Shown here: positions 1 through 64,000 of the stretch, piece by piece | Position numbering within the stretch: the stretch's first letter is position 1 | Layout of the letters: every line of letters starts with the position of its first letter | Sequence record: OQ603353.1 | DNA: 64,000 nt | Direction: 5' to 3' (one strand) | Made by a program: the position numbers and the translations under genes | Notes under the pieces: model-generated | What the model was told of the DNA's origin: nothing | What the model saw: only the letters and a program-made list of their open reading frames with translations | The model's database searches: none

Positions 1-959
1 GACTTGGACGGCATCGAGCTTGTGTTGAGCAATGGCACGATGGTGACTCGGGAATAGTTCTCCAGAATCTTGGCGTTGGCGTTGGCATAGAAGCCTGTAC
101 CCAGCTGATCGTCGATGAAAGGAATGGTGACATTGCGTACCGTGCCTGCTGCTTCCTTTTCCATCAGGTAGAACATTTGACTGTCCTCAAAATCCGCTGA
201 CAGAATATATACCGACTTGAAGCCTTGGAAGGGATACGATGGCAGGGTGATACGCATGAACTGTCGCTTCCCTTTGGCTCCCGTCTTCATAGCGCCAAAC
301 ACCTTCATGCGTCCGTTAGCCCTTTCGGGATCAATGTCGTGCAGAAGCTGCTTGACTTGTAGAACGTACTTCTTCGGCCCCATTGCCTTAATGAGAGCTT
401 TGCGTTCCGAGGGCTTCACTTCCTCGTTGACAGCCACCTCAAAGATGTTGGTTCCGTTGAGGCGCCTAGTGACGAACAGCTTGTCTAGCAAATGCTTGAC
501 CGTTGCGTTGAATTCAATCTTGTCGGTCATAGTCACCCACTTGCGCGCCTCGTCAAACAGCACAGTGGTATGCTCAAAAGTTGGATGGGATCGTAGTTGC
601 AGGAAGGTGGCGTGCGTGATGAACATGATGCTACCGTGCTTGTACGGATTCCCTACGTACAAGCCATTGCCCTTCTTCCAGTTCAGCACCGAATTGACGA
701 TACTCATCACATTGTCGTTGGTACTGGAATCGCTACCACTGGCAATGTAGTGCAGGAAGGAATGCTGGGATTCTGGCAGCACTCGCTGCACACTCTTGAC
801 CGTCTGCTCCAGCAATTTCTTGGTGGGAGCGACGTACAGAATATATCCGGGTTTCTTTTTCGCGTGGCCTGCCTCCACATGCTTCCGCATGAATTCCACA
901 GCAGCCCTAGTTTTGCCCAATCCCGGAGGAGCGGACACAAAGTTGACAGTCAGGGTCAT
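1..959 (-). CDS. SF2 helicase-like protein (possible origin-binding/replication initiator), 5' part; runs off left edge
   Basis: Hand translation from ATG at 959 is open to base 1: MTLTVNFVSAPPGLGKT (Walker A), ILYVAPTKKLLEQ (motif Ia), VLFDEARK (Walker B), ILSAD (motif III-like). Missing from the ORF track because there is no stop in the window. Confidence 0.8.
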   Translation of the reverse strand, partial: MTLTVNFVSAPPGLGKTRAAVEFMRKHVEAGHAKKKPGYILYVAPTKKLLEQTVKSVQRVLPESQHSFLHYIASGSDSSTNDNVMSIVNSVLNWKKGNGLYVGNPYKHGSIMFITHATFLQLRSHPTFEHTTVLFDEARKWVTMTDKIEFNATVKHLLDKLFVTRRLNGTNIFEVAVNEEVKPSERKALIKAMGPKKYVLQVKQLLHDIDPERANGRMKVFGAMKTGAKGKRQFMRITLPSYPFQGFKSVYILSADFEDSQMFYLMEKEAAGTVRNVTIPFIDDQLGTGFYANANAKILENYSRVTIVPLLNTSSMPSK

Positions 960-973
960 AGTGCGTATTTACG

Positions 974-987
974 CTGTAACGTTACAG
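974..987. repeat. Perfect 14-bp palindrome CTGTAACGTTACAG just upstream of the helicase start
   Basis: Sequence equals its own reverse complement; contains the CGTTACAG core of the nearby direct repeats. Confidence 0.85.
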
Positions 988-1038
988 TACCTTTACAGGA
1001 TGCCAAAACAGGGCGTTTCGGTAAAAATACTTCCGCCT

Positions 1039-1228
1039 TTAGACACGCCTGCGTTACAGTAAAATCTGAGCAGTCTGAGGGGAAACCGCCGCAGGGGTCG
1101 AAAACGCAGAAACGCGGATCCTTCAATCCCCAGCAATAAAAAACGCGGAGACTTGATGTTTTGACAGAAATTTTATGTAACGTACCCTCCCCTAGAGATA
1201 TTAGACACGCCACCGTTACAGTAAAATC
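1039..1228 (+). repeat. 28-bp direct repeat TTAGACACGCC-NN-CGTTACAGTAAAATC (1039-1066 and 1201-1228)
   Basis: Two copies, 26/28 identical; an inverted variant (ATTTTATGTAACG) lies at 1170-1182. Confidence 0.85.
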
Positions 1229-1242
1229 GTCTTTTCAGGTGA

Positions 1243-1282
1243 AAACCCCACCCCAAAGGGGCCAGCCTTTGGGGTGGGGTTT
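1243..1282. other. Perfect 17-bp inverted repeat / hairpin (AAACCCCACCCCAAAGG, 6-nt loop)
   Basis: Arms 1243-1259 and 1266-1282 are exact reverse complements; terminator or origin/cruciform element. Confidence 0.8.
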
Positions 1283-1837
1283 CGTACCCAGGTACACATC
1301 AGGAATCTCTAGCTCTACGTTTCTATGAAATCCCCACTAAGGCACAAACCTAGGAATGGCTCCGGCCTCCGGCCTTCTCCATTCGTACAGGTTGTTCTTA
1401 GGGGGAATGCCTTTTCGCTTACGCGATCCTCCCTGATTCAGCCTCTAGAGAACGAAATCCTCTAAAATCACCGCGTTTTTCGTAGTTTACCCTGTAGCTG
1501 GTAAGCCGGAGGCCCAAACTCCGGGTAGTTTAGGGTCCAACCTCCTAAAAATGGTTCCAGAACCTACATTTTCCTGCCTGCGTTTCCGGCAGTTCTGCCC
1601 TTACGGAACCACCCCGCACGGGTCAGGATCGACCCAGGAGGGTCAGAATGGGTCCAGAAGGCCAAAATCGCCTAGGATCGAGCATATCTACGCTGGATGC
1701 ACGCTGTTTTCTCGCAATTTGAGTGTACGAGGGCGATAGAACCCCTCAGCCTACCATCACCTGCTCTGGCGTTGTCCGGGTTGGGGTGGAAATTGTGTCA
1801 TAACAACTTACGGACAACTTCAACTGAGGAACACGTT

Positions 1838-3688
1838 GTGAATCTCATTCCAACTGTTTTTGCTTCACAGAAGCCGTCCCTTCCCAGCGCTGAGGTTGCT
1901 TTCGCTTCCTTTGGCTGCGAAGGCTGCGGCAACCACTTCTCGGTGCAGGCCAGCATGAGCACTCCGTTCTGCGTTCTGTGTGGTTGCGACAATACCACTC
2001 GATTGCAGGACAGCGTTACTGCCTCCGCTCTGGATCCGATCACTGAAGAAGCCAATTGCGCAGTAGTAGAATGCTCCTGCTGCAATCAGCACCTCGTCAT
2101 GAGTTCCGCGGTCGAAGACAACGGCGTTGTTTTCTGTTCGGTCTGCGGCACTGACAATCATTTCGTTTCGGAAGCTGCTTCTGACGACGATGATGAGGAC
2201 GAGGACGAAGAGGACGCTTGCGTCAAGATTGGTCGGGAAAGCCAAGGCCGTACTGAAATCGAACTGGAAGCGGACAAGGTTGCTGATCCGCAGACGTTCG
2301 TGGATGCCAACGAGCCGCCGCACTACCGCGAGTCGAACCCGGCCGCTGCGAAGCGCGACAAGAACAACGAAGAAAAGGCCGCTGCCAAGTGTGCATCCGA
2401 TAAGGATGACAAGGAAGAAGCCAAGAAGGAAGACCCGGGTCTTGCTCATGAGCGTGAACGCCACGGCATGCTGAAGAAGGATAAGGAAGAGGATGCGGGC
2501 TGCGACGAATTCAAGGTCGGTGATCCGCAGACGTTCGTGAACAACCACGAACCGGAAGGCCATCGTGATTCCAATCCGGCTGACGCCCATAGGAACAACG
2601 AGAACGAAGAAGTGAAGGCAACTAAGGGCGATGCCCCTATCGAAACCATCGCTGCCCGTAAGGGCCGCACCACCGATCTGGACAAGGTTGATCGCTCTGA
2701 ACTGAGTTCGGTTCCGGGCGCTGATGGCCGTCTGCCTGAGTTCAAGTTCCCCTCGGAAGAGGAGGTCTACAAGAACAGCGTGGCTAAGGATAAGCTGGAT
2801 CAGAAGAGCGTGCAGCCGGACGGCACGGACAACTGCGTGAACGAAGACGCCTTCAAGGGCGAGCAGTTCAAGGCAGTCCCGCTGCTGGACATTGTGCGTA
2901 CCTCGCAGCCGGGCAATCCGCCGATTCGCTTTGGCCGTGTCGAAGCCTCCATCGTTGCATACGTCGGCCCGTACACCGTCGCTGTGCTGGAAGAGGCAAA
3001 CGTCAACGTCAACGTGCGCGAGCACTTCAAGACTCAGGCGTACCTGGAAGCCATCGCCAACAGCGTTGAGATTTCCGGCTTCGATGAGACTCTGGCCTCC
3101 TTCGGCTTCGAGCACCTGACCATCAAGAGCAACGATACGGCCATCGCCGCCCTTGCTAATGATCGTGTCGAAGCTCGCGCTGCGGAGCTGGCCTCGGCTC
3201 AGAATCAGGCTTCGCTGGACGAAGTGCAGGCGTGCCTCGCTATCGCCAGCACCGGCATCACCAAGCAGTTCTTCGATGCGGGCAACCCCATCCGAGACGC
3301 GCTGGTTGCTTCGCTGGAGAATGCGGGCCTGCGCAATCCCCACCGTATTGTCGATGAGGCTCTGGCTTCTTCGCAGGACGGGTACAACAAGGCTCTGATC
3401 GCTGAGGCGTTCAACCTGCTGTCTATGCCGGTCGAGGCGCGCAACGCTATTGCCAAGACCGTCGTCGGTTCGCGTCACGTCTATGAACGTGCCAACGCGG
3501 GCGTCCACGAAACCACCAGCACCGTCGTTGCTTCGCTGCGTCAGCCTATGGTCGGCGTCAACGAAGAAGTGACTGCTAGTGTTCCGCGCCAGAGCGGAGT
3601 CGGTAGCAATGCGCGCGGCAATGCCGTTCACCGCACTGTTACGCAATTGAGGTCGGAAGTGGGTAAGGGTCGCCTGTTCGGCGGCTGA
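1838..3688 (+). CDS. Putative capsid scaffolding protein with N-terminal Zn-ribbon motifs
   Basis: GTG 1838 preceded by GAGGA (track start 1697 is probably too long); four CxxC motifs, acidic low-complexity tract, helical C-terminus; two genes upstream of MCP. Confidence 0.6.
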   Translation: MNLIPTVFASQKPSLPSAEVAFASFGCEGCGNHFSVQASMSTPFCVLCGCDNTTRLQDSVTASALDPITEEANCAVVECSCCNQHLVMSSAVEDNGVVFCSVCGTDNHFVSEAASDDDDEDEDEEDACVKIGRESQGRTEIELEADKVADPQTFVDANEPPHYRESNPAAAKRDKNNEEKAAAKCASDKDDKEEAKKEDPGLAHERERHGMLKKDKEEDAGCDEFKVGDPQTFVNNHEPEGHRDSNPADAHRNNENEEVKATKGDAPIETIAARKGRTTDLDKVDRSELSSVPGADGRLPEFKFPSEEEVYKNSVAKDKLDQKSVQPDGTDNCVNEDAFKGEQFKAVPLLDIVRTSQPGNPPIRFGRVEASIVAYVGPYTVAVLEEANVNVNVREHFKTQAYLEAIANSVEISGFDETLASFGFEHLTIKSNDTAIAALANDRVEARAAELASAQNQASLDEVQACLAIASTGITKQFFDAGNPIRDALVASLENAGLRNPHRIVDEALASSQDGYNKALIAEAFNLLSMPVEARNAIAKTVVGSRHVYERANAGVHETTSTVVASLRQPMVGVNEEVTASVPRQSGVGSNARGNAVHRTVTQLRSEVGKGRLFGG

Positions 3689-3728
3689 TCCTCTTCAATC
3701 AATCATTTCACTACTGAGGTAAAATCCC

Positions 3729-4442
3729 ATGTTGGACTTTTCGCAGACCCGTCTCCGTTCGAGCACCTCTCGCAAGACCGGTACCCCGTTCCTCGTCAAT
3801 GAAGAAGGCCTGGCCCTCGTCGCTGACACCAACGTTCAGGACGGCGTGACCGTTTCGACCGGCGCTGCCGGTGAACAGTTCGTCGGCCTGTCGATCACCA
3901 CTCAGCTGGATCCGGTTTCGGTTCCGCAGGTTGTGGAAGTCGTGGTCGGTGCCAACGGTCAGTTCAAGCTGCCGGCCGTGCCGTACACCGGCGCTGCTCT
4001 GTTCGTCAAGAATCAGACCAGCAACGAAGCCCTGACCGCTGTGGCCGTTGGTGCTACCCCGACCGCCGCTCAGTACGCTCCGACCGCTGACGCTCAGGTC
4101 TTCGCCACCGCCACTGCTTCGGCTGGCAACACCATCCTCGTCGCCTACCGCGTCGCTGCCACTGTCGAACTGGTCCGTTGGATTCAGGGTGACCAGCTGC
4201 CGGGCCACAACGTCGCCGCTACCCTGAACACCGTCGGCGTGTTCACCAGTGGTGATATCCGTACCTCCTGCTTCGATACCGGCGCTGACTGGACTGCCGC
4301 CGCCCTGTACGTGAAGCTGGGTCCGAACGGCCTGTTCACTGCCACCACCAACATCGCTGAAGCCATTCCGGGCGTTCGCGTCCTGAGCCGTCCGTCCACT
4401 GGTTCGGCTTGGCTGGGCCTGAGCGTCGGCTTCAACGGTTAA
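3729..4442 (+). CDS. Head structural protein (putative decoration/cement protein)
   Basis: 237 aa, beta-rich, strongly biased codon usage like the MCP, GAGG RBS, between scaffold and MCP. Confidence 0.55.
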   Translation: MLDFSQTRLRSSTSRKTGTPFLVNEEGLALVADTNVQDGVTVSTGAAGEQFVGLSITTQLDPVSVPQVVEVVVGANGQFKLPAVPYTGAALFVKNQTSNEALTAVAVGATPTAAQYAPTADAQVFATATASAGNTILVAYRVAATVELVRWIQGDQLPGHNVAATLNTVGVFTSGDIRTSCFDTGADWTAAALYVKLGPNGLFTATTNIAEAIPGVRVLSRPSTGSAWLGLSVGFNG

Positions 4443-4472
4443 TTCATTGACACACCTCTGAGGAACATTCAA

Positions 4473-5570
4473 ATGTCGAACATTCAGTTTTCTTCGCAGC
4501 GCCGCCCGGTGCGCTCGGCTGTCGCTACTGACTTCCGCTTGTCCGGTCGCAGTGAACGCCTTGTCGGTCAGGACGGCCACATCAACGCAAGCTCCAAGGC
4601 GGACGCACTGAAGACCCTGGCCGCTCTGGCCCAGGAAGTTGCCAGCGGCACCCACGTGGTGACCGAAGAGGCCGCCGCGACTGCGGAGACTATGGCCAAG
4701 GCCCACCGCGAAATGGTGCAGGCCGCTTTCGATGATCCGAAGGAACACGAAGCTCTGGGTGCCGTGCTGACCGACGAAATCAACTTCGCCGCCAACAAGC
4801 AGGGCTTCGCTCGTAAGCTTCTGAAGCGTCAGGAGCTCCAGCAGGGCCAGTACCCCCAGACCCTGCTGCCGTTCCAGAACGTCATGGGCGTCGTGGCTAC
4901 CGGTCCGGTCAAGTGTGAAACTCAGCTGATCCGCAACCGTCGCTTCTGGCCGCAGGAGTTCTTCATCGAAGCTCGCCCGTACATCGAGCAGCGCGAAATC
5001 GATCAGACCAACACGGACATCCTTCAGGACAAGTACCTGGAAGCTCTGGAAGGCATCATGGTGCAGGAAGATCGCACTTGGCGTGCGATGGCCCTCCAGT
5101 CGGTCGGTATCGTGAACCCGTCCACCACCATCGTGGGCGACCTGACCCCGCAGGGTCTGGCCCAGGTTCGCACCCAGCTGATCTCGAACCGCATCGGCGC
5201 GACCAACCTGGTCATGGCCGCCGACCTGTGGAACGACATTATCGGCTCGCAGCAGTTCATGAGCGGCGTCGATCCGGTCACCCGTCACGAAATCGTTCTG
5301 ACTGGTGAAATCGGTCGCCTGCTGGGCATGACCATCACCACTGACGCCTACCGTCACCCGTACCACCACGTTCTGCCGAAGGGCGAGTTCTGGGTGGTGT
5401 CGGATCCGAACTACCACGGTAACTTCACTGATCGTGGCGGCGTCGTCGCCGAGCCGATCGGTATCGCTACCGAGGGCGTCCCGGGCCGTGGTTGGGCGAT
5501 GTTCGAGACCGTTTCGATGGTCATCGCCAACGCCGCTTCGATTGCTCTGGCGCGTCGCGTCGGTTCGTAA
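4473..5570 (+). CDS. Major capsid protein (HK97-fold inferred)
   Basis: 365 aa, highly biased codons, GAGGA RBS, strong terminator downstream; C-terminal GRGWAMFETVSMVIANAASIA typical of MCP P-domain ends. Confidence 0.85.
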   Translation: MSNIQFSSQRRPVRSAVATDFRLSGRSERLVGQDGHINASSKADALKTLAALAQEVASGTHVVTEEAAATAETMAKAHREMVQAAFDDPKEHEALGAVLTDEINFAANKQGFARKLLKRQELQQGQYPQTLLPFQNVMGVVATGPVKCETQLIRNRRFWPQEFFIEARPYIEQREIDQTNTDILQDKYLEALEGIMVQEDRTWRAMALQSVGIVNPSTTIVGDLTPQGLAQVRTQLISNRIGATNLVMAADLWNDIIGSQQFMSGVDPVTRHEIVLTGEIGRLLGMTITTDAYRHPYHHVLPKGEFWVVSDPNYHGNFTDRGGVVAEPIGIATEGVPGRGWAMFETVSMVIANAASIALARRVGS

Positions 5571-5587
5571 TTCCCCCGACAGGGATA

Positions 5588-5618
5588 GGGAGTGGGAGCT
5601 TCGGCTCCCCTCCCTTTT
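5588..5618 (+). terminator. Intrinsic terminator after MCP (cUUCGg loop)
   Basis: GGGAGTGGGAGC-TTCG-GCTCCCCTCCC followed by TTTT. Confidence 0.85.
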
Positions 5619-5732
5619 GAATGTACTAACGAGACGATTCACCAGTCCTTGTATGAACCAAAAGATGGGCCGATTAGGCTATCAAGGATGGCGTAAGGCT
5701 GTTGGTGTTTCGTCCCTTTAGTACATTTACTT

Positions 5733-5808
5733 GGACATGTAGCTCAGCTGGTAGAGCACCGGACTGTTAATCCGGCCGTCGCAGGTTCGACCCCTGCCTT
5801 GTCCGCCA
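5733..5808 (+). tRNA. trnN: tRNA-Asn (anticodon GTT), CCA encoded
   Basis: 76 nt cloverleaf: D arm GCTC/GAGC, anticodon stem CCGGA/TCCGG with loop CTGTTAA, T arm GCAGG-TTCGACC-CCTGC, G73 discriminator, CCA; one U6-U67 mismatch in the acceptor stem. Confidence 0.95.
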
Positions 5809-5855
5809 AAATCTGCACTGGTGTGCGCGCCCGACGTCGCCACTGGCAAATCCTC

Positions 5856-5884
5856 GGGCTACCTCGAAAGGGGTGGCCCTTTTT
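5856..5884 (+). terminator. Intrinsic terminator after tRNA (GAAA loop)
   Basis: GGGCTACCTC-GAAA-GGGGTGGCCC followed by TTTTT. Confidence 0.8.
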
Positions 5885-5910
5885 CATTTCTGCACTCCGA
5901 GGACAACGCT

Positions 5911-6366
5911 ATGCTGGAGACGGCGAGTGACAAGAAAAAGAAGGAAGAGCAAAAGCTGCATAAGGACGTGACGGAAATCATTAAGCACGAACGCCTTGGT
6001 GCTCAGAAGGGCCGAGAGGTTGAATTGCTTCAAGCGCATCAAAATAGATTGAGACACGCAGGGCGCTCCATGCAGGCCGAGAGCCTGAGCCCTCACATTC
6101 GCATCAATTCAGTTGAATCCCAAGATCATAGAGAAGCAGCACAGAAGCTCACTCATCGACTCAAGGAAAAGGTGGCCTTCCTCAAAGAAAGTGGCCGCGC
6201 CGACAAGGGCAAGGAGTTGCACACGCAGCTTGCCGAACAATACAAACACTTGCACTATTGGGCCAACGCAGGCCACACCCGCAACAAAAGTCCGACCCTG
6301 CTGCGAGCACGCGACGATTTCTACAATCGTCACATGGAGCATCAGCGGCTTGCGCTGAAACAATAA
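5911..6366 (+). CDS. Small His/Lys-rich protein, putative internal head protein
   Basis: ATG 5911 after GAGGAC RBS (track start 5821 overlaps the terminator); begins MLETASDKKKK. Confidence 0.65.
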   Translation: MLETASDKKKKEEQKLHKDVTEIIKHERLGAQKGREVELLQAHQNRLRHAGRSMQAESLSPHIRINSVESQDHREAAQKLTHRLKEKVAFLKESGRADKGKELHTQLAEQYKHLHYWANAGHTRNKSPTLLRARDDFYNRHMEHQRLALKQ

Positions 6367-6378
6367 CTGGAGGCATTC

Positions 6379-8001
6379 ATGCAATACAACAAGGCACGCG
6401 ACCTTCTGTTGGTCGCCATGACTCATCCGGACACTGGGGAGGCACTCGCAGCCCTCCTTAGTGCCCGTTCGGCTCAAGGCTTTGAGTCACTGCATCATGA
6501 ACTAGAAGCTACTAGCGCGGCAGAATACGCAGCGCTGGAAAGTGAGTTCGATACGGTGTACGCAGGCCGTACCGACAACGCCGATGGTACTGACGGCAAC
6601 TACCCACACATGCCGGGCAAGTACGATCACAGTTCTAACGGCCGCGCAAACCCTGACGACATTCTGAAGGGCAACGGCCTCGACCAGTACCCAGGTACAA
6701 AGGTAACCTTCCTTATGGACGGCAAGATTGGCAACTCGGGTGATAGCCCGAACGACCCTGCGCTCTCTAACATGCAGGACGCAGAAACTGTTCGACAGTC
6801 CAATCCCGAAGACGTTGAGCTTGACGACATTATTGGTGACGGTGATCCTATCGTTTCCACTGCGCCGGGTGAGTTCAACTACGCGCTGGATGGTGAACAC
6901 AACAACAACTTTGACGTGAGTGATTTCACTCGCGCCAACAATGATCCGAACGATCAAGACACCGTGCACGGCATCGACGACGTTCTGGATGATGAAAGTA
7001 ACGAAGTTGATCCGCAGCTGCAAGACATTCCGTTTGATGACGATGGTGAAAACGTAGATACGGAATCAGAGCAGAATTCTTCAGCCGACGATGACGGCGA
7101 TGCATCGGATGATCCCACCATGGAAAAGCAAAAGAAGCCCTCCTGGACTGACCTTGAAGGTCGGGACGACGATGAAATGGTGAACCCCCAGCTGGCGGAC
7201 GTGGACGATTCGTGCTTGGTTGTCAAGCATCCTGATTCGGTCATCAAGCGCCTTGGCAATCACCTCAAGTATCGCCATGATTCGGAAGACAATGGTGCTG
7301 GCTATGGCACCAGCTACGAACATTCGTCCGCCGATGATGATGACGTATACGATGAAGATGACGACATTCTCGATACCGACAACGAGGATTTCACCATCTT
7401 TGATGACGATCCGCTGTATGATCCGAACGATGATGACGAGGATGAAGAGAACGAGCAGGACGACGATGACGAAGATCATAACGATGGGGACTATGTTCCG
7501 GCATCGGTTGATCTTCCCAATGCCAGTCAGTACCCTGTGCAGTCCGCTGAGGATATGCCGGTAAAGATTTGGGATCGTGGCGAGCAGGTGTCGGACGTGG
7601 AGAACGACGGCGACGATGATGTACGCTTGAATCAAGTGCAGTTGGCTGATACCGATACCAACGGTGAGGCGGACGAGCTTGACATTTACCCGCCAGACGT
7701 TAATTGCACCATCACCATCGAAGGGCTGGTTCCGGGCGAGTATTGGTACAAGCATCGGGCTGTAGAAGATGCTGCCTACCACTTGCAGGAGCAGGATCGT
7801 TTCGAGAAGGCTGCATCGGCATTCACCACCCTGCACATGGATGCGAAGCGCACTGGCAACACTGAAGACGCCCGTAACTTCCACAAGCAGTTCGAGCACG
7901 CGAAGCGCTGGGCGGGTCTGCACGGCACTCGCGCTCAGGAACTTCTGAGGCTGCCTGCTGTACGACGCAAGCCGCTGCCGGAACCCCACGGCCTGTCGTA
8001 A
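6379..8001 (+). CDS. Very acidic (Asp-rich) protein, putative internal head/ejection protein
   Basis: 540 aa, GGAGG RBS, long D/E tracts, basic His-rich helical C-terminus. Confidence 0.65.
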   Translation: MQYNKARDLLLVAMTHPDTGEALAALLSARSAQGFESLHHELEATSAAEYAALESEFDTVYAGRTDNADGTDGNYPHMPGKYDHSSNGRANPDDILKGNGLDQYPGTKVTFLMDGKIGNSGDSPNDPALSNMQDAETVRQSNPEDVELDDIIGDGDPIVSTAPGEFNYALDGEHNNNFDVSDFTRANNDPNDQDTVHGIDDVLDDESNEVDPQLQDIPFDDDGENVDTESEQNSSADDDGDASDDPTMEKQKKPSWTDLEGRDDDEMVNPQLADVDDSCLVVKHPDSVIKRLGNHLKYRHDSEDNGAGYGTSYEHSSADDDDVYDEDDDILDTDNEDFTIFDDDPLYDPNDDDEDEENEQDDDDEDHNDGDYVPASVDLPNASQYPVQSAEDMPVKIWDRGEQVSDVENDGDDDVRLNQVQLADTDTNGEADELDIYPPDVNCTITIEGLVPGEYWYKHRAVEDAAYHLQEQDRFEKAASAFTTLHMDAKRTGNTEDARNFHKQFEHAKRWAGLHGTRAQELLRLPAVRRKPLPEPHGLS

Positions 8002-8043
8002 CGGAGAAGGGGCGCAGGATCACTGCGCCCCTACAGGTGATCT

Positions 8044-8727
8044 ATGAAACCCCAGCGAGCACTGATTACGCAGTTGATTCACTCGGTCGGTACTAAGCTC
8101 TCCATAGCGTTCCACCTTCCGGCTCCTGTTGTTACTACAGGCAATAACCCCGTACAGGAATTCCTGCGCAGGGCTAACGGCCAGAAGGATACTCCGGAAA
8201 CTCAGTATCCCTTCTTCTACTTGAAGCCACGTGCGTTCAACCTGAATCGCCAAAGCTACAATCCACATCGGATGGCTAAGAGTCCGCTGGCTTCCCAACT
8301 CGGGCGCTTGGACGATGGCACCTTCATTCAGATGAGGCTGGTTCCCACGTTGGTCACTATCGAAGTTGGGTACGTGACTAACGACAGTCTTGAATACGAG
8401 GTATGGGCAGCTAATTGGATCGCGCTGGCGGCTTCGGGTAGGATAGACTTTGACTTCAAGTACAACGGTATCAAGATGGGTGTCTTCGTTGAGTTGGCCG
8501 ATCAGATTGAAATCCCTGAAATCGACCAAGGTGAGGACATAAACCAAATAGTGGGCACTACTACCCTGACCCTCCACGGTTACGTAGAAATGCCCGGCCG
8601 TCCCACTGAGGAAATCGGCACGGTGTCCCCGAAGCTTAGTTTTTCCACCACAACGGCCACGGCTGACCCTGAACGCTTCACGACCTACGCAAAGGTTGGT
8701 CCTAAAACCACTGTGAGAGACCGATAA
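8044..8727 (+). CDS. Putative tail terminator/completion protein
   Basis: 227 aa; position upstream of sheath; alternating beta pattern (RLVPTLVTIEVGYVTND ... TTTLTLHGY). Confidence 0.45.
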   Translation: MKPQRALITQLIHSVGTKLSIAFHLPAPVVTTGNNPVQEFLRRANGQKDTPETQYPFFYLKPRAFNLNRQSYNPHRMAKSPLASQLGRLDDGTFIQMRLVPTLVTIEVGYVTNDSLEYEVWAANWIALAASGRIDFDFKYNGIKMGVFVELADQIEIPEIDQGEDINQIVGTTTLTLHGYVEMPGRPTEEIGTVSPKLSFSTTTATADPERFTTYAKVGPKTTVRDR

Positions 8728-9185
8728 TGGCATCTGGCAATTTTATCCCATACGATAATTTCATCAAGGAAGTGTTCAGCGGCGCGCTGAACTACTCCAC
8801 TGATAACATCCAAGCAATGCTGCTTGGTAACAACTACGTTCCGGACCGGTCCTCGCACAAGTTCCTGTCGGATGTTGTAACCTACGAGGTTCCTGCTACG
8901 GGCGGTTATGCACGACAGGTTCTGAGCAACAAGAAGGTGGAACTTCTGTCTCCATCTGGCTTCACCAAGATCACCGCAGATAACATCCTGTTCGGTGAGA
9001 ACGTAACCATTCGAGCGCGTTACCTTGTGCTGTTCAACGCTACCCCGACTGGTACCAACGCCCAGCAACTGATGTTCTACGTCGATCTGAACAGTGGTGG
9101 TACGGAAGCGGTGCAGTCCGCCAACAGTACCTTTGCTCTGGACATTTCGCCGAACGGCATCTATCAGATTGATCCCATCCAGTGA
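8727..9185 (+). CDS. Virion structural protein (minor tail/fibre-type GYARQ family)
   Basis: 152 aa; NIQAMLL..YVPD...FLSDV..EV..TGGYARQ pattern recalled from phage minor tail proteins; paralogue at 58127. Confidence 0.55.
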   Translation: MASGNFIPYDNFIKEVFSGALNYSTDNIQAMLLGNNYVPDRSSHKFLSDVVTYEVPATGGYARQVLSNKKVELLSPSGFTKITADNILFGENVTIRARYLVLFNATPTGTNAQQLMFYVDLNSGGTEAVQSANSTFALDISPNGIYQIDPIQ

Positions 9186-9526
9186 AGACTCTGATCGCTG
9201 GGTTGAACATTCAGACGGCAGATGACTACATCAAGAAGACGGCACTTCGCACAATCATCGGAGTGCCTCTCCCCAAGGAAATCGTCGTCTCTCAGACGTT
9301 GGCATTGAACAACAATGTTCCCGTCACCATAACGGGAAGGGATGATTCAGTCGTTACGATCATTTCTCCCGCCAAGCCGGTCAAGGTTACGGCACGTATC
9401 GGTAATACCCCTGTGGAGTTCCCTGAGAGCATCACGCCTCTCATTCTCCCGGGCAAGGTTACCAATATCGTGGTCACCTCCTTGAATGTTGATCCGGTGA
9501 ATGTTTTCATCCTTCAAGGAGCATGA
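9182..9526 (+). CDS. Small beta-rich structural protein
   Basis: 114 aa, GTG start overlapping the upstream stop; in the tail operon. Confidence 0.6.
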   Translation: MKTLIAGLNIQTADDYIKKTALRTIIGVPLPKEIVVSQTLALNNNVPVTITGRDDSVVTIISPAKPVKVTARIGNTPVEFPESITPLILPGKVTNIVVTSLNVDPVNVFILQGA

Positions 9527-9527
9527 C

Positions 9528-9794
9528 ATGAGTAATCGTATCCTTAGCACTTCTACCATCAGCCGCGCCGTCCGCATCCTGAATCCGACCACCGGCGACG
9601 TGCAGGAAATTCAGGTACAGCGTGGTCAGTACGAACTGCCGGAAGGTTACAGTATCGCTGCCGCTGACCTTGCCCTGTATTCCCCGTTCCTTTCGCAGAT
9701 TGATGTTGAAGGAAAGGTGATTCCGCTGGCTGGGGTTCAGTCGATCCCTGACACGCCGATTGCGGTGCCCACTAACGACGCTGACGACAACTAA
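9528..9794 (+). CDS. Small hypothetical (structural) protein
   Basis: 88 aa from ATG 9528 (AAGGAG RBS); immediately upstream of sheath. Confidence 0.6.
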   Translation: MSNRILSTSTISRAVRILNPTTGDVQEIQVQRGQYELPEGYSIAAADLALYSPFLSQIDVEGKVIPLAGVQSIPDTPIAVPTNDADDN

Positions 9795-9805
9795 GGTAAC
9801 TTCCA

Positions 9806-11803
9806 ATGGCAAACCCGATTGGTAACAATCAAGCTTCTGACGTTTATGTCAGTGAGCTTAACCTCAGCACCATCATCACTACGGTAGCAACTTCGGTTGG
9901 CGCTATGGTGGGTGCTACTACGCAAGGCAAGCTGGGCCGCCAGTTGGTCAGCGACTACGCCTCGTTCAAGACGCAGTACGGTCCGAGCAACCCGTCGCAG
10001 TCTCGCGTGCACATGGCGGTACGTGATTACTTCACCAAGGGTGGCGAAGGTATCATCTTCAAGCGCGTCTGTGGTGCCGGTTACAAGTATGCAGGTGTCC
10101 TCCTGCAATACACCGGGTCGACTGGTAATCAGACCCTCAAGCTGACGCCGTATGGCATCGGCGGTGAGAATCCGGCTGACACCATCGACTTCCGCAGCGC
10201 CGGTGGCGTGTCGGACTCGAATCAGAACCTGTGCTACATCTACGGTATTGGTCCGGGTACTCGTTACAACCAGTACGCGATCAGCATCACCTCCAACAAC
10301 ATCATGCCTCCGGGCAACCTGAGCCTGACGCCTGCCCTTACCGGCGGCATCTTGCAGGGTGGCACGCAGTACACCTACGGTGTCTCGGCCATGAGTGCCT
10401 TGGGTGAAACTCTGACCTCCACCCAGCTGAACATCACGCTGGAGCAGACCACCAGTGGTTCCGTCGTCATTTCGTGGGACCCGGTCCCCGGTGCCATCGG
10501 CTATCGCATCTACGGTCGTTCGACTGGTTCGACTGGCACTGGCACTGTGTCGCTGGGCCTGATTGGTTCGGTTGGTCAGGGCATCGTGCAGTTCGTGGAT
10601 ACCGGCCGCACTGTTCCCACCACTGTTCCGCCGACTCCTGTCAACTCGAACAGTAACCGCTTCACGTTCACTGACGTGTTTGCAATCAACGTGTACGATC
10701 TGGCTTCCAGCGTCAATGCCCCGGTCGAGACTCACGCTGTCACGCTTGCCCCGAGTGTCAACGGTATGCAGCAGCAGCAGGAAATCGAGACGGTCATCAA
10801 CACGCAGTCGCAGTACATTCGCGTGGTGAGTAACTATCCGAACATGACTGTGGCTCCTCCGACCATCTTCACGTTGCAGGCTGTCACGATGAACGGCGGC
10901 GCTAACGGTGCAGCTGTGACCTCGGCGGACCTCATCAACGGTTGGCAGGCTTTCGCTGACAAGGACACCGTGCAGGTTGCCCAGCTGATCGACGGCGGCT
11001 ACGCTATCCCGTCGGTCCAGAAGGCTATGCTGTCGATTGCCAAGGATCGTCAGGACTGCGTAGTGTTCGGTGACGTTCCGTCCGATCAGCAGAACGCGAT
11101 TGACGCGGTGGCTTACCGCACCCTGACTCTGAATGAAAACAGTGATCGTATCATGCTGTTCACTTCGGACATTCAGGAAATCGATCCTGACACCAACTCG
11201 CTGGTTTGGGTGCCGGGCTCCGGTGCAGCGGCAGGTTCGGCGGCGGCTGTGGACAGTCAGATTGGTTCGGGTGGCTCCATCGCAGGCCCGACCTATGGTG
11301 CGATCACCACTGCGGTCAAGCTGCGCCACAACTACACCAAGGCACAGCGTAACATGCTGGCTGGCTCGCAGGTTAACTACTGGCGTAGCCGTACCGGCAT
11401 CGGTACGTACCTCGCCGAGCAGAAGACTTGCTCGACTCCCATTTCGGCCGTCACCTACTACTCTGTGCGTCGTATCTTCGACGTGATGGAGCAGTCGATT
11501 GAACTGGCCCTGACCTACTCGCTGCAAGCTCCGAACACGCAGTTCACCGCGCAGCAGATTGCGAGCATGCTGACTCAGTACCTCAACGGACTGGTTTCGG
11601 CACAGCGCATCAACGGCTTCAGCGTGCGAGTGGACAACTCTCCGGCAGTGCGTGCTCAGGGCAACCTGCAAGTGTATGCGGCCATCGAACCGATCCTGCC
11701 CATCGACAAGATCGGTCTGCTGACCATCATCACTCCGCAGGGCGCCAACTTCGAGGAAATCCTCGGCAACGTGGCTCCGGGCGCAACCGTCTCTGCAACC
11801 TAA
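9806..11803 (+). CDS. Tail sheath protein with inserted Fn3/Ig-like domain
   Basis: 665 aa; N-terminal VYVSELNLS..GAMVGATTQG and C-terminal VRRIFDVMEQSI..GLVSAQRINGFSVRVDN..LQVYAAIEP sheath signatures; precedes the tube gene. Confidence 0.92.
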   Translation: MANPIGNNQASDVYVSELNLSTIITTVATSVGAMVGATTQGKLGRQLVSDYASFKTQYGPSNPSQSRVHMAVRDYFTKGGEGIIFKRVCGAGYKYAGVLLQYTGSTGNQTLKLTPYGIGGENPADTIDFRSAGGVSDSNQNLCYIYGIGPGTRYNQYAISITSNNIMPPGNLSLTPALTGGILQGGTQYTYGVSAMSALGETLTSTQLNITLEQTTSGSVVISWDPVPGAIGYRIYGRSTGSTGTGTVSLGLIGSVGQGIVQFVDTGRTVPTTVPPTPVNSNSNRFTFTDVFAINVYDLASSVNAPVETHAVTLAPSVNGMQQQQEIETVINTQSQYIRVVSNYPNMTVAPPTIFTLQAVTMNGGANGAAVTSADLINGWQAFADKDTVQVAQLIDGGYAIPSVQKAMLSIAKDRQDCVVFGDVPSDQQNAIDAVAYRTLTLNENSDRIMLFTSDIQEIDPDTNSLVWVPGSGAAAGSAAAVDSQIGSGGSIAGPTYGAITTAVKLRHNYTKAQRNMLAGSQVNYWRSRTGIGTYLAEQKTCSTPISAVTYYSVRRIFDVMEQSIELALTYSLQAPNTQFTAQQIASMLTQYLNGLVSAQRINGFSVRVDNSPAVRAQGNLQVYAAIEPILPIDKIGLLTIITPQGANFEEILGNVAPGATVSAT

Positions 11804-11805
11804 AT

Positions 11806-11832
11806 GGATGGGGCTTCGGCCCCATTCCCTTT
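11806..11832 (+). terminator. Hairpin (cUUCGg) between sheath and tube genes
   Basis: GGATGGGGC-TTCG-GCCCCATTCC then CTTT. Confidence 0.65.
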
Positions 11833-11854
11833 CACCATCAAGAGGTAATTCTAC

Positions 11855-12370
11855 ATGGCCCGTACTTGGGTACTTCAAGACCTCGCCGGATTGCCGGATC
11901 CGCTTCAGCCGTACAACTTCGACCTGTCCATCCCCAACGTGCCGGGTGGTGGTAACGGTTACCAGTTGATGCTGCGCTGCGCGTCCGCTACCCTGCCGGG
12001 TCACGCTAACGAGGATGGCATCCTGCCGCTGCGCGGTTCGGAAATCACCTATGCTGGTCGCCCGCTGTGGGAACACGCGTTCAACCCCACGTTCTCTGAG
12101 CACCGCGATATGGTTTCCCGTCAGTCGCTGCTGAACTGGATTCTGTACGCACGCGACAACCGCACCAGCCCGACTGCTGGTGCGTACATGACGAACTATA
12201 AGACCATTGGCGACCTCATCATCTACGATGACATTGGTAAAGAAATTCGTCGTATCCGACTCCACGGTCTGTGGTGTCAGAGCTTGCAGGAAGCGCAGCT
12301 TGAATCGCAGGGTAGCGGCCCGGTGATGCTCGGCGCTTCGTTCCGTTACGATTGGTTTGAAGACCTGTAA
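11855..12370 (+). CDS. Tail tube protein (T4 gp19-like)
   Basis: 171 aa directly after sheath; DPLQPYNFDL, RCASATLPG, ITYAGR, F.E.RD and FRYDWF patterns. Confidence 0.88.
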   Translation: MARTWVLQDLAGLPDPLQPYNFDLSIPNVPGGGNGYQLMLRCASATLPGHANEDGILPLRGSEITYAGRPLWEHAFNPTFSEHRDMVSRQSLLNWILYARDNRTSPTAGAYMTNYKTIGDLIIYDDIGKEIRRIRLHGLWCQSLQEAQLESQGSGPVMLGASFRYDWFEDL

Positions 12371-12386
12371 CCAATCAGGCACGTCG

Positions 12387-12418
12387 AAGGGGCCGTAGGT
12401 AACACTACGGCCCTTTTC
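12387..12418 (+). terminator. Intrinsic terminator after tube gene
   Basis: AAGGGGCCGTAG-GTAACA-CTACGGCCCTTT followed by T. Confidence 0.8.
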
Positions 12419-12452
12419 TGATTCAGGCACTCCAAACCACTGAGGTAACAGC

Positions 12453-13307
12453 ATGGCGTTCTCTCTAAAGCTACCGGGTGTGGAAGCACTCGGAAAACAA
12501 GTTGCTGGCTTCGCTGGTGGTGTCGCCAAGCAGATCGGTGGCAATCTTCTCGCTCCAATCGCTAACCTTACTTCCGGCAACGGTGGTTACTCAAAGGTTC
12601 CTTCGGGCGGCCAGATCGGTGACTACGTTGGTGGCCTGCTTAGTAACGCAGCCAAGAACAAGTATCGTGAAGTAACTGGAGACTTGGTTAACAAGATCGG
12701 TAGTAAGGTAGGCAAGCAGCTTGCAGGTGCGTTGTTCTCTAACGTGTTGTCTACCGGCTATGGAACTGGTCAGTTGAAGGAGCTTGTAGCCCGAGGTGAT
12801 CCGCACCTTCTCATCGACTGGTCCATCATCATGCCTAGCCTCAAAGGTGCGAATGGTCTGTCGGATTCCTTGGTTGAGTCGATTGACTTTAGTGCTCCTA
12901 GCTATGGCACACGCCGCATCCAGTTGGGCACCACTCACGTGAACTATCCTGGGTATAAGGAAAATTCACCAATCAACATTGTCTTTGCGGAAGACACTGA
13001 CCACACGGTATCACAGTACCTTAATTGGTGGCGGTCGTGTATTCGTGACGTTGACGGCACTTACTCCTATCCGCAGTCGTACAAAGCGGACATCAACGTC
13101 CTAGCTCTAACTCCAGATGGCAAGGTCGCAGCGATGATGACTTTGCTCGGTTGTTACCCCGACGGTCCCTTGTCTTATCCGTATGCCTCGGGCACATCTG
13201 AATACCTCCGGTTGCATCAGTCGTTCGCATGCGACCATGTTGCCTTCTCGTACCCCAACTCGGGTACGGTGAGTGTAGGTAATGCACAGACGATTCCCAG
13301 TACCTGA
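12453..13307 (+). CDS. Tube-like baseplate protein (T4 gp54-like tube initiator)
   Basis: C-terminal half is tube-fold-like (VESIDF, VNYPG, INIVFAED, YLNWWR, LLGCYP); Gly-rich N-terminus. Confidence 0.7.
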   Translation: MAFSLKLPGVEALGKQVAGFAGGVAKQIGGNLLAPIANLTSGNGGYSKVPSGGQIGDYVGGLLSNAAKNKYREVTGDLVNKIGSKVGKQLAGALFSNVLSTGYGTGQLKELVARGDPHLLIDWSIIMPSLKGANGLSDSLVESIDFSAPSYGTRRIQLGTTHVNYPGYKENSPINIVFAEDTDHTVSQYLNWWRSCIRDVDGTYSYPQSYKADINVLALTPDGKVAAMMTLLGCYPDGPLSYPYASGTSEYLRLHQSFACDHVAFSYPNSGTVSVGNAQTIPST

Positions 13308-13358
13308 GCATCCTCAAGCAAATAACCACCACATAAGGAACCAAGAAAGGTAACGATT

Positions 13359-13739
13359 ATGCGTGAGATTGCAGCACTCAGCAAAGAGACTTTTCGTAAC
13401 TGGCCCATCGAGCGTCGGGAAGCCTATCTCAAGGCTCACCCGAACAGCAAGTTCCATTACCATGAATTGATTGAGCGCAAGGGCGTCAAGCTCCCTGCGA
13501 CCACTCCTAAGCTTGGTACAAACTGGGCTGAGCACGCACGCTATCCAGACCCGGATCACCATCGCCGCCACGCGAAGGCACATGCTATCGCGGCGGAGCA
13601 TATCAAGGAACAGGCAAAGAAGCACCGGGCTCATACCCCTGCCTACCATGATTTGCTGGAGCAGGCATCCCTGCGCCTCAAATGGAAGGAACGGCACGAA
13701 AAGCTCTACAAGAAGCTGGCCGACGATCTACTGAAGTAA
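13359..13739 (+). CDS. Small basic His-rich protein, putative internal head protein
   Basis: 126 aa; carries the F..W/L.....AYLKAHPNSKF motif shared with the Topo IB C-terminus. Confidence 0.65.
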   Translation: MREIAALSKETFRNWPIERREAYLKAHPNSKFHYHELIERKGVKLPATTPKLGTNWAEHARYPDPDHHRRHAKAHAIAAEHIKEQAKKHRAHTPAYHDLLEQASLRLKWKERHEKLYKKLADDLLK

Positions 13740-13768
13740 CACTCACTTGATTTCCTGGACTACAACCC

Positions 13769-14839
13769 ATGACCTCCAAGAACGAACTGCCTGCACGCAA
13801 GCGCAAACTTGCGTTCACTGTTACCACCAAGACGGCGGAAGGTGAGACTATTGCCGAAAGCCGTCCCCGTCAAGACCCTCCAAAGCCAGCTGCCCCGCCG
13901 CCGATGGGCGGTCAGTCGGGCGGCCGTATGAAGGTAGCACTGCCTACTGTAGCAGAGGAAGAACGCGAAGCCACTCTCGCCGATTCGGACTCACGCTATA
14001 TCGAAATCGACCACCTGCCTAGCGGCGGTGTGTTCTATCCCTTCGAGCGTCTGAGTATTCGCCGCCTCGGCGTACCCGAGGTACGCAAGGCGTATCAGGC
14101 TCACATGACCAAGAGCTTCCGCACCTTCGTGCAGATTCTCACTCCTAGCATCGACCGCGATGCTTACTCGTTGACCATTGGTGATTTCTGGTACCTGATG
14201 TACTTCCATCAGAGTAACAGCTACCCGAAGTCTCCTGCTACCATGTCGTTTGAGTGTATGGGCAAGGAGCATCTGGAGAAGGTCAAGAACGGCGAACTTG
14301 AGCCCGAAACCCTCCGTCAGAAGATGGAAGTGCGCTACAAGGAATTGAAAGAGCATTCCATCAACGAGGAAATCGGTTACCAGCTTGCTGAACTGATTAG
14401 TGAAGTACGTGAACGCTTCAACGTTACCCTGTATCCCCCGACGGTTCAGGACACGATTGAAATGGTTGAAGAAATGGAAGCGCTCGATGAGAAGGCTCTG
14501 AACGCCTCGTCTTCGGACAAGCTTGCTACTTCGGCTCTCGACTTCGTGCGCAACAAGAGCGCATACGCTGATCTTGAATGGATCAACGAGTACGCCTCCT
14601 ACCTGCACCCGGCCATACACGGCACTTCCATCAAGCAGCGTAGGGAGTTCCTTGATTCGCTGGACAACGACATGCTTGAACTGTTCGATTACATCGACCG
14701 CTTCAAGAAGCTGTCCCAGCACGGCATTGTGGAAACTGTCAAAACTAAGTGTACGGTGTGCGCGGCTGAGAGGATGGTTCCGACCTCCCTCTCGGCCGCC
14801 ATGTTTCTTCCCGATCTACAGCGAGCAAAGCTTGCTTGA
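13769..14839 (+). CDS. Baseplate hub/tail assembly chaperone (T4 gp26-like)
   Basis: 356 aa; LPSGGVFYP, LTIGDFWYLM, C-terminal CTVC; upstream of tape measure. Confidence 0.7.
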   Translation: MTSKNELPARKRKLAFTVTTKTAEGETIAESRPRQDPPKPAAPPPMGGQSGGRMKVALPTVAEEEREATLADSDSRYIEIDHLPSGGVFYPFERLSIRRLGVPEVRKAYQAHMTKSFRTFVQILTPSIDRDAYSLTIGDFWYLMYFHQSNSYPKSPATMSFECMGKEHLEKVKNGELEPETLRQKMEVRYKELKEHSINEEIGYQLAELISEVRERFNVTLYPPTVQDTIEMVEEMEALDEKALNASSSDKLATSALDFVRNKSAYADLEWINEYASYLHPAIHGTSIKQRREFLDSLDNDMLELFDYIDRFKKLSQHGIVETVKTKCTVCAAERMVPTSLSAAMFLPDLQRAKLA

Positions 14840-14840
14840 A

Positions 14841-14993
14841 ATGCAGATGCAGATCGAAGCTTACCTAAACGTGACGATTGACAAGGACATGGAGTTCCGT
14901 GCCTTGTATTATCGCTACGCCAAGGTGAAAGAAGAACTGCGGAAGCAAGAGGAAGAAAATAAGCGCCGCCAGCAATCTAGAGGACAACGGTAA
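14841..14993 (+). CDS. Small chaperone partner (gp51-like/GT-like segment)
   Basis: 50 aa MQMQIEAYLNVTIDKDMEFRALYYRYAKVKEELRKQEEE; ATG 1 nt after the upstream TGA; the +1 frame is open back through 14523. Confidence 0.6.
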   Translation: MQMQIEAYLNVTIDKDMEFRALYYRYAKVKEELRKQEEENKRRQQSRGQR

Positions 14994-14995
14994 TC

Positions 14996-17761
14996 ATGGC
15001 AAAGCGCCCTCCTAGCAAGCCCATCAAGGGCAAAGTCAAAACCAAGCTGCTGGATCAGCCGCCTGTACGAAAGGCCATCCCGAAGACTGCCGGTAGGGCC
15101 TTGAACAACGACAAGATCAAGGTATCGGCGCAGTTGAAGAAGCCTACCGAAGCTGCGAAGCGTGCTGCCAAGGCGAACAAGAAGGCAATCGTCAAGCCGG
15201 TTCCACCCCCTATCGACCCACGACTGCTAGGTAAGAACGGGCGCCCGCTTGTCGGTGCTGCACTCAAGATGCGCCTTGACAAGATCAGGGCCACGGGCGC
15301 ACGCCCTCCTGAATCTCCGCCGCTTGATAAGAACGGGCGTCCACTAGCAGGCAACGCCCTTCGCATGTGGCAGATGAAGAAGGACCGGGAGTACGCCGCT
15401 GCACGTGAGCACGCAATTCGCAATCTGAAAATCACTGCACCTCAGGAAGAGACCGATCCTATCGGGGTGGCCGCAGCCGCTTCAATTCAACAGCAGCTGG
15501 CAGGCGACCTTGACCCGGAAGAGCAGCATCGACTTCGGCAGATGGAACTGCGTGATCGCATGCGCATGGCCAAGTTCAACATCCGAGTACGTGCTCGAAA
15601 GGCTGCTGAGAAGCAACAGCAGATGGCCGAACAAGCTCAGATGGAAAACACAGCGCAGTCTATGCGTGAACGTGTGGAAGAGTGGCGCATCAATCGAGGA
15701 GACAACTACGCAGCCTCGGACTACGAGACGGAAGTGGCAGACACTGCTACCGCGCTCGACAACTGGACTGGCCCTATTGTCCAGAGCCCTGCTGACATTG
15801 AACACCCGTCCGCACCTTCTTCTGCACCCCGACGTCGTAGTAAGCGAGGCTGGCGTCCTAGCAGCTGGCAAGCACGTGGTTACCCGAAGCCTTGGGAAGA
15901 CCCCGAGCAGGTTGCATTGATGGAAGAGGCTGGCGTTCCACCGGACTCCCCGACTACCAACCCGCGCCAGCGCGATGAGAAGATCACGCAGAGCGAAATT
16001 GAAGCGGCTGAAAAGATTTCCGAAGTCATTGGCGACAAGATCGAAGAAGTCATCGAAACCAAGCGCTCTAAGCGCAAGGTCGAAGACGCAGAAGCCCCTG
16101 ATGATCCAGAACACGTCATCATTGAACCGAAGGACAACAAGGAATTGTTCAACGGTCTGGACAACATCGGTAACGTTGGTCAGGACTTGGCAGACACCAT
16201 GTCCGAGCAATTCAAGCAGGAGGAACGCCACCGTCGTCGCGCTGAATTGGATCGTAAGCGCAAGGCTAGCAGGGATGACGATTTCGGCATGCCTTCGGGA
16301 TTCCGCAACGCAGCTGCTATCGCTGCCGCAGGCCCCAAGCAGCTTCTGAGCGAAGTCGGTAACGTGCTCAAGAGCCTCGTTGGTGTTGGTGGTATCCTCG
16401 GAACCCTGTGGGCGGTTCGTGAGAACTTCGACCGCGCTCCCCGAGTGATGAATTCTATCACCAAGGGCTTTAAGGGATTGATGGCGAGCGCTTACGACTT
16501 GGTAGGTATGCACGATGAAGCAGACGCTCTCCGTGCAGAAGCTGACGCGATTCAAGACAAAGACCTTGCTTCGGGTAAGGACGCTGCTGTCGTTGGTGGT
16601 ACTGTTGCAGGTGCTTCATTGTTTACGCGTCCGGGACGCTGGCTTGCAGGTAAGCTGATGCGTGGCGGCTGGCGCGCAGGTGGTAGTCTTCTGGGCCGTG
16701 CCGCTACTCTGGCACGTGCTAACCCTTGGGTGGCTGGTGCTATGGCCATGTTCCATACCGAAGACCTCGGTGGTCCTGAACGTGCTGATGGTACTCGCTC
16801 CGATGAAATGCCACTGGCCATGCCAATGCGTACTCCGCAGCAGCTAGAAGCCGACTTCAACAGCACCGATCCTAAGCGTCGTGAATATGCTGCGCGTGTG
16901 CGTGTTGCGCAGAAGTATTGGGATGACAAGAATCGGACGTACACCGTAGACAAGGGCGCGTTTGACGCAGAAGTAAGGGCGCTCTTGCGAGGCGATGATA
17001 CTTCGGGGTGGAACTCGGCACGTGCTTCTAGTGGCGCAGGTAACTTCTCTATCTCACAAGGCCAACGTGACCTTATGAGCGGTACGTACCAAGCTTTCCG
17101 TAAGGCGGGCCTCTCCCATGAGGGTGCACTGGCTCACACGGCTGAGATTGGACGGGAAGGTGCCTTCCTCGGTAAGAACGTATTCGGTAGTCATGTCGAT
17201 CCTGCTAATGGCGCGACCAACGTTGGCTTCATGAGTTGGCAAGGCTCTCGGGGTAAGGCACTTATGGCCCGTTTGCAGTCTAAGGGAATGCTCAACTCTG
17301 ACGGTAGCATTATCCCAAGTCAGGCAGCCCTAGATGAAATGGCTCAGTTCTCCGTTGATGAAATGGCGAATGGCTCCAAGGATCAGCAGGCAACTCTTGA
17401 TTACTTGAAGCGTGACAACATCAGTTCTAACCGGGCGATGGATATGCTTGGCGAGAATCACATCAAGTGGCGCATCAACGATCCTAAGTACCGTGCTTCG
17501 GGTATCCGTAATCGTACTGGCTACTACAACGAAGCCAGTAAGCTCATGGGTCAGGGCACCATGCAGCAGATTCCTAACGAGGTTACTCCGTTCCAGTCCA
17601 AGGAATCGGTGCAGCCCCAGCAAGACTGGAATCAGATGAAGCGTGATATGGGCCTCAGTGCAACGCCGTTCCCCTCCAACCGTGGCGAAATGCCTAGTCT
17701 TAGTTCCAGCTACATTGATGACATGCTGCTTGTTGGCATCAATGGCGGTCTCATCACTTGA
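14996..17761 (+). CDS. Tape measure protein with C-terminal phage-tail-lysozyme-like domain
   Basis: 921 aa; coiled-coil and Gly/Ala amphipathic segments; AHTAEIGRE...NVGFMSWQGSRGKAL lysozyme-like motif (~17070-17540); follows chaperones, precedes hub genes. Confidence 0.72.
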   Translation: MAKRPPSKPIKGKVKTKLLDQPPVRKAIPKTAGRALNNDKIKVSAQLKKPTEAAKRAAKANKKAIVKPVPPPIDPRLLGKNGRPLVGAALKMRLDKIRATGARPPESPPLDKNGRPLAGNALRMWQMKKDREYAAAREHAIRNLKITAPQEETDPIGVAAAASIQQQLAGDLDPEEQHRLRQMELRDRMRMAKFNIRVRARKAAEKQQQMAEQAQMENTAQSMRERVEEWRINRGDNYAASDYETEVADTATALDNWTGPIVQSPADIEHPSAPSSAPRRRSKRGWRPSSWQARGYPKPWEDPEQVALMEEAGVPPDSPTTNPRQRDEKITQSEIEAAEKISEVIGDKIEEVIETKRSKRKVEDAEAPDDPEHVIIEPKDNKELFNGLDNIGNVGQDLADTMSEQFKQEERHRRRAELDRKRKASRDDDFGMPSGFRNAAAIAAAGPKQLLSEVGNVLKSLVGVGGILGTLWAVRENFDRAPRVMNSITKGFKGLMASAYDLVGMHDEADALRAEADAIQDKDLASGKDAAVVGGTVAGASLFTRPGRWLAGKLMRGGWRAGGSLLGRAATLARANPWVAGAMAMFHTEDLGGPERADGTRSDEMPLAMPMRTPQQLEADFNSTDPKRREYAARVRVAQKYWDDKNRTYTVDKGAFDAEVRALLRGDDTSGWNSARASSGAGNFSISQGQRDLMSGTYQAFRKAGLSHEGALAHTAEIGREGAFLGKNVFGSHVDPANGATNVGFMSWQGSRGKALMARLQSKGMLNSDGSIIPSQAALDEMAQFSVDEMANGSKDQQATLDYLKRDNISSNRAMDMLGENHIKWRINDPKYRASGIRNRTGYYNEASKLMGQGTMQQIPNEVTPFQSKESVQPQQDWNQMKRDMGLSATPFPSNRGEMPSLSSSYIDDMLLVGINGGLIT

Positions 17762-17769
17762 GGTAACAC

Positions 17770-18834
17770 ATGGGATTTTCTATCGGCGGTTTTGTAAAGT
17801 CGGCCTCGACTTCTGTGGCCAACTACGCCACCAACACTGCAAAGGGAGCGATCAACAAAGCTTACGGGTCTGTTACTGAAGCACTCAACCGATCCATCGG
17901 TATTGGTGGTAGCCCACTTGAGCAGCGCAAGTTGGCAGATCAGAATGCGAGCAGTGAATTGCAGCAAGCCTACACCCCGAACGCCGCGTATCAGGTTATC
18001 TTGAGCGCGGATACGGATAACGGCGAGCCCCTAATCGTCTCCGGCTGGTATGGAGCGGAGACGCTCAACTTCAGTTTTGGTGGTAGCTATGATGCACCAT
18101 TTGCTCAGGGCCTCCTGAGCATGATGGGCGGTCCAACTCTGGAAACCATTGCACGTCTGAACGGCGTGCAGTCGGTTACCAAAGATATGACTGCACAGAT
18201 TTGGCAAGGCGCTACCCGTATCGCCGTGGACATTCCGTTGGTGATCGCAGCACAGTACGATGGCGAGCAGGAAATCATGCAGACCATCAACAGCTTGGCC
18301 CGTATGGCACTCCCCTCTGAAACTGAAAGTGGCTTCCTCCGCGCCCCGGGTCCTCGCCCAAATCTGAATCGGGCAGTTGACAACATTGGTGACACCTTCA
18401 ACAACATTTCCACTGGCTTCAAGGACTTCGCTAAGGAAGCTGCTTCGGGTGGACTCAATAAGCAGTCCCTGACGCAGGTTCTTTCCGGCGGTCCCAATAG
18501 TCTGCTTGGTGCGAGTGCTGAATTCATTGGCTCGCCCGTGCGTGAAGTGGAGGGCAACATTGCTTTGAAGATCGGTAACATCCTGCACCTAGAGAGTGTG
18601 GTGGTTGAGAGCATCAGTCCGACTATCGAATGGCAGTTGGATGGACGAGGTAAGCCCATGTTTGCAACCATCAACATTCACGTGAGTACGTTCAAAATTC
18701 CTACGGCAGAGGAAATGACCAACATCCTCATGCTCAGTGCTCCCACTCCTAGCCGTGCGCAGAACCAGCAGTCTCAGAACTTCGGTTCGATTGACCTGTT
18801 TGGCAACAACATGCAAGATTTCATCGGAGGGTAA
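17770..18834 (+). CDS. Baseplate-tube junction protein (gp48-like)
   Basis: 354 aa; AQIWQGATRIAVDIPL, VVVESISPT, PMFATINIHVST; position after TMP. Confidence 0.6.
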   Translation: MGFSIGGFVKSASTSVANYATNTAKGAINKAYGSVTEALNRSIGIGGSPLEQRKLADQNASSELQQAYTPNAAYQVILSADTDNGEPLIVSGWYGAETLNFSFGGSYDAPFAQGLLSMMGGPTLETIARLNGVQSVTKDMTAQIWQGATRIAVDIPLVIAAQYDGEQEIMQTINSLARMALPSETESGFLRAPGPRPNLNRAVDNIGDTFNNISTGFKDFAKEAASGGLNKQSLTQVLSGGPNSLLGASAEFIGSPVREVEGNIALKIGNILHLESVVVESISPTIEWQLDGRGKPMFATINIHVSTFKIPTAEEMTNILMLSAPTPSRAQNQQSQNFGSIDLFGNNMQDFIGG

Positions 18835-18837
18835 CGC

Positions 18838-19227
18838 ATGAACCAGTACAAGCAGCGTACCTATATCCCGGTGACGACTGTTCCTGTGGACGTGAAGGGT
18901 AGCGAGACTGAGCAGCTGCTGGATTATCTGGCAAGCTCGATGAACAATCCTCAGTTCCGATTGTCGAAACAGATTCCTGTCAGCACTCCTGAAATGATTA
19001 CTCCGAAATACGAGTTTTCGCCGGAGATCATGAGCTATGACAAGTACGGTACTGAGTATCTGTGGTGGGTGCTATGCAGGTACAACGGCATCATCCATCC
19101 CCTCCACCCCATCCTCGGCTTCGTCGCTGGTAATTGGGTCAACGTTCCTAGCGCTGCTGACGTTACGCAGTGGCTCAAGAACATCGGTCTTGACCAGCAA
19201 CAAATTTCCCGTCTAGTAAGGGTCTAA
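18838..19227 (+). CDS. Baseplate wedge LysM-like protein (gp53-like)
   Basis: 129 aa; PEIMSYDKYGTEYLWWVLCRYNGIIHP. Confidence 0.8.
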   Translation: MNQYKQRTYIPVTTVPVDVKGSETEQLLDYLASSMNNPQFRLSKQIPVSTPEMITPKYEFSPEIMSYDKYGTEYLWWVLCRYNGIIHPLHPILGFVAGNWVNVPSAADVTQWLKNIGLDQQQISRLVRV

Positions 19228-19228
19228 C

Positions 19229-20356
19229 ATGCTCAAGTATGACAACGGGCTGGAATTGGACGTTACCATTGGTGGCGTCCAGCTTCCTGACAATGAGTTC
19301 TCGTTTCACCACCTGTCCCTAGTCAGTGACACTCGGTATTTCTTGCCGATGATGTTCATGCAGTTCGCTGACCAAGGCGACATTCTTCGGAAGGCTGGCG
19401 TTACCCTGTTTGACGCCGTACCCATTGTCATTAGCTTGGGCACTGGCGATCAGAAAAGGAACTACGAGTTCCGCCTCCACCGTCCTGAGCAAGTCACCAG
19501 CGGCAACCTGACCATCTACAAAATGAGCGGGTATCTAGATGCCCCCAAGTACCTAGCTGAGTCTCAGAACATTGGCTACACGGGTACTAGCTCTGAAATC
19601 ATCAGTCAAATCGGTGAACGTAGCGGCCTCACGCCACAGGTTGAGGATACCACCGACAACCAACGATGGTGGCAGGCCAACCGCCGCAATGCTGAGTTCG
19701 TTCGCTACATGGCCCAGCATGGATACAAGTCAGATGATTCCCTCATGTGTACGGGTGTGCGCTTCGACCGCTCCTTGCGATACATGGATCTAAACGCCAT
19801 CGAGCCGCGAGATATGTGGCTGAGTTACACAAAGATGGACCAAAACGTCGTTACAATCGTTGACCACCGATTTAACGATCCTATGGGTGGGAATAATTTG
19901 ATTAGGGGATACAGGAGTCGCACGGTAGATCAGAAGGTGAACACTCCCGACACTAACTACAACGACACCACCATCAATCCCCGTGCTTCTACCGTGAGTA
20001 TGAACCTGGACCTACAGTCTCAGATTCAGCGTGGCAAGGTCGAGTTCTCACCGCTGTACGCTCCGGGTCAGGTGCACGATAACTGGGCCAAGGCCCGCCA
20101 CCAAAACCTGCGCGGTCGCTACCTCAACAACTCGATCTGCGTTGCGCTGACCACTAACCAATCTAATCTGGACCTGTTTGATAGCGTCAAGATCGACAGT
20201 AGCTTGTCGATCCGAGACAACACTATCGGTGACGGCCAGAACAACAGCCGGGAAGGTCAGTACATCGTGGCAGGCAAGGAAATCATGCTTGTCGGTCGCA
20301 ACTACGGCGAGAAGATCAAACTGATGCGCGGCGGTATGAACGGAGAGAGTCAATGA
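19229..20356 (+). CDS. Baseplate hub protein (gp27/Mu gp44-like)
   Basis: 375 aa between the gp53-like and spike genes; TSSEIISQI, C-terminal GQYIVAGKEI hub pattern. Confidence 0.72.
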   Translation: MLKYDNGLELDVTIGGVQLPDNEFSFHHLSLVSDTRYFLPMMFMQFADQGDILRKAGVTLFDAVPIVISLGTGDQKRNYEFRLHRPEQVTSGNLTIYKMSGYLDAPKYLAESQNIGYTGTSSEIISQIGERSGLTPQVEDTTDNQRWWQANRRNAEFVRYMAQHGYKSDDSLMCTGVRFDRSLRYMDLNAIEPRDMWLSYTKMDQNVVTIVDHRFNDPMGGNNLIRGYRSRTVDQKVNTPDTNYNDTTINPRASTVSMNLDLQSQIQRGKVEFSPLYAPGQVHDNWAKARHQNLRGRYLNNSICVALTTNQSNLDLFDSVKIDSSLSIRDNTIGDGQNNSREGQYIVAGKEIMLVGRNYGEKIKLMRGGMNGESQ

Positions 20357-21090
20357 GTATCGGTATGGGCGTCCGTGAATCGGACAGCTACAAGGGCATT
20401 ATTTTCTATGGCAAGGTAGTGGACAACAATGACCCCGAACAGCTACGGCGTGTACGTGTCCATATCCCCGAGGTCTACGGTGATACCCCTCCCGAGGAAT
20501 TGCCGTGGGCCTTCCCCAAATGTCCTCCTAGCGGCACTGGCCAAAGTAGCACCTTCGGTAGCTACGGTGTGTTGGACGTAGACAGCGAAGTATGGGTGGA
20601 GTTCCAGCAAGGCGATCCCCACTTCCCTATGGTGATTGGCGTAGCCTTGCGCGCCGACCTTCGGAAGCAGACTGAGCTAGTCAACTATCCCCACCGCTAC
20701 GGCCTTGACGATTCCAAGGGTAACTGGATCATCGTTGACAAGCTGACAGGCGACGTGGAGATTGGCCACTTCTCTGATACCCGTGTTCGCATCGAGCCTA
20801 ACGGCAACCTGCACATCACTTCGGTAGCCAATCAAACGATCACGGTTGAACAGAATCAAGAGACCGAAATCAAGGGCAACGCTACAGTGCAGGTGAAAGG
20901 TAACGTCAACGTCACCGTGAACGGCAATGCGGAAATGAAGGTCGATGGGGCTATGAAGGCTAACATCGGTCAGAACCTCCAAGCTACTGTGGGTGGTAGT
21001 GCCACTGCCCAGGTTACTGGTCCTGCAACTATCAATTCAGCAGTCAAGATTTCGCTCAACGCACCAACGGTAAGTATCAACGGAGCATAA
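20353..21090 (+). CDS. Baseplate central spike (gp5/gpV-like OB-fold plus beta-helix)
   Basis: GKVVDNNDPEQLRRVRVHIP, VWVEFQQGDPHFP, then 8-residue V.GN repeats. Confidence 0.9.
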   Translation: MSIGMGVRESDSYKGIIFYGKVVDNNDPEQLRRVRVHIPEVYGDTPPEELPWAFPKCPPSGTGQSSTFGSYGVLDVDSEVWVEFQQGDPHFPMVIGVALRADLRKQTELVNYPHRYGLDDSKGNWIIVDKLTGDVEIGHFSDTRVRIEPNGNLHITSVANQTITVEQNQETEIKGNATVQVKGNVNVTVNGNAEMKVDGAMKANIGQNLQATVGGSATAQVTGPATINSAVKISLNAPTVSINGA

Positions 21091-21091
21091 G

Positions 21092-22024
21092 ATGGGAACG
21101 ATCACCATTTCAGTGACAGAGCCTTTGCCTACGTTCGACAGTCTGTATCAGGCAATGCTCCCGAATCTGACGTTCCCGCCAACCGGGTTCCAGTGGCCTC
21201 CCGCCCTCCCCGGCATCCCTACCATGTTCCCTTCTATCAGCTGCCCTAACATGAGTGGCGTCATGGCAATGGGCCAGCTGATGACCGAACAGCTGCTTAC
21301 GTCTGCGTTCATGATGATTAAGCCTATCTCGGAATTCCTAGGCTTGGCAATGTCTGCCATTCCCAAGATTCCCATCCTGAACATTGGCGTAGACCAGCTG
21401 CTAACTATGTCGGGTGACGATTTGATCGCGGCAGTAAAAGGCGCAATGCCTTCGCTACCCAATCTCTATTTCTCTCTCGACATACCGGACATCAACATCG
21501 TGCAGTGGCTGACGCAGCTGAAGTCTAGCTATCTAATGTCGCTAGCTGGATACTTGCAAAACATCATCAAGCAGGTGACAGACAAGATCAAAATTCCGGG
21601 CATGCCCACGTTGCCTACCATCCCCACGATGGAGGACGTGAAGCAAATGCTGATAGATCAGATTCCTCCTCCGATCAATGACCTTCGCAACGTTGACCTC
21701 AACGCGCTGTTGGCCAACATCAGCATCCCAGGCATCCCCTTCGATTTCTCGTTGCCATCGCCTTTTATCCCCAACATTTCGATGCCTGAGATTGATTTCA
21801 ACGAAATGATTTCGGGGCTGTACAATAGCATCGTCATGATGCCGATGAAGACAATGCAGGACTTCATCATGGACAAACTAAGTAGTGTGATTTCCCTCCA
21901 GCTGCCTACGCTGGTTTTGGTCATTCCCACTATTGAAATCCCCATTCCGGAAATCCCCATCCCTGTTATCCCGCCACTGCCTAGCATCCCGGACCTGCCT
22001 CCGCTCACCATTCGAGGCCCTTGA
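21092..22024 (+). CDS. Pro/Ile/Met-rich protein with three internal repeats, putative spike-tip protein
   Basis: 310 aa; directly after the spike where PAAR genes usually sit; repeats LP.P..P.IS.P.I plus amphipathic helix. Confidence 0.55.
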   Translation: MGTITISVTEPLPTFDSLYQAMLPNLTFPPTGFQWPPALPGIPTMFPSISCPNMSGVMAMGQLMTEQLLTSAFMMIKPISEFLGLAMSAIPKIPILNIGVDQLLTMSGDDLIAAVKGAMPSLPNLYFSLDIPDINIVQWLTQLKSSYLMSLAGYLQNIIKQVTDKIKIPGMPTLPTIPTMEDVKQMLIDQIPPPINDLRNVDLNALLANISIPGIPFDFSLPSPFIPNISMPEIDFNEMISGLYNSIVMMPMKTMQDFIMDKLSSVISLQLPTLVLVIPTIEIPIPEIPIPVIPPLPSIPDLPPLTIRGP

Positions 22025-22025
22025 A

Positions 22026-22967
22026 ATGCCTGTATCTAATCCACCTACCTTGTTGAGTGTCATTGCAGAGTTCGGAGGCCCTAACAATCTTGGGGCCTAT
22101 TACCGCAAAGGTCCATACGTACCTGACGGTCCTCCGCAGAATGCCAACATCAGTGATACGCCGGGCGGTCTTCGTCTCAGTCAGTTTGCGGGTGCGGTCA
22201 AGTACAATCTCAGTGCGTCCCTGAATCGCACGACCGCCAACACCAGTGGTAGTGGCAACAGCCAGTCGGGACGTGTCCTAACTCCACAGCTGATTGTTTA
22301 CCCCGTTAACGGCAGCGGCAACTACAGCTACTACTGGAACTACACCGCAGGCGTCCCTGTTAGCGGAAATACCAGTAGTACGTTCCAGCTGTACGCTGAT
22401 CTCAACAATGGTCAGAACATTTCTGGCAACGGTAACTGCGTGGTTACCGATAACGTCACTGGTCAGAATGCGATCCCTAGCTTTACGTTCTACCTAAGCT
22501 GGACGTATGAACGCCCACCCACCTGTGTTGTCATGGAAGCATACCTGCACGATGGAAAGCAGGCAGGCATGTACAACTCCAACGATCCTCTGCTGTTGGT
22601 CGATCCATACGCAAGGACTTCGGAGACGCTGAACATCGTAGATGCGCAGACCTTCACCCGAGAGTGTGTGACCTTGGTTACTGCCAATGGCTCACGCCTA
22701 ACGTGCTCCACCACTGCACCTATTCCAGTCAAAGCCGACTCGGAAACGCTGGTTCGTGCGGTGGATGCTCTAGGCCACCACGTTGCTACTACCACACGCC
22801 CTAACGACGTGATCCCATCGGTCACTTGGGATAAGGTAGTGCGTGTGCTGCCTGCTGGTGAGCGTGCTGTCCGCAATATCTACATCTACGACAAGTGCTT
22901 CTGGGCTTCGGATGACAATCGTTCGTTCATCCTCCATCACAACACGACTGGTAAGCAGATCATATGA
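22026..22967 (+). CDS. Fibre-tip adhesin A with C-terminal Hint (intein-like) domain
   Basis: ATG 22026; N-terminal SNPPTL.SV..EFGG docking domain; Hint from Cys 22524 (CVVMEAYL) to HHN 22943, followed by TTGKQII. Confidence 0.75.
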   Translation: MPVSNPPTLLSVIAEFGGPNNLGAYYRKGPYVPDGPPQNANISDTPGGLRLSQFAGAVKYNLSASLNRTTANTSGSGNSQSGRVLTPQLIVYPVNGSGNYSYYWNYTAGVPVSGNTSSTFQLYADLNNGQNISGNGNCVVTDNVTGQNAIPSFTFYLSWTYERPPTCVVMEAYLHDGKQAGMYNSNDPLLLVDPYARTSETLNIVDAQTFTRECVTLVTANGSRLTCSTTAPIPVKADSETLVRAVDALGHHVATTTRPNDVIPSVTWDKVVRVLPAGERAVRNIYIYDKCFWASDDNRSFILHHNTTGKQII

Positions 22968-23569
22968 TCGTCAACAAAGAACCACGCACCGCTACTCCGA
23001 TGAATTGGTTGCCTACGTACTACCTCAGTCGGATGTTTAACGCAGAAGAGTGCGCCACCATCATCAAGGAGTCAGAGGACTCCGGACTGTTTGTGCAAGG
23101 CCGCACCATTGGCGACAATAACGTGACTGTAACAGAGCAAGGCCGTCAGGTGGCCATTATCCGACTGGCTGGAGGTACGCTGTACGAAATGATGCGCCAA
23201 CGGATACTGGAACGGCTGCCTGACCTAAACTCCTGCTATCAGTTTGAACTGTTCGGCGCAGATGAAGTCTTCAAGGAAATCCATATCCTGAAGTACGTGG
23301 AAGGTAATTTCCACGGTGAACATTTGGACCTCGCCGGTTACGAGGAAATGTGCAACCGGAAGCTCAGCCTCATCGTCCAGTTGAATCCGGATTACGAGGG
23401 CGGTGAATTAGTCCTCTACAACTCTTATCCCGAGAAACCTCTGACCAATAGCAAGCAGGCTGGCGACGCAGTGGTGTTCCCTGCATGGATGCCGCACGAA
23501 GTAAGACCTGTTGACTACGGGACTAGATACGTTCTTGTGGTTTGGTTGCGAGGCCCTAAATTTAGATAG
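22964..23569 (+). CDS. 2OG-Fe(II) oxygenase (prolyl-hydroxylase-like), catalytic motifs intact
   Basis: HLD (HxD), RKLSLIVQL, YEGGEL, VFPAWMPHEV (distal His), GTRYVLV.W (2OG-binding Arg). Confidence 0.9.
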   Translation: MIVNKEPRTATPMNWLPTYYLSRMFNAEECATIIKESEDSGLFVQGRTIGDNNVTVTEQGRQVAIIRLAGGTLYEMMRQRILERLPDLNSCYQFELFGADEVFKEIHILKYVEGNFHGEHLDLAGYEEMCNRKLSLIVQLNPDYEGGELVLYNSYPEKPLTNSKQAGDAVVFPAWMPHEVRPVDYGTRYVLVVWLRGPKFR

Positions 23570-23579
23570 GGAGGTACTC

Positions 23580-24167
23580 ATGGCCGTATCAAACCCACCA
23601 ACATTGGTGAGCGTGCGTAACGAATTCGGTGGCAACGGAAATCTCCGTGCCTACACACGAGGCGGTGGCCTTGTTCCAGATGGGCCTGCGCAGAATGCGA
23701 ACATCAGCAAAACTCCGGACGGTTTGCGGCTTAGTCAATTTGCAGGAGCAACTAAAATCACTGCACAGTTGACCGACATTTATGCGCAGCAGTCCTACTA
23801 CGGACAATCGGGTCAAGACAACACTGCTTCTGCCACCATCCAGTTTAGTACCGATGGCAACATCTACTACACATGGGGTATGGGAGCTTTGCAGACGTAC
23901 CGATGGTTGGCTGGCGGTAATGCAAGTGATTTTGACGTAGAAGGATTTAATCAGCAGATCGCAGGTAACGGTCAAACCTCGGGCACGATGAATCGTCAGA
24001 ATTTGGGTGGTTCTCCCCGATGGTCATGTTCCGCTGCAACCCGATTTGGTTTTGTTGATTCTTCCATGTCATTTGGCTGCCGAATCTACCAAGCGGGTAC
24101 TGGTAACGTTATCGCTACAGCGAATTTCAGTATTTATGCCGCCGCCTCAGATGGTAGCATCGGATAG
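23580..24167 (+). CDS. Fibre-tip adhesin B (no Hint domain)
   Basis: ATG 23580 with GGGAGG RBS; first ~57 aa closely match the N-terminus of 22026. Confidence 0.75.
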   Translation: MAVSNPPTLVSVRNEFGGNGNLRAYTRGGGLVPDGPAQNANISKTPDGLRLSQFAGATKITAQLTDIYAQQSYYGQSGQDNTASATIQFSTDGNIYYTWGMGALQTYRWLAGGNASDFDVEGFNQQIAGNGQTSGTMNRQNLGGSPRWSCSAATRFGFVDSSMSFGCRIYQAGTGNVIATANFSIYAAASDGSIG

Positions 24168-24222
24168 CAACTCCATCTTCTAGTAACAACCAAAACGTTT
24201 GACACAACAAGGGAGAAGAAAC

Positions 24223-24900
24223 ATGTTCCAAGAAAGGGACCAAACTACAGCCAAATGGAATCCCCTCTGCCACGAACAGGTCAACTTGATTAACTCTTCG
24301 CTGATCGCGCGCCTCAAGGCGAAGGCAGATGAGTATCCGGTTAACCCTTACGGTTGTGGGTGGGATAACGGCGTTCCACTGGACCTTACTGCACCAACGG
24401 CCAGTGACGCGTCGCCAGAAGCTGCGTTGATTCACGACACCCGAACACTCATCGCAGAATGCGTCCACCGCCTAGCAGGCTTCTATCCATTCGATTTGTA
24501 TTTCAAGGATGCGGCCTTTGTTGTTCCTGCCCCACAACCTTCTTCGGTACGCTTAGTGCGACTCGCTATGGGTGCGAAGCTTAATCCGCCCCACGCTGGT
24601 ACGGCGGTTGCTCCCGGCGCCACGAATCGCATTGATCTGAATACGCATAGTCAGGCTCATCAGAAGATTCATATGATGATCCCGCTCTCTGCTTACGAAG
24701 GTAACGACGTGTTCTTCCCCTTCTTCGATCCGAACTTGCAGGAATGGAAAGACGTGTCGCCCACCATCACTAACGCACGGGCTGACTGGACAGGCATCAC
24801 GTTGTCATGGCCTGCGTGGCGGTTGTGTAGGTTCAGTCCCGTCGAGGACGGCGAAGCCTACCTCCTGCTAGTCACGTTGTACGGACCTCGCTTCCAGTAA
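24223..24900 (+). CDS. 2OG-Fe(II) oxygenase-like paralogue lacking catalytic residues
   Basis: Aligns to 22964 (YEG, WPAW, PV..G, L.V.L.GPRF) but HxD is PHAG, distal His is absent (WRLCRF), and the Arg is lost (EAYLL). Confidence 0.7.
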   Translation: MFQERDQTTAKWNPLCHEQVNLINSSLIARLKAKADEYPVNPYGCGWDNGVPLDLTAPTASDASPEAALIHDTRTLIAECVHRLAGFYPFDLYFKDAAFVVPAPQPSSVRLVRLAMGAKLNPPHAGTAVAPGATNRIDLNTHSQAHQKIHMMIPLSAYEGNDVFFPFFDPNLQEWKDVSPTITNARADWTGITLSWPAWRLCRFSPVEDGEAYLLLVTLYGPRFQ

Positions 24901-24926
24901 GTGCCCACATCTAATTCGGAACCAAC

Positions 24927-25331
24927 ATGGCAACCACCAACAACATCCTGTTTAGTGACTTCAACACGCTAGTCGGGTTGAATAACAAGCAAGCCATCGT
25001 CATCAATGATGATGCAGTTGCCAATGTGGTGCTCAACATTGTTCTGATCCAGAAGCGCAGCCGTAAGTTTCGGATTGGGTATGGAGCATCAAGTCACTTC
25101 TTCCTGCAAAAGCAGGTGACTGCTGAGAACGCGGAGAAGTACAGGATGACCCTCTACCAAGACCTGACCAAATGGGCCGGGTCTGTAGCCAAGTTTGATA
25201 TGGCGGGCATCCAAGTGAAGCCTCTCCAGAATTACGACGGTTACGGAGTGGTCATCCTGTACAAGTCCAACCTTTCGGGTTACTACAATCAGGTTTCAGT
25301 CCAGCTGCCGTCCACCTCGGTGGCACGCTAA
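24927..25331 (+). CDS. Baseplate wedge subunit gp25-like
   Basis: 134 aa; DAVANVVLNIVL...SRKFRIGYGAS gp25/gpW-like pattern; upstream of gp6-like gene. Confidence 0.75.
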   Translation: MATTNNILFSDFNTLVGLNNKQAIVINDDAVANVVLNIVLIQKRSRKFRIGYGASSHFFLQKQVTAENAEKYRMTLYQDLTKWAGSVAKFDMAGIQVKPLQNYDGYGVVILYKSNLSGYYNQVSVQLPSTSVAR

Positions 25332-25404
25332 TACCGAAAATAGGGCCAAAATAGGCCCACAGCACCCTACCCACAGGGCGCCAAATTTAGAGGCTCCAGC
25401 TTCC

Positions 25405-25452
25405 ATCTACGACCCCAATCCTTGCGTCAAAACGCATAGTTGGGGCGTAGAT
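25405..25452 (+). promoter_or_regulatory. Nested stem-loop in the gp25-gp6 intergenic leader
   Basis: ATCTACG(A)CCCCAA pairs with TTGGGGCGTAGAT (13 bp, 1 bulge) and encloses TGCGT-CAAA-ACGCA. Confidence 0.55.
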
Positions 25453-25514
25453 TTTGGCTACATTTTCCACTCCCCAACCCTCATTTTCCTATGGCCACTG
25501 ACCGGAATTCAACC

Positions 25515-27272
25515 ATGACAACTGTAACCGCGTTGTCCAATATCCGCCCTGACTTCGATGACATTGCAGCACAGCTGGGATCGAGTCTGACGCGCAAGGC
25601 GAACTGGGCTCCGCTGCTTCCTACTCAGACTGCAAGCCTCTTGATTGAAGGCGTGGCCGCCGCCACTGCGTTCCTGCAAACCGGTGTGCAGAACAGCTTT
25701 GAAGAAACGTTCCCTCAGACCGCCCGTATGCCTTCGAGCCTGCGGGCGTCTGCGCGTCGGCTCGGTGTCCGTCTGACGCGCAAGTCCCCTGCACAGACTC
25801 GGGTACGGCTCACGCGAGCCACCGCAGCCACGTCCGTCCTGATCCCTGAGTTCTCGGCCTTCCAAGCGCCGGGTGTGTCTCTGTTCAACCGCTCTGCCAT
25901 ACTGTTCCCCGTCGGTACCCTCTCCGCTGAATTCGACTTGTACGAAGGCTTTATCACTCAGGTTTCGTACACGGGTCAAGGTGCTGACAGTCAGATGATC
26001 GTTGTATCTGTCCCCGGCTTCACCATCAGCAACATGGACGTGCGGGTCACTGTCAGTGGCCGTCCGCTGCAAGTGGTGACTGATGGCATCTGGCACTACC
26101 CCATCACGAACAGTGGCGATCCTAACTACGTGGTATCGGACAACACGCTGCCTACGGGCGAGCTTCTGCTTGAGTTCGGTAACACTCAGTTCGGCATGAT
26201 CCCTCAGCGTGGTGCGCAGATTCTTGTGTCCTATGCTGTGACCAATGGTACCTCCGGCAACAACGTACAGTTTGAGAATCAGCGCATCACGTACTCGGCC
26301 AACGGTGTTGAGTTCACTGGCAGCGCGCTTACTCCACTCACCGGAGGTACTGACGAACTTGACGCAGAGCAGTACCGCGATAGTCCGTTGATCTACGCGT
26401 CCTACGAGCGCGCGGTTGCTATTCCAGACATGCCTGCTATTGCTACGAAGTATCCCGGCGTTGTCGATGCCATCTTCCTTGGTCAGAAGGACATTGCTCC
26501 GAACCTCAAGGAATTCATGAACGTCGTCTACACTTACGTTCTGATGGATACGGGTTCTCAGATTTCTGCTGCGCAGTACACGGACTTCCTCAAGTGGTGG
26601 CAGCCGCGCTCGATGCCTCTTGAATACGTCCGCCAAACCGCCAAGCAGATTGCAGTGGACGTTGCAGGCACCATCTACATCACGGGTCAGGGCGATCCGG
26701 ATTCCATCTTGGCCAAGGCGCGCGCAGCAGTTGCCAAACTGTTCACTGCACGCCAAGGTTACTTGGGTCGCGATCTGTACGTGGACGACCTTATTGACTC
26801 CATCCGTACTTCGGACCCTTACGTTGACCACGTTACCCTGACTTCACCCACCGCTGACGTTATCTGTAAGATCAACGCACCGCAGGCCCCTACTGTTACC
26901 CCGGCTACTGGCGGTACGCTCCCCAACGGTACGTACATCTATTCGGTGTCTGCTGTCTCCAATCTCAGCCCTGTGCAAGAAACGTTCGCTTCGGTGAATG
27001 GTGCGGTGACGCTGACGGGAACGAACAACGCCGCACGTATCAAGTGGAATGCAGTGGCAGGTGCTGTGCAATACAAGGTGTACGGGCGCACTGCTTCCCA
27101 AGAAATGTTCCTTCTGGCCACGGTCAGCGCATCTTCTGCGCTTGAATTCTTGGACACGGGTTCTGTTACTACTGGCGCTGCTGTCAACAAGATCAACACT
27201 GCGGGTATCTCTTACGTTACCCTCAACAATACGAACTTGCAGGTGGCGTTCACTGATCGAGTAGGTGTCTGA
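25515..27272 (+). CDS. Baseplate wedge protein gp6/gpJ-like with Fn3-like insertion near the C-terminus
   Basis: ETFPQTARMPSSL, LLEFGN..FGMIP, GGTDE.D.EQYR, ERAV..D motifs. Start could be 25491 or 25515. Confidence 0.88.
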   Translation: MTTVTALSNIRPDFDDIAAQLGSSLTRKANWAPLLPTQTASLLIEGVAAATAFLQTGVQNSFEETFPQTARMPSSLRASARRLGVRLTRKSPAQTRVRLTRATAATSVLIPEFSAFQAPGVSLFNRSAILFPVGTLSAEFDLYEGFITQVSYTGQGADSQMIVVSVPGFTISNMDVRVTVSGRPLQVVTDGIWHYPITNSGDPNYVVSDNTLPTGELLLEFGNTQFGMIPQRGAQILVSYAVTNGTSGNNVQFENQRITYSANGVEFTGSALTPLTGGTDELDAEQYRDSPLIYASYERAVAIPDMPAIATKYPGVVDAIFLGQKDIAPNLKEFMNVVYTYVLMDTGSQISAAQYTDFLKWWQPRSMPLEYVRQTAKQIAVDVAGTIYITGQGDPDSILAKARAAVAKLFTARQGYLGRDLYVDDLIDSIRTSDPYVDHVTLTSPTADVICKINAPQAPTVTPATGGTLPNGTYIYSVSAVSNLSPVQETFASVNGAVTLTGTNNAARIKWNAVAGAVQYKVYGRTASQEMFLLATVSASSALEFLDTGSVTTGAAVNKINTAGISYVTLNNTNLQVAFTDRVGV

Positions 27273-28888
27273 TGACTATCTATAACGGCGATGATCCGAA
27301 TATCTCGTTGCCTAATGCTTCATCCATCAACCCACTAATCACCTACGGCTTCCATCAAGTCTACGGCAAGATGGACGGGAATGGCGTTGTTGTGGATACG
27401 ATGGGCATCATGCTGCCAGAAGGTTTCCGTGATATTGAGGTGTGGCGAGACTTCGCTGATAGCGTCGATGAGATAATGAACAGCGAGATTGCAACGCAGA
27501 TCGAAAGCCTGATGAGCACGAACGACCCGTATGCGTCTTCGGTGAATCCTGCTATCGACCGCCGTACCCTCCTGTACCTCATTGGTGCAATCGGATTCAA
27601 GTACAAGCAAAACGACGTGTTTGACATTGATGATTTGAAGCGGTTCGTTCGGCATACTCCGCAATTTTGGGGTGAGAAGGGCAACCGCTTCTTCATTCAG
27701 TACATGAGCTATGTCGTTAACGCCCAGCTTCAAATGCAATACCTGTGGACGCAGGACTACAAGGTGTTCGTCCCCGAGGGTAGTCCACTGATTGGTCGCC
27801 CTGTATGGGAGTCCGCAGTAAATGCCACTGCCAACGTGGTCCCCTTCGGTACAGGCGATGGTGCTCAGACTGTGTTCCCCCTGATGGTGATGAACTCCAC
27901 CATCGACAGCGTTTCGGGAACCCCTACGATCTACCGCGTTGACTGGGCAGGGCAAACGCGCCTATACAACACGCCACGCACCAACCGCATTAGGCGTAGT
28001 GTTGAAATCGGTAGTTCTGCTTGGTACAACGATAATCCCACCAACCTGATTGTGCAGACCACTTCGGCGTCGGCACCTGACGGTAGCGCGACTGCCAGCG
28101 TGCTCAAACCTATGACTACCGGCGCTAACGCAGGCTCGCTTCTTGATGGTAGCGCAGTGACGCCCGGCCCTGTGACCTGTAGCGTTTATCAATCCTCCGA
28201 GGGATTGACCGCAGGACAGAAGGTTCGGTACGCTCTGTGGAGTGTGGACTCAAGCAACGTTATCAGTCTAGTGGGCCAAACGGATTTGGAATGGACGGGC
28301 ACTCAGATGCGCGTGGCCGCATACAGTGGTCTTGCCTCCAGTGTCCTGCAATCCTTGGGTGATGGTTGGTATCGCATTGAGTACACGGGTACGACTGGCG
28401 TTGGTGCTCGACTCTCTATCCAGCCCGGCCTAACCCACACCAATCCTGTTACGGTGTGGGGCGCTCAGTTGGAGCAGGGTAGCTCTGCGACTCGCCTCAT
28501 CAAGACCTACGGCGTTGAAGTAACCACCACGGATTTCGCCTTTACCAACAATAATCGGAGTATCACCCTGTCTTCGCCGCTCCCCGTTGGCGCGAGCCTC
28601 AGCTGGAGCGGAACGTACAATCAGGCAGGCACTTGGTATCCAACAAGTCACGTATACATCGTCTACGACGTTGATAAGTTCCGAGGCTCAGTCTCGAATA
28701 ATTTCAATAGTCAAGACAGCTTGGCTGCATTTTTCTACACCATCGCTCCAATTGAACTGGTAATCCAGTCCTTCGTGCTCAACGTCAACTTTGATCCTAC
28801 GGTTCTACAGTTGGCAGGTGACGTGCAGATTAGCGTATATACGCCGATGGAAGTGGAAGCTATTACTCCGATGAACACTAGGGCTTGA
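27272..28888 (+). CDS. Baseplate wedge protein gp7/gpI-like with carbohydrate-binding-like insert
   Basis: LLYLIGAIGF..FWGEKGNRFFI wedge motif; FGTGDGAQTVFPL; insert with GDGWYRI..WGAQLEQGSSAT (27980-28507). Confidence 0.7.
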   Translation: MTIYNGDDPNISLPNASSINPLITYGFHQVYGKMDGNGVVVDTMGIMLPEGFRDIEVWRDFADSVDEIMNSEIATQIESLMSTNDPYASSVNPAIDRRTLLYLIGAIGFKYKQNDVFDIDDLKRFVRHTPQFWGEKGNRFFIQYMSYVVNAQLQMQYLWTQDYKVFVPEGSPLIGRPVWESAVNATANVVPFGTGDGAQTVFPLMVMNSTIDSVSGTPTIYRVDWAGQTRLYNTPRTNRIRRSVEIGSSAWYNDNPTNLIVQTTSASAPDGSATASVLKPMTTGANAGSLLDGSAVTPGPVTCSVYQSSEGLTAGQKVRYALWSVDSSNVISLVGQTDLEWTGTQMRVAAYSGLASSVLQSLGDGWYRIEYTGTTGVGARLSIQPGLTHTNPVTVWGAQLEQGSSATRLIKTYGVEVTTTDFAFTNNNRSITLSSPLPVGASLSWSGTYNQAGTWYPTSHVYIVYDVDKFRGSVSNNFNSQDSLAAFFYTIAPIELVIQSFVLNVNFDPTVLQLAGDVQISVYTPMEVEAITPMNTRA

Positions 28889-28890
28889 CC

Positions 28891-30033
28891 ATGACCCAAC
28901 TTTACATCACTGAGGCAGGCATCGCTGCTGCCAACTCGTCCAGTCCTAACGGACCTATGATCCAAATCGTGTCGTTCGCCCTAGGCAGCGATTACGGATA
29001 CACCCCTCCACCGTCCTCCGTGTACCCGGGCGCCAACAGCGTCGTTACTTCGCAGAGTGCGCTACGCGGCACGGTACGCTATCCAGTTGGTACTCAGCGT
29101 GCCGTACCCAGTAACTACCACCTCGCCGCTGATGGTATCACAGGCGTGTTCACGCTAGTGGTAGGTCTGGACGTGGGCGACTTCTCGTTTGGTGAAGTCG
29201 CACTCTACATGCCCGGCAACGTCATGTTCGGTATTGCAGTTCTTCCTCAACTGCAAACCAAACTGACTACCACACAGAGTCAGACGGGCAACATCATCAA
29301 CATGACGGTCAGCTTCCAGCTGAACGGTGTCAAGCCCAACATCACTGTGCAGAATGTCACGACCGCACTGGCTGATATTCGCACGGTCGGTACCGTTGAC
29401 GTGATGAGTCCCCCTTCGGCCAGCCCTACCAACAACGCCATTTCTTTGCAGGTTGATGAATACAACCGCAGCAACTTGATGACGAAGCGTGACACCGACC
29501 TGTGGCAGTCCCAGCAGTATGACTGGATTGTACATGAAGGTGTTGTGCAGGTATCGGGCGACAAGACTCTGAGTGATGCGACTCTGGCTACGTCGCCTAT
29601 CTACGTTGCACCGGGCCGCTACATTCTGCAATTCACCAGTGGTGCGTTGAAAGGTCAGGTTCGCCAAATCACAGCCTTCCCTGTGTGGGCTGCAAGTGTG
29701 GTTCGTCGCGTGGGTGACGTTATTCAGCCTACCAACAATCCCAACGTCCTACTTAGGTGTACTACCGCTGGCACTTCGGGTACTGCACAGCCAACGTGGA
29801 ACACTGGCACTTCGGGTGCCACCACTACGGATGGCACGGCGGTGTGGACGTATACGCCCAACAGGGATTCTCCGAATACCACGCTTTCGTGGGCGGGCTC
29901 TACCTCTTCCAATGCGCTGAACGGCGTTACCTACGCTGTGTACCGTGCCGCATCTTTCAGTGGCATTCGTCAGTACATCGGCGAATACATGCTAGACGCA
30001 ATGCCCATCAACTATTACAACCAACACCACTGA
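28891..30033 (+). CDS. Tail collar/proximal fibre protein with CBM5/12-like module
   Basis: MTQLYITEAGIAAA..IVSFALG..F.FGEVALY tail-collar-type N-terminus; WAAS..RVGDVI..RCTTAGTSG..PTW..DGTAVW module. Confidence 0.7.
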   Translation: MTQLYITEAGIAAANSSSPNGPMIQIVSFALGSDYGYTPPPSSVYPGANSVVTSQSALRGTVRYPVGTQRAVPSNYHLAADGITGVFTLVVGLDVGDFSFGEVALYMPGNVMFGIAVLPQLQTKLTTTQSQTGNIINMTVSFQLNGVKPNITVQNVTTALADIRTVGTVDVMSPPSASPTNNAISLQVDEYNRSNLMTKRDTDLWQSQQYDWIVHEGVVQVSGDKTLSDATLATSPIYVAPGRYILQFTSGALKGQVRQITAFPVWAASVVRRVGDVIQPTNNPNVLLRCTTAGTSGTAQPTWNTGTSGATTTDGTAVWTYTPNRDSPNTTLSWAGSTSSNALNGVTYAVYRAASFSGIRQYIGEYMLDAMPINYYNQHH

Positions 30034-30045
30034 GGATTTCCCAAC

Positions 30046-30393
30046 ATGGCTTTCACTCCTTCCTCCGGCGTCCTCGGTCAGATCAAGCCCTCGGGTGCCA
30101 CTGAGACTGTTCTCTACACCTGCCCTGCGGATGCACGTGCCTCCATTAGTGTCACCTGCTGCAATACGGATAGTGGTTCCACTACTGTAACGGTCAAGGT
30201 AAGGTCAGGTTCTACCTCCACTGCTCTTGTGAGCGGCGCACAGTTGGCACCTGCTGGGGAACAGGGACACTCAATCGACATTCGCGCTCTGATTCTTGGG
30301 CCGGGCCAATCGGTAGCAGTCACTAGCTTCAGCGGTACTGTAGATTTCAGTGCAATCGGGTACACGGCGCCTTCCAACGTCGTTGCGTTCTAA
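30046..30393 (+). CDS. Small structural protein (fibre-associated)
   Basis: 115 aa beta-rich (VLYTCP..SVTCCNTD); GAGGA RBS; between fibre genes. Confidence 0.6.
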   Translation: MAFTPSSGVLGQIKPSGATETVLYTCPADARASISVTCCNTDSGSTTVTVKVRSGSTSTALVSGAQLAPAGEQGHSIDIRALILGPGQSVAVTSFSGTVDFSAIGYTAPSNVVAF

Positions 30394-30403
30394 GAGGTGA
30401 CCG

Positions 30404-32689
30404 ATGATTACCCATCAGGATACACTGTTCTCCAACATCCTATACGGAAATAATTGGAGTGCAGCTACCTACCAAGCCGCAAATCGGTTCACCATCCAAG
30501 GTGACAAGCGAACTTCGTATGAGGTAGGTACCCAGGTTCAGATTCTCACGTCTGCTGTAGCTACTATGCAGTACAGCTACGTTAGTGCAGTTACGTTCGC
30601 CTCCAACGTTACTACGGTGACGGTGAGCGACGGTCTATTCGCTTCGGGTCAGAAGATCAACGTTCGTGCATCGCCGTTTGGTGCCAACAACATGCCCCTC
30701 GGCCGACGCTTCAAAGAAATCAGCGTGTTCGGTGCGAACGGCCTGACGATCTCGAATGCGAGTCCGAAGTTCACCCTGTTCGTTGAAGGCGTTGGTGCGG
30801 GCAAGGTCAACACGTTCACTTTCCAGCCGGGCTCGGATGGTATCTCGTTCAAGGTTGGCCGTGATGCAATCGGTCTCGATGCCATGCGCATTGACGCCAC
30901 TTCGACTGCCATCACCAAGGTGACGTTGTTCTCGCCACTGACCTTTGGCGCAACGTACACGGGTGGTCTGACTTCCCTGACCGATCTTCTGACGATTGGT
31001 CAGTATGCACTGACCTATTCGGCTACGGGTTCTTCGACCGGCAGTAACCGCCTGTATGTATCTGGCCCTAACGGTGGTGAGTTCACCGTTGGTCCTACCA
31101 ATGATGCTCAGGTGTTCCGTCGTATTCGACTGCGCGCCACTGACGTTGTGGTCGAGAACAATCCCGGCGGTTCCTCGCAAGCAGGCTCGATCTGGCATAG
31201 CCTCAACTTCGATCCTGACACCCGTGTTACCAAGGGTCAGAATGGTTCTTGGATGGATTCGGCTTACACTGCGATCAACAACCTTAACAACGCTCAGGGG
31301 TATTTCAACCAGTGGGCATCGGGCGCCGCACAGGCTCCTGTTGCAGGTTCGACGGGTGTTGTGCAAACCATGCACAGTGCGGGTGGCAACAACTTTAACC
31401 CTGTGGCTGGTGCTTCGCTGGTGCAGACGGCTTATGTCACCAATGGCACCGCACCTGCCCTGTATGTGCGACGCAACGTAGGTGCTTCGGGTTGGTCTGC
31501 ATGGACTAAGCTGTATACCCAAGCAGATTTCTCGCTTGGCGATTACGTCAAGATCGCAGGCGGTGATACCATCCAGTCCCCGATCACTGTACGTACTGCC
31601 TTGTCCGTTGGCACGACTGCGGATGCAACGTCCACCCTGAACTTCGGTACCTCGGCCAGTCCCAACGGTCCTGCTGCTACCATTTCTGTTACGGGCGGCG
31701 CAGCGACCACGGGTCGTGGTGCAATGACTATCAACGCGCAGTCCATCGCGCTGCCTGCACTGAACGTCAACGGTACGATGAACGTTTCGGGCGCTGCTTC
31801 GATGGCGGGCCCACTGACCATCACTACTGGCTCCATACTGCTGGGTAACGGCACGTATGGGGAATCGCGTATTAGCAATACCTTCGACGACTGGTATTTG
31901 TATTCCAGTCCTACGGGACTTGGCTGGTACAGTATCAGTAAGGGTAGTGCTTTCTCACTGGACAAGAACAGCAAGGCGTTCACGTTCAATGGTGCGGGTA
32001 CCATCAACGGTCAGACTACCATCAATGGTGGTCTGAACGTGGCGAGTGGTAGCGGTATCATCACTTCGGGCAACGTTGTTGGTGCCAACGGCAACTTCTC
32101 CAATGACGTGTTTGCTCCGGGCGCTTTCCGTGGTGCTCGCCTGCACATTTACGCAGGCTGCATTGCCTACGGTCAGGGCTTCCTGCCTAGCTGGAACGAC
32201 TACGGTGATGGCGCAACGGTCCTGACTAACGCACGCGGCGGTGGTACGGGCGGTTTCAAGTTCCGTCAGATGAATAGTGACGGTGGTGGTCAGGTTTTCC
32301 TTGCCTTCATCAACCCGAACGGTACCATCGGTTCGGCGTCGGACGAACGCATGAAGGAATTCGGTAAGGTACTCGACCTGTCTGACGCTCTTCGGTTCAT
32401 CCGTGAGCAGCGAGTCAAGCATATCAAGTGGAAGCACACCGGCGAGGAGGATATTGCGTTTGGTGCGCAGAGCATCTTCAAGACCACTAGGTTCCTGGCC
32501 CACTATGACAAGGGTGCTGACTTCTGGCAGCTGTACTACCCGAAGGTCGCTCTGTATCATCACGAAGCTCTCTTCCATATCCTTGAAGTGCAGAACAATC
32601 ACGAAGCCGACATTCAGATTCTGATTCGCAAGAACGAAAATCTGGAAGAGGAAGTGAAGCAGCTGCGCGAACGGTTGGATTCTCTCTAA
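30404..32689 (+). CDS. Long tail fibre with C-terminal peptidase S74-type intramolecular chaperone
   Basis: 761 aa, Gly/Thr/Ser beta-rich; IWHSLNFDP knuckle; SDERMKE motif then coiled-coil end. Confidence 0.85.
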   Translation: MITHQDTLFSNILYGNNWSAATYQAANRFTIQGDKRTSYEVGTQVQILTSAVATMQYSYVSAVTFASNVTTVTVSDGLFASGQKINVRASPFGANNMPLGRRFKEISVFGANGLTISNASPKFTLFVEGVGAGKVNTFTFQPGSDGISFKVGRDAIGLDAMRIDATSTAITKVTLFSPLTFGATYTGGLTSLTDLLTIGQYALTYSATGSSTGSNRLYVSGPNGGEFTVGPTNDAQVFRRIRLRATDVVVENNPGGSSQAGSIWHSLNFDPDTRVTKGQNGSWMDSAYTAINNLNNAQGYFNQWASGAAQAPVAGSTGVVQTMHSAGGNNFNPVAGASLVQTAYVTNGTAPALYVRRNVGASGWSAWTKLYTQADFSLGDYVKIAGGDTIQSPITVRTALSVGTTADATSTLNFGTSASPNGPAATISVTGGAATTGRGAMTINAQSIALPALNVNGTMNVSGAASMAGPLTITTGSILLGNGTYGESRISNTFDDWYLYSSPTGLGWYSISKGSAFSLDKNSKAFTFNGAGTINGQTTINGGLNVASGSGIITSGNVVGANGNFSNDVFAPGAFRGARLHIYAGCIAYGQGFLPSWNDYGDGATVLTNARGGGTGGFKFRQMNSDGGGQVFLAFINPNGTIGSASDERMKEFGKVLDLSDALRFIREQRVKHIKWKHTGEEDIAFGAQSIFKTTRFLAHYDKGADFWQLYYPKVALYHHEALFHILEVQNNHEADIQILIRKNENLEEEVKQLRERLDSL

Positions 32690-32732
32690 GGACATTGGGC
32701 ACAGGGACGTGCTCCCTTTTTAGGTAGAGGCT

Positions 32733-34124
32733 ATGTGGATCACCCCTCAGAATCAAACTCTTGATGACACGTTCGATCCCTACTTTCCGGGTACAACTCG
32801 GTGGTATGGTTATACCGGCATCCTCATCAACAACACGCAAGACACCTACGATCGGTACGCTCCTTTGCAGTATGGCAGGCAAGCTCCATCCACGGCGATC
32901 CTTGCGCAGAATCAGGTAGACCTGAATCAGATTTACGCAGCCCGAGGTACAGCAGGCTACCTGCAAGGTATCTCTATCCCCAATTGCTACGTAGGTTGCT
33001 CGGGCGTTACCATCAACGATCTTCTCGCTGCGCGATGCACCATCATCATCAAGAACGACGGTACGTGGCAGCAGTGGTTCTATTCCACCAACTACAAGAC
33101 GGATAGCCCGGGTGCGTATGCACCTCCCAATCGCGGCATTCCTCGAACCGAAACCAACTTCAGCAACGGACGCATGAACGCCGCTGGTAACTGGGCACAG
33201 ATTCCGTTCGCTGGTGTAGGTAACAACTACGAGACTTTCTGCCACGCTCCTTGGGCCCCCTACGAAAGCAAGAACCCACCCGATCTGGATTGGGGTACTG
33301 CCGATCACTATAATCGGTACGATGGCGCACTCATCAACTATATCTGGCACAACTTTAAGGGCCAAGGACAGTTCGGTAGCGCTAGTGATCCCTACGTGGT
33401 GCAGAACACTACACAGAACCCTAATGAAGACATTCCAGATGGTCGGGTATATCGCATCGACCGCGATATTCGGTTCACCCTTGGCTTGACTGCACAGGGA
33501 CGCAACAACGTTCGTTGGAACTACGATGACAACGGTGCTCTGTCATGGTACAACCGAGCCAACTTTTCGGTGTACATTCAGACACCCGGCGGCGGTCAGC
33601 GTGTAGGTGCCACGTGCTTGATGACCAATGAGATTCGATGGAACGCGTGGAATTGGACGGGTGGTAGCGTTGGTGGAGGTGGCGGCGGAGGTGGCGGCGG
33701 TTGCGTTGCTGCTACCAGCTATGTTGACTTCCAAAAGACCGCAGGCACGGTTGAGGCGGGCGACTATCTGATGGGCATGACTGATGATCTGCAATTCATG
33801 GAGCTACATGTCCTGAGCGTGCGTCGTCAAGTACAGCCATGTGTCCGACTCTACTCCAAGAGTGGTGTCACCCTTGTGTGCTCAAAGTCTACGCCGCTGA
33901 CCCTACAGAACGGAGACTGTGTGCTGGCAGGCGAGGCACGTGCAGGCATTAAGCTTCCGGTACGATTCTTCGCTGCTGATCCTGAGTGGGAAACCATCAT
34001 CAAGATCGAGGAGGTTGGCAACCGAGAAGTGATGCTCATCAACTGCGGTGGACAGAGCTATGCTGCCGGTGAGTTGCCGGGCCGTTATATCTACACCCAC
34101 AACAACAACCAGCAGAAGATGTGA
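32733..34124 (+). CDS. Fibre-tip adhesin C with Gly10 linker and C-terminal Hint domain
   Basis: 463 aa; aromatic/Asn-rich body; G10 then Cys 33702 (CVAATSYV), LVCSKSTPL, WETIIKIEEVG.REV, IYTHN 34103. Confidence 0.78.
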   Translation: MWITPQNQTLDDTFDPYFPGTTRWYGYTGILINNTQDTYDRYAPLQYGRQAPSTAILAQNQVDLNQIYAARGTAGYLQGISIPNCYVGCSGVTINDLLAARCTIIIKNDGTWQQWFYSTNYKTDSPGAYAPPNRGIPRTETNFSNGRMNAAGNWAQIPFAGVGNNYETFCHAPWAPYESKNPPDLDWGTADHYNRYDGALINYIWHNFKGQGQFGSASDPYVVQNTTQNPNEDIPDGRVYRIDRDIRFTLGLTAQGRNNVRWNYDDNGALSWYNRANFSVYIQTPGGGQRVGATCLMTNEIRWNAWNWTGGSVGGGGGGGGGGCVAATSYVDFQKTAGTVEAGDYLMGMTDDLQFMELHVLSVRRQVQPCVRLYSKSGVTLVCSKSTPLTLQNGDCVLAGEARAGIKLPVRFFAADPEWETIIKIEEVGNREVMLINCGGQSYAAGELPGRYIYTHNNNQQKM

Positions 34125-34543
34125 TGATTGGTTCTGACCAACTCTCAGAAGTAGGTGTACCTGTCGGAGAGCTCTCCATTGGGAGGACTCTAGACGTATA
34201 TGCGGTGGACGATCTACACTCGGTCATCCGCCTGAAAGGAACCGTCTCAAATCGGGTCCTCCGTAGTGCAGAAGTAGTCACCATCACAACTGCCTCCGGC
34301 GCTTCCGTTGTGGTGGCTGCCCAAAGTCGCCTCCCTGTCTATAGCGGACAGACGGCGCTGGCTAAGAATGTTGGTGCCAACATGATTGCTGTGATGGCCC
34401 CTAATGGCGCTTTTCGGTGGGAGCGGGTTGACACCATCGAGGCTGGTACTGAGGCCGTAGTGGACCTCAAGTGTGAAGGCTACATAGTAGCCGGTAACGA
34501 TCCTAAAACCGGGCTAATCTTGGTGTCTGGATCGCTGTCGTGA
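34121..34543 (+). CDS. Stand-alone Hint-fold-like protein lacking catalytic residues
   Basis: 140 aa; ITTASGASVVV, FRWERVDTIEAG..VVDL..YIVAG align with Hint strands; no Cys1 and no terminal HN. Confidence 0.6.
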   Translation: MMIGSDQLSEVGVPVGELSIGRTLDVYAVDDLHSVIRLKGTVSNRVLRSAEVVTITTASGASVVVAAQSRLPVYSGQTALAKNVGANMIAVMAPNGAFRWERVDTIEAGTEAVVDLKCEGYIVAGNDPKTGLILVSGSLS

Positions 34544-34555
34544 CAGTCAATTTTA
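34544..34555 (+). promoter_or_regulatory. Candidate phage late promoter motif CAGYYAATTTTA (copy 1)
   Basis: CAGTCAATTTTA, intergenic; matches copies at 43423 and 54782. Confidence 0.5.
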
Positions 34556-34622
34556 CGTAAGGACATAAGGCTACGGATAGCAGCCTCACATAAAGACACT
34601 TCCCAACAAATAAGGAACGATC

Positions 34623-35300
34623 ATGCAACTCCAGGTTCTTCTCTCCTCCGTCGAAGCTCTCAAGTACGTTGCCGGCCTGCGTCTGCCTGCTGTCAAGGCG
34701 TTCAAGGTCAGTTCGTACCTGCAACGTGCTCAGGTCCACATTGACGCATGGCAGGCAACCGGCCGGACTCTGGCCCAGCGCCACTACGGCGAAGACCAGC
34801 AGCCGCTGTCTCCCGAAGATGCCGTACAGTTCAAGGCAGCCACTGACGAAGTGCTTGCTTCGGATGTCGAAGTCGATACCGTCAAGCTCCTGAGCTACCC
34901 GGCAGACTTCAAGGAGGAAAGTTTCATCCCCCTGAATATGGCCATCCTGTCTGAGCACTTTGTTGACGTTACCAAGCCCGAAGCTACTGGCGTCACCAAG
35001 ATTAGTCGGGGTAAGCTGATTGGCGCTTACATGTCTCTTCAACAGTTGGGTCAGCAGGAACTGCCGAAGGCTGTTGGTGAGAATCTGCTGTTCAACCTGA
35101 TGACGGTCCGAGACCTACTGAATTCGTTCTCGGAGCGCGACGTTGAACTGACTAAGCAGGGCGATGCGAAGGCTCTGGAGGAATATCGTTCCGAGGAAGT
35201 GGAGGTCAACTTCTATCCCATCAACATCAATGCGTTTGGTGATGTTGAAGTGGCTCCGGCACTTCTCGTAGATGCCGCGTGGCTCATCACTGAGGAATGA
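34623..35300 (+). CDS. Tandem two-domain DUF1617-like protein, putative fibre assembly chaperone
   Basis: Halves share L..L....LP.......L..D/EVEV....I pattern; follows the fibre cluster. Confidence 0.55.
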   Translation: MQLQVLLSSVEALKYVAGLRLPAVKAFKVSSYLQRAQVHIDAWQATGRTLAQRHYGEDQQPLSPEDAVQFKAATDEVLASDVEVDTVKLLSYPADFKEESFIPLNMAILSEHFVDVTKPEATGVTKISRGKLIGAYMSLQQLGQQELPKAVGENLLFNLMTVRDLLNSFSERDVELTKQGDAKALEEYRSEEVEVNFYPININAFGDVEVAPALLVDAAWLITEE

Positions 35301-35303
35301 TTC

Positions 35304-35849
35304 ATGGCTGAGTTTGACATTGCCTATAGGCAGCAGAACATCGAGTCGGATTTGATTGATGATCCTACTGACCCTGGGGCTGTGACAAACTATGGTTGGA
35401 ACCTTGGCTCCCTCCGCTTGGTGGGAGTCGAGGCCGACTACGAATTCGTCAAGAGTATGACGGCGGCAACTGCCAAGGAATTGTATCGTCAGTATTTCTG
35501 GCATCCACTTTGGACCGAACTCAAATGTCAGCAGGCGGCAAACAAGCTGTTTACCCTCGCTGTGACAACGTGTGCACCCAACAACTTCAACTTGGCTACT
35601 CGCTGTTTGCAGAGGGCCTTGTGGGCATCGGGCGCTTACGTGCATGAGGATGGAAAGCTTACAGAGGATGTAATAAGCGCGGCTAACGCCGTTGAGTGTT
35701 CGGCCCTAAGCTCTGCCATGCGTAGTGAAATGGCCTCCTACTACAGGACGCTTAACGCGGAGTATGAACTGAGGGTCAAGTACAAGCTGCCCGTGGTAGT
35801 CCCCGTGAATCGTTACATTCGCGTGTGGCTTCACAACTCCTATCGTTGA
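35304..35849 (+). CDS. Divergent GH108-like lysozyme with peptidoglycan-binding segment
   Basis: IESDLIDDPTDPGAVTNYG vs canonical HEGGY.NDP.DPGG.TN.G; KELYRQYFW; CLQRAL...EDGKL. Confidence 0.7.
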   Translation: MAEFDIAYRQQNIESDLIDDPTDPGAVTNYGWNLGSLRLVGVEADYEFVKSMTAATAKELYRQYFWHPLWTELKCQQAANKLFTLAVTTCAPNNFNLATRCLQRALWASGAYVHEDGKLTEDVISAANAVECSALSSAMRSEMASYYRTLNAEYELRVKYKLPVVVPVNRYIRVWLHNSYR

Positions 35850-35859
35850 AGAGGATGGC

Positions 35860-36585
35860 ATGACCATGAGCACGGAAACCGTTCTGATCGGTCTTGGCTG
35901 TCTACCTGATAACGCTCAAGCCCTTGAGGGGGCGTGCATTCGGTACGGCATCGAGACTACGTGGCACAAGTCCATTTTCATCGGACAGATCGCTGTAGAA
36001 ACAGGTGGCTTCCGTGCCACCCGCGAAAGCATGAATTACAGCGTTGAAGGTCTTATCAATGGTTTTGGCCGTCACCGTATCAGTGTGGCGGACGCTCAGA
36101 AATACGGGCGTATTGATAAGGTCGTGAACGGCAAGAAAACTGTTATCCGAGCAGCTAACCAAGTAGCCATCGCCAACATCCTGTACGGCGGTGAGTGGGG
36201 ACGCAAGAATTTGGGTAATACCGAGTTGAACGACGGATGGAATTTCAGGGGCGGCGGTGACAAGCAATTGACTGGCCGCGCTAATTGGACCAACTACAGC
36301 ATGGACACCTATGGTGACTTGCGTGTGCTGGAGAATCCTACTCTGATCGAACTCTATCCCGACAAGAGCTACACTGCTGGTTGGTTCTGGCAACGCAACA
36401 AGCTGGGTGACATTGCTTCGCAATATGTGCTCCCTGATGATCCCAAATCTCCGGAGTACGATTCCATCCTGCGTTCTACTGTTACGGTAGTTACCAAGAA
36501 GGTCAACGGCGGTGACAAGGGTTTGGAGGATCGCATCATGTGGACGAAAAAGGCCCTGCAAGGCTTCAATCAACTCGTACTGTGA
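35860..36585 (+). CDS. GH19-family endolysin
   Basis: FIGQIAVETGGF, RESMNYS, DGWNFRGGG..QLTGRANW, VTKKVNGG.KGLEDR. Confidence 0.92.
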   Translation: MTMSTETVLIGLGCLPDNAQALEGACIRYGIETTWHKSIFIGQIAVETGGFRATRESMNYSVEGLINGFGRHRISVADAQKYGRIDKVVNGKKTVIRAANQVAIANILYGGEWGRKNLGNTELNDGWNFRGGGDKQLTGRANWTNYSMDTYGDLRVLENPTLIELYPDKSYTAGWFWQRNKLGDIASQYVLPDDPKSPEYDSILRSTVTVVTKKVNGGDKGLEDRIMWTKKALQGFNQLVL

Positions 36586-36591
36586 CTAACG

Positions 36592-36620
36592 TGCTGGGAA
36601 CATTAGTTCCCAGCATTCTT
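36592..36620 (+). terminator. Intrinsic terminator after endolysin
   Basis: TGCTGGGAAC-ATTA-GTTCCCAGCA then TTCTT. Confidence 0.75.
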
Positions 36621-36637
36621 CGTATAGGCCCCTGACT

Positions 36638-37003
36638 ATGAGAATTTTAGCCAATAGCACCAAGGTACGCGAAGGGGATTTCTCCAAGCTTCGTATCCCA
36701 AAAGCAAAGCAAGTCAAGGTGCACACGCATGACGCATGGCAGGGCCGAAAGAATCATCACCTGTCCTACGATTTTACTGCACCTAGCACTAGCATGCACC
36801 ATCAAGCAGTCGGGAAGGCCATCCATGAGCATCTTGCGTCTCATGGCCTGTCTCCACACAAACGCTCCAGTTCGGGCAACACGGTTACCATTGAGTACAG
36901 GCACCCATCGGGTCACCGCGCCGTTGTCAAGATGAAGCGTACAAAGCTCGCAGGCGATCCCAACCATCACGTGGAATTCGCCGTAGAGAAGACCGGTAAC
37001 TAA
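36638..37003 (+). CDS. His/Lys-rich small protein
   Basis: 121 aa; HEHLASHGL..EYRHP module resembles repeats in 47320. Confidence 0.55.
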   Translation: MRILANSTKVREGDFSKLRIPKAKQVKVHTHDAWQGRKNHHLSYDFTAPSTSMHHQAVGKAIHEHLASHGLSPHKRSSSGNTVTIEYRHPSGHRAVVKMKRTKLAGDPNHHVEFAVEKTGN

Positions 37004-37023
37004 CACTTCAATGAGGTAACGTC

Positions 37024-37365
37024 ATGCCCTTGTGGTTGACTGCATGGTTTGCGAAAATGTGGGCCAAGTGCTCGCAGTATGTCATTGCCGCTGGCTCCAT
37101 ATTGGCGGCAATTGCTGGTATCTTCCTGTACGGTCGCTTCAAGGGTAAGTCCGCCGCCGATGCAAAGCATGCGGAGCAGGATGCGAAACGAATTGAGGCT
37201 GAAACCAAGATCGTTGAGAAGATCGACCAAGCTCACGAATCTACCCGTGAGCAGGTCGAGGAAAAAATCGAGAAAATCCCTGCTCCAACTACGGATCCTA
37301 ACGAGACAGTTAGGGTGGGGGATGCACCTAAAGATTCGGCCGCAGGCAAATTGAGGGGCTGGTAA
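37024..37365 (+). CDS. Inner-membrane spanin (Rz-like)
   Basis: N-terminal TM (VIAAGSILAAIAGIFLYG) then charged coiled coil; overlaps a lipoprotein gene. Confidence 0.8.
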   Translation: MPLWLTAWFAKMWAKCSQYVIAAGSILAAIAGIFLYGRFKGKSAADAKHAEQDAKRIEAETKIVEKIDQAHESTREQVEEKIEKIPAPTTDPNETVRVGDAPKDSAAGKLRGW

Positions 37366-37592
37366 TGAAAACTCTCCTGATTATCGCCATCGCCTTACTT
37401 GCAGGCTGCGCAACTACTCCACAAGTGGTGGCTCAAACCGACATTTGCGCTGGCTGGAAGGCCATCAAGGTCAACGAAAACGACGAATTCACGGATGGAA
37501 CTGCCAAGCAGATTCTAGCGCACAATTGTCAAGGCGCAGCCTTGAAGTGCTGGGCCTATCCGAGGAATGATCCCCAAATTTGTGAACGCTAA
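37365..37592 (+). CDS. Outer-membrane spanin lipoprotein (Rz1-like)
   Basis: MKTLLIIAIALLAGC lipobox; additional Cys; overlapped-spanin arrangement. Confidence 0.82.
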   Translation: MKTLLIIAIALLAGCATTPQVVAQTDICAGWKAIKVNENDEFTDGTAKQILAHNCQGAALKCWAYPRNDPQICER

Positions 37593-37601
37593 GAGGTAAC
37601 A

Positions 37602-39986
37602 ATGCCGCTGCCCACTTCCATCCAACCCATCATTGAGAATACTCCGGACATTCTCAAAGCATGTGTTGAAGTCTATCAGTCCATGTCTCTGCTACAGGAC
37701 CGGGGCTTCATGTTCTTGAACGAGCAGATTGAATTGCTCACGTCTACGGGTCAGGTGGCACACGTCACCACTGCGTATGGTACTCAGGTTGAGTTGCCCA
37801 CGTATCATACTCTGGCAGCCACCTCGAACGCCTCTACGGAATTGGTGCAGCAGTTTCAGCGCCAAATCTACGACGTGTTCACTAGCAACAACCCGACGGT
37901 AATCATTAGTGACGGTCTTGGTAACGACACTCAGGTGATCGGCTATCAGACCATGAACGACAAGGTTAACGCTACGTCGGACGTGGCTTCTATCGCCAAC
38001 ACCAACGCGCTCAACGCGCTGGGTAAGGCCACCGAAGCGCTGAACCGTGTTACCAACTCCGAGCTCAACGCCAACGTGGCTTTGGCGAACGGCACACCAC
38101 CCACCTATCAGACGCGTTCGGTTCTCGATACTGTTACGACGATGCAACGCAATAGTATCGCCTACGTGATCGCTGATCCGGTTCCCACCAACAACACCAT
38201 CTACCAGTACAACGGTACTGCATGGACTCCTCAGTATGATCGGCTGCTGACCGCCCTAGGTAGTCCGCGTGGCTATCTGGCCCCACTCACGGGCGCTATC
38301 TACCGTACCTATCAGAGCAAGCTAGAATCACTGGTTACTCCTGAAGACGTGGGGGCCAAGGGTGACGGCACTACTGATGACGGTCCCGCCTTCATCGCCG
38401 CCGCTGCGAACGGGCGCCTGATTGTGCTGTCCCCCAACAAGACCTACCGTATCACCTCCAACGCCACTGTAGGCAGCATCATGCCTAATGGCTCCAAGAT
38501 TTCCATCGGTCCGGGCGCTACCCTGACTTTTGATGGCCTGATCGTGGACGATGCTACGGTTGTGTTTACGGGTGAGGGCAACGCCGTCAGCAGCACTAGC
38601 GTCTACAGCGTTGGCTGGTTCGCAGGTGATAGCTTTAACGCCAAGTGGCTCGCCATGAAGCGTGGTTTCACCCAGCAGGTAGTCAAGTACGTCACGCTGC
38701 CGATGCCGCACCGCACCGATCCTGCGGCAACTACCGCAGCTTCGGACGGTCAGGCACGTTGGAAGCTTACGGACTCTGTGGTCTTCAACAATACGGAATC
38801 TAACCTGATCGTCAATGCGCTGGGCGAATTCCTTGTGGACCAGTCCGCCTCGCTGTCGGCAGGTGCTTTCATCCTTGGCGAGCTGACTGCCCCCTCCAGC
38901 ATCAACTTCCCGAACGGCTTGCGCGTCCTGTGTAACGGTAGTGCAACTTATGGTCTGCGCGTTCGCGGCGGTAGCAGCATCAGTTTTGAAGAACTACTGG
39001 TTCTGGACAGTGCAACCAACTCCGGCATCCTGTGGGACAACTATAACGGCCCGAGTCATCGCATTAGCTTCGACCGCGTGCGTATCGACGGCTTTGGTGT
39101 GGCAGGCGTAACTATCCAGCCGCAGGGTGGCCCGAGCTATCCGAACCAATCGCCTCCGATCACTTCGTGTTCGATCAATTCGCTGCAAACGCGAGGCGGT
39201 CGTAGCGGCTGCACGAACTTCGTCAAGATCGCGGGTAACGTGGATGGCCTGACCATCACCAACGTCCTTGAAGATCGTCCGTCGGGTAGCCTGCTGTTCG
39301 ACTGGAGCGATTCCATGTTCTCGCTGACTAACACTCAGTACGGCACGATTGGTCGCTCCGGTTTGGAGATTGGTCACATTCAGGCGACCAGCACCCAGCT
39401 GCCCATCATCCGTGCGTTCGACAGCACTTCCGCTGCTGACCCTGCGAATGGCAAGATCACGTTCTCGGTAGAGCACATCTATCAGGCGTATCAGCAGAAC
39501 ATCGTTCCGGTCATCATGGAATACTCGAAGAACTGCACCATCGGACGTATCAACGCAGGACGCCCCACCTCTAGTCAGGAAGTGCTTGTCCGTATCTTCC
39601 GCGACTGCGAGGGTATTTCTCTGACCGGTACACACTACACCGCTGTTCGTAGTCAGGCCCTGCGTACTCAGTTTGACGGACGCTTCGGCATGGTGGACGT
39701 GGTGCAGCAGAACTCTGCGATCTTCACGGATCTAAACACTGCGGCACTGACGTTCAAGTTTGACCTAATCTGCCTCACCTCCGCGTCTACTTACGCTTCG
39801 GGTTGGGCAGGCGCCAACGCTCTCGATATTCCCACGTCGCTGACCAAGAATATCAACGTTGCCCAGGGTCCGCTGGAAGGAACGACCGGCCCTGAAAGCA
39901 CCATCAGCATCAGTGCTGCGGAAAACAAGTTCTTTGTGGAAAACCGAACCGGACAGAATCAGCTCGTTGCGGTTCTCATGTCCTAA
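37602..39986 (+). CDS. Tailspike/depolymerase with pectate-lyase-like beta-helix
   Basis: 794 aa; TPEDVGAKGDGTTDDGPAFIAAA cap motif followed by right-handed beta-helix-type repeats. Confidence 0.85.
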   Translation: MPLPTSIQPIIENTPDILKACVEVYQSMSLLQDRGFMFLNEQIELLTSTGQVAHVTTAYGTQVELPTYHTLAATSNASTELVQQFQRQIYDVFTSNNPTVIISDGLGNDTQVIGYQTMNDKVNATSDVASIANTNALNALGKATEALNRVTNSELNANVALANGTPPTYQTRSVLDTVTTMQRNSIAYVIADPVPTNNTIYQYNGTAWTPQYDRLLTALGSPRGYLAPLTGAIYRTYQSKLESLVTPEDVGAKGDGTTDDGPAFIAAAANGRLIVLSPNKTYRITSNATVGSIMPNGSKISIGPGATLTFDGLIVDDATVVFTGEGNAVSSTSVYSVGWFAGDSFNAKWLAMKRGFTQQVVKYVTLPMPHRTDPAATTAASDGQARWKLTDSVVFNNTESNLIVNALGEFLVDQSASLSAGAFILGELTAPSSINFPNGLRVLCNGSATYGLRVRGGSSISFEELLVLDSATNSGILWDNYNGPSHRISFDRVRIDGFGVAGVTIQPQGGPSYPNQSPPITSCSINSLQTRGGRSGCTNFVKIAGNVDGLTITNVLEDRPSGSLLFDWSDSMFSLTNTQYGTIGRSGLEIGHIQATSTQLPIIRAFDSTSAADPANGKITFSVEHIYQAYQQNIVPVIMEYSKNCTIGRINAGRPTSSQEVLVRIFRDCEGISLTGTHYTAVRSQALRTQFDGRFGMVDVVQQNSAIFTDLNTAALTFKFDLICLTSASTYASGWAGANALDIPTSLTKNINVAQGPLEGTTGPESTISISAAENKFFVENRTGQNQLVAVLMS

Positions 39987-40027
39987 CGTGGTGGTCACAT
40001 GGACGTGACCCTTTCTTGAGGTGCACA

Positions 40028-40171
40028 ATGAAGCTATTGGTATTGATCGGAGTGCTAGCTCTGGCAGGCTGCAACTCGATGCCTACGCCGTCCAAGCCGC
40101 TGAACACTGGGGACGAAACGCAACCTCCTCCGGGTTGTGTGGAACTACGTAAGCAAGGAGGCAAGTGCTAA
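40028..40171 (+). CDS. 47-aa lipoprotein (not in ORF track)
   Basis: GAGGTG RBS; MKLLVLIGVLALAGC lipobox; ends PPPGCVELRKQGGKC; stop overlaps next ATG (TAATG). Confidence 0.75.
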   Translation: MKLLVLIGVLALAGCNSMPTPSKPLNTGDETQPPPGCVELRKQGGKC

Positions 40172-40593
40172 TGGCCCTGTCGGTACAAGATTACACGGCA
40201 CTGCGACGCATCCACTCCAAGGCAATGTCTGCCTTCAAGTATGTGTCGGACAAAACCAAATGGGGACTGGTAGAGTATTGGGAACCCGAGGACGTACTGT
40301 TCCCCGTAGGTGCTAGGTTTACGGGAGATTGCGAAGAATTCGCTAGAGTGTGCATGCAGGAAAGCATCAAGGCCGGTTACAAAGCACGGCTCGTTGCATG
40401 CCTTACTGAAGGTGGCGAAGGCCACTGCATCTGTGAGGTGGCGGATGAGGAAGAAACGGGATCGTTCTTCTTAGACAACCGCAAGACCAACATCGTTACC
40501 AAACTGGGATTGACTGGCTACAAGTTCTACAGCGTGTCGCCTTGGAATCCCCAATTTAGCGAGACTCGGCCGTGGAGGCTGGTCAAGGAGTAA
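40171..40593 (+). CDS. Transglutaminase-like cysteine proteinase (BTLCP/DUF920, LapG-like) catalytic domain
   Basis: YVSD..WG..EYW, GDCEEFA (Cys), GEGHC (His), FLDNR (Asp); AAGGAGG RBS; no signal peptide. Confidence 0.85.
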   Translation: MALSVQDYTALRRIHSKAMSAFKYVSDKTKWGLVEYWEPEDVLFPVGARFTGDCEEFARVCMQESIKAGYKARLVACLTEGGEGHCICEVADEEETGSFFLDNRKTNIVTKLGLTGYKFYSVSPWNPQFSETRPWRLVKE

Positions 40594-40596
40594 GGT

Positions 40597-40815
40597 ATGT
40601 CGCTGGTTCCAACCAACACACCACGGCAAAAGATCGCTGCCAAATACAATCCTAGAATCACTAGGATTCGGAAGCAGAAAGCGCAACTGCGCAAGTCCTT
40701 GAAGAACGCCAATACGGCACAGCGCAAGGTCATCGGTAACAAGATTCTGGCCATGAGTAATCAGATCGCTTTGCTTACGGTACAGCGCAACCGCGAGTTG
40801 CAGCGCCTCCGATAA
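40597..40815 (+). CDS. Small highly basic helical protein
   Basis: 72 aa, Arg/Lys-rich, TAAGGT RBS. Confidence 0.6.
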   Translation: MSLVPTNTPRQKIAAKYNPRITRIRKQKAQLRKSLKNANTAQRKVIGNKILAMSNQIALLTVQRNRELQRLR

Positions 40816-40818
40816 GCC

Positions 40819-40853
40819 AAAAGAAAAGGGCCACCCCTTTCGGAGCGGCCCTT
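40819..40853 (-). terminator. Terminator for the minus-strand operon
   Basis: AAGGGCC...GGCCCTT stem preceded on + by AAAAGAAAA (U-tract on the minus strand). Confidence 0.6.
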
Positions 40854-40896
40854 ATGTTGTTGGGTTGGACTGCAAGGATGCTAGTGTCCAGGAGTT

Positions 40897-40925
40897 AAGG
40901 GGAGCACGATGCTCCCCTTCTTTTT
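40897..40925 (+). terminator. Terminator for the plus-strand operon
   Basis: AAGGGGAGCA-CGA-TGCTCCCCTT then CTTTTT. Confidence 0.75.
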
Positions 40926-40926
40926 A

Positions 40927-41628
40927 TCAGCCCTCGTACTCGTCAGCGTCAACCGGAGACGACTGCTTACGCAGCATCTGGCGTTCAGCCCAGCGGGCCA
41001 GCTTATCGAAGTTCTTGATCTTGCTGGCTTCCTCGAAGACATAACGGTAGTCGGCCGCAGACAGACGTTCATCGCCACAGTTCTTGATGGACGCGTGCAC
41101 TGCATCCATGTTCATATCCTTGGCCTGAACCATGATGTTCAAGATGACCGGATTGATCTGATTGGCGATCACCACGTCGTTCTCTGCATCCGGGTTGCGA
41201 ATCGGCTTGCGGTTACGATCACCCAGCGCTGCCGGGGTCTTGCCACTGCCACCGTTCTCAATGCCCATCGACGCATTGATGACCTCGTTACGGATGTTCT
41301 GAATACGTGCATGCTCCGCACGTGCATCGCTGCGCTCCATGAACTTGTTGGCCGCTTCCGGGTCGATGATGAGCAGCAGACCGCTGTTGACCGCACGCTT
41401 GAACGGAGCCGAATTGACGATCACGTCACGGTCGCCGATTTCAACAAGGTTCTGAGGAATGAAGGAAGCTTCAATCATCAGTCGGTTGTTGTCGTCGATG
41501 TGCAGGGACACGCGCGAGCTATCCGAGTGTGCATTCACCGCCATGCGGTTTACGTTCAGCACCCACAGTTCGTCGTGCTCCGAACGAATGGCGTCCATGA
41601 TGGTGATGGCGTGGTTTTCAAGACTCAT
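40927..41628 (-). CDS. Hypothetical protein
   Basis: 233 aa, GGAG RBS, tandem stops; part of a three-gene minus-strand block. Confidence 0.75.
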   Translation of the reverse strand: MSLENHAITIMDAIRSEHDELWVLNVNRMAVNAHSDSSRVSLHIDDNNRLMIEASFIPQNLVEIGDRDVIVNSAPFKRAVNSGLLLIIDPEAANKFMERSDARAEHARIQNIRNEVINASMGIENGGSGKTPAALGDRNRKPIRNPDAENDVVIANQINPVILNIMVQAKDMNMDAVHASIKNCGDERLSAADYRYVFEEASKIKNFDKLARWAERQMLRKQSSPVDADEYEG

Positions 41629-42128
41629 GAGAAATCTCCGATGGGTTTAAGGATTTGATACTCCGCCTTTGTCAGGTTCAATACCCTGCGCAGGCGGTGA
41701 TTGTGGGCATTGAGGAAAGCCAAGTCGCCTTCCTCTAACTTTTTGATTCCCGACAGGAATGCCTTCCAGTTCTTTCTAGACAAGGCAGCTATGAACTTGC
41801 TGACGGACCATTTCGATTGGCTAAACCAAGGCGAAGCTAGTTTGTCTCTGCACAGCTGCTCAATGTCATCCGGTAGCACTGTCGTGGCATACGGCACGCG
41901 CTCTAGGAATGTTGCATACTCATCGAGAATCAGGATGCGGGCTATTCTTAACTTACCTCTCTCCCGAGAGGTACGCAGGGCAGCTAACGTGATGCCCTTG
42001 GTGGTTGCAATGAGCTTCGGGGTAGTAACACCTTTGATGCACATTCCCTGAGCCCAATACATGCAGGAGAAGTTCCCACATGATCCTGTATAAGAAGTAC
42101 CGATAAGTGGACAGCGAAGCTTTGTCAC
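41625..42128 (-). CDS. Hypothetical protein with N-terminal Cys cluster
   Basis: 167 aa; CPL...C...C.....C; overlaps both neighbours by 4 nt. Confidence 0.65.
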   Translation of the reverse strand: MTKLRCPLIGTSYTGSCGNFSCMYWAQGMCIKGVTTPKLIATTKGITLAALRTSRERGKLRIARILILDEYATFLERVPYATTVLPDDIEQLCRDKLASPWFSQSKWSVSKFIAALSRKNWKAFLSGIKKLEEGDLAFLNAHNHRLRRVLNLTKAEYQILKPIGDFS

Positions 42129-43363
42129 TTTCTCCCTTTCCGACTAATAGCTTTGAGTAGCTTGTTCAAAGTTGCCTTGGTGAATTGGTAGTGGGGCAGG
42201 CTGTAATATAGCTCGGACGCATACACACCAATAAGCATCGCATCAATAACGTGAGGCTCTTGATCCGTTTGCTTGTATACGTCCTCAAGGTTGAACTTGG
42301 CGTTGAATGCGTTTTTCCACTGCGACGCAGGGAATACCACAGTCGGTTCTTTCGTTCGTACCATGAATGCCCCGATCATTGCGTTCACTGCTTCCATCGT
42401 GGTGCCGTTCAAGCCCATGCGATACATGAACCTTTCCGCCGCCCACGCAGAAGCACCGAACTCCTGACCTAGTGACTCAATCTCATTCAAGAAGCTCAAT
42501 ACTTGCATTCGATGTTCGCTTCCGACCATCGACTTAACTGTGCTGTTGATCTTCCCTGATCCACGTACTACTGGAAGTTTTCCATACTCCACGTTGAGGC
42601 ATGCCCATGCACAGTTGGACGTACCTGGGTCGAGACTGAGAATGGTCATCATTGGCCGCTCAACACGGCGAATGATTCCCGCAACCCAATCGAACCCTGA
42701 TCTGAACCACCCTTCGGGAAGCTCATAGGCATTGCGTCCCTTGACCACAAAGACGCGCAGCTTTTTCTTCTTTCCAGCTTTAGCCAAACTGACGAACTTG
42801 TCCCATTCCGAGTACAGCTTGTTTACGCTCACTGCACAGATGGGGGCGCCGTTGGCCATAGCAGACGGAACATAGTGGCGGACGATCTTGTCAGTGGTAA
42901 AGGCGATGGAATCCCCATCCCTAGCCGCCGTGATCTTGCCACGTATACAATTAGTCGGAAGGCGTCCTGAGCGATATTTGGCAGGTGGGGCCTTGCATTT
43001 GGGGCAGCTGTCGAACTTGGTAGCCGTAGCCCAATTATGTGCCGCCACGAACTGCTTGTTGCACACCTTGCACAGGTAACGCCGTCCTTTAGCCTCAATC
43101 CGAATGGGTAGCACACGGTCGAATTTCTTGATGACCCGAGCTATCCATTCGGCTTGCTGCTGGCCTCCTGCATACATGCAAGCCTGACACTTGCCTGCAC
43201 TCGACAACATAACCCGAGGGCTACGATTGAACGTCTTGCCACACCCCACGCACTTGTGGGCTATGGCTATGTCCCTGCCTCGATACTTACCCAGCATCAA
43301 GTTGGAACCAAATCGCTTAGTCAGCGCCGCAGTGTAGGCCGCTGCCTTAGCCCCTTTTGCCAC
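42125..43363 (-). CDS. RuvC-like Holliday junction resolvase fused to two N-terminal Zn fingers
   Basis: C-terminal ILSLDPGTSN, AAERF, PASQWK, HVIDAM (RuvC acidic residues); N-terminal CVGC..CQAC and CKVC..CPKC; possible internal start at ATG 42652. Confidence 0.8.
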   Translation of the reverse strand: MAKGAKAAAYTAALTKRFGSNLMLGKYRGRDIAIAHKCVGCGKTFNRSPRVMLSSAGKCQACMYAGGQQQAEWIARVIKKFDRVLPIRIEAKGRRYLCKVCNKQFVAAHNWATATKFDSCPKCKAPPAKYRSGRLPTNCIRGKITAARDGDSIAFTTDKIVRHYVPSAMANGAPICAVSVNKLYSEWDKFVSLAKAGKKKKLRVFVVKGRNAYELPEGWFRSGFDWVAGIIRRVERPMMTILSLDPGTSNCAWACLNVEYGKLPVVRGSGKINSTVKSMVGSEHRMQVLSFLNEIESLGQEFGASAWAAERFMYRMGLNGTTMEAVNAMIGAFMVRTKEPTVVFPASQWKNAFNAKFNLEDVYKQTDQEPHVIDAMLIGVYASELYYSLPHYQFTKATLNKLLKAISRKGRK

Positions 43364-43422
43364 AAATCCTCCGAAATTGGCGGTTAAACGTGCTATAGCT
43401 GGGATTGTCTAGATAGCCCCAG

Positions 43423-43434
43423 CAGTTAATTTTA
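43423..43434 (+). promoter_or_regulatory. Candidate late promoter motif (copy 2)
   Basis: CAGTTAATTTTA in the divergent intergenic region ~95 nt upstream of the next + gene. Confidence 0.5.
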
Positions 43435-43529
43435 GATGACAGGCAAGCTCCCCTTGAACGTAGCGGGACGCTTCCTACGCCTATTATTTACAGTATTGCC
43501 CTGAACCGATTTCCTCATAAGAGTTGCTC

Positions 43530-44762
43530 ATGGCCACTAGAGTTTCACGGCCGAAAAGGCCATATCTACCTCCCAAGAATAATCGGTTGGTGAGTGTAGG
43601 GCAGCGTAATCTACAAGCCCTGCATCACAACAATCGACAGAACGTAATCAACGCCATCAGCGCTACCGGGTACCCCATCACCCTCTACAACACTCTGAGG
43701 ACGGGCATCAAATGTAGCTGCATGTTCGTACAGCAACCTCCGAACCAACTCCTAGATCAAGAGGGGAAGCTTTCGGAAAGCAATATGAACGCGCTTCTTG
43801 AGCCTAGCTCTGGCCTACTTGATTACGGACAAGACACGCTACCCTCTGAGAACCTGCAATCGGTTCTTCCGGTGGAGCGAATCGCGCTCAACGATACTTC
43901 GCGTCCGATCCTGAATCCATACGAGCGCGCCGAACGCACTCAATTTGACCACATCGACACATCCACTGCACAGATGGATCGGATGGTGGACGATTGGGAT
44001 ACGCTCGAAATGGATACGGAGTTTGACGCAGTGCTGACCCCTGAACGCTTCATGGCTAATCAGGGACGCGCCTGCGCCGTGTGCTTCGGTACGGGTTACG
44101 TGGGTGGGTACGAACTGCTGCATGGCACTCGACTCATCCTGACGCCTCTGCATCCACATGAGCGCTCGGACACGATTGTACTTGATCGCAACGCCAGTCC
44201 TAACACGTTTGACAGCATGACGGAAGGTTGGGTTCGTTTCCAAGTCACGCTGCCGCGAGGCACTGACTACGCCCTATTCCCCCGACTGTTCAACAACACG
44301 ATCCCCATCCCCTACAAGGAATGGAAGCTGTTGGATAACGAGGGCATTCGGATGGACCCTGCACGTATCAAGGAATTGTGCATTGGTAAACCGATCTTCA
44401 TTGAGGTACACGTAGGTAAGCTAGTGTTCACCCATCTGGAGATTCTTCTCAGCGGTCGGCCTCAGAATCAGCCGCTCAAAGCAGACAGTCCTGAAATCCA
44501 GACGATCACTGACGTGAACCGAATGGACGCCAAGACGCCTGTTACGTGGATTCTCGGTGGCACCTACAATATCTCCAAGCGCGCTGTGGTGATTGACCAC
44601 TTGCCGGGAATGAGTAGGCACTGGCGAGTCAACGACATTCAAGCCCGTCGGGATAACCTCAACTGGATTTACGAAGAGACTCTATCGAGTCGATTGGTTG
44701 ATCTGTACGAAATCACCCAACTCCTACGTCCTGTCCGTTATGAAACGGCCCCACTAGACTAA
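43530..44762 (+). CDS. Putative neck/head-closure protein with Zn-binding motif
   Basis: GIKCSC...CAVCFGTGYVGGY motif recalled from myophage neck proteins. Confidence 0.55.
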   Translation: MATRVSRPKRPYLPPKNNRLVSVGQRNLQALHHNNRQNVINAISATGYPITLYNTLRTGIKCSCMFVQQPPNQLLDQEGKLSESNMNALLEPSSGLLDYGQDTLPSENLQSVLPVERIALNDTSRPILNPYERAERTQFDHIDTSTAQMDRMVDDWDTLEMDTEFDAVLTPERFMANQGRACAVCFGTGYVGGYELLHGTRLILTPLHPHERSDTIVLDRNASPNTFDSMTEGWVRFQVTLPRGTDYALFPRLFNNTIPIPYKEWKLLDNEGIRMDPARIKELCIGKPIFIEVHVGKLVFTHLEILLSGRPQNQPLKADSPEIQTITDVNRMDAKTPVTWILGGTYNISKRAVVIDHLPGMSRHWRVNDIQARRDNLNWIYEETLSSRLVDLYEITQLLRPVRYETAPLD

Positions 44763-44770
44763 AACAACTT

Positions 44771-46078
44771 ATGAACAAGCTAAAGCGTCTCGGTCAGTCT
44801 ACGGTGACTGCTCTCACTGATTATCAGTTCCGCACTGTGGGTGAAGTGGAAAAGGTTCTGGCAAGCATGCCGCTGCCTACGATGGAAACTGCCACGTCCC
44901 TGCGTCGTCTCCCCATCTCCGACTCGAAGGAAGAAGTCCCCGTTGAGGACAACAAGCCAGAAGGTTGGACGCCGGGCCAGCGCCTGTCCACCAACAAGTT
45001 CAAGCATACTGGTGTTCCGGGTGAGCCGGTCAAGTTCAATCAGCGTGAATCGCGCGAGATTCGGGCCCTGACCAACCTGCACCACGACTTGGCGGATCAG
45101 GGCGAGAAGATCAACTCTCTCAAGGTCAACGCCCTAAATTCGTTCAAGGGTTCCAAGTTTGAATCTCAGATGGAACGCGCTCTTGGCCTGTTCGACAAGC
45201 GCGAGCGCGAACTGCTGGAACACGAACTGGACGCACACGGTCGCCTGCACGAAATCGCAGAGAATGCGATCCCCGAGGACGCCCGTGTCACGTTCAACAA
45301 GACGGTCAACCCCATCGTCAAGAATCTGGCAGGCAAGTACAAGTCGCTGACCCGTCGCTACACCGTGACTCTGCTGCCGTCGGATCAGAATGTGGTGCAG
45401 TTCCAGCTGATCGTCTCGCTGGAGAAGCTCAAGAATGACAAGGGCTTTGTTTACCCGCACTTCTACATGATTGTCACCTGTATCATCGACAATCGGAATC
45501 ATTACCACTACTACGTGGACACTTCGACGGCCAAGCCGGTTCCCAATGTGACTCCTATCGAGCACGAAAGCCGTGGCTTCTCCTTCACCAAGGCTGATGA
45601 CGGTCGCCGCCTGCTGCAATCGCACCTGCTGGTGGACGAAAGCATCGACCTGAGTATCCCGACTGAACTGCCGCGCAGTAAGGAAGAGATTGAGGGCACC
45701 AAGTTCCGTAACGACAACATCCGCACGGTCAAGGTCAACGCTGACGATCACACGATCACGTTTACCACGGATAAGGATGTTGGTCCTAAGCTGGTGGACA
45801 AGGTGGTAAAGGACATTCTCGCCGATCTTGCTGGTCTGTTCCTGAGCAAGAACCTGCATGAGAAGATGAAGCACAAGGTAACCAAGCTGAGCACCGGCGG
45901 TTACAAGGTGGTGGTGTGGGTTGGTACTCCGACTGCTCGCATCGGTAAGGAGTATCAGGCAGACAGCCATCGTCTCGACGTGTTGCAGCACGATCTGGGT
46001 CTGGATGAAACTCAGGTCAATCAGATTCGCCGCATGCTGCGTGGCCGCTCGCAGATTCGTATTCCGGATCATGAGTAA
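44771..46078 (+). CDS. Virion structural protein, function unknown
   Basis: 435 aa, biased codons, in late operon. Confidence 0.65.
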   Translation: MNKLKRLGQSTVTALTDYQFRTVGEVEKVLASMPLPTMETATSLRRLPISDSKEEVPVEDNKPEGWTPGQRLSTNKFKHTGVPGEPVKFNQRESREIRALTNLHHDLADQGEKINSLKVNALNSFKGSKFESQMERALGLFDKRERELLEHELDAHGRLHEIAENAIPEDARVTFNKTVNPIVKNLAGKYKSLTRRYTVTLLPSDQNVVQFQLIVSLEKLKNDKGFVYPHFYMIVTCIIDNRNHYHYYVDTSTAKPVPNVTPIEHESRGFSFTKADDGRRLLQSHLLVDESIDLSIPTELPRSKEEIEGTKFRNDNIRTVKVNADDHTITFTTDKDVGPKLVDKVVKDILADLAGLFLSKNLHEKMKHKVTKLSTGGYKVVVWVGTPTARIGKEYQADSHRLDVLQHDLGLDETQVNQIRRMLRGRSQIRIPDHE

Positions 46079-47309
46079 GCTTCGGCAGGTGCTGGTAGTG
46101 CAGGCGGACAAGGGCAACAACGTAGATGACCCCAACATTACTCAGGACAGCACGGCGCTGGACAATCACGAACTGGCAATCTTCGGATTCGGCAAGAAGG
46201 CAGCGCATGAACGCAAGCGCACTGCTTTCTACAAGCACCAAGACTCCGAAGTCGAGCACCTGAAAAATCACGCACGCTCTACCGGCTTCAACGGACACAT
46301 CATGCGCGGTGGCAAGTTCACCAAACGATACATCGCGCACATCAAGAAAGTGAATGACCCTGCCATCGCCCACCGGGTCATTCAATTCCATCACAAGAAC
46401 CAGCTTGGTGTGAAGCATCGCCTTGGCTATCATCATGGCTTTACTACCGCAGTAGTAGACGCCGGACCTGATCCGCACACGGATGACTTCCACGATCTAA
46501 ACGCGGAGCATTCCATGACTGAGAAGACTGAAAACGCTGCACTGTGGAACGGTGAAGCAACGCACACGATGGGTGACAACCTTGGCGAGATTATGGACGG
46601 TCGCCAGTTTGTTGGTACCTTGCTTGACTACGAGTTCAACGAAGTGCCCGTGTGGTATCAGCCGCGCAACAACACGCACTTCCGAGGTTCCTCCACACTG
46701 GTGATCCCTGATCGCACGGTGGCCTACGGTAACTGGAAGGTTCTGTCTACCAACGGCAAATTCCACGTGCGCAAGCTGCGTGCTTTCCTCGACAAGCAGC
46801 TGCCGCCCGACCGTCGTACGCCTGACTACAAGGCACTCAAGATCGAAATCAATCCGTCGGAGCTGGTCAAGTCCGTGGACACCACGATCCAGCCCAAGAC
46901 TCAGGTGGACCTGACGGGTGGCACGATGAAGGTCACTCAGGATCGCCGCCTGTGGGACGATGAAACTTCGGTACTGGCGAACGAACAGATCGACATGCTG
47001 CTCACTCAGATGACGGCGGCCGGCTTCAATTTTGTACGTAGCTACTACAGCGTACACTACGCGTTCTACAACGCCAAGCTGGATAACCACGTTCTGTTCA
47101 ACCTCACCACCTCTCGGACCAAGAGCATTCAGGAAATCGAGAATGCACTGAACGCAATCAGCTGGAACTTCCAGCCGTTGCCGTTCCAGTGGCCTGCGTA
47201 CAACTACACCGCTCCCACGTGGCGCGCTATGGTGGAGTTGGATAACGGGCGTCGGCTTGTGATGGCATTGGACTACGCCAAGAGCACTTTGGTGTTCGAC
47301 CTCCTGTAA
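46071..47309 (+). CDS. Modular hypothetical protein (acidic leader, basic His-rich part, globular C-terminus)
   Basis: ATG 46071 overlaps the upstream stop; track start 45921 probably too long. Confidence 0.65.
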   Translation: MSKLRQVLVVQADKGNNVDDPNITQDSTALDNHELAIFGFGKKAAHERKRTAFYKHQDSEVEHLKNHARSTGFNGHIMRGGKFTKRYIAHIKKVNDPAIAHRVIQFHHKNQLGVKHRLGYHHGFTTAVVDAGPDPHTDDFHDLNAEHSMTEKTENAALWNGEATHTMGDNLGEIMDGRQFVGTLLDYEFNEVPVWYQPRNNTHFRGSSTLVIPDRTVAYGNWKVLSTNGKFHVRKLRAFLDKQLPPDRRTPDYKALKIEINPSELVKSVDTTIQPKTQVDLTGGTMKVTQDRRLWDDETSVLANEQIDMLLTQMTAAGFNFVRSYYSVHYAFYNAKLDNHVLFNLTTSRTKSIQEIENALNAISWNFQPLPFQWPAYNYTAPTWRAMVELDNGRRLVMALDYAKSTLVFDLL

Positions 47310-47319
47310 CGGAACTTAT

Positions 47320-49263
47320 ATGGACAGGGAAAAAGAGCACCCATTCGACTATCATCTTCGGATGACGAATCTTGCTGCCAAGAAGGCGCACGAAGCTACG
47401 GCCCAAGGGCAGCACAACGAAGCGCACAAGTGGCATCTGAAAGTCCTGCATCACATAGGCGAAGCGCGCAAGCACAAGCCACCCACCATTCCACCTTCCA
47501 TTGCCTCCGAGCTCGCTAAAATGGCACATAATTCCAAGATGCACACCGCATCTGCGAAGACTTCAACCCTACAGCATGCTCATCGCATCGTTAATGACCA
47601 TGCTTCGGATATCCACGGTGGTGATTCGCACAGCGACGTTTCTAAGCGTCGCTTCACTCGTTATCAGCTCCGCGCTGGTGACCTTGAGAACGCTATGCAC
47701 GAACTCAAGACCGCTGGTTTCAAGACTGCTACCAACCATGCCCCGAGAGCCAAGCATCACTTGGTAAACGGACGGACGCATGTTCTCATCAGTCATCCTG
47801 AAGGCAGGCACGAAACTCACATCGTCAACGTTCAGCACGCAAGTGTTGATTCTTCTGAGAACTCCAACATGGCACTATCTGCGCAGGCACTCGCCAACCT
47901 CAAGTCTATGAATGAAACTGCCCGTGAGGATCATGAAGATCATGAGCCCTACGGCATGGAGAACAAGCCCCGTCCTAAGAAGACTACTGCAACCACGGAA
48001 TCTCCTGCCGAACTCGCGGCGTATGGCACCTATCGGGGTTATCACCCGCATCGCGCCCTACATGACGAAGCGCGCCATCTGTTGGAATCCCGAGGCCACC
48101 ACGCTAGTCATAGCTCTGACCGCCTAGGTGCTCTCTCCGGGGTTAGGGGCATGCGTGTTCAACATCAAGTTGGCAGTACCGCAACTAAACTGCCCCGCCC
48201 CGAACAGCACGCCGAGCACATGGCTGCCACGCAAGAACTCCACAAGCTTGTTCAGAAGCATGGCTTCCAGCATACCTCTGGCGGTACATATCATCATCCT
48301 GAGACGGGCGCAAAGGTTCATATCCATACCCCTCATGTAGGCAAGACGGGTGATAGTTATCTGGATCACTTCGATAATCATACCAATATGAGCATCACCC
48401 ACAGCCTGAGTAAGCGAAAGGCTACGGCGGGTATGGAAGAAGAAGTCGCCCTGTTCAGCAAGGGTCCGAAGTTCGGCAAGAACTGGAAGGATCATGAGAG
48501 CGTGGACGATCACAACCATCACATGCGCCATGCAGGTAAGCATCTTGCGGAGTACAACAAGTACGCTGCCAAGGTGAACGAAGCACGCGCCGCTGGTCGG
48601 GGCGACGAGGCTAACAAGTTGGCAGAGCGTGCTCAGCGCCACCTCGGGTGGAATCGCAACCACCTCGCACGCGCTCGCAAAATCTACCACAAGTCGATGG
48701 CCGCATTTGAGGCGGAAATTGCTTCCCTGACTGTTGAAGCAGCCACTGGTTCTCAAAAGGCAGCAGACGCACGCGCTGACGCACGTAGGATGGAAAAGTT
48801 CCACGGGTATCACCGCCGCGCCAACGACGCTCACTCCAAGCTTGGTCTTCCGGGTGATCACGCCCACGCTCACCGTAGTGCTTCCAAGGACTACGGTACT
48901 GCCTTGCTGAATCATGTTGGTGTGCACGCCCCCGGCACCATTGATAGTAGTCCGGGAGAACACAAGGTAGGTACCCATCGTCACATCAAGGGCTCCTCTG
49001 CTTCGCACATCAGCCTGCACTCTGTCCATAACAAGTTGACGGACCTAGGCTACGAGCACAAGGGCAAGGTAAATCATGATGACAAGGAACTGGAACATCA
49101 TGAGTACCACCACCCGGAGCACAAGTTCACGGTGTCCCTGTATAAGCGTTCTACGCACGACGGCGGCAAGGCGCATCACAGTGTTGGCGCTATCGTACAC
49201 CATGCACCTAATGGATACGAACACCATGCCAAGGGCCTGACTGCTACTAAGCCCACCACGTAA
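47320..49263 (+). CDS. Extremely His-rich modular protein, putative internal head polyprotein
   Basis: 647 aa; repeated His-rich modules separated by short acidic/Ala linkers. Confidence 0.7.
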   Translation: MDREKEHPFDYHLRMTNLAAKKAHEATAQGQHNEAHKWHLKVLHHIGEARKHKPPTIPPSIASELAKMAHNSKMHTASAKTSTLQHAHRIVNDHASDIHGGDSHSDVSKRRFTRYQLRAGDLENAMHELKTAGFKTATNHAPRAKHHLVNGRTHVLISHPEGRHETHIVNVQHASVDSSENSNMALSAQALANLKSMNETAREDHEDHEPYGMENKPRPKKTTATTESPAELAAYGTYRGYHPHRALHDEARHLLESRGHHASHSSDRLGALSGVRGMRVQHQVGSTATKLPRPEQHAEHMAATQELHKLVQKHGFQHTSGGTYHHPETGAKVHIHTPHVGKTGDSYLDHFDNHTNMSITHSLSKRKATAGMEEEVALFSKGPKFGKNWKDHESVDDHNHHMRHAGKHLAEYNKYAAKVNEARAAGRGDEANKLAERAQRHLGWNRNHLARARKIYHKSMAAFEAEIASLTVEAATGSQKAADARADARRMEKFHGYHRRANDAHSKLGLPGDHAHAHRSASKDYGTALLNHVGVHAPGTIDSSPGEHKVGTHRHIKGSSASHISLHSVHNKLTDLGYEHKGKVNHDDKELEHHEYHHPEHKFTVSLYKRSTHDGGKAHHSVGAIVHHAPNGYEHHAKGLTATKPTT

Positions 49264-50102
49264 TGATCGGTGAACGTCTCGCGTACCCAACTGGATATGG
49301 TTTCCAGTTGGGTATTCGCACAAGTGAACGTACCATGTGGTCAGATGACGGGCGCACTGTTCCTCTGGATCATAAGCCGCAGGTAGTTGCCAATCCTATC
49401 AACTGCCCGCATCCAATCCCCGAGGATCAATTGATCCCTGCTGATTGGCGCAATCTGCTCACGGCCAAGCTTCGGTGTCCTGCTTTTGGTACGCAACTTC
49501 TGTACGGCATGTGGGCGACCATCGCTCACCTGAGCAACTTCAAAGCTGCACAGACGCCGTTGATCGAAATCACGGATGATCTACCTGCGCATAACCTTGG
49601 CAACTTCAACATTGTCCACGGTCGGCCTCGCATACAGGTAGCCAAGTCGCGCATCTACACTTACGCGGCGCTGGCGTCGATTATCGCTCACGAAACTGCG
49701 CACCAAATTCAACGCACCGTGTTCAACTCTTCGGAAGAGTCCCACGGCGAACTGTTCGACAAGATTTGTAGGGAGATTACCTCCCGGACTGGCATTGCGA
49801 TCCATCGTAGTGTCGATTTTGTTGGGGACAGGTCATTCGCTGTTAGCGATCCCCTGCCTAGCAAGTACCCCATTTACTACATCATCGCTGATGGGCGGGT
49901 ATCGTACACGGATAGTCATAGTGAAGTGACGGAAATAATCACTGCTCCTGACGCTATTGATGCAGACCTCCAAGTCTACAAGAGCCACGACATTAGCTTG
50001 ATTGACTGGCTCCGTCCTGAAACTGACCTGAAACGATTTACCCGAGTTCGCCCGGACGTGCTAAAGGTCATCGCACACAGAGGCACACGCATTTACCCAT
50101 GA
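49263..50102 (+). CDS. SprT-like zinc metalloprotease
   Basis: IIAHETAH (HExxH) followed by HGELF, the SprT signature. Confidence 0.82.
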   Translation: MIGERLAYPTGYGFQLGIRTSERTMWSDDGRTVPLDHKPQVVANPINCPHPIPEDQLIPADWRNLLTAKLRCPAFGTQLLYGMWATIAHLSNFKAAQTPLIEITDDLPAHNLGNFNIVHGRPRIQVAKSRIYTYAALASIIAHETAHQIQRTVFNSSEESHGELFDKICREITSRTGIAIHRSVDFVGDRSFAVSDPLPSKYPIYYIIADGRVSYTDSHSEVTEIITAPDAIDADLQVYKSHDISLIDWLRPETDLKRFTRVRPDVLKVIAHRGTRIYP

Positions 50103-52105
50103 GCAACATTCACGATTTCATCAAGACCCAGCTGCTGGCTGCTGCCCATTTCCAAGAAACGCTGGATGCGGGTGGCAAGAAGTGGCTCAAGAGTGGTGGT
50201 ATCGCCGACGGTCGGAAGTTCCTAGAGGAACGCAAGTTCCCTAAATCGGTCATCAAGGCATACGATACTGCCATGAAGAACGTCCTTGCAGGTAAGGACT
50301 TTGAGGAAGACGTTGATCCGCATTTGCAGGAAGTACAGAATGCAGTGAAGGAGCGTCTGCCCAAGCTGACCAAGGACACTTCTATTCCGATCGCAGACAT
50401 CAAGACTCTGAAAGACGTGAGTCTGATCCTGCGCACTGAATCGGACTCTGCATGGGCACGTGTCGAGAAGGACATTGGCCGACTGCGTGACGAAGACCTC
50501 AACCGCATCATCGCTCCTGCTGTGGAATCCTCCAGCAAGTACGTCAAAGACCTCAAGGCAGCGTTCAAGAAACTGACGGGCAAAGATGGTACTGACTTCC
50601 GTGACCTAGAAGAACTGGCTGATCTTGATACTGATGAGTATCGGGAAGCAGTCAAGAAGATCATGGGCAAGAAGCCGGCTGCTGCTAAGGAATTCACCAA
50701 GGCACGCAGCGAGTACACCAAGGCCAGCAAGAAGGCCCACATGGCTCATGTACGTGCTTCCGGCAGTCACCTGATGGACGTGGAGACGGCCAAGAAACAC
50801 CTTGAGTCTAAGGGCTTCCGTCACTCCATCCCTGAAGGCTTCAAGGGCAAGCTTGATGAAAACGGACGTATCCACACTGAGCATGGTGAACCCATCGCCG
50901 GTGGTATCTCCGGCACCGTCAAGATGAATCCGAAGTACGAGAAGGGTTCTAGCGTCAATGTCCTGACCTACTATCCTCCGGGTGCGAAGACGCCGCAGTA
51001 CCTGTTCACCGCAGGTGCCAAGGCTAACGCCATCCAGAAGAAGAGTCAGAAGGTTGACGAACTGTCCGACAAGATTGGTGACCTGCGTAAGAAGTGGGGC
51101 GCTGACCTGAACAGTAAGGATCCGAGCACTCGCATTGCTGCTGCCATTCTCGAAGCCTGCTACCACACGTCTGCACGTATCGGTAATCTGAGCAACAAGA
51201 ATGATGGCATGACGACCTTGAAGGGTAGGAATGTCAAGGTCAACGGGGATACGGTCACCTTCAGCTACACTGGCAAATCGGACCAGCAGCAGAAGCACGT
51301 CATGAAGGGCGACGATCCCATTTCCAAGAAGGCTGTGGAAATCATCAAGGCCCTCAAGGAAAACGCGAAGCCTGACGACCTGCTTTTCCGCAACAAGAAT
51401 CGCCGCGTCGGTAGCCGTCAGGTCAACGATTACTTCACCTCCCTCGGTTCCCCCACCACGGTGCACAAGATGCGCCACGTTCGCGGCAACGCGATCATGA
51501 AGGAAGAACTGAAGAAGAAGCCGAAGACTGACGACGACAAGAAGATCACGGCCTTCCTGACTGCGGCTCTGGCCAAGGTTGGTGAGCAGCTGGGTCACTT
51601 CAACAAGGGCGAGGTCACCTTCGCCACTGCCCTGCAATCCTACGTCTCTCCGTCAATCGTTGAGAAGTATTATGACAGCTACAACATTCGTCCGCCCGCA
51701 CGCATTCAGAAGGTTATTGACCAAGCCAAGAAGGACAATGGTGAACCGACTACTAAGTTGCAGGACTTGCCGCATCACGGCGACGTGGCGGAAAAGCCTA
51801 AGGTACCTCGGGCGGTTAAGCGTGTAGCAAAGGAAGAAAAGGAAGCACCGAAGCCGCGTGTAGTGAAAAAGGTGGAGAAGCCTGCACCGAAGCCGCTGCG
51901 TCAAGTCAAGAAGGTGGAGAAGCCTGAACCCAAGGAACGCAAGCCCACACGCACGGTCAAGCACATTGAGCTGGGTCCCCTGTCTGCACAGCCTGTGAAG
52001 ACGCCAGCTTGGTTCCAGAAGTTGAGCGGTAACGCACAGCGGACTTACATCAAGGAAAATCCGCACACCAAGTTGAAGCCCACCAAGCTGCCGGGCTCGA
52101 AGTAA
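50099..52105 (+). CDS. DNA topoisomerase type IB with N- and C-terminal extensions
   Basis: SARIGN (Arg 51176), GMTTL, FSYTGKS (Lys 51275), HKMR (Arg 51473), LGH (51596), QSYVSP (Tyr 51641); Lys/Pro-rich tail. Confidence 0.88.
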   Translation: MSNIHDFIKTQLLAAAHFQETLDAGGKKWLKSGGIADGRKFLEERKFPKSVIKAYDTAMKNVLAGKDFEEDVDPHLQEVQNAVKERLPKLTKDTSIPIADIKTLKDVSLILRTESDSAWARVEKDIGRLRDEDLNRIIAPAVESSSKYVKDLKAAFKKLTGKDGTDFRDLEELADLDTDEYREAVKKIMGKKPAAAKEFTKARSEYTKASKKAHMAHVRASGSHLMDVETAKKHLESKGFRHSIPEGFKGKLDENGRIHTEHGEPIAGGISGTVKMNPKYEKGSSVNVLTYYPPGAKTPQYLFTAGAKANAIQKKSQKVDELSDKIGDLRKKWGADLNSKDPSTRIAAAILEACYHTSARIGNLSNKNDGMTTLKGRNVKVNGDTVTFSYTGKSDQQQKHVMKGDDPISKKAVEIIKALKENAKPDDLLFRNKNRRVGSRQVNDYFTSLGSPTTVHKMRHVRGNAIMKEELKKKPKTDDDKKITAFLTAALAKVGEQLGHFNKGEVTFATALQSYVSPSIVEKYYDSYNIRPPARIQKVIDQAKKDNGEPTTKLQDLPHHGDVAEKPKVPRAVKRVAKEEKEAPKPRVVKKVEKPAPKPLRQVKKVEKPEPKERKPTRTVKHIELGPLSAQPVKTPAWFQKLSGNAQRTYIKENPHTKLKPTKLPGSK

Positions 52106-52112
52106 GTAATAC

Positions 52113-52143
52113 CCCACCGACTAACCCTCGGTGGGTTCTGTCT
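52113..52143 (+). terminator. Hairpin/terminator after Topo IB
   Basis: CCCACCGA-CTAACCC-TCGGTGGG then TTCTGTCT. Confidence 0.55.
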
Positions 52144-52165
52144 TTGCTTTGTAGGAGAATCAACA

Positions 52166-53125
52166 ATGCCTGTTCGTATGCTGCAAGGTATCGCCAAGAA
52201 AGCGGGTACCACGCACGACCACGCAGAGAAGATTTGGGACGATAGCAAGAAAATCGTTGATAAGAAGTTCTCGGAAGATGACCCGAGCTACTACCCATAC
52301 CTGACAGGGATCGTCAAACGTCGCCTAGGCTTGTCGAAAGGTGAGAAGGCGATGTTCGACTCCCAAGACTCTACTAACGAGGAAGCTGACGTGGAAGAAA
52401 CCGCAAAGAAGAATTGGAGTCAGGAAGTAACGGACAACGAAAAGTTCCATCCAAAGGAAGGTATCTTCAAGCAGAGCTCGGAGAAGATCGCCAAGTATCT
52501 GCTTAGTAAGGGTAAAGGAAAGGCCATGAGCCGCCTCACCTTCTACATCAACCGGGCTGGCAAGTCGCTGAGTCCCGAAGATCGTAATCGTCTTGAGCGT
52601 GCCAAGAAGATTATCTCCAATGCTACTGGCAAGGAAACGGCCAAGGCGCACGACTATACCCCGCAGTACAAGACGCCTGAACAAATCGACAAGGGCCTGC
52701 GTATTACGGACAAGTTCTTCCGCACCATCTACTTCCCCAAGCTGGATAGCGACGGCAAGATCGTTGGCTACGATGAAGAACAAGTCAGTTCGGTGGACTT
52801 CGTGTTCCTGCAATCTGATCCCGACACTGATCCTGTGTGGACTGATCCCCACACCAGTGCGGTTGTCAAGGCGAGCACCCTGCATCACTACATGGTTCAC
52901 CACGCAACCCCTAACGCACAGCGCCGTCGTCGGAACCTGCTGCAAGCTTACGCATCGGCAACCAACTTCAATGGCCCGATCATGAGCAACGGTTCTGTCA
53001 CCGCTGAGTTCATGTGTCACATGCACGGCCATAGCAGCATTGCTATGGCCGAAGTAAGCCGCTCCTTTGAGTACCACAACCGAGTTCATGCTGGCGTGGA
53101 TGACGATCTGATTGCCTCCAGCTGA
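52166..53125 (+). CDS. Three-module protein containing a DUF3175-like domain
   Basis: KKNWSQEVT..GIFK..IA..AMSRLTFYINRAGKSL..RLERAK (52406-52608) matches DUF3175 as I recall it. Confidence 0.7.
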   Translation: MPVRMLQGIAKKAGTTHDHAEKIWDDSKKIVDKKFSEDDPSYYPYLTGIVKRRLGLSKGEKAMFDSQDSTNEEADVEETAKKNWSQEVTDNEKFHPKEGIFKQSSEKIAKYLLSKGKGKAMSRLTFYINRAGKSLSPEDRNRLERAKKIISNATGKETAKAHDYTPQYKTPEQIDKGLRITDKFFRTIYFPKLDSDGKIVGYDEEQVSSVDFVFLQSDPDTDPVWTDPHTSAVVKASTLHHYMVHHATPNAQRRRRNLLQAYASATNFNGPIMSNGSVTAEFMCHMHGHSSIAMAEVSRSFEYHNRVHAGVDDDLIASS

Positions 53126-53170
53126 TACGGATGAATCCTCATAGTAGGGAGTGGCCAACCTAACTTTTTA

Positions 53171-53557
53171 ATGAGGAGACCGATGTTCGACCTGTCCATG
53201 ATCGAAACGCTGAACAACTTCCTTGAGACGCCGACCGCTGCGCGCGCAATCGCCTTCGGTATGCTTATCTCTTGGGGTGGTACGCAACTCGTCAAGTTCA
53301 ATCCGCTGGTTCGGAAGCTGCTGAATCATCTGCCGCCCGAAATGGGCCGGACGGTTGTGCAAGCAATCGCTTTCCTGCTGGCATTCATTCCTACGTTCCT
53401 GCTGTGGCCGGGTATGGGTACGGTCAAGGTACTGGGTAGCATTGTTGTAGGCACGTGGTCCCCCAAGGCGTATCAAAAGGCGACGGTGGTTCTCTACCAC
53501 TTCTTCCCTTACCTTGAGCCCAAGCTGAGTGCCACCCCTGTTCCGAAGGAGAAGTAA
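53171..53557 (+). CDS. Membrane protein, holin candidate
   Basis: 128 aa, two to three hydrophobic segments, charged C-terminus, ends before an intergenic gap. Confidence 0.5.
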   Translation: MRRPMFDLSMIETLNNFLETPTAARAIAFGMLISWGGTQLVKFNPLVRKLLNHLPPEMGRTVVQAIAFLLAFIPTFLLWPGMGTVKVLGSIVVGTWSPKAYQKATVVLYHFFPYLEPKLSATPVPKEK

Positions 53558-53622
53558 TCCTACTTGGAAGGTAGGAGTAGCAACAACATGGATGTTCCAC
53601 CTACTACTAATGGAGATTCGCC

Positions 53623-53877
53623 ATGTATAGCATCACCAATCTCGGCTTTGAACGTCTCGTTGTTGGCAGCCTGGGTTTCGAGCCGCAGGTTGCCCACCCG
53701 ATCAGTGATCTGGACTTCGCCCGCCTGTCGGTAGAGGAAAAGTCCCTGATTAACGCCAAGGTTGCCGAGGGCACCTTCTCCGTGGTGCACACCGCTGAAA
53801 AGCAGCTGGTCTTCTCTCCGGCTCCCCTCTCGGCTGGCCTCGGTCCCATCGTTGCTGCGGAAAATCCGCAGGGCTGA
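53623..53877 (+). CDS. Small structural protein
   Basis: 84 aa, GGAG RBS; N-terminus resembles that of 53901. Confidence 0.6.
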   Translation: MYSITNLGFERLVVGSLGFEPQVAHPISDLDFARLSVEEKSLINAKVAEGTFSVVHTAEKQLVFSPAPLSAGLGPIVAAENPQG

Positions 53878-53900
53878 TCCACACTTAGAGGTTCTCCAGT

Positions 53901-54698
53901 ATGTATGTGTTTACCAACACCTCAGCTAATCAGATGACGTTCGGCGACCTGACGCTGGCCCCGAACGCCACCACTGAATTCCCTGACGATCGGGTGGCTG
54001 CCCTGAGCACCCACAACCTGAAAGCGCTCAACGATTTTGCCAACGGCAATCCGCTGATCCTGAAGGTCGAGTATCAGGCTTCGGTTCCGCCGGTCACCAT
54101 CGGTCCTGTATCCGCCGCTCCTGCCATTTCTACTCCGTTCGGTAACAAACTGATGCAGGCTGCTGATGCAGATGCTGCTAAGGAACTGCTCGGGGAAGGT
54201 CAAGGTAGTGGCTATACGTTGCCTGTCGCTACGGGCTCGGTCCTTGGTGGCGTCAAGATCGGTGCGGGCCTTAGTGCTACCGCCGATGGCACCCTGAGTC
54301 GCAGCGCCCTTGTTGCCGGAGACATTCCAGATTTGGACGCCGCCAAGATCGCCTCCGGCACTCTGGCGGTTGCGCGTTTGGGTACTGGCACTCCAAGTGC
54401 TGCTAACGTGCTTTTGGGTTCGGGCGCTTTTGGCGTACCTCCGACTGCTACTAAGGCAACCGCTCTGGCTACGGGCCGTACCTTCACTCTGAGTGGCGGG
54501 GCTTCCGGTACCACCGCCTCTCCGTTCGATGGCTCTGCTAACGCCACCCTCAACGTTACGCTGGCTACTCCGACAAGTGCTCTCCGTGGCGGTGTCCTCC
54601 AGCAGGCCGCCATTGCTGACTTGACCGCCGCTCCTACCCAGCAGGATTTCAACGCCCTGCTGGCAGCCCTGCGTGCAGCCTCGGTAATCGCTTCCTGA
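53901..54698 (+). CDS. Head fibre/decoration protein
   Basis: YTLPVAT..LGGVKIG.GL repeat and C-terminal APTQQDFNALLAALRAASVIA head-fibre motif. Confidence 0.72.
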   Translation: MYVFTNTSANQMTFGDLTLAPNATTEFPDDRVAALSTHNLKALNDFANGNPLILKVEYQASVPPVTIGPVSAAPAISTPFGNKLMQAADADAAKELLGEGQGSGYTLPVATGSVLGGVKIGAGLSATADGTLSRSALVAGDIPDLDAAKIASGTLAVARLGTGTPSAANVLLGSGAFGVPPTATKATALATGRTFTLSGGASGTTASPFDGSANATLNVTLATPTSALRGGVLQQAAIADLTAAPTQQDFNALLAALRAASVIAS

Positions 54699-54781
54699 CA
54701 ACAACCGGGCCAAGGACGGCCCACTAGTCGGGTAAACCTTTCAAATTAGCCGGGTAAGGGTGCCTCAAATACGGTACTTGG

Positions 54782-54793
54782 CAGCTAATTTTA
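54782..54793 (+). promoter_or_regulatory. Candidate late promoter motif (copy 3)
   Basis: CAGCTAATTTTA, intergenic, upstream of the adaptor gene. Confidence 0.5.
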
Positions 54794-54829
54794 CTGTGAA
54801 GGCGAGGGCTATTCCTCCGTGCTTTTCAG

Positions 54830-56176
54830 GTGCAGGGATTCACCACTTCCTATGGCCTCAACTCAATGTCAGCCTTTCCTAATGTAATCAATGACGCTGT
54901 TGTCGGACAACAAGTCGTAGCCAACGCGAGCTTCTTCATTGCTCCTAACACGGATACGACCGGATTGATTGCCCGGTACAGTATCGTAGACGCAGACGAT
55001 GCGGAGTGGACTTCCGGCATCGCCACAAACATTGTGGTGTCGCCTCTAGGTTCGCGCTCCAAGGTGAATGCCTCGGCTTCGGTCGATATTCCCTACACGC
55101 TACCTGTCGAGTTCTACGGTACCAAGTATCAACTGGCGTGGACCCTTGAAACTCAAGATGGTACATTCGTTTCCAGTTATATCGAGTCGTTCAACGTCAA
55201 GCCTGTCATGCAGGGTGGCGTGTTCGGCGTACCGGACATCGTAGAAGCAGCAACAGACAAAACGATTCTCAAAGCGGTACTGCCTTCCAACGATCAAGTG
55301 GAAGTGCTGGTGTTCAAGGGCAACGCCTGCCTTAACAACGGCAGCCCTGTCATCCTGCAACCGGGTGACAAGGTATTCAACGGTACGCAGTATCTGGGTA
55401 GTTTCAACCATGCTACCCTGCGTAACCCCGGAGCGTCCCCTCCCCCGAATTCTGCGTTGGGGATCAACCAGCCGTCCCCTGCTCTCATACAAGCGATGGC
55501 AGCAGCGCGCGGCTTGAACCCCGCCGACATTACAGCCAGCAATGAATCGCTGACTCCTTCACTTGAGCCCTATAACTTGTGGTGGCAATACAAGGATGAG
55601 GATTCGGGTGAGGTAGTTGTCGAGGATAGCTATCTGTATCATGTGACTCCAATGATCCTACAGGCAGGACGGGAGCTACAACAGTTTGTGAACCGCGCTA
55701 ACAACGAAGGCCGGTTGCAGGAACTGACCATCGACCTGAACGTAATCATTCACTTCCTGAAGCAAGGCGGCGACTACTTCAACAGTGTCGGTATGCCAAC
55801 CTTCTTTGACTTCACCTGTGCTAATGGACCCTTCCGTCAATTCTGGGTCATGTGCAGTGCAGTGCGTCTCCTCCGTAGTCAGTACCTTCTGGAGGCCGAA
55901 CGTAGTATGGTGATGCAGGGCCAGAGCGTTACACTGGACATTGACATTACTGCGTACTACGAAACTGCGGCATCGGATGCCCAAGCATTCGTTGACCAAT
56001 ACTTGCCGGAGTTCAAGCAGAATATCACACGCAAGGGTCTGCTGACCGGCGACGGTGACTACGGCAACGGCGGCATCATTTCGAGGAACGTGGGTGCTAT
56101 GGGCATTCAGTTGTCCGCGACCACCAACCTGTTCTTCGGTTGGCGTAATCAGTACGCACGCCGTGGCCTGTTCTAA
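54830..56176 (+). CDS. Putative head-tail adaptor/neck protein
   Basis: C-terminal FLKQGGDYFNSVG..FWVMCSAVRLLRSQYLLEAE..GQSVTLDID helical adaptor-like domain; start may be ATG 54866. Confidence 0.55.
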   Translation: MQGFTTSYGLNSMSAFPNVINDAVVGQQVVANASFFIAPNTDTTGLIARYSIVDADDAEWTSGIATNIVVSPLGSRSKVNASASVDIPYTLPVEFYGTKYQLAWTLETQDGTFVSSYIESFNVKPVMQGGVFGVPDIVEAATDKTILKAVLPSNDQVEVLVFKGNACLNNGSPVILQPGDKVFNGTQYLGSFNHATLRNPGASPPPNSALGINQPSPALIQAMAAARGLNPADITASNESLTPSLEPYNLWWQYKDEDSGEVVVEDSYLYHVTPMILQAGRELQQFVNRANNEGRLQELTIDLNVIIHFLKQGGDYFNSVGMPTFFDFTCANGPFRQFWVMCSAVRLLRSQYLLEAERSMVMQGQSVTLDIDITAYYETAASDAQAFVDQYLPEFKQNITRKGLLTGDGDYGNGGIISRNVGAMGIQLSATTNLFFGWRNQYARRGLF

Positions 56177-56190
56177 GGGAAGGGACGATA

Positions 56191-56688
56191 ATGGATAACA
56201 CAACGGCCGACTACGCGCGCGCTGTGTTTGAGTACCTCATCCAGCGGTTTCCGAAGGTGTGGGGTAAATGCAAGTACAGCACGAACTTCCTTGGTGGAGG
56301 GGCCACTAGATACAGATTGTTTTCCTCTACTCCCGACACCTGCGTGACCTATGGCAGCAGTTACTTCCAAGGTTATGCCTACCATGAAGTCATCCTCGAC
56401 CACACGGTAAAGGGTGATTGCGAATGCCTGCTTTACACAGCACGGTCTATTTACGAAGACACAGGAAATAACAGCAGCACCACCTATCCGGTAGACATCG
56501 CTGCTGTCAAGGTTGACATGAGCAAACCCAGTTCGGAAACGGCACAACAGATCGCTACCGAAATCTTGGAGTCTTTGCATGCCAATGCCGCACAGATTGA
56601 GGACGTGCCCAATGAAAGCTTTGTTCACGCCTGCGATTGGCACGCAAAGCAGTTGTATAGCGTGTCACCGGAGCAGACTGGTGGCTAA
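56191..56688 (+). CDS. Hypothetical protein
   Basis: 165 aa ORF filling the operon gap, AAGGGA RBS. Confidence 0.6.
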   Translation: MDNTTADYARAVFEYLIQRFPKVWGKCKYSTNFLGGGATRYRLFSSTPDTCVTYGSSYFQGYAYHEVILDHTVKGDCECLLYTARSIYEDTGNNSSTTYPVDIAAVKVDMSKPSSETAQQIATEILESLHANAAQIEDVPNESFVHACDWHAKQLYSVSPEQTGG

Positions 56689-56696
56689 TTTCAAAC

Positions 56697-57170
56697 ATGC
56701 CAAGACTTCAACTAATGTCCGAAGATGCTAACACTCGGACTGCTGTCGAGTTGGCGCAGGTACGCCGCGACCTTGATACCCTTCTCAAGATCGTTCGGGA
56801 TGGCAACGGTACGGCGGCCCTCATCAACCGAATGCAGTCTGTAGAAAAAGACCTTACTCACCTTGTAGCCCGTGACAAGGAAGCAAAAGAAGAGCTTGAA
56901 AAGCTCAAGGTGCAGTACGCGGAGTTGTCAAAGACTCTAATTGACGTAAACCATTCTGTCGGCACCATCAGCGCAGATTTTGCTCGCTTTGTTCAGGAGT
57001 TCAAGATCAGCGAGGATGCACGCGACAAGGCGCGCATCAAGAAGACCGATCTGCTGTGGGGCATGATTACCACGGTTGTCGTTTCCCTCGTTGTTAACTA
57101 CGTGCTCAACCACAAGGTTGTTCCTTCCCAGCCCTCTGTTCCCACCACCGCTGAATCGCGGTCCAAGTAA
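56697..57170 (+). CDS. Coiled-coil protein with C-terminal transmembrane helix
   Basis: Heptad-rich, then LLWGMITTVVVSLVVNYVL; possible holin/antiholin-type component. Confidence 0.6.
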   Translation: MPRLQLMSEDANTRTAVELAQVRRDLDTLLKIVRDGNGTAALINRMQSVEKDLTHLVARDKEAKEELEKLKVQYAELSKTLIDVNHSVGTISADFARFVQEFKISEDARDKARIKKTDLLWGMITTVVVSLVVNYVLNHKVVPSQPSVPTTAESRSK

Positions 57171-57186
57171 TTCACTGGAGATAAAC

Positions 57187-58047
57187 ATGAACGCAAGCTT
57201 CAATGACCGCATCGGTGCTCGTCTGGCCCAGCGCACTAACGGCATCAAGCCGCACGCTGACATTCTGAGCTACGAACTGGTTAGCCCGACCGTGGCTAAG
57301 GTTGTCGTCGCCCACTCTCACCGTGGCACCACTGCTGAGAATCGCGCCGCTCTGGCTTCGCTGCTGGAAGGCCGTGGCAACGTCATACCGCACAGCTTCC
57401 GCGAAATCGAAACGGACAACGCCCACCAGCGCCGTATGCTGTCGGTCGGTTTCGTTGGCGCCAACGTCCTGTCTGAGGAACTGAGCGAAGAACGCGCCAG
57501 TCAGCTGAAGGAGATTGCCAAGAACGTGCTGATGGACGACACCGACAACAGCATGTGGCAGGTTACGCAGGCTTCGGACGGCCGCAAGTTCATCCGCCGT
57601 CAGCACAACGAAGACCTTGCGGAGCTGATGACCGCTACCGCTTCGGTGAACCCGGCCGCCATCGTGCCGAAGCACTTCACCGAAATCGCTGGCACCATCG
57701 TCGATACCTCGGGCCCGTTCACCTATGCTGCTTACGTGGACGCTGACACCCATCAGGTGCGTTTCGGTTACGTGGTGGAACACGCTACCGTCTACAACGG
57801 CTACAAGCACACCATTCTGCCGCGTGACGCTTCGGAAGTCGAGTACGTGTCTGCCTCCCTGATCGTGGAAGCCGCCTACAACGTCGATCCGAACAACCGT
57901 CTGACCACCGCTCGCAACCGCTTGATGGAAACCGCCGGTATTCCGGACATTGATGCGGTCAAGAGCTACTTCCGTAAGGAATTCGGCTACGGCCCTGAGT
58001 TCCTGCGCGAACTGGAAGCCGAGATTGACGAGCACGCTGTCGCCTAA
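57187..58047 (+). CDS. Abundant virion structural protein (inferred)
   Basis: ATG 57187 with GGAG RBS; MCP-like codon bias; followed by a terminator. Confidence 0.65.
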   Translation: MNASFNDRIGARLAQRTNGIKPHADILSYELVSPTVAKVVVAHSHRGTTAENRAALASLLEGRGNVIPHSFREIETDNAHQRRMLSVGFVGANVLSEELSEERASQLKEIAKNVLMDDTDNSMWQVTQASDGRKFIRRQHNEDLAELMTATASVNPAAIVPKHFTEIAGTIVDTSGPFTYAAYVDADTHQVRFGYVVEHATVYNGYKHTILPRDASEVEYVSASLIVEAAYNVDPNNRLTTARNRLMETAGIPDIDAVKSYFRKEFGYGPEFLRELEAEIDEHAVA

Positions 58048-58054
58048 CGAGCCT

Positions 58055-58083
58055 AGCCGCCCCTGAAAGATGGGGCGGCTTTG
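58055..58083 (+). terminator. Intrinsic terminator
   Basis: AGCCGCCCC-TGAAAGAT-GGGGCGGCT then TTG. Confidence 0.7.
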
Positions 58084-58126
58084 TGCCATCCACAACATTG
58101 ATCCCAAGAAACACTGAGGACTGCAC

Positions 58127-58615
58127 ATGCCTTCCATTACCACCAACCGTTCCAAGGCAACCCTGCTCGGTACCTACTTCCGCAAGGAAACGGTCATGGA
58201 GCCGAACGGTTTTTCGATTGCCCTCATCACTTCGGCTGGTGTCAGCACCAACCCGGGTGAGCAGGTTGCCCCCACTCCGTCGAACTGCCTGACTTGGTCC
58301 GACTGCTCGCAGAACGAAATCCCGGCCGGTAACGGCTACGTGGCAGGCGGCATCGCCATTCAGCGTGGCACCGCCGACTGGACCTCGCTGACTGAGGACC
58401 CGACCAACAACCGTGCGTTCGTTACCCTCAAGAACGTTTCGTGGACTGCTACCGGCGGTAACCTGCCCGCCAGCGGCCCGGGTGCAGCCTATGCCGTGCT
58501 GATGGACGACACTGCGAATCGCAACGTGCTGATCGTGCTGGACCTCGGCGGTGCACGTACTGTTTCGGACACCCAGCAGCTGATCCTCCAGAACGTCCAG
58601 TACATCGCAACCTAA
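58127..58615 (+). CDS. Structural protein, paralogue of 8727
   Basis: FSIALIT..WSDCSQNEIPAGNGYVAGG..VSWTATGG..YAVL.D..LI..DLGG; GAGGA RBS. Confidence 0.6.
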   Translation: MPSITTNRSKATLLGTYFRKETVMEPNGFSIALITSAGVSTNPGEQVAPTPSNCLTWSDCSQNEIPAGNGYVAGGIAIQRGTADWTSLTEDPTNNRAFVTLKNVSWTATGGNLPASGPGAAYAVLMDDTANRNVLIVLDLGGARTVSDTQQLILQNVQYIAT

Positions 58616-58627
58616 TAGGAGTAACGC

Positions 58628-58981
58628 ATGACCGAGATTACGACTACGTTTGATGCTGACGCCGAACTTCCGGTGTGGGCATCCATCGTGAACGACTCCG
58701 ACGGTCTTACCAAGGTTCGTGTGGATAGCGAGAAGGCATTCCCTGCTACTCTCCGCGAGCTTGACGGTGCAGTGCGTGACCAGTATTGGGTTGCCATCGC
58801 TCGGTACGTTATCGGGGAAGACCTCCGTCACCTCCTTGGTCCGGGTCTGAACATCGTCTTCTCTGCCGCGCCCCAGTATGCCAATGCGGCAATGCCGCGT
58901 GGTAAGGGTGAGGAACAAGGCCAGCAGGACGCCCCGTTCGCTTACATCCGCCTTCAGCAGAAGCGTGAAGGAACCAACTAA
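58628..58981 (+). CDS. Hypothetical protein
   Basis: 117 aa, AGGAG RBS. Confidence 0.6.
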   Translation: MTEITTTFDADAELPVWASIVNDSDGLTKVRVDSEKAFPATLRELDGAVRDQYWVAIARYVIGEDLRHLLGPGLNIVFSAAPQYANAAMPRGKGEEQGQQDAPFAYIRLQQKREGTN

Positions 58982-58993
58982 GAGTACCCCATA

Positions 58994-61471
58994 ATGAGCG
59001 TCCTGTTTTCTAACAACGCATTGACGGTGTTGGCAGCAGCGGTCGGTCAGAACGAGGTTACCTCGACTATCACTGTAGCAACTGGTGCGGGGCAGCGTTT
59101 CGCTGCCCCCACCAACGGTGACTATCAGGTCATTACGCTCTCCGATCCCCTGTATACCCGATTTGAAATCTGCCATCTAACTGCGCGCACGGGCGATACC
59201 CTCACTGTGTTGCGAGGGCAGGAAGGTACTACCAAGCAAGCGTGGGACGTTGGCGACCGCATTTATGCGTCCTTCACTGCGTCCACGGTCGGTCTCTTCC
59301 TGCGCGCTGACACTCCTGCGTCAATTAGCGGGCTGTGGGACTTCAGTACGCCGCCGCTAATCAATGGTAACAACATTTGGCATTCCGGCAACGTCACGCC
59401 TGCTGATCGTACCAAGGCGCAGACTATCTCCGGGCTCTGGACGTTCACGACGCTGCCCAAGTTCAACGCATTTAATTTCGTGACGACTCAGGGCGCAACT
59501 ATGGTTGGGCCCTTTTTGCTTTATGGGTCCCCGACTCAGGACAATGAGGCTGCCACCAAGCTGTATGTGGACAACCTCGCCGCCGGTCTGCACGATAAGG
59601 AAGCAGTGGTCGCAGCCAGTACTGATGCCGGTGGTAATGTCAATATCACCAGCGCTCCGAGTACGCTGGACGGTGTGACTCTTGTAGCAGGAAATCGCAT
59701 TCTGCTCAAGAATCAGACGAACAAGACCCAGAATTTGATCTACGTGTTCAACGCAGTTGGCCAGCCCCTTACCGCTGCCTCGGACAGCGATGAGACGGGT
59801 GATCTAAAGGCAGGTAGTACCGTATTCGTCACAGGCGGTACCGTCAACAAGAACTCGCGTTGGACCGTCATCACCACTGACCCGATCACCATTGGCACCA
59901 CTCCCATCGAGTGGACTCAGACGTCGGGTGCTGGTCAGATTCGTTCTGGCCCCGGCATCAAGATCATTGGTGACCAAATCAGCGCAGACGTTCCTTCTGC
60001 TGGTGGCCTGACAGTATCGGTTGCAGATGGCATTGGCCTGTCTGTGATGCAAGACCTAGTGGTTAATACCGGGGCTGCCACCGCTGGAACCACGGGTGCC
60101 TCCCTGCGCTACAACAGCATCACGGTGGATAAGTTTGGTCGGGTAGTTAACGCTACCAACCTACCTTATGCTCTGACCACTGGCGCAGTGTTTACGGGAG
60201 CCCTCACTCGCACTTCGACTCCTTCTTCCGGCAACGACATTACCACTGTAGACTTTGTGCAGAATGCCATCGTCTCTATCAGCACCATGCGTCAGCCGGT
60301 TGCTGCGGTGGCTACGTCCAACGTTTCCCTAAGTGGCCTAGGCTTTATTGACGGGTATCAGGTCAAACTCGGCGAGCGTGTTCTCGTTGCAGGACAGACT
60401 ACGCAGACTGCCAACGGTGTTTATGTCACCACGGCTAACGCGTGGGTGCGTGCTTCGGACTTTAACAGCACTTCGTCCCTCGCCGCTGGCGTCATGTTCC
60501 CGGTTCAGAACGGTACCACGTTCAAGAATCAGATATTCATGCTGTCCACTCAGGGCACCATCAGTATCGGTACTACCCCGATCACCTTCCAGCGTGTAAC
60601 GGGTACGGGCCTGATTAACAAGGCTTCGGGTGGTGGCATTGATATTGTCAATGACTCTATCGGTCTCGAAACGCAGTCAGGACTGACCGCAGGCACCTAC
60701 AACACTGCTCGCGTCACTGTGAACAGTAAGGGCATTATCACTGGCATCGAGGCAGGCTCCTCGGGCGTGACCTCGTTTAATGGCCGTAGTGGCGTTGTGA
60801 TGCCCGCTACGAACGATTACACCTTCGCTATGTTGGGTGGCAAGCCCACCACCCTCGCAGGCTACGGCATTACCGACCCGGTCATGCTCCGCACTGGCGG
60901 CACGATCACTGGTGTTGTGTCCATTGACTACGGCAATCCAGCTGCAACGGACGGTCCGTACCCACTGCTGTTCATGCGTCTTACCGAAGGTGAGCGCAAT
61001 ACCAACAAGGTTGGTATGAACATCATCAAGGAGGATCGCAATTCTTGGGCCATCGCTGCTGTAGCTGGTTCGGATGTAGTCAACATCACTAACGGCAGCA
61101 AGTTGAATCTGCGGTTCCAAACCGCAATGGTTAACGACGCTGAGATTCTCACTGACGCCAACTTTGATGCGTGGACTGCCGTTGCGTTCTCTACGGGTAA
61201 CACCACTCGTAACGCGGTCGCGCGTGGGTGCTACATGGTAGACACTACCTCCCTTGCTGGTACGCTGGTACTGCCCTCCAATCCTGCTCCGGGCACAGCT
61301 GTTCGTGTTCTCGATGCTGGTGGTACGTTCGGTACCAAGAACCTGACTATCTCGCGCAACAACGCTAGGATCGTAGGCGCGCTGGAAGACTTGGTTTTGG
61401 ACAAGAATAACGGTGGCGTCACGCTGGTTTACTACAACGCTGCACGTGGTTGGGTCCCGTTCTTTAGTTGA
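58994..61471 (+). CDS. Proximal fibre/platform protein with duplicated domain
   Basis: N-terminal NNA..LAA..RGQEGT baseplate-anchor-type domain; two AATK.YVD/DG..L..G.RVL..QT repeats; C-terminal VDTT..LPSNP..G..RN..I.G..DL..GW domain. Confidence 0.75.
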   Translation: MSVLFSNNALTVLAAAVGQNEVTSTITVATGAGQRFAAPTNGDYQVITLSDPLYTRFEICHLTARTGDTLTVLRGQEGTTKQAWDVGDRIYASFTASTVGLFLRADTPASISGLWDFSTPPLINGNNIWHSGNVTPADRTKAQTISGLWTFTTLPKFNAFNFVTTQGATMVGPFLLYGSPTQDNEAATKLYVDNLAAGLHDKEAVVAASTDAGGNVNITSAPSTLDGVTLVAGNRILLKNQTNKTQNLIYVFNAVGQPLTAASDSDETGDLKAGSTVFVTGGTVNKNSRWTVITTDPITIGTTPIEWTQTSGAGQIRSGPGIKIIGDQISADVPSAGGLTVSVADGIGLSVMQDLVVNTGAATAGTTGASLRYNSITVDKFGRVVNATNLPYALTTGAVFTGALTRTSTPSSGNDITTVDFVQNAIVSISTMRQPVAAVATSNVSLSGLGFIDGYQVKLGERVLVAGQTTQTANGVYVTTANAWVRASDFNSTSSLAAGVMFPVQNGTTFKNQIFMLSTQGTISIGTTPITFQRVTGTGLINKASGGGIDIVNDSIGLETQSGLTAGTYNTARVTVNSKGIITGIEAGSSGVTSFNGRSGVVMPATNDYTFAMLGGKPTTLAGYGITDPVMLRTGGTITGVVSIDYGNPAATDGPYPLLFMRLTEGERNTNKVGMNIIKEDRNSWAIAAVAGSDVVNITNGSKLNLRFQTAMVNDAEILTDANFDAWTAVAFSTGNTTRNAVARGCYMVDTTSLAGTLVLPSNPAPGTAVRVLDAGGTFGTKNLTISRNNARIVGALEDLVLDKNNGGVTLVYYNAARGWVPFFS

Positions 61472-61521
61472 TTCACAGGCAGGTCCACCACGGGCCTGCC
61501 TTTCCTTTGGTGGACTATCCA

Positions 61522-63459
61522 ATGACGATTCTTCAAACGCTGTACCCAATCCCGGATAACGTCCCACGAACTGATGCTTCGTTCAACACCTTCACTGGGG
61601 TCAACCGATTCACTAGGGTGGTGGCAGGTAATTCAACCCCGAACGAAGCATACGATCTATGTGCTGGGACTACAAAGATCGGAAGCACCCTAACCGTTAT
61701 TGGCGATACTACGCTCAACATTGCCAAAGCTGCGTTACTGACAATTACGGGTAGTAACGCCATGATCTTCCAAGGCTTTGGAAGCTCTCAGGGCCGTATC
61801 ACCCTGTTCGGTTGGCTAGGTGTCGATTCCGGCGATACTCTGGCCATCATCGACCGCGTAGGTATGTCCAACTATCGCTGGGCGCTCAGTGCAAGTCAGA
61901 TGACGCTCAACGATAATGCTGTGTGGCATGCAGGCAACTTCAATCCCGATCTGTACCTCAAGGTCGCTGACGCGTCTTCTACTTACGTCAAGCTTGCCAA
62001 CAGTAACAACAACATCACGGGCACGGTGTGGGGACTTCGCTCGGTCACTGCATCGGGCTCCGACACCTTGTCCATACAGATTCAGTCGGGCGGTGCCTAT
62101 CAGTACGGACGTGGCGCTGTATTGGAATTGAATGGCAAGAACGCAACTGGCAGCAACGCTGGCGGCTTCCGTCTGCTCAGTGACGGTCCCTCGGCGATCA
62201 ATTCGTACTCCGGCACTCTATCCCTAGCTGCCTCGGGCGGTGGTCAGATTACGTTCAACAGCTCCGGCCTGTCTCTGCAAGGGGCCACGAGTGTTGCAGG
62301 TGCAACCACATTTGCCTCTACGGTAGCAGTTACTGGCCTCATCACTGCCACTGGCCAACTAAAGGTTGGGCCTGCTTCCGGCGAAGCGCGTATCAACTTT
62401 GGTCTGGACACGGGCTACATCTACAGTAGTGCCACCTCAATTGGCTACTATTGGCCCGGTAGTAGCGCTGTCAACTTGTGGCGTCTTATTAAACCGGGCC
62501 AAAGCGAAGGTGTTTACCCTGCCTTGTCTATGATCGTGTCGGGAGGGGGTTATTTCGACGGTATTGTTCGGGCTACCTCTAGTCTCATCAGCATCCACCC
62601 GGACGCCCTGCGTATGCGGCAATCCGCCCGCACCGTTATTCACCGCTTTGACGGCAACGCTTATTACTGGCTTCGTACTGCGGCTGACGACCCCGATGGT
62701 GTCTGGGATTCCGCACGTCCTATGACCTATAATGTTGGTGGGGACCAGTTGACGTTCAACCCTGCCGGTGGCATCACAGCACAAACCAAGCTGACTTTGA
62801 GTAACGCTGCTCCTCTGGGCTTTACCGGCTTCGGTGCAGCAGGCGCTATCTACATTCATGGTACTAATGGCGGTGGCGATGACGTTTGCACCATCCTACG
62901 CAACAATGCCAACTCTAACTACACGCTGACATGGAACGGTGCTGTTACGATCACTGGTTCTCAGACAGTAGCAGGCGAAGCTTACTGCAATAATTGGTTC
63001 CGCAGCAATAGCTCCGGCACTGGCTGGTATCATCAGGTACATGGCGGTGGTTGGTACATGTCGGATAACGATTACGTGCGTTCGTACAATCAGAAGGCAG
63101 TGGCTGGCTCTGATTTCGTGATTTGGTCCGATCGCCGCTCTAAGACCGAAGATCGTGATCTTAGCATTGCTGACGTGCTTCCCAAGTTCATGGGACTTGC
63201 CCCCAAGTGGTATGTCAAGAATGGCACGAAAGCGGAGTACGGCATGTTCGCACAGGACGTGCGCGCACTGTTCCCCGATATGGTCAGCCTGACCAACAAC
63301 GAAGGATATGACGATTACCACTTCCTCTGGATCAACATGCTTCATGCTCCCCACATTCTTGTGACCCAGGATAACGTGCGCCGCATCGAAGAACTGGAGG
63401 GTATCGTGGCCTCGCAGCAGCATCAGATCGCGCAGCTGCAATCTAGGCTTGAGGTGTAA
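61522..63459 (+). CDS. Distal fibre/receptor-binding protein with S74-type chaperone
   Basis: ATG 61522; VWHAGNFNP knuckle; NNWFRS..GWY..GGGWYM.D; WSDRRSK chaperone motif and coiled-coil end. Confidence 0.82.
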   Translation: MTILQTLYPIPDNVPRTDASFNTFTGVNRFTRVVAGNSTPNEAYDLCAGTTKIGSTLTVIGDTTLNIAKAALLTITGSNAMIFQGFGSSQGRITLFGWLGVDSGDTLAIIDRVGMSNYRWALSASQMTLNDNAVWHAGNFNPDLYLKVADASSTYVKLANSNNNITGTVWGLRSVTASGSDTLSIQIQSGGAYQYGRGAVLELNGKNATGSNAGGFRLLSDGPSAINSYSGTLSLAASGGGQITFNSSGLSLQGATSVAGATTFASTVAVTGLITATGQLKVGPASGEARINFGLDTGYIYSSATSIGYYWPGSSAVNLWRLIKPGQSEGVYPALSMIVSGGGYFDGIVRATSSLISIHPDALRMRQSARTVIHRFDGNAYYWLRTAADDPDGVWDSARPMTYNVGGDQLTFNPAGGITAQTKLTLSNAAPLGFTGFGAAGAIYIHGTNGGGDDVCTILRNNANSNYTLTWNGAVTITGSQTVAGEAYCNNWFRSNSSGTGWYHQVHGGGWYMSDNDYVRSYNQKAVAGSDFVIWSDRRSKTEDRDLSIADVLPKFMGLAPKWYVKNGTKAEYGMFAQDVRALFPDMVSLTNNEGYDDYHFLWINMLHAPHILVTQDNVRRIEELEGIVASQQHQIAQLQSRLEV

Positions 63460-63460
63460 C

Positions 63461-64000
63461 ATGACGATTCTCCAGACTCTGTATCCCATTCCTGACAACG
63501 TGGCCACTCTGGACGCTCCGGGCGTCCAGACCTTTACTGGTATCCTCAAAGCAGGACGTATCCTAGCAGGCAACTCTGTAACGGATGAAAGCGGTTACGG
63601 ATTCGTCGCATCTAACATCAAAGTCATTGGCACCTCCCTCATGCAAGGTGCCACCACTCTGTCCAGTACAGGCAACGTCTTTGGTGGATTCTCGGTAGCA
63701 GGTAATGCCATCTTTGGTGGCAGCAGCCTGTATATCCGAGGGGCTGGTAACACCTACATGACTTTTCAGAATGCTTCATCGCAGACTGATACCCAGCTGA
63801 TTACTGATCGAGGCGCCAAGGGCTTCATCATTCGTAACTGGGTGACCCTTGGTACGGGTTCCTATACTGATTTTTCGTTGAACGCGGCAACGGGTGCTCT
63901 CAAGTGGGGTGCGCAGGACATTTATCACTCCGGCACCTTCAACTGGACGACCTTTGCAGTCACGGGAAGCGCCGCTAGGTTCTCTGCATTGACATTGCAC
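63461..64000 (+). CDS. Second distal fibre protein, 5' part (runs off right edge)
   Basis: Hand translation open for 180 codons; GAGGTG RBS; first 14 aa identical to 61522 (MTILQTLYPIPDNV). Confidence 0.85.
   Translation, partial: MTILQTLYPIPDNVATLDAPGVQTFTGILKAGRILAGNSVTDESGYGFVASNIKVIGTSLMQGATTLSSTGNVFGGFSVAGNAIFGGSSLYIRGAGNTYMTFQNASSQTDTQLITDRGAKGFIIRNWVTLGTGSYTDFSLNAATGALKWGAQDIYHSGTFNWTTFAVTGSAARFSALTLH

Follow-up and report, generated by a model that had tools for sequence, protein, structure and literature searches.

The window analysed here, 64,000 nucleotides of record OQ603353.1, comes from a Xanthomonas jumbo phage of approximately 227 kb that is identical to Ep026/Ep032. Within a cluster of tail fibre genes it contains two adjacent genes, termed ORF1 and ORF2, and the features that bear on their interpretation are the following, with the basis of each assignment in brackets:

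22026..22967, plus strand: second Hint-terminated protein of the same family (hmmsearch, translation)
30404..32689, plus strand: 761-aa fibre protein with a C-terminus resembling an S74-type self-cleaving intramolecular chaperone (translation, homologues)
32733..34124, plus strand: ORF1, 463 aa, predicted precursor of a protein of the tail fibre cluster (ORF list, translation)
32733..33671, plus strand: N-terminal "cargo" domain of ORF1, residues 1-313 (PHROG match, AF2 model)
33672..33701, plus strand: Gly314-Gly323 of ORF1, a flexible linker whose last residue is the -1 position of the scissile Gly-Cys bond (translation)
33702..34103, plus strand: Hint (hedgehog/intein) autoprocessing domain of ORF1, Cys324 to Asn457 (AF2, Foldseek, PDB sequence matches)
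34104..34121, plus strand: six-residue tail beyond the terminal Asn of ORF1 (translation)
34124..34543, plus strand: ORF2, 139 aa, a Hint paralogue that stands alone and is catalytically dead (pseudo-Hint) (AF2, Foldseek, hhalign)
34623..35300, plus strand: conserved 225-aa gene downstream of the Hint gene(s) (synteny)

Upstream of ORF1 lie genes for a baseplate wedge protein, a tail-collar fibre and the S74 fibre. Positional homologues of the 761-aa fibre protein in related phages bear PF13884 (Peptidase_S74); a Pfam scan of the window's own copy gave no Peptidase_S74 match. In every related locus, whether or not it has a dead Hint, the 225-aa gene comes after the Hint gene(s), and its relatives match phrog_1401 (function unknown), with no family match for the protein of the window. 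In XacN1-like and RTH11/LucasX phages its slot is filled by a tail assembly chaperone, and homology between the 225-aa gene and the chaperones of RTH11 and XacN1 at that slot was not detected. The protein at 22026..22967, encoded downstream of the baseplate-hub genes, was found by the family profile (hmmsearch E 5.6e-14) before its inclusion in that profile; its Hint spans approximately 22524-22943, is preceded by Pro-Pro-Thr, not Gly, and ends in His-His-Asn plus 7 residues. Scans for promoters and terminators around the ORF1/ORF2 pair returned nothing above chance.

ORF1, annotated as a hypothetical CDS in PhiXhv-12/15/16, consists of an unclassified N-terminal domain, ten glycines, a Hint domain of 134 residues and a six-residue tail, and has a dN/dS of 0.01-0.03 relative to the PhiXhv phages. 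The sole match of the N-terminal domain is phrog_11610 (unknown function; residues 10-120, E 4.7e-10), which also matches the Hint-terminated proteins of RTH11 and LucasX; there are no matches to Pfam, to NCBIfam or, by profile search, to the PDB. The core of the AF2 model is beta-rich and of moderate confidence; residues 1-74 are unmodelled. A search for the same cargo lacking a Hint recovered only relatives that end in one. The domain is probably a distal fibre or adhesin part, and the name "adhesin" used in the original prediction is an assumption.

The ten consecutive glycines in mixed codons that had been reported ahead of the catalytic cysteine (Cys1) are indeed there: 33672-33701 reads GGT GGA GGT GGC GGC GGA GGT GGC GGC GGT and is followed at 33702 by TGC (Cys324). 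This is the only run of at least 5 Gly among the ORFs of at least 100 aa in the window. The C-terminal domain has 58 Foldseek matches in the PDB at E<=1e-3, with the gp41-1 intein at TM 0.83 and inteins, hedgehog (1at0) and bacterial intein-like (BIL) domains (2lwy, 6y75) all at probability 1.00. AF2 pLDDT values of the Hint are mostly 72-96, and its PDB sequence matches are the gp41-1 and PhoCDC21-1 inteins. Compared to PhiXhv, the domain carries 24 synonymous changes and 1 non-synonymous change. The domain has kept the Cys of block A and the Thr-His-Asn of block G, the terminal pair being His456-Asn457. As first described, the domain ends in IYTHN followed by NNQQKM, so that the +1 residue is Asn and no +1 nucleophile is present; the last-but-one residue of the tail is Lys.

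The block-B histidine, which is normally important for the acyl shift, had also been noted as missing, and profile alignment to a solved intein bears this out: phage S-K-S-T-P-L aligns with intein T-P-T-H-P-F, placing Thr387 at the His position and Ser384 at that of the block-B Thr. Block B of ORF1 is thus Ser384-x-x-Thr387-Pro388 versus Thr-x-x-His in inteins. Inteins that lack this His can still be functional via compensating changes (PMC7664689).

The start of the second gene had been put at GTG 34121. The gene itself stands, but ATG 34124 is the likelier start, given the annotation of PhiXhv-15 and the starts of all relatives; the ORF1 stop and ORF2 start then share one base (TGATG). The further claim that this gene is Hint-like and has neither Cys1 nor His-Asn holds: Met1 sits at the Cys1 position, and both the block-B pair and His-Asn are missing. 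A non-Hint fold was considered, and AF2 and Foldseek instead give a complete Hint fold (pLDDT 91.4 and pTM 0.87, from only six sequences), with 49 matches at E<=1e-3, among them the hedgehog Hint at TMq 0.73-0.74. By hhalign, ORF2 aligns with the active Hints at 96.8% (E 2.6e-10), and its profile matches the NpuDnaB intein (E 0.007). Scans of ORF2 against Pfam, PHROGs and NCBIfam gave no match.

Relatives of ORF2 are rare. A word-indexed search returned ORF2 alone, and an exhaustive search added five clusters, giving six clusters at 50% identity in a set of 1.84 billion proteins; IMG/VR holds no relatives. The eight dead Hints (137-141 aa, intact frames, 28-55% identity) have lost all catalytic positions: position 1 is Met in 8/8, the two block-B columns are variable (A/T/G and S/A/Q/T), and the chain ends at or just before the His-Asn position or, in five members, 2-4 residues beyond it. 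They do have conserved motifs of their own, at approximately residues 84-102 and 120-134. Between close phages, ORF2 shows 5 synonymous and 2 non-synonymous changes, which are thin data on selection. It evolves faster than the active Hint, with 41% versus 57% and 34% versus 47% identity for the same genome pairs. Scored against profiles of partnered and of other Hints, the dead Hint favours "other"; that profile is the more diverse of the two, and the comparison is not a clean phylogenetic test. Taken together, we are nearly certain that both domains are Hint folds and that ORF2 is catalytically dead.

The Hint of ORF1 belongs to a family found in large phages of Xanthomonas, Stenotrophomonas and uncultured hosts, and column counts were made over 38 distinct sequences (28-57% identity). 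All 38 have Cys1 and a terminal His-Asn. In block B, Ser and Pro are present in 38/38 and Thr in 37/38, and His in none, a loss throughout the family that counts against self-processing. A run of at least 3 Gly precedes Cys1 in 36 members (median 6, maximum 12); the -1 residue is Gly or Ser/Thr, and the +1 residue is Ser/Thr in 4/38 and Cys in 0/38. The domain always sits at the extreme C-terminus, on unrelated cargoes, and is followed by a tail of 4-9 residues with a Lys among the last three in 35 sequences. The cargoes comprise a tail fibre (with tail-fibre PHROGs on L017), PKD and Ig-like proteins and giant DLP_6 "VlrC" proteins, several being short proteins, Ig-like or PKD, in which no domain for anchoring to the virion can be recognised. 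The fibre clusters of RTH11 and LucasX have the Hint-terminated protein at their distal end, with chaperone genes adjoining.

No Pfam, NCBIfam or PHROG model recognises this family. Pfam Hint-type models gave no match at E<=1 to 21 members, and Pfam, PHROGs and NCBIfam scans of ORF1 and its halves returned no Hint family. Because current domain libraries miss the domain, the Hint genes are all annotated as "hypothetical". A search of GTDB bacterial genomes with one peptide pattern for the Hint found no relatives, although absence by a single pattern is weak evidence. In the published literature we found no account of Hint domains on phage tail proteins, and the XacN1, LucasX and PhiXhv papers are silent about the Hint genes. 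The predicted self-cutting Hint module appears to constitute a phage family that has so far not been described.

The original prediction had proposed checking the pairing of the two genes in homologous loci. In all eight lineages a dead Hint directly follows a Hint protein of approximately 450 aa, and the two genes overlap by up to 4 nt or lie up to 3 nt apart. Such pairing is no accident. Its link to a single cargo type is not separable from shared ancestry, the eight loci all being related by synteny. Other family members, including the second one in the same phage, have no dead Hint. A frameshift fusion of ORF1 and ORF2 is ruled out: there is no slippery site, and the frame and spacing of the junction vary among relatives, as simple translational coupling would predict.

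Based on these data, we propose that ORF1 self-processes in a BIL-like manner and that ORF2 acts non-catalytically on ORF1 maturation, and we give this reading as a whole a probability of about one half. Its first part is predicted with the greater confidence: ORF1 probably self-processes. That ORF2 acts on ORF1 maturation or assembly is a tentative suggestion. ORF1 would be translated as a precursor in which the C-terminal Hint serves as an A-type-like BIL autoprocessing module. Cys324 would attack the Gly323 carbonyl (an N-to-S acyl shift), so that a thioester forms where the oligo-Gly linker ends, and resolution of this thioester, most likely via water or a cytoplasmic thiol, would release an N-terminal tail protein of approximately 33 kDa with an oligo-Gly C-terminus. 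Cyclisation of Asn457 would cut off the six-residue tail. The Hint would thus be a removable C-terminal module, in the same slot as the S74 chaperone on the neighbouring fibre. ORF2, a translationally coupled paralogue that has lost all four catalytic positions and is unable to cut, would most likely act in trans and non-catalytically, as a chaperone, cap or docking partner for the ORF1 product.

Simple N-terminal cleavage leaves the retained Asn and the conserved tail Lys without explanation, and it is here that a different outcome for the thioester has to be weighed. Instead of being hydrolysed, the Gly thioester could be passed to a putative amine acceptor, so that the cargo becomes covalently joined; candidate acceptors are the tail alpha-amine freed by Asn cyclisation, the conserved Lys in the tail or one in a different protein of the virion, and the dead Hint could be a docking platform. 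Neither the invariant His-Asn nor the short, Lys-bearing tail is needed for plain N-terminal cleavage, the long and flexible Gly linker could bring the thioester to an acceptor, and the short Ig-like and PKD cargoes have no recognisable anchor in the virion. The original prediction had allowed for cleavage only. Cleavage alone is likely, but BIL domains are reported, in titles cited by PMC7664689, to be able to ligate without nucleophilic side chains as well. Against ligation, BIL domains that lack a +1 nucleophile yield mainly cleaved products (PMC7664689), and the conserved Lys could be structural. Overall, we consider ligation unlikely here. A bolder version is very improbable, namely that oligo-Gly linker and Hint form a phage protein-ligation device in which the Gly thioester couples the C-terminus of a surface cargo to an amine. 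If true, that amine could belong to a different component of the tail or, were activation delayed, to a molecule on the host surface; the dead Hint would be a docking or acceptor-presenting partner, and virions would possess a hedgehog-like covalent attachment system.

For ORF2, the original prediction was that the dead Hint may hetero-oligomerise with the active Hint while the latter is still attached, timing cleavage or trimerisation of the cargo. The two proteins share one fold, their genes are adjacent and coupled, and they co-occur strictly. Regulation of an active enzyme by a pseudoenzyme paralogue as its partner is common, and domain swapping is possible for inteins. However, each Hint is a complete fold, so there is nothing to complement, and most family members process, or fail to, without a partner. 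In addition, net charge and pI of the dead Hint, the active Hint and the N-terminal domain show no pattern and no charge complementarity. These points make such a complex doubtful, and we favour an action of ORF2 on the ORF1 product, as proposed above.

It is also improbable, and slightly more so, that neither Hint processes anything, the loss of the block-B His having inactivated the ORF1 domain and both domains being structural or binding modules that are kept in the virion. The absence of this His from all 38 sequences and the silence of the Pfam Hint models would fit such a scenario, but the truly dead copy quickly lost all catalytic positions, whereas Cys1 and His-Asn are invariant in 38 sequences that are only 28-57% identical; the Gly-Cys junction and the constant, extreme C-terminal position suit processing too. 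Finally, the tandem pairs of active Hint genes in two other loci (L006 and L008) and the faster evolution of ORF2 could suggest that ORF2 is what remains of a duplicated Hint-terminated gene, either decaying or without function. We regard this as the least credible of the alternatives, given frames that are intact in eight lineages down to 28% identity, the conserved family motifs, the very high confidence of a fold predicted from just six sequences and the conserved coupling to the upstream stop.

To our knowledge, the self-removing C-terminal modules of tail fibres have so far mainly been S74 chaperones. If ORF1 self-processes as predicted, the Hint would bring a different, thioester-based chemistry to the place of S74, on fibres, Ig-like and PKD proteins and giant repeat proteins. 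A family that has Cys1 and His-Asn and in which the block-B His is replaced would be a natural case of Hint chemistry without that His. With the active and the pseudo-enzyme form of one fold side by side, the locus may reveal a non-catalytic role for Hint domains in virion assembly. In practical terms, the true mature protein ends matter for models and annotation of the apparatus with which these biocontrol phages bind receptors.

How does the pair compare to known systems? The analogy to S74 chaperones made in the original prediction is apt for position: the modules occupy the same C-terminal slot on phage fibre proteins, both self-removing in our proposal, and an S74-type module is present on the gene directly upstream. 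It does not extend to structure, as the folds are unrelated; S74 proteins employ Ser-Lys dyad chemistry and are trimerisation chaperones, and PF13884 does not match ORF1 or ORF2. The position of ORF2, straight after a fibre gene, is that of the tail fibre assembly chaperones of the Tfa / phrog_1158 type, one of which is the gene after the Hint-terminated protein in RTH11 and LucasX. ORF2 has no homology to these proteins, and it is from position only that we infer a chaperone role.

Among Hint proteins, the best structural and sequence matches are class 1 mini-inteins (gp41-1, NpuDnaB, Ssp DnaB), with blocks A, F and G recognisable. Unlike these, the ORF1 Hint is not inserted into a host protein and lacks a +1 Cys/Ser/Thr, a C-extein to splice and the block-B His. 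A true intein is ruled out by the absence of a block-B Thr-x-x-His, the +1 Asn, a "C-extein" of 4-9 residues and the extreme C-terminal location on unrelated cargoes. The pre-toxin HINT (PT-HINT) domains of polymorphic toxins lie just ahead of a C-terminal toxin domain (PMC3482391); ORF1 has only a six-residue tail at this point and no PT-HINT profile match.

A-type BIL domains (Amitai 2003; Dassa 2004) have Cys1, a C-terminal His-Asn and no +1 nucleophile, as described in PMC7765530 and PMC7664689. The ORF1 Hint shares these traits as well as the fold and the lack of a homing endonuclease, and for both, the missing +1 nucleophile means that cleavage at either end is expected, not splicing. 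Like A-type BILs, the phage Hints are found on variable, non-conserved surface-type proteins and not on conserved enzymes. They differ in their extreme C-terminal position with a tail of 4-9 residues, the oligo-Gly linker and a Ser-x-x-Thr-Pro block B without His, in occurring in phages and not in bacterial genomes (as judged from one peptide pattern in GTDB), and in matching no Pfam Hint profile. By Foldseek, the BIL structures 2lwy and 6y75 match the phage Hints no better than inteins or hedgehog do.

In hedgehog (Hog/Hint, 1at0), a C-terminal Hint frees the N-terminal cargo via a thioester at a Gly-Cys bond, as we propose for ORF1. No structure matches the dead copy better than the hedgehog Hint, which also matches the active Hint strongly. 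Unlike hedgehog, ORF1 has no sterol/adduct-recognition region, only six residues following the Hint, and has retained His-Asn. For ORF2, domesticated inactive Hint domains may offer a parallel, an example being yeast HO endonuclease, in which a splicing-dead Hint is kept for a non-catalytic binding role; there, the Hint is part of a larger enzyme, whereas ORF2 is a free-standing 139-aa protein beside an active paralogue.

The C-terminal domain of ORF1 (32733-34124, +; 463 aa) is preceded by ten consecutive glycines in mixed GGT/GGA/GGC codons (33672-33701), the only run of at least five Gly among window ORFs of at least 100 aa. Cys324 follows immediately, and the chain ends in I-Y-T-H-N plus six residues, with Asn at +1 (the residue after His-Asn). 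Pfam, PHROGs and NCBIfam recognise no Hint (hedgehog/intein fold) family in this domain, and Pfam Hint models matched none of 21 relatives. In the PDB, the sequence alone matches the gp41-1 intein (E 0.017), and a profile built from ten relatives matches the PhoCDC21-1 intein (E 0.0034), pairing phage S-K-S-T-P-L with intein T-P-T-H-P-F. The AlphaFold2 model (21-sequence alignment) is confident across the domain (pLDDT mostly 72-96). Its 58 Foldseek matches in the PDB at E<=1e-3 comprise mini-inteins (TM up to 0.83), the autoprocessing domain of hedgehog, and intein-like domains of bacteria. The ORF1 C-terminal domain is a Hint domain. The original prediction had described a mixed-codon Gly10 before Cys1, an IYTHN end without a +1 nucleophile and, as the profile alignment confirms, loss of the block-B (intein Thr-x-x-His) histidine; all of this is borne out.

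Related Hint domains occur in other phages. In a big protein collection there are 20 further clusters, 37-57% identical over the Hint and with N-terminal parts of at least four unrelated kinds; IMG/VR adds 12 more distant loci, on contigs of up to 332 kb. No relative came up in species-representative bacterial genomes, which were scanned with a single peptide pattern. Among isolated phages, the following carry the domain, in proteins annotated as hypothetical or uninformatively:

XacN1: ORF231, 285 aa
RTH11: unnamed protein, 444 aa
LucasX: LUCX_306, 448 aa
Stenotrophomonas phage DLP_6: 'VlrC', >1800 aa

'VlrC' (KU682439.2, 1-5447) ends in six Gly, Cys1, then Ser-His-Asn and an 8-residue tail; it is the same Hint module on a very different cargo. 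In the DLP_6 record, tblastn reports a second place.

Conservation among 38 distinct Hint sequences
Cys at position 1: 38/38
Terminal His-Asn: 38/38
Block-B Ser: 38/38
Block-B Thr: 37/38
Block-B Pro: 38/38
Block-B His: 0/38
Gly run >=3 before Cys1: 36/38 (median 6, maximum 12)
Ser/Thr at +1: 4/38; Cys never
Tail after His-Asn: 4-9 residues
Lys among last three residues: 35/38

Against the PhiXhv phages, the ORF1 Hint shows 24 synonymous changes and 1 non-synonymous. Along the ORF1/ORF2 pair (32733-34543), dS against PhiXhv-15/16/12 is uneven (Hint 0.30, N-domain 0.15-0.18, ORF2 0.05), which suggests recombination breakpoints inside or between the two genes. The window encodes a second family member after the baseplate-hub genes (22026-22967, +), which has Pro-Pro-Thr before Cys1, no Gly linker, and His-His-Asn plus 7 residues at its end. 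Overlapping it by 4 bases is a 2OG-Fe(II) oxygenase (22964-23569, +; phrog_61, E 4.5e-28), an odd neighbour for a tail protein gene.

The source is a Xanthomonas jumbo phage of ~227 kb, of which the window covers part. Over the 8 kb around the pair (30001-38000), identity is 100% to Ep026 and Ep032 and 97-98% to PhiXhv-12, -15 and -16. The recorded host of Ep026 is Xanthomonas sp. and that of Ep032 Erwinia sp., yet the two are identical over these 8 kb of tail and lysis region. The pair lies in the tail module:

25440: baseplate wedge gene
27272: tail protein gene
28885: tail-collar fibre gene
30046-30393, +: small 115-aa gene, function unassigned
30404-32689, +: 761-aa fibre with S74-like end, directly before ORF1
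34623-35300, +: small conserved 225-aa gene, after ORF2
then: two lysis glycoside hydrolases and spanins, followed by a tailspike-like gene

Every related fibre cluster examined has the 115-aa and 225-aa genes at these same places, and relatives of the latter match phrog_1401 (function unassigned in PHROGs). The two cell-wall hydrolase genes, side by side 5' of the spanins (35304-36585, +), are different, one GH108-like with a PG_binding_3 match and the other endolysin/chitinase-like (phrog_181, E 2e-43). One close relative from metagenomes carries a further gene, of 279 aa, in its lysis region (locus L002, 9881-10720), with no counterpart in the window and a weak precomputed match to PF03496 (ADP-ribosyltransferase exotoxin family). 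The C-terminal segment of the 761-aa fibre resembles a self-cleaving S74 chaperone; the relatives' positional homologues of this fibre contain PF13884, and the window copy has no Pfam S74 match. Since ORF1 ends in a Hint, adjacent genes would carry two different self-removing C-terminal modules.

As to cargo, one distant family member is a bona fide tail fibre (PHROGs), another carries PKD domains, and a 280-aa class has weak Ig-like matches. The RTH11 and LucasX Hint genes have two fibre genes 5' and a tail assembly chaperone 3' (phrog_1158, E 1.8e-45), and their N-terminal regions share phrog_11610 with that of ORF1. Taken together, these sequence relationships argue that ORF1 is a component of the fibre cluster. 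The label 'adhesin' used previously is plausible but no more than that, since Pfam, NCBIfam and the PDB offer no named relative of the N-domain and the model of this domain is confident in part only.

The next gene, ORF2 (34124-34543, +; 139 aa), does overlap ORF1, as the original prediction had it, and its start moves from GTG 34121 to ATG 34124, which shares one base with the ORF1 TGA. We prefer this ATG because it is annotated in PhiXhv-15 and fits all relatives. By BLASTP, ORF2 is 26% identical to the ORF1 Hint over 74 residues. The family profile matches it at E 5e-6 to 4e-7 (small ORF set), the reverse search also works, and comparing both families by hhalign yields a probability of 96.8% (E 2.6e-10, 122 columns). 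In the PDB, an ORF2 profile matches several inteins, NpuDnaB among them. Although built from only six sequences, the AlphaFold2 model reaches pLDDT 91.4 and pTM 0.87; it resembles the hedgehog Hint (TMq 0.73-0.74) and a further 48 Hint structures. A non-Hint fold, the outcome at odds with the prediction of a Hint-like gene lacking Cys1 and HN, did not appear. In the family alignment, Met1 occupies the Cys1 column, block B is variable with neither Ser nor Thr held consistently, and the chain stops at the His-Asn position or shortly before it. This combination makes ORF2 a predicted intact Hint fold without the means of catalysis, i.e. a catalytically inert Hint paralogue.

Relatives of ORF2 form only six clusters, all of 137-139 aa, among 1.84 billion representative proteins searched exhaustively; IMG/VR yielded none, and GenBank phages only five near-identical isolates. 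The inert gene lies directly 3' of a ~450-474-aa ORF1-type Hint protein in all eight lineages examinable, the two genes overlapping by up to 4 bases or lying up to 3 bases apart. It adjoins no Hint-terminated gene with another cargo type, including 22026-22967 and tandem active pairs in two loci; this link to one cargo type is inseparable from common descent, since all eight loci are related by synteny. Directly 5' of the tandem, apparently active genes (L006, 4927-6894, 322+331 aa; L008, 4987-7014, 334+337 aa) lies a gene of 127-130 aa, not itself a dead Hint.

Bacterial intein-like domains, whose hallmarks are Cys1, His-Asn and no +1 nucleophile, cleave rather than splice (PMC7664689, PMC7765530), and some inteins tolerate block-B His loss via compensating changes (PMC7664689). 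The ORF1 Hint is in line with these domains in its Cys1, Gly-Cys junction, invariant His-Asn and missing +1 nucleophile, and we read ORF1 as a predicted self-processing precursor. An acyl shift at Gly323-Cys324 would be followed by thioester resolution with loss of the Hint and by Asn457 cyclisation, giving a mature product of ~33 kDa with an oligo-Gly end. The outcome could also be ligation, given the conserved Lys in the tail and the Asn that is retained. ORF2 is a conserved, coupled paralogue that covers the Hint fold from its first residue to roughly where His-Asn would lie. Its position and co-occurrence lead us to favour a reading in which it would act in trans in ORF1 maturation or assembly, of which the hetero-oligomer proposed earlier is one version.

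We found no paper that places a Hint domain on a phage tail protein, and a large jumbo-phage survey mentions S74 alone in the role of self-removing C-terminal module. The ORF1 Hint family matches no profile family in Pfam, PHROGs or NCBIfam under which it could be filed. Intein identity is ruled out, as the module lacks an insertion site, a +1 nucleophile and the block-B His. The pair is of real interest for Hint chemistry and fibre maturation, with the mechanism as a proposal. By analogy, the ORF1 module would work like an A-type bacterial intein-like domain or like the hedgehog Hint minus its sterol region, and it holds the same slot as the S74 chaperone.

Follow-up and report, generated by a model that had tools for sequence, protein, structure and literature searches.

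Probable fission of a lipoprotein BTLCP into adjoining anchor and catalytic genes in Xanthomonas phages and related viral loci

Two adjoining genes in a 64,000-nucleotide stretch of Xanthomonas jumbo phage DNA from sequence record OQ603353.1 (the whole of which is referred to here as the window), both labeled as hypothetical proteins in GenBank, very probably reflect a conserved fission by which a lipoprotein BTLCP was divided between a gene for the anchor and neck (ORF1) and a catalytic gene (ORF2), made as two coupled polypeptides. The features that had been described in an earlier note on this DNA, namely, two ORFs, a lipobox, the PPPGCVELRKQGGKC tail of the first, a TAATG overlap, an AAGGAGG sequence and the GDCE, GH and LDN motifs of the second, were all found to be present (Table 1). 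The view taken in that note, namely that a single lipoprotein BTLCP had been split, was borne out by the alignment of ORF1 and ORF2 to adjoining parts of a one-piece relative. The split BTLCP rates as a previously undescribed architectural variant of a known family; in the literature, no paper was found that describes the partner ORF, a split BTLCP or an export signal supplied in trans.

Table 1. Features of the gene pair and its surroundings, given as positions in the window.
Feature	Position	Strand	Basis or remark
Tailspike-like gene, 794 aa, upstream of the pair	37602-39986		weak similarity
Terminator-like hairpin, 6-bp stem followed by CTTTCTT	39993..40010	+	consensus scan only; weak
ORF1, 47-aa lipoprotein precursor	40028..40171 (ATG 40028, TAA 40169-40171)	+	ORF reading, 30-sequence alignment, dN/dS, hhalign
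Conserved ORF1 tail PPPGCVELRKQGGKC, residues 33-47	40124..40168	+	alignment and hhalign to one-piece relatives
Shine-Dalgarno-like AAGGAGG for ORF2	40155..40161	+	9 nt before the ORF2 ATG, inside ORF1 Lys-Gln-Gly-Gly codons
ORF2, 140-aa signal-less BTLCP (Peptidase_C93) catalytic domain	40171..40593 (stop 40591-40593)	+	Pfam, AF2, alignment
ORF2 putative triad, Cys54 (GDCE)	40330-40332	+	
ORF2 putative triad, His85 (GH)	40423-40425	+	
ORF2 putative triad, Asp102 (LDN)	40474-40476	+	
Basic ORF, 72 aa, directly downstream of the pair	40597..40815	+	ORF reading
Terminator-like hairpins	40823..40919	both, where + and - strand genes converge	consensus scan

The two genes and their junction

ORF1 is a protein-coding gene under purifying selection. 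Its hydrophobic N-terminus corresponds to a signal peptide with a LAGC lipobox (Cys15, at positions 40070-40072), after which come a Pro-rich linker and a C-terminal Cys-x9-Cys loop, the second Cys of which is the last residue of the protein. When 30 ORF1 sequences were aligned, the lipobox Cys, Gly36, Cys37 and Cys47 proved to be invariant, and Pro24, Pro33, Pro34, Arg41 and Gly44 were each retained in at least 90% of the sequences, with the two loop cysteines being separated by nine residues in 25 of the 29 loci in which this spacing could be measured. Pairwise dN/dS values ranged from 0.13 to 0.49, and the full set of synonymous codons was in use at the invariant Gly and Cys columns. No ORF1 among the loci compared presents an Asp at position +2. 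In E. coli, a +2 residue other than Asp directs a lipoprotein to the outer membrane, and by this sorting rule, the absence of Asp suggests that ORF1 is destined for the outer membrane.

Considered alone, ORF1 matched no family in Pfam, NCBIfam or PADLOC, and a word-indexed protein search returned only ORF1 itself. Assignment of ORF1 as an Rz1-like outer-membrane spanin was rejected, given that the PHROG spanin matches (best E-value 4e-4) are confined to the signal peptide and lipobox, and that a far better spanin pair lies at 37024-37365 (E-value 6e-10) and 37365-37592 (E-value 8e-14). Assignment as a Cor/Llp-type superinfection-exclusion lipoprotein was likewise dropped, with the match to phrog_1119 (E-value 0.0075) covering residues 1-21 only.

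ORF2 matched Pfam family PF06035 (Peptidase_C93) with a score of 36.5 bits (cut-off 27) and an E-value of 5.2e-9, over positions 34-144 of the 162 in the profile. The putative triad residues, Cys54, His85 and Asp102, are invariant across the close ORF2 family; among the split loci, the Asp-Cys-Glu sequence and the His are kept in 31 of 31, and the triad Asp in 30 of 31. An AF2 model of ORF2, built on nine family members, reached a mean pLDDT of 80.5, with loop 34-47 being poorly modeled. Its best matches in the PDB were to LapG from Pseudomonas fluorescens and Legionella pneumophila, an enzyme of transglutaminase-like fold (4u65_E, 4fgp, 4fgq and 4fgo; query TM-scores of about 0.63-0.68 and 17-18% identity). 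Common to LapG and ORF2 are the Cys-His-Asp triad and the acidic residues flanking the catalytic Cys, i.e., an Asp and a Glu that are invariant in ORF2. As modeled, ORF2 is a complete, self-contained BTLCP domain containing such a triad.

ORF2 thus belongs to the BTLCP family without being an orthologue of LapG. When compared to the NCBIfam LapG equivalog NF045674 (cut-off 320 bits), ORF2 gave no match at E <= 0.01, and orthology was rejected on this basis. The one-piece relative P0101, considered below, scored only 20 bits against the same model, and LapG is a marginal match to ORF2 by sequence alone. The term 'LapG-like' that had been applied to the pair is therefore apt at the level of fold and family, as reflected in the Pfam and PDB matches, but not at that of orthology. 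LapG also differs from ORF2 in carrying its own signal peptide, in being soluble and in being controlled by LapD. By contrast, the N-terminus of ORF2 is without a hydrophobic core (maximal hydropathy 0.68, as compared to 3.19 in ORF1). Across the loci, the maximal hydropathy over 11 residues had a median of 0.49 in ORF2 and never exceeded 1.71, while in ORF1 it was never below 2.17. A same-chain N-terminal export signal is absent from ORF2, with signal and lipobox being found on the separate ORF1. In the ORF2 clade from jumbo phages, extra conserved Cys adjoin the catalytic His and would fit life in the cytoplasm at least as well as in the periplasm.

The ORF1 stop codon and the ORF2 ATG overlap as TAATG, with one base being common to both. 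When the geometry of this junction was compared across 32 loci, the distance of the ORF2 start from the ORF1 stop was found to vary between -29 and +2 nt, with overlaps of 1 nt (17 loci), 7 nt (7 loci), 4 nt (2 loci) and 11, 17 and 29 nt (one locus each), as well as spacers of 1 nt (2 loci) and 2 nt (1 locus). All 32 loci contain an ORF2 start codon (ATG, GTG or TTG), and in 30 of these, a Shine-Dalgarno-like purine run, usually a GGAGG provided by Arg-Gly-Gly codons, precedes that start by 4-18 nt. Relative to ORF1, ORF2 lies in the -1 frame in 27 loci and in the +1 frame in five. In several loci, a stop closes the ORF2 frame 6-27 nt upstream of the ORF2 start; in the window, the nearest such stop is the TAA at 40150-40152, 18 nt (six codons) before the ATG and not 15 nt before it, as had been reported. 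No slippery heptamer was detected in the window.

Because ORF2 is provided with its own start codon and with a Shine-Dalgarno-like sequence found within Arg/Lys-Gly-Gly codons of ORF1, the two genes are tightly coupled. These sequences are most simply read as indicating that ORF1 and ORF2 are translated separately but in a coupled manner. The pattern expected of a programmed -1 frameshift pair was not seen, given the missing heptamer, the mixed frames, the variable spacing and the separate ORF2 starts. Fusion of ORF1 and ORF2 by frameshifting, which the earlier note had already held to be unlikely, also seems unlikely when the frames and starts of all 32 junctions are considered.

One-piece relatives and the distribution of the split

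A search of 1.84 billion representative proteins with HMMER, using an ORF2 profile, yielded 616 matches at E <= 0.001. Among the best 150 of these 616, the majority comprise 120-150 aa and start at the domain, while the longer proteins include single-chain lipoproteins in which a lipobox, P.PF and PP.GC...R.RGG..C are followed directly by the catalytic domain. Such one-piece lipoprotein BTLCPs, uncharacterized Peptidase_C93 members from metagenomes, are represented by P0101 (RPPRGCLELRERGGMYC), encoded on a bacterial contig beside chemotaxis genes, P0109 (NPPKGCRDFRSRGGHC), encoded on a phage-like contig, P0122, P0126 and P0141. They are the nearest relatives of the pair, with LapG and HvyA being the nearest among the proteins that have been studied. 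In some others of the longer proteins, the Pro-Gly part is present and the cysteines are absent. When P0101 served as query for further one-piece relatives, only one more was found.

In hhalign comparisons, residues 3-47 of ORF1 in the ORF1 family were aligned with residues 23-67 of P0101 (probability 98.7%, E-value 1.7e-16), and residues 9-140 of ORF2 in the ORF2 family with residues 69-188 of P0101 (probability 99.9%, E-value 2.3e-31), with the two matched stretches of P0101 adjoining without overlap. In this manner, the lipoprotein was aligned to BTLCP N-termini, a point raised in the earlier note, with ORF1 falling on the N-terminal module of both P0101 and P0109. The PPPGCVELRKQGGKC tail is homologous to the neck that joins the lipid anchor and catalytic domain in one-piece BTLCPs. 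Lipobox, P.PF...PP.GC...R.RGG..C neck and catalytic domain are thus common to the one-piece proteins and the ORF1-ORF2 pair, and their order is identical in both. The two differ in that the one-piece proteins are single polypeptides, in which the enzyme is exported with its own signal, whereas in the window, anchor and enzyme are encoded by separate genes.

In an AF2 model of P0101, the domain was predicted with confidence, the tether was disordered and the Cys motif appeared as a short helix, after which a turn connects to the first domain helix (pLDDT about 65-78). The part equivalent to ORF1 accordingly looks, in the model, like an anchor with a stapled neck and not like part of the core of the fold. 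Because this segment corresponds to a flexible tether and short helix of low to moderate confidence, fold complementation is not indicated. The family profile also matched LapG (E-value 1.4e-9), starting from the first helix of the domain, whereas the Cys-loop lipoprotein module of ORF1 does not align to LapG. Judging from these alignments, the Cys-loop module is a property of the lipoprotein BTLCP subfamily and not of LapG. According to the earlier note, many BTLCPs carry an N-terminal Pro-Gly-Cys...Cys segment; this is true of the lipoprotein subfamily but not of LapG.

The split itself is found well beyond the window. Positions 37000-41000 share 99.6-100% identity with five records of ~227 kb that contain the split pair, namely, those of Xanthomonas phages Ep026, PhiXhv-12, PhiXhv-15 and PhiXhv-16 and of 'Erwinia' phage Ep032. 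The Xanthomonas jumbo phages LucasX and RTH11 encode relatives of ORF2 at 45-46% identity, each with a lipoprotein ORF of 53-54 aa that ends in PPPGCVDLRKRGGAC immediately 5' of ORF2, with a one-base overlap, and with genomic surroundings that differ from those in the window. The same arrangement was seen in metagenomic loci L004, L006, L008 and L009. In three of the metagenomic relatives, the small ORF had not been called. Three proteins listed as being of '183-189 aa' and presenting an apparent twin-arginine-like N-terminus (P0007, P0009 and P0010) were considered as exported one-piece forms and rejected, since in each, the start of ORF2 had been placed too far 5', so that the reading passes through ORF1 out of frame.

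When IMG/VR was scanned with a profile of the ORF2 family, 41 loci were identified. In 30 of these, on contigs ranging from jumbo size down to a few kb, an upstream lipoprotein ORF ends in ...PP.GC.(E/D).R.RGG.C at the ORF2 start. Of the remaining 11, five encode one-piece proteins bearing a signal peptide or lipobox, two present a hydrophobic segment at the N-terminus, in two the domain lies inside a larger ORF, one is without an upstream partner and one is at a contig edge. As to whether relatives are fused or split, a point raised in the earlier note, most of these 41 loci are split, and one-piece forms exist as well. An export or anchor signal is nearly always provided, be it in cis (5+2 loci) or in trans in the form of ORF1 (30 loci); among the 41 loci, only L044 lacks both ORF1 and a signal, for export or anchoring, on the BTLCP itself. 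Outside this set, a scan of genome contigs with an ORF1 alignment, narrowed because the full alignment was too variable for seeding, revealed the pair in a Neptuniibacter MAG; a second match, out of frame within a dehydrogenase gene, was discarded as false.

With the median identity of ORF2 among split loci being 34%, the split arrangement is old. The recurrence of the pair in over 30 independent loci far exceeds what chance would produce. Distances between ORF1 sequences and between ORF2 sequences were correlated (Mantel r 0.56, with none of 2000 permutations giving as high a value); the two genes are thus inherited together.

Examination of the region upstream of the pair in the window revealed genes encoding a GH19-type endolysin and inner-membrane and outer-membrane spanins, followed by the 794-aa gene. 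The latter had been described as a depolymerase tailspike directly preceding the pair. The gene is indeed there, although its similarity to tailspikes is weak (PHROG tail spike, E-value 5e-11 over residues 218-288; PDB tailspikes 5w6f and 6nw9, E-value 1.2e-3) and no match to Pfam was obtained. Nor does adjacency to a tailspike hold as a general link, since the pair elsewhere occupies quite different neighborhoods. The hairpin between the 794-aa gene and ORF1 may mark the upstream boundary of a small cassette, to which, in this phage lineage alone, the 72-aa ORF may belong as a third gene. A 70-aa ORF occupies the equivalent position in L004, whereas in LucasX and RTH11, no such ORF follows the pair, and the 72-aa ORF matched no family in the databases searched, Pfam, PHROG and NCBIfam among them.

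In 25 smaller viral contigs, the neighbors of the pair are heterogeneous and include genes for reverse transcriptase, ribonucleotide reductase, a MazG-like pyrophosphatase and tail proteins, together with a few spanin or endolysin genes. Across the neighborhoods compared, no consistent linkage of the pair to lysis genes was found. LapG orthologues work with a LapD-type receptor and with a LapA-type adhesin bearing a di-alanine cleavage site; neither LapD-type nor LapA-type genes were seen to flank the pair, be it in the window or in the related loci. Given such heterogeneous neighbors, the pair behaves as a mobile two-gene cassette that moves through very different phages, in agreement with the reported movement of BTLCP genes between viral clusters (PMC11283719).

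Possible workings of the separated halves

Those members of the BTLCP family that have been characterized act in the periplasm (PMC4241560, PMC4359373). LapG, in which functionally important calcium ions are found near the active site (PMC4359373), acts on the adhesin LapA (PMC3032545). HvyA of Caulobacter crescentus, set beside ORF2 here by description, belongs to the same Pfam family and links BTLCPs to surface polysaccharide, in that it blocks capsulation in a manner requiring the triad and alters phage susceptibility (PMC4241560); it differs from the split enzyme in being a one-piece protein of 272 residues with a Sec signal and no lipobox. Fold relatives of ORF2 are encoded by Caulobacter phages.

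Against this background, ORF1 would be exported via Sec, lipidated and sorted to the outer membrane, with its two cysteines being oxidized in the periplasm to form a disulfide loop, while ORF2 would build up in the cytoplasm, where calcium is scarce. Like a soluble endolysin, ORF2 would reach the envelope only when, late in infection, the inner membrane is finally breached, and would then act beside, or docked on, the ORF1 anchor upon a periplasmic or outer-membrane protein. Going by the family, candidate substrates would be a retained adhesin, as with LapG, or the capsule or exopolysaccharide machinery, as with HvyA. Were a cytoplasmic ORF2 and an outer-membrane ORF1 to meet at lysis, the split would delay an envelope protease until that point. 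The shedding of host adhesins or receptors and the superinfection exclusion that the earlier note had suggested are speculative, as are a location in the virion and physical interaction of the two products.

Read from the sequences in this way, such a course of events is possible and is put forward tentatively. It is supported mainly by the near-constant presence of an export or anchor signal in the family, and also by ORF2 lacking a signal and by the position of the pair downstream of endolysin and spanin genes in the window. Against it, ORF2 is modeled as a self-contained domain, with fold complementation not being indicated, the extra Cys of the jumbo-phage clade would suit the cytoplasm no less than the periplasm, linkage to lysis genes is not general, and the existence of phages with ordinary exported one-piece BTLCPs implies that delayed action is not a universal need. 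The stricter form, in which a two-piece enzyme is gated by compartment, with the anchor being placed early in the outer membrane, the catalytic half waiting in the cytoplasm and assembly occurring when holin opens the inner membrane, is rather doubtful. A still stranger variant would have ORF1 helping ORF2 across the membrane, as an export signal supplied in trans. By analogy of working principle only, the pair can be likened to vasohibin-SVBP, in which a transglutaminase-like cysteine protease is joined by a very small separate partner protein (PMC4866520, PMC7543661). That system differs in being eukaryotic, with SVBP being unrelated to ORF1 and bearing no lipid anchor, and vasohibin-SVBP structures gave only weak fold matches.

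The halves could instead have taken on separate jobs, ORF2 as a cytoplasmic enzyme with a new intracellular target and ORF1 as a stand-alone outer-membrane lipoprotein, e.g., an envelope blocker or decoy, with the genes staying adjacent because translation of ORF2 depends on ORF1. This would agree with ORF2 lacking an export signal and being modeled as a whole domain alone, with the gain of conserved Cys around the catalytic His in the jumbo-phage clade, with ORF1 being under purifying selection as a protein and with the one-piece model showing no confident packing of the ORF1-equivalent segment against the domain. The weak similarity of ORF1 to PHROG lipoproteins of the Cor and Rz1 types points the same way, yet spans the signal peptide and lipobox only. 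Separate jobs also sit poorly with the 30 of 41 IMG/VR loci in which a signal-less BTLCP follows directly on ORF1, with L044 as the only locus lacking both ORF1 and a signal of its own, and with the periplasmic action of the characterized family members (PMC4241560, PMC4359373). The co-varying distances of ORF1 and ORF2 speak against such independence as well, although co-inheritance alone could yield that. On balance, separate jobs are considered unlikely. A virion role, with ORF2 being packaged or ejected to work in the periplasm of the newly infected host and ORF1 acting in the cell that makes the phage, is improbable. BTLCP domains do occur inside large tail-fiber-like proteins (L038 and P0150) and fused to a Peptidase_M15-like region (P0146), and the pair follows a tailspike-like gene in the window and, in LucasX and RTH11, is flanked by a thymidylate kinase gene on one side and by virion structural genes on the other. 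However, in these two phages, the pair is on the strand opposite to the structural genes, with a predicted terminator lying directly 3' of the pair in LucasX, neighborhoods elsewhere are heterogeneous and the constant attachment of ORF1 would be left unexplained. The papers on LucasX and the PhiXhv phages make no mention of the pair genes and report no virion proteome.

Were a programmed frameshift to take place near the ORF1 stop, a one-piece exported lipoprotein protease would be made, either alone or beside the separate products. Such a fusion would solve the problem of export and reproduce the one-piece architecture, and the -1 frame of ORF2 in 27 of 32 loci and the strong Shine-Dalgarno-like element just upstream could be taken as signs of it, as such elements stimulate frameshifting. 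The -1 relation, however, follows automatically from overlaps of the TAATG and ATGCTAA types, five loci are in the +1 frame, three present spacers and not overlaps, ORF2 has its own start everywhere and the window contains no heptamer at which to slip. Moreover, with a stop 6-27 nt upstream of the ORF2 start in several loci, almost no room is left for a shift. Recoding is accordingly held to be highly improbable. Lastly, that the split stems from an error in sequencing or from the recent breakage of one gene is scarcely credible. ORF1 and ORF2 together do resemble a single gene found elsewhere, and gene callers at times miss ORF1 or place the ORF2 start too far upstream. Still, the split appears in five independent phage records and in more than 30 loci that have diverged to the extent noted above, which contradicts sequencing error as its cause, a point that the earlier note had wished to see settled; ORF1 is under purifying selection, and start codons, Shine-Dalgarno-like sequences and catalytic residues are conserved.

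Meaning for phage BTLCPs

BTLCP genes are common in phages and, in a single-virus survey of river water, were the most frequently identified auxiliary gene (PMC11283719). Genes annotated as encoding BTLCP-like proteins are also found in Shewanella phages 3/49, 1/4 and 1/40, and IMG/VR contig L046 encodes a one-piece BTLCP with a signal peptide. In the reports on the river virome and on the Shewanella phages, the gene is treated as a single unit, with no mention of a partner lipoprotein ORF. With the gene forming part of a pair in 30 of the 41 IMG/VR loci, and with its small partner often being missed or mis-called, the annotation of phage BTLCP genes should change.

In the split pair, the export signal and anchor are selected on a different polypeptide from the enzyme. 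If the halves meet again, this would constitute a new way of timing an envelope enzyme; compartment gating, if true, would mean a protease timed to lysis, with the envelope, adhesins or the receptors in cell debris as its targets. If the halves stay apart, a periplasmic protease family would have moved to the cytoplasm, with its former anchor leading a separate life. Both outcomes matter for the ways in which phages deal with surface structures of the host, such as adhesins, capsule and xanthan-like exopolysaccharide, and are of relevance to the Xanthomonas phages now being characterized for plant protection.

Genes neighboring the pair

The lysis cassette of the window includes a separate outer-membrane spanin lipoprotein, making ORF1, the 47-aa lipoprotein of the pair, a second small lipoprotein of that region. 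ORF2, the BTLCP-domain protein completing the pair, is followed by a 72-aa basic ORF for which family searches gave no match. Its 70-aa counterpart in the syntenic contig L004 (4424-4636) likewise comes after ORF2; the Xanthomonas jumbo phages LucasX and RTH11 have no such ORF behind the pair. The reverse transcriptase gene next to the pair in contigs L020, L028, and L032 may be part of a diversity-generating retroelement.

Coordinates of the lysis cassette and of genes flanking the pair
Feature	Position	Remarks
Lysis cassette	window 35860-37592	
GH19-type endolysin	window 35860-36585	
121-aa ORF	window 36638-37003	unknown
Inner-membrane spanin	window 37024-37365	
Outer-membrane spanin lipoprotein	window 37365-37592	separate
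72-aa basic ORF	window 40597-40815	after ORF2
Reverse transcriptase gene (Pfam RVT_1)	L020:319-1368; L028:316-1371; L032:18-875	directly upstream of pair; three viral contigs

Database records and gene calls

The records 'Erwinia phage Ep032' and 'Xanthomonas phage Ep026' (OQ603359.1 and OQ603353.1) name differing hosts despite both being 100% identical to the window across positions 37000-41000 (4 kb).

Automatic gene calling was found to introduce errors at the pair, affecting loci L006:3813-4001, L008:4919-5098, and L009:123-299 and the ORF2 relatives P0007, P0009, and P0010. In some loci, the small lipoprotein ORF corresponding to ORF1 was overlooked. Other calls set the start of ORF2 too far upstream, reading across the lipoprotein ORF out of frame and thus creating a spurious 183-189-aa protein with a twin-arginine-like N-terminus.

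Catalytic-site cysteines and domain architectures

Immediately after the catalytic histidine, ORF2 presents two additional cysteines, conceivably a redox feature (residues 86 and 88; G-H-C-I/L-C-E), that are invariant in the jumbo-phage clade, whereas the one-piece periplasmic relatives lack both. Some close relatives of ORF2, P0035 and P0038, are without the catalytic cysteine yet retain the remainder of the domain and may be pseudo-enzymes. In P0033 (461 aa), another BTLCP relative, an intein-like insert of ~300 residues is placed exactly at the catalytic cysteine, with a GDC motif on the N-terminal side of the insert and CEEFA on the C-terminal side.

Other relatives contain the BTLCP domain as part of longer proteins. 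In P0146 (291 aa), a Peptidase_M15-like region lies C-terminal to the fused BTLCP domain, while in P0150 (731 aa) and L038:1054-2010, the domain is found within large tail-fibre-like or repeat proteins. These architectures hint that some phage BTLCPs are virion-borne or directed to the cell wall.

Follow-up and report, generated by a model that had tools for sequence, protein, structure and literature searches.

Several described systems are close enough to be compared with the phage analysed here. In T4 the prohead protease gp21 cuts after Glu in the sequence L/I-x-E, and it also removes the capsid-targeting sequences, which are short N-terminal leaders of internal proteins. The herpesvirus assemblins, which process (V/L/I)-x-Ala↓Ser sites, cut after Ala. 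In the jumbo phages phiKZ (gp175), 201phi2-1 and SPN3US (gp245), with proteases of MEROPS family S80, many head and ejection proteins are cut at S/A/G-x-E or A-x-E, and in phiKZ-type phages many internal proteins have N-terminal propeptides with multiple sites per propeptide (PMC10052503, PMC5694885). Every characterised gp21-related protease cleaves on the C-terminal side of Glu (PMC5694885, PMC10052503). The capsid protein of phage PaBG loses about 20% of its mass, and several PaBG virion proteins run as multiple bands (PMC7412058).

The window is a stretch of 64,000 nucleotides (record OQ603353.1) of Xanthomonas phage Ep026/PhiXhv-16, a 227-kb jumbo myovirus of the phiRSL1/PaBG lineage. A sequence-only reading had listed 11 occurrences of the tripeptide E-[TILV]-A and proposed that they mark sites of a prohead protease. 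All 11 strings are present in frame where they were placed, the CDSs holding them agree with the PhiXhv-16 annotation, and 11 more sites absent from that list lie within 43530-58047. The list is a mixture of unrelated instances and one signal which is probably genuine. The reading we prefer, with a probability of roughly 0.37, is that a motif E-[T>I,V,L]-A, with Q or N in the middle position in some relatives, recurs in a clade-specific late-gene block at 43530-58047, tends to mark leader or module boundaries, and would act as a processing or targeting signal for a gp21-like protease. The scissile bond would follow Glu, x-x-E↓T-A, and not Ala, in line with all characterised gp21 relatives, and the motif may make up the P1-P2' part of Glu-type sites.

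The protease in question is encoded outside the window:

PhiXhv-16 5741-6547: head maturation protease (phrog_18299), adjoining the portal and TerL genes

Pfam gives no match for this protein. Its AlphaFold model (pLDDT 84.5) has T4 gp21 as best PDB match (5jbl; probability 0.99, E 5e-3, TM 0.47-0.49 on target) at a sequence identity of only about 19%, and the proteases of the herpesviruses KSHV, EBV, HCMV and HSV-1 rank after gp21 among the fold matches. In 37 homologues His131 and Ser189 never vary, which makes them candidates for the catalytic His and Ser. According to the model the phage thus encodes a protease of the gp21/assemblin fold. An ETA near the protease's own N-terminus is lost in homologues of 77-78% identity.

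The head genes lie at the beginning of the window, and of their products the major capsid protein is the surest substrate:

1697..4442, + strand: two proteins encoded upstream of the capsid, an acidic scaffold-like one (663 aa) and a virion structural one (237 aa)
4473..5570, + strand: major capsid protein of HK97 fold, 365 aa, of which about 75 form an N-terminal extension
4581-4592, + strand: near-invariant I-N-A-S, capsid residues 37-40
4635-4643, + strand: non-conserved E-V-A, capsid residues 55-57
4662-4697, + strand: variable Glu-rich linker, capsid residues 64-75, the inferred place of the cut

Phage G gp27 (282 aa, PDB 6wkk) has no such extension, and its start aligns to about residue 70 of the window's capsid protein. 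At the extension boundary x-[A/T/E]-E is found in seven of 12 capsid proteins of the lineage; that this boundary carries Glu in most relatives is a likeness to T4. PaBG belongs to the same lineage and has homologues of the capsid protein, of the 237-aa protein and of the protease. The mass loss computed for the PaBG capsid protein is 20.0% for a cut after Glu75 in the linker and 8.4% for a cut after its only E-L-A, so the reported value fits the former and not the latter. The capsid protein of Ep026/PhiXhv-16 is most likely trimmed after a linker Glu, E66 or E72.

The sequence-only reading had proposed that the prohead protease reads E-[T/I/L/V]-A and cuts after Ala, a specificity that would be new among gp21-like phage proteases. 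Such a cut would draw on the same enrichment and boundary evidence as a cut after Glu; the protease shares its fold with the assemblins, whose Ala at P1 echoes the Ala-terminated idea, and in the capsid family residues 37-40 are almost always [ILVF]-N-A-[SG] (N in 94% and A in 95% of 134 sequences). This capsid motif is, however, I-N-A and not E-x-A, and cleavage at I-N-A↓S would take away 10.8% of the mass, which does not fit the loss of about 20% reported for PaBG. Among the 12 lineage capsid proteins there is no conserved E-[TILV]-A, and four have none at all. An assemblin-like site with Ala at P1 and Ser at P1' was rejected: Ser follows only 4 of the 32 window sites, and the capsid protein shows no conservation of E-x-A. 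As all characterised gp21-related phage enzymes cut after Glu, we regard processing after Ala as very improbable; if the motif is cleaved, it is fairly probable, by analogy with these enzymes, that the cut follows Glu.

A check proposed with that reading was to compare the motif in head and internal proteins with tail and non-structural ones. The capsid, scaffold-like and 237-aa proteins show no enrichment, the scaffold-like protein having 2 sites against 1.7 expected and the 237-aa protein none against 0.4; the excess is found in a block of unlocated proteins. The rest of the window, which holds the tail genes, is depleted (12 vs 17.2) and the remainder of the genome is flat.

In the 14 CDSs at 43530-58047 E-[TILV]-A is observed 20 times against 6.1 expected, which with the rest of the window gives 32 against 23.2 over its 64 CDSs. 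ETA occurs 10 times in the block against 1.62 expected (Poisson 8e-6), or against 3.36 with a first-order Markov null, and it is the top of all 8000 tripeptides there. The Bonferroni value is about 0.065, so that in the window alone the excess is borderline after correction for 8000 tripeptides; it should be noted that this statistic is post hoc, the region having been picked after the fact. The claim that the motif recurs beyond chance thus survives only in part, for this block: outside the window the genome has 77 E[TILV]A against 75.2 expected and 20 ETA against 17.6, which is no excess, and genome-wide there is no enrichment near protein N-termini (5 vs 4.4). The signal is not a DNA-level motif, since the corresponding GARACNGC, found 12 times on the + strand, lies in frame 0 of a + strand gene in 11 cases, never in frame 1 or 2, and once outside + strand genes.

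These numbers leave room for chance together with unrelated causes: a degenerate pattern of three residues chosen by eye, fed by inheritance, by Ala/Glu-rich helices and by look-alikes such as HExxH. The genome-wide counts at expectation speak for this, and the p-value of the window is of the same order as that of IWH, which leads the tripeptides elsewhere in the window and reaches 2e-5 by chance alone. ETA ranks only 17th of 8000 for clustering in a stretch of 14 genes, the 16 tripeptides ahead being mostly low-complexity runs. Against it stands the count in relatives, which was a pre-specified test. Six metagenomic (uncultured) relatives have 25 ETA against 6.0 expected in the corresponding gene block, and the four least redundant ones have 13 against 3.97 (3.29 under the Markov null); most of these sites are not orthologous to those of the window. 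The relatives are not independent, and the ETA sites of the least redundant set come down to about 9 distinct ones, for a p near 0.01-0.02. The excess is absent from the control genes upstream of the block, which in three of these relatives (L025, L027 and L028) have 4 ETA against 2.1 expected and 10 E[TILV]A against 10.1. Taking both sides together we find a non-random occurrence of E-[TILV]-A in the block somewhat better than an even bet, and a clade-specific boundary motif probably exists; that chance and unrelated causes account for the whole pattern is a serious possibility, if short of an even one.

The residues around the motif give a mixed picture of its relation to the known rules. 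Leu is found two residues before the motif Glu at 14 of 66 sites (5.5 expected), which resembles the L/I-x-E of T4 gp21, the best structural match of the phage protease; the conserved Thr-Ala after Glu lies outside the T4 rule. The phages phiKZ, 201phi2-1 and SPN3US are likewise jumbo phages with a gp21-related protease, but the present phage is of another lineage (365-aa capsid protein, phiRSL1/PaBG group), and A, G or S at the third position before the putative Glu cut is present at only about 5 of 20 window sites (a manual count), unlike what the A/S/G-x-E or L/I-x-E rules describe. Some sites in the relatives read A/S-S/A-V-E↓T-A. The motif had also been described as lying at acidic-to-basic domain boundaries, and this part has to be given up: the mean net charge is -0.11 in the 12 residues upstream and -0.11 in the 12 downstream (19 window sites), the same as at other Glu positions, and in the relatives the charge change across the motif is also not significant. 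The missing charge flip counts in favour of chance.

The placement of the motif within proteins can be followed through the block:

43530..44762, + strand: first gene of the motif-rich block, 410-aa protein of unknown function (phrog_21298)
44742-44750, + strand: ETA405-407, six residues from the C-terminus of the 410-aa protein
44771..46078, + strand: 435-aa clade-conserved protein, with predicted helices at residues 2-31, a disordered linker at 32-81 and a folded core from about residue 82
44885-44893, + strand: ETA39-41 of the 435-aa protein, at the start of the disordered linker (AlphaFold)
45251-45259, + strand: EIA161-163 of the 435-aa protein, within a confident long helix
46071..47309, + strand: 412-aa protein; annotated start 46005, with ATG 46071 backed by the orthologue in L024
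46170-46178, + strand: ELA in the N-terminal extension (about 145 aa) of the 412-aa protein
47320..49263, + strand: 647-aa hypervariable protein, 13% His, with five E-[TILV]-A starting at 47509, 47914, 48010, 48442 and 48715
49263..50102, + strand: 279-aa SprT-like zinc metalloprotease (Pfam SprT-like E 1.8e-5)
49692-49700, + strand: ETA of HETAH, residues 143-147 of the SprT-like protein, the middle of the HExxH active site
50099..52105, + strand: type IB topoisomerase of 668 aa that ends in a Lys/Pro-rich tail; ELA starting at 50612 and ETA at 50783
52166..53125, + strand: 319-aa protein with a DUF3175 domain (residues 84-155, 52415-52630)
52397-52405, + strand: ETA78-80, before DUF3175
52634-52642, + strand: ETA157-159, after DUF3175
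54830..56176, + strand: head-tail connector protein, 448 aa, phrog_17327; ETA starting at 55961
56191..57170, + strand: a pair of small proteins (165 and 157 aa); ETA starting at 56536, ELA at 56748
57187..58047, + strand: 286-aa protein, phrog_17573; EIA starting at 57511 and 57682, ETA at 57928-57936

Three families carry the case for boundaries, and the conserved placement at domain boundaries is a point against chance. In the family of the 435-aa protein all six orthologues have E-[TLV]-A in the N-terminal leader, which is variable; the motif takes three different positions in the alignment, and this turnover within the leader likewise counts against chance. The leader, predicted to be disordered, could be a place where a processing site sits. 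A conserved leader at the N-terminus with the motif in a disordered stretch behind it is, in this one family and as a prediction, reminiscent of the T4 capsid-targeting sequences; several block proteins of the relatives start with M-x-x-E-T-A (three orthologues begin MxxETAN), their packaging into the head being putative. Between families no similarity of the leaders is detected here, which differs from T4. In the family of the 412-aa protein the extension, which carries a His-rich module, is missing in four relatives, and the junction of extension and core reads E-T-A or E-Q-A in relatives and E-N-A in the window; it too could harbour a processing site. In the 319-aa family L018, L025 and L026 keep the second site as ETA or EVA; at the first site L025 and L026 read EIA, and L018 reads VTA. 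The two flanks of DUF3175 are further positions where processing could occur. The block proteins of the window have relatives in PaBG at the level of fold only. That at least some of these instances are cleavage sites we consider rather doubtful.

Other instances are accounted for differently, which favours chance and unrelated causes. Some lie inside helices, as does EIA161-163 of the 435-aa protein. The ETA at 49692, which was not in the earlier list, is by its sequence context explained by a zincin HExxH active site: the corresponding residues of relatives are HEIAH, HEVAH or HEYVH, and these relatives carry precomputed SprT-like matches, the Pfam match of the window's own protein being 25.0 bits, under the cut-off of 25.6. 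Judged from the alignments, the topoisomerase ETA is a non-conserved chance match; the L024 homologue, although 85% identical, does not show it, and the 67%-identical L018 enzyme has AKA in its place in an otherwise identical flank. Conservation is also poor in the His-rich 647-aa protein. Two strings of the list are found at N-termini:

5911..6366, + strand: small protein whose gene follows those of the capsid protein and tRNA-Asn, probable start ATG 5911; ETA at 5917-5925
13359..13739, + strand: 126-aa protein beginning MREIA

ATG 5911 is preceded at 10-14 nt by a GAGGA Shine-Dalgarno sequence, and GTG 5821, the annotated start, by none. MLETA (5917) most likely makes up the first five residues of its own protein, and MREIA (13365) makes up residues 1-5 of its protein.

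Stand-alone proteins starting with the same signature suggest another explanation, in which the motif would belong to the structure of related modules which have been duplicated and shuffled, for instance as an N-terminal cap or first helical turn; it would then mark boundaries by common descent and would be uncleaved. An aromatic residue is found five positions after the motif Ala at 15 of 66 sites (2.8 expected) and Lys at +3 at 14 of 66, suggesting a longer element ETA-x-x-K-x-[YW], and one L026 protein has five motif sites spaced 80-110 residues apart. In an all-versus-all comparison of 78-residue segments (3 before the motif and 75 from the motif) there was, however, no in-register similarity between families, one weak link excepted, and in the family of the 435-aa protein the motif is located in a disordered, poorly aligned linker and not in a folded module. 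We consider this explanation unlikely, and the leader or boundary signal described above is still the one we prefer. Some similarity between families at the level of modules is seen all the same: a match of 18 aa (E = 0.001), roughly in register when counted from each motif, links the start of the 126-aa protein at 13359 to the residues that follow ETA175 in a longer L028 protein. Around the ETA of the 286-aa protein, 13 residues are similar to the N-terminus of the phage's own protease (E = 0.005 within the proteome).

The motif E-[TILV]-A (Glu, then Thr, Ile, Leu or Val, then Ala) is found 32 times in the 64 coding sequences of the window, where 23.2 are expected from the composition of each protein. 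The sequence-only reading took the motif to be recurrent and proposed that the prohead protease cuts after its Ala. The 11 strings it quoted are all in frame and in place, and 21 more sites are present. Recurrence stands for 14 genes at 43530-58047 (20 observed, 6.1 expected; 10 and 1.62 for ETA, the Thr form), whereas the remaining 50 window genes have 12 sites with 17.2 expected and the rest of the genome has 77 with 75.2 expected (ETA 20 and 17.6); these genome-wide counts use ORFs that we called ourselves, a procedure that found 58 of the window's 61 known + strand stops. The features needed below are as follows.

1697-5570: capsid module
5733-5808: tRNA-Asn
within the window: tail and baseplate genes, also the lysis region
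43530-53125: block of mostly orphan genes
beyond the orphan genes, to about 58047: head-fibre-like, connector and neck-region genes
53901-54698: 265-aa Ala/Gly/Thr-rich protein, weak head-fibre match (Pfam Phage_head_fibr, E 3.5e-8), just 5' of the connector gene
PhiXhv-16 5741-6547 (outside the window): head maturation protease, beside the TerL and portal genes

The capsid protein assigns the phage to the phiRSL1 / BcepSauron / PaBG / Lu11 lineage of jumbo myoviruses. Over positions 44000-58000 the window has the same sequence as Xanthomonas phage Ep026 and Erwinia phage Ep032 (100% identity), and the annotated PhiXhv-16 matches it at 99.9%. It should be noted that Ep026 (listed host Xanthomonas sp.) and Ep032 (listed host Erwinia sp.) are identical over these 14 kb although the host genera differ. 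Very long antisense ORFs lie over real + strand genes, as at 9791-12580 (-); one of 929 aa is opposite a 665-aa tail gene. They are a by-product of the 55% G+C and not genes.

When all tripeptides were scanned in 43530-58047, ETA ranked 1 of 8000 with a Poisson probability of 8e-6 (Bonferroni about 0.065); the best tripeptide among the remaining window genes reaches 2e-5 by chance. A first-order Markov null raises the expectation for the 10 ETA to 3.36. When the 8000 tripeptides are ranked across the genome by how strongly they cluster within 14 consecutive genes, ETA takes place 17, and the tripeptides above it are mainly low-complexity runs. A DNA-level repeat was considered and rejected: GARACNGC shows no overall excess and is in reading frame 0 only, save one copy outside the + strand genes. 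A genome-wide surplus of the motif at protein N-termini was rejected as well (5 observed, 4.4 expected).

By tblastn the only cultured phages with homologues of the orphan proteins belong to the same genus. Uncultured metagenomic relatives were found, and the same gene block was taken from six of them (the 43530 homologue is 79% identical in L024 and 53-57% in L025 to L028, the topoisomerase 67% in L018). The six blocks contain 25 ETA against 6.0 expected, and the four least redundant ones 13 against 3.97 (3.29 under the Markov null), the 13 amounting to about nine distinct sites that are mostly non-orthologous to those of the window. In the genes 5' of the block in L025, L027 and L028, ETA is found 4 times (2.1 expected) and E-[TILV]-A 10 times (10.1 expected). 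The excess in the relatives is the positive outcome of a test fixed beforehand, weakened by kinship to an effective p of about 0.01-0.02. We consider the recurrence of the motif in this gene block to be probably real.

An explanation by chance together with look-alikes is nevertheless a serious one, if short of an even chance, and several of the instances have another explanation. One belongs to the HExxH motif of a SprT-like metalloprotease. MREIA opens its protein, and the same probably holds for MLETA. No counterpart of the topoisomerase ETA was seen in L024 (85% identity), and in the 67%-identical L018 protein the position is replaced in an otherwise identical flank. In the His-rich 647-aa protein three of five sites survive in the 58%-identical PhiXhv-15 homologue and one more is shifted by a residue, which is about what overall identity predicts. 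The quoted list should not serve as a cleavage map. An acidic-to-basic transition at the motif, also part of the original proposal, is absent on average. The His-rich gene itself (47320-49263, 13% His, 12% Ala) is hypervariable: its PhiXhv-15 counterpart encodes 730 aa, including a large insertion, and that of L024 546 aa. Two annotated starts look too early. At 5821-5925 the GTG 5821 abuts the tRNA-Asn without any Shine-Dalgarno sequence, while ATG 5911 has GAGGA; at 46005-46073 the ATG 46071 agrees with the L024 orthologue, which likewise overlaps its upstream gene by 8 nt.

What the look-alikes leave is a motif which tends to mark leader or module boundaries in the block proteins. In the family named after position 52166 the ETA at residues 78-80 and 157-159 flank a DUF3175 domain (84-155); L018, L025 and L026 all retain the downstream site, and at the upstream one L025 and L026 have EIA and L018 has VTA. 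One L026 protein has five sites spaced 80-110 residues apart. In the window and L024 the 46071 family is about 145 residues longer at the N-terminus, and the junction of this extension with the core, which is E-T-A or E-Q-A in relatives and E-N-A in the window, is the protein's own N-terminus in three relatives. Another family begins M-x-x-E-T-A-N in the relatives, and in its L028 member the stretch past ETA175 resembles the start of the window MREIA protein (18 aa, E = 0.001, roughly in register). Paralogy of the segments that follow the motif was undetected by all-against-all BLAST, which has limited sensitivity here. Around 66 sites, Leu two residues ahead of Glu occurs 14 times (5.5 expected), Lys at +3 14 times (5.1 expected) and Tyr or Trp at +5 15 times (2.8 expected).

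E-[TLV]-A is found in every one of the six orthologues of the 44771 family, always in the variable N-terminal region and at three positions of the alignment in all. The AlphaFold model of the window protein (7 sequences, mean pLDDT 68) has helices at 2-31, disorder at 32-81 and a folded core; ETA39 opens the disordered stretch and EIA161 is within a confident helix. That the motif is a structural signature which stays uncleaved is a live if rather unlikely alternative; a site opening a disordered stretch speaks against it. The family is kept at the fold level in proteins of unknown function from Motura, Yoloswag, PaBG and phiRSL1; a fold search of the PDB gave no significant match, and the 44771, 46005 (46071 family) and 47320 proteins gave nothing useful against PHROGs and Pfam. 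In the proteins at 46071 and 52166 the motif comes after a QDS[TP] stretch, and a replication-region protein outside the window (PhiXhv-16 210202-210768) has, close to the N-terminus, the string QDSPETASLRRL, which resembles PTMETATSLRRL of the 44771 protein.

We give the reading of the motif as a prohead-protease site a probability of about 0.3. The head maturation protease has no match in Pfam or the PDB by sequence search, and its predicted structure (pLDDT 84.5) has T4 gp21 as best match and herpesvirus proteases next; as modelled, the phage protease is gp21-like and encoded far from the capsid gene. Characterised gp21-related enzymes cut C-terminal to Glu in every case, and in SPN3US the sites follow A-x-E, P4 being preferably Val and P1' Ser (PMC5694885, PMC10052503). 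Because of this analogy and the Leu preference, a cut following Glu rather than Ala would be favoured if the motif is cleaved. The Ala-terminated specificity originally put forward is at variance with these enzymes; it is the least supported reading and very improbable. Several sites have Lys or Arg after the motif that a post-Ala cut would expose, and a link to the N-end rule is pure speculation; PhiXhv-16 114427-115260, outside the window, is annotated as leucyl/phenylalanyl-tRNA-protein transferase, an N-end-rule enzyme.

Residues 3-16 of the protease (PhiXhv-16 5741-5790) resemble residues 244-256 of the 57187-58047 protein (window 57916-57957), agreeing at 10 of the 14 aligned positions (E = 0.005 in a comparison within the proteome), and both stretches are centred on ETAGI; residues 409-422 of the portal protein are a weaker look-alike. 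An autocleavage motif at the protease N-terminus was rejected, as it is not conserved in 77-78%-identical homologues.

A more specific and doubtful form of the cleavage reading hypothesizes that the modular late proteins of the block (the His-rich protein, the DUF3175 proteins, the topoisomerase IB and the SprT-like protease) are packaged internal or ejection proteins, whose leaders and modules would be set apart by a dedicated E-T-A; the gp21-like protease would recognise what lies C-terminal to the cut (E|T-A), or its cut might even come after the Ala. Such a specificity would be undescribed for phage prohead proteases, and the modules would be released within the capsid as from a polyprotein. 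If some of the sites are real, they would provide a sequence handle for predicting, in a little-studied jumbo-phage lineage, which orphan proteins are taken into capsids and at what point these are trimmed, and widen the specificity range of the gp21/assemblin-fold proteases.

The proposed enrichment in head proteins does not extend to the scaffold-like protein or to a 237-aa protein, for which sequence searches of Pfam and the PDB gave nothing useful. About 75 N-terminal residues of the capsid protein form an extension missing from phage G gp27 (282 aa, PDB 6wkk). E-[TILV]-A has no hot spot in this extension among 134 capsid-protein homologues and is missing from 4 of 12 lineage capsid proteins. 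The sole strongly conserved element of the otherwise variable extension is a different motif, the near-invariant [ILVF]-N-A-[SG] at residues 37-40 (window 4581-4592; N in 94% and A in 95% of the 134), which resembles the Ala|Ser site of herpesvirus assemblin; a cut there would take off 10.8% of the mass only. The extension boundary has x-[A/T/E]-E in 7 of the 12 lineage proteins, with E66 and E72 in the window, and the propeptide can be taken to end near residues 66-72. Our literature search found no paper that maps cleavage sites in the phiRSL1/PaBG lineage; a mass loss of about 20% is reported for the PaBG capsid protein (PMC7412058). The computed loss is 20.0% for a cut after E75 and 8.4% for one at its only E-L-A.

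A topoisomerase homologue search gave 3 hits only, probably swamped by the Lys-rich tail, and a scan of IMG/VR with this protein found no relatives. At 49263-52105 the SprT-like zinc metalloprotease gene and the type IB topoisomerase gene overlap by 4 nt. The two genes are neighbours in L018, L024, L025, L026 and L028, and one gene lies between them in L027. Functional coupling of the two proteins is possible by analogy, since eukaryotic SprT/Wss1-type proteases clear trapped topoisomerase-DNA adducts.

Follow-up and report, generated by a model that had tools for sequence, protein, structure and literature searches.

A conserved peptide shared by a type IB topoisomerase and a small tail-module protein of a jumbo myovirus: a portable tag and a possible docking peptide

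The window analysed here, a 64,000-nucleotide stretch of sequence record OQ603353.1, belongs to a phage genome of 229 kb, and its relevant features are listed in Table 1. In Pfam, the product of the topoisomerase IB (Topo IB) gene matches PF01028 (E 1.6e-19; score 70.6 bits, cut-off 23.7), and it has solved relatives in 2f4q and 6z01, with which the S-Y of the active-site region was aligned. S514 and Y515 fall on the conserved S-Y of 2f4q and are invariant in the relatives; these alignments indicate a type IB topoisomerase, with its catalytic core and active-site tyrosine. A match to phrog_23460 was limited to residues 53-546. The gene for the major head protein (~4473-5570) is 45 kb away from Topo IB, and a head maturation protease gene is present in the genome. 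When the 40-57 kb stretch was scanned for promoters and terminators, no signal rose above that of shuffled sequences.

Table 1. Features of the window that bear on the shared peptide
Feature	Position	Strand	Remarks
Small basic His-rich helical protein, 126 aa	13359..13739	+	Element and His-rich helical domain (~43-119)
N-terminal element, small protein residues 5-35	13371..13463	+	Holds the 22-mer 13389-13454
phrog_21298 gene	43524-44762		
Co-directional block around Topo IB	43524..56176	+	Ends: phrog_21298 gene and head-tail connector gene (PHROG matches)
647-aa protein	47320..49263	+	Two genes upstream of Topo IB; His-rich helical domain (~376-482), element absent
Topoisomerase IB gene	50099..52105	+	668 aa; N-terminal helical region, catalytic core (~304-546), linker, tag
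Disordered K/P-rich linker, Topo IB ~547-633	51737..51997	+	pLDDT 26-37, secondary structure absent (predicted)
Conserved C-terminal peptide, Topo IB residues 634-668	51998..52102	+	Holds the 22-mer 52010-52075 and a conserved basic end
Head-tail connector gene	54830-56176		

The other protein with the peptide is small, has a pI of 9.9 and contains 13 His. Its gene stands between a tube gene and a phrog_13792 gene, an order conserved in five phages, and this archetypal carrier was located in the tail module in all phages examined. It had no match in Pfam or PHROG and no significant fold match in the PDB or BFVD (best Foldseek E 2.3 and 0.35, respectively). F12, W15, P16, E21, Y23, L24, H27, P28 and S30 are invariant in six relatives, down to 48% identity. 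The AF2 model of the protein has a pLDDT of 87.6 and a pTM of 0.74, and the peptide in it is predicted to form helices at residues 9-13 and 17-26 and then a turn (pLDDT 85-88). As modelled, it appears to be part of a confidently predicted fold with no obvious cleavable leader, and it may be a structural piece of the protein and not a free binding peptide, which would count against docking as its function.

It had been noticed from the sequence alone that 22 residues at the Topo IB C-terminus (residues 638-659; 52010-52075, +) align without gaps to 22 residues of the small protein (residues 11-32; 13389-13454, +). Translation places both peptides at these positions. The two carriers are otherwise unrelated, as had been claimed, in that BLASTP showed nothing else in common, and their genes are 38.5 kb apart. 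In their 22 columns the two 22-mers share 5 identities and reach a BLOSUM62 score of 26. This score is not significant for the pair, as 81% of shuffled small proteins reach 26 against Topo IB, and 7,844 windows score at least 26 among the 64 proteins of the window. BLASTP of Topo IB against the small protein did not report the register of the 22-mers. The pairwise score, the shuffles and BLASTP were all discarded as a basis for the claim, none being significant.

We nevertheless accept the shared peptide, in spite of its chance-level pair score, because the relatives of both families support the register. When the small-protein and Topo IB families were compared by hhalign, the single match was in this same register (P = 0.003). 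Two metagenomic proteins (P0011 and P0014) bridge the two versions of the peptide. The 229 kb genome, cut into 4,994 six-frame segments, was searched with a profile built from these two alone, whose tie to the small protein is via a different domain; the Topo IB tail came out on top (E 0.002), followed by the small protein (E 0.036). DNA-pattern scans in which only the core was fixed led to new carriers, and these match at the upstream aromatic and at unconstrained positions too. The peptide is the best-conserved segment in both families, and the same helix pattern is predicted in both peptides. A chance resemblance, with neither origin nor function in common, would agree with the pair score, with the failure of a profile of the small protein alone to find the Topo IB tail (the reciprocal direction is weak, E 0.15) and with the independent appearance of the core decapeptide inside unrelated cellular enzymes. 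Against the bridging proteins, the sole hhalign match, the local conservation, the helix pattern and the new carriers, we consider it highly improbable. The observation of a shared peptide is confirmed, and the alignments show an element that is evidently homologous across its carriers.

The element is about 31 residues long. It is predicted to begin with a short helix that bears an aromatic residue; a second helix follows, with Tyr-aliphatic-Lys at its end, and then a turn of the form His-Pro-x-Ser/Thr-Lys-aromatic. The distinct instances found number 21, every one from a single broad jumbo-myovirus lineage. Of these, 15 are N-terminal, three (Topo IB) lie close to the C-terminus behind a disordered K/P-rich linker and three are internal. 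About ten columns are conserved at 80-100% across the 21 instances: the F12 position is aromatic and the aliphatic and Ser/Thr positions are kept in every one, Y23 and the Pro in 20 of 21 each, and the His in 19 of 21. Besides Topo IB, the carriers include an ADP-ribosyltransferase, NUDIX hydrolases and proteins of unknown function of 163, 241, 324 and 334 aa. The N-terminus of the ADP-ribosyltransferase aligned to the small-protein family with an hhalign probability of 93% (E 3e-7), and a phrog_595 match to this enzyme (L015) lay on its catalytic part and not on the tag. The element usually adjoins a variable linker, basic or rich in G/S, and basic stretches follow it in four carriers (L008, L009, L059 and L073). 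Just past it, the NUDIX carriers have a weak, sub-threshold match to the Pfam effector-associated adaptor domain EAD9. A shared N-terminal leader that was seen in one locus (L060) is absent from the window's phage and was rejected.

At the end of Topo IB, the motif profile matched with an E-value of 4e-14. A further ten residues follow the 22-mer, six of which are invariant in relatives. The terminal peptide has a pLDDT of 60-75, with helices predicted at 637-640 and 644-653. Among three relatives, identity in the terminal 28 residues is 61-79%, without a gap; it is 50-74% in the core and 30-50% in the linker, where there are 19-33 gap columns. The linkers of the three relatives are 74, 42 and 57 residues long, with 18-31% K+R, 16-21% P and a net charge of +4 to +13. 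The element is a modular one, tethered by a disordered linker. A conserved gapless peptide behind a divergent linker of variable length is the pattern of a tethered binding peptide, and this combination of alignment and prediction would speak for docking.

A profile scan of the full genome in all six frames found two copies of the element in 229 kb, the next match having an E-value of ~1. A search of 1.84 billion representative proteins gave 10 matches. The 185,579 cellular genomes gave 37 matches to the core decapeptide and zero full copies; all 37 were placed inside enzymes and had the upstream half missing. Every carrier contig shares core genes with the window's phage, and the element is, by these searches, evidently confined to one phage lineage. 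When viral contigs were searched, the whole small-protein alignment found no loci, subtype alignments added a single one (L020), and a Type II pattern re-found L009 and nothing else. A whole-Topo search of a large protein collection, with 8,000 candidates scored, gave one further untagged relative. Untagged Topo IB occurs in PaBG, Lu11, phiRSL1, Motura and P0010, and phage Y3 has an orthologue without the tag where pEa_SNUABM_5 has one. It is evident from such comparisons that the element has been gained and lost among orthologues.

The untagged Topo IB genes sit among genes for thymidylate kinase, NUDIX, SSB and glycosylase proteins, while the tagged Topo IB gene sits in a late structural-gene block that ends at the connector. 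This apparent move from a DNA-metabolism to a structural block would count in favour of docking to the virion. In relatives, the Topo IB slot is occupied by other tagged proteins. The same two anchors, phrog_21298 and the connector, flank a tagged 324-aa protein in L008, and connector and DUF3175 genes flank a tagged NUDIX protein in L060. Another carrier (L009/L020) adjoins a prohead protease gene and an acidic scaffold-like gene. The late block of the tagged Topo IB and this prohead-protease neighbour give indirect support to some role of the tag in the virion. The carrier in L059 lies among helicase and polymerase genes, beside replication helicases and not structural genes, which counts against docking to the virion.

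The sequence-only reading had proposed a portable capsid-targeting tag of the kind known from T4. Its portability is well supported, since in these sequences the same element is found on unrelated proteins and at either end. The capsid part of the proposal fared less well. The archetypal carrier belongs to the tail module and the element in it is predicted to be folded, there are two copies per genome, and no checkable feature of a T4-type capsid-targeting sequence (CTS) was found; for these reasons capsid targeting is only one possibility among others. In T4, as outlined in PMC5694885 (citing Mullaney and Black 1996), every internal head protein carries the CTS as an N-terminal propeptide, 10-20 residues long; it attaches to the scaffold core, and the prohead protease cuts it off. 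By description, the element resembles it as a short transferable peptide common to otherwise unrelated phage proteins, and one putative cargo here would be an ADP-ribosyltransferase, like T4 Alt (PMC5694885), a likeness that lends some further indirect support to a role in the virion. The element differs in its length, in being also C-terminal or internal, in not being common to all the internal head proteins, and in belonging to a tail-module protein in which it is predicted to be folded.

Cargo enzymes of encapsulins carry a terminal loading peptide that is shorter and extended and binds to the inside of an HK97-fold shell, and their genes adjoin the shell gene. Topo IB is like such cargo in being an enzyme with a flexible, variable linker (42-74 residues) and a short conserved terminal peptide. 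Unlike the encapsulin peptides, the element is helical and mostly N-terminal, and it is not encoded beside the major head gene. Phages also place ADP-ribosyltransferases in particles by fusion to a virion-binding module, in minor head proteins of the SPP1 gp7 / Mu F kind. In those fusions the virion-binding module is a whole portal-associated domain, whereas here it would be a 30-residue peptide. In the Photorhabdus virulence cassette (PVC) and other eCIS, a terminal tag loads diverse payloads into a contractile tail-like device. The PVC signals take up ~50 N-terminal residues, with rare conserved residues and tolerance of point changes, and PVC loading needs the AAA ATPase Pvc15 (PMC9054023, PMC11495950). 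The strong conservation of the element at ~10 positions is unlike these signals, but by analogy, and given its tie to a tail-module protein, a site in the tail lumen is conceivable.

We suggest, with rather less than even confidence, that the element is a docking peptide which recruits enzymes to a component of virion assembly. Its ancestral site would be the N-terminus of the conserved small tail-module protein, from which accessory enzymes would have acquired copies at their ends, on flexible, mostly basic linkers. Its one partner, which the small protein would contact as well, would be part of the virion under assembly. The tagged enzymes (Topo IB, and in relatives the ADP-ribosyltransferase and NUDIX hydrolases) would be made late, built into particles and carried into the next cell together with the DNA; the head, the neck and the tail lumen are all possible sites. 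What we infer, then, is a binding peptide with its partner in the virion, and delivery of the cargo. More tentatively still, the jumbo-myovirus lineage may possess a modular cargo-loading system, in which a tag derived from the tail module loads a changing set of enzymes into the particle, possibly the tail or neck and not the head, for delivery with the DNA. A precedent for a virion enzyme in this lineage is given by PaBG, whose particles hold a 221-kDa RuvB-helicase-like protein (PMC7412058, Table 1). The untagged Topo IB of PaBG was absent from the 14 abundant virion bands of that low-sensitivity survey (PMC7412058), which counts against docking to the virion, as does a number of copies per genome lower than expected of a general packaging signal. 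In the open literature we found no virion proteome of Y3, Yoloswag or Dickeya phages, and the PhiXhv paper is without proteomics.

If the tag directs packaging, tailed phages would have, next to the T4 CTS, a second packaging address defined by sequence, and it would explain how jumbo phages vary the enzymes that they carry into the cell. For bacteria, the delivery of a phage-borne type IB topoisomerase along with the genome would be new, and the small tail-module protein would be named as part of a packaging pathway. Should the partner not be a virion component, the element would still be an undescribed, conserved and mobile interaction module. The element and the His-rich helical domain are both undescribed and absent from Pfam and PHROGs, and through them several "hypothetical" genes of the phage group are connected.

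A different function for the element would be to bind nucleic acid, the helical peptide and its basic linker raising the affinity of a DNA- or nucleotide-directed enzyme for DNA, with the small protein acting as a histone-like DNA-binding protein. Basic linkers and a DNA-acting cargo suit such a role as well as they suit docking to the virion and so count against the latter: K/R/P-rich segments nearly always flank the element, as in the Topo IB linkers and the four carriers with basic stretches behind it, and the small protein is basic. However, conservation falls mainly on aromatic, aliphatic, His and Pro residues and not on the basic linker, NUDIX and ADP-ribosyltransferase carriers have no obvious need to be tethered to DNA, and relatives of Topo IB work without the tail. 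No fold or family match to a known DNA-binding domain was found in Pfam, the PDB or BFVD, and the fixed place of the small protein in the tail module would be left unexplained, so we regard DNA binding as unlikely. We give a similarly low probability to docking outside the virion, in which the tag would bring enzymes, during infection, to a host protein or to a complex for phage replication or transcription, and nothing would be packaged. The modular tethered architecture would suit any protein-protein docking, and the L059 neighbourhood and the weak EAD9 match would fit, but the tail-module place of the archetype in every phage examined and the departure of the tagged Topo IB from the DNA-metabolism neighbourhood do not. 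The absence of the tag from cellular genomes implies that no cellular protein uses the same dock, which is silent on a host partner.

The Topo IB tail might instead dock in trans on the His-rich domain of the 647-aa protein, completing a domain whose element normally packs against it in cis, as in the small protein; this arrangement, which could implement docking within or outside the virion, seems to us quite improbable. The 647-aa protein is related to the small protein (BLASTP E 1e-7; domain profile E 7e-10) and has no match to the motif profile anywhere. The genome of the window holds exactly one orphan element (Topo IB), one orphan domain and one complete pair. Co-occurrence of orphan tags with the domain was not supported: a scan of viral contigs with a narrow pattern found it on none of those with orphan elements (L008, L009/L020, L059, L060), and within 6-10 kb of these carriers there was no match to the domain. 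In P0014, moreover, ~100 residues part the element from the domain. The domain and the element are paired in P0011, P0014 and P0015, which like P0016 have no Pfam or PHROG match, and a weak orphan-domain match was seen in L015 (E 8e-4). The domain stands alone in P0012 and is repeated in five tandem copies in P0016, much like a multivalent receptor.

Both 22-residue peptides that the sequence-only reading had singled out, one in the tail of the topoisomerase IB (Topo IB, 52010-52075) and one in the small basic protein (13389-13454), were found in place. Taken as a pair, their match is non-significant. Its BLOSUM62 score of 26 was equalled by 81% of shuffles, 7,844 equally good windows occurred among the window's own proteins, and the register of the two peptides was absent from the BLASTP output. 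On family evidence, the resemblance is real. A large protein collection yielded five diverged relatives of the small protein, in whose family nine peptide positions are invariant, and two relatives of the tailed Topo IB. The linker of the Topo family measures 74, 42 and 57 residues with 30-50% identity, and the terminal 28 residues are gap-free and 61-79% identical, a conservation at least equal to that of the enzyme core. When the families were aligned with each other by hhalign, the proposed register was the sole match (P = 0.003). When 1.84 billion representative proteins were searched exhaustively with a profile, only ten matched, including two (P0011 and P0014) in which a Topo-type peptide precedes the small protein's His-rich helical domain; a profile of these two alone, run against the whole phage genome, put the Topo tail at the top (E 0.002), with the small protein next (E 0.036). 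Both contexts have the same predicted secondary structure (short helix, longer helix, turn), the Topo model being built on three sequences with a mean pLDDT of 56.

We collected 21 distinct instances of the resulting element of about 31 residues. In small-protein numbering, the columns of F12 (aromatic), L24 (aliphatic) and S30 (Ser/Thr) hold in all 21, followed by Tyr at Y23 and Pro at P28 (20 each), His at H27 (19), Lys at K25 (18), an aromatic residue at F32 (17), Lys at K31 (16) and Trp at W15 (14). In 15 proteins the Tyr column falls at residue 23-33; in the three Topo IB it is 14-18 residues away from the C-terminus, and in the remaining three proteins it is internal.

Besides the small-protein family and Topo IB, the carriers in contigs of related phages (L-numbers) are an intact 378-aa ADP-ribosyltransferase-domain protein adjoining the Topo gene (L015/L016), NUDIX hydrolases with a G/S-rich linker N-terminal to the element (L060, L066-69, L068), a 324-aa K/E-rich protein (L008), a 334-aa protein with a hydrophobic stretch (L009/L020), and proteins of 163 aa (L059, L065), 241 aa (L073) and 285 aa (L072). 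Over its residues 1-52 the ADP-ribosyltransferase matches the small-protein family (residues 1-69; hhalign probability 93%, E 3e-7). The 334-aa carrier also occurs in three Erwinia phages (pEa_SNUABM_5, Yoloswag, Alexandra) and one Yersinia phage (fHe-Yen9-02); in phage Y3 the orthologue of this L009-type carrier is without the element. Several carriers come from metagenomic contigs only. Because all carrier contigs have core genes in common with PhiXhv-16, the phages they come from form one broad lineage. The whole PhiXhv-16 genome holds just two copies, and copy numbers per genome elsewhere are lower bounds, 4-20 kb being seen for most carrier contigs. The core decapeptide occurred 37 times in 185,579 cellular genomes, always inside unrelated enzymes and without the upstream half of the element. 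Right behind the element in the NUDIX carriers there are sub-threshold Pfam matches to effector-associated domain 9 (EAD9; L060 residues 321-362, 20.6 bits; L068 242-284, 22.6 bits; cut-off 25), which may be a mere helical K/E-rich likeness.

Positions of the element's two carriers in the window, the His-rich helical domains and surrounding gene blocks
Feature	Position (nt)	Length	Remarks
Small protein	13359-13739	126 aa	pI 9.9, 13 His
His-rich helical domain, small protein	13485-13715		residues ~43-119
His-rich helical domain, 647-aa protein	48445-48765		residues ~376-482
Topo IB	50099-52105	668 aa	Pfam Topoisom_I core, residues 307-515
Insert between Topo IB and DUF3175 genes, L015	11935-13354 (L015)		96-aa gene and 378-aa ADP-ribosyltransferase gene (Pfam PF03496, E 6e-13)
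Second co-directional block	43524 to connector gene (54830-56176) and further		
Head-tail structural module	within window		major head protein, sheath, tube, baseplate
Lysis cassette	within window		
Opposite-strand genes	within window		three, one a resolvase

Gene calls were taken from the annotated record of PhiXhv-16; the PhiXhv-12/15/16 jumbo phages (~227-229 kb) are 99.3-99.9% identical to the window, and Xanthomonas phage Ep026 and Erwinia phage Ep032 are 100% identical. The Topo IB has solved relatives (2f4q, 6z01), and its 120-residue extension is unmatched in any other cultured phage Topo IB. The untagged enzymes of PaBG, Lu11, phiRSL1, Motura and P0010 terminate directly past the catalytic domain, and in the four phages whose neighbourhoods were read the surrounding genes encode thymidylate kinase, NUDIX, SSB or glycosylase. 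The block that holds the tagged Topo IB is bordered by a phrog_21298 gene and the connector gene. In L008 the tagged protein likewise sits between these two anchors, and connector and DUF3175 genes lie on either side of the tagged NUDIX protein of L060. Since L015 has two extra genes where a spacer of just 60 nt (52106-52165) stands in the window, the slot after Topo IB is variable. The structural character of the block is supported by a 265-aa protein (53901-54698, +), encoded just upstream of the connector gene, with head-fibre/tail-fibre-like matches (Pfam PF11133, E 3.5e-8; several PHROGs).

A short conserved helical peptide, on a variable, disordered and mostly basic linker, occurs at either end of unrelated enzymes and has been gained and lost; this is the pattern of a putative tethered binding peptide. 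The idea of a portable tag with a capsid address, as in T4 internal proteins, survives in its first half, the tag being carried by unrelated proteins; a T4-like capsid-targeting signal is not supported by any feature of the T4 signal that could be checked. As to the partner, our best guess, a tentative one, is a virion component, because the original carrier belongs to the tail module, the tagged Topo IB was relocated into a structural block, one carrier adjoins a prohead protease and a scaffold-like gene, and PaBG, of the same lineage, has at least one nucleic-acid enzyme in its particles (PMC7412058).

It is unlikely that the element is a DNA-binding accessory module, and docking onto a non-virion hub seems just as improbable. 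Docking could also be implemented in trans, on the His-rich helical domain of the 647-aa protein encoded two genes upstream of Topo IB. The gene content of the window's phage favours this arrangement, but the co-occurrence of element and domain in other phages fails to support it, and we consider it quite improbable.

The small-protein gene keeps its place in every phage examined, between a tube-like gene and phrog_13792, beyond which come a tiny gene and a long one (~850-920 aa) that in two relatives encodes a lytic domain (Peptidase_M23 or Glucosaminidase). The His-rich helical domain is undescribed, and had no match in Pfam, PHROG or fold comparison. It stands alone in P0012 (77 aa) and occurs in five tandem copies in P0016. 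In an alignment of eight sequences a Gly, two Trp and five His are invariant, and the invariant His suggest metal binding.

SprT/Spartan proteases clear DNA-protein cross-links, a kind that topoisomerases can leave. The gene directly upstream of Topo IB (49263-50102, +), whose stop overlaps the Topo IB start, gave a sub-threshold SprT-like metalloprotease match (Pfam PF10263, E 1.8e-5, 25.0 bits against a cut-off of 25.6); the pair recurs in L015, and in PaBG the SprT-like gene is five genes away from Topo IB. Right past the Topo IB stop, a perfect 8-bp G+C-rich inverted repeat (52113-52135) could, on either strand, form a terminator-like hairpin; taken as a whole, the scan did not exceed what shuffling led one to expect (18 against 15.6). 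The 319-aa protein that follows (52166-53125, +) has a DUF3175 domain (Pfam PF11373, E 4e-11), and in L015 and L060, too, DUF3175 genes adjoin tagged proteins. The C-terminal part of the 319-aa protein has a short block in common with the protein at ~46005-47309 (22-mer score 52).

In L060, five genes within 10 kb (1874-5938, -), adjoining the connector gene, have a short leader in common at their start, in which Met and 4-6 residues precede Ile-[Ala/Thr]-[Ala/Thr]-Arg-Leu; this leader was not found in the window's phage or the other loci checked and may be a second, distinct N-terminal address signal of that phage. At 21933-24900 (+) of the window a gene pair is tandemly duplicated: the products of 22026-22967 and 23580-24167 have a near-identical 22-mer in common (score 98), and those of 22964-23569 and 24223-24900 are each 2OG-Fe(II)-oxygenase-like (score 51).
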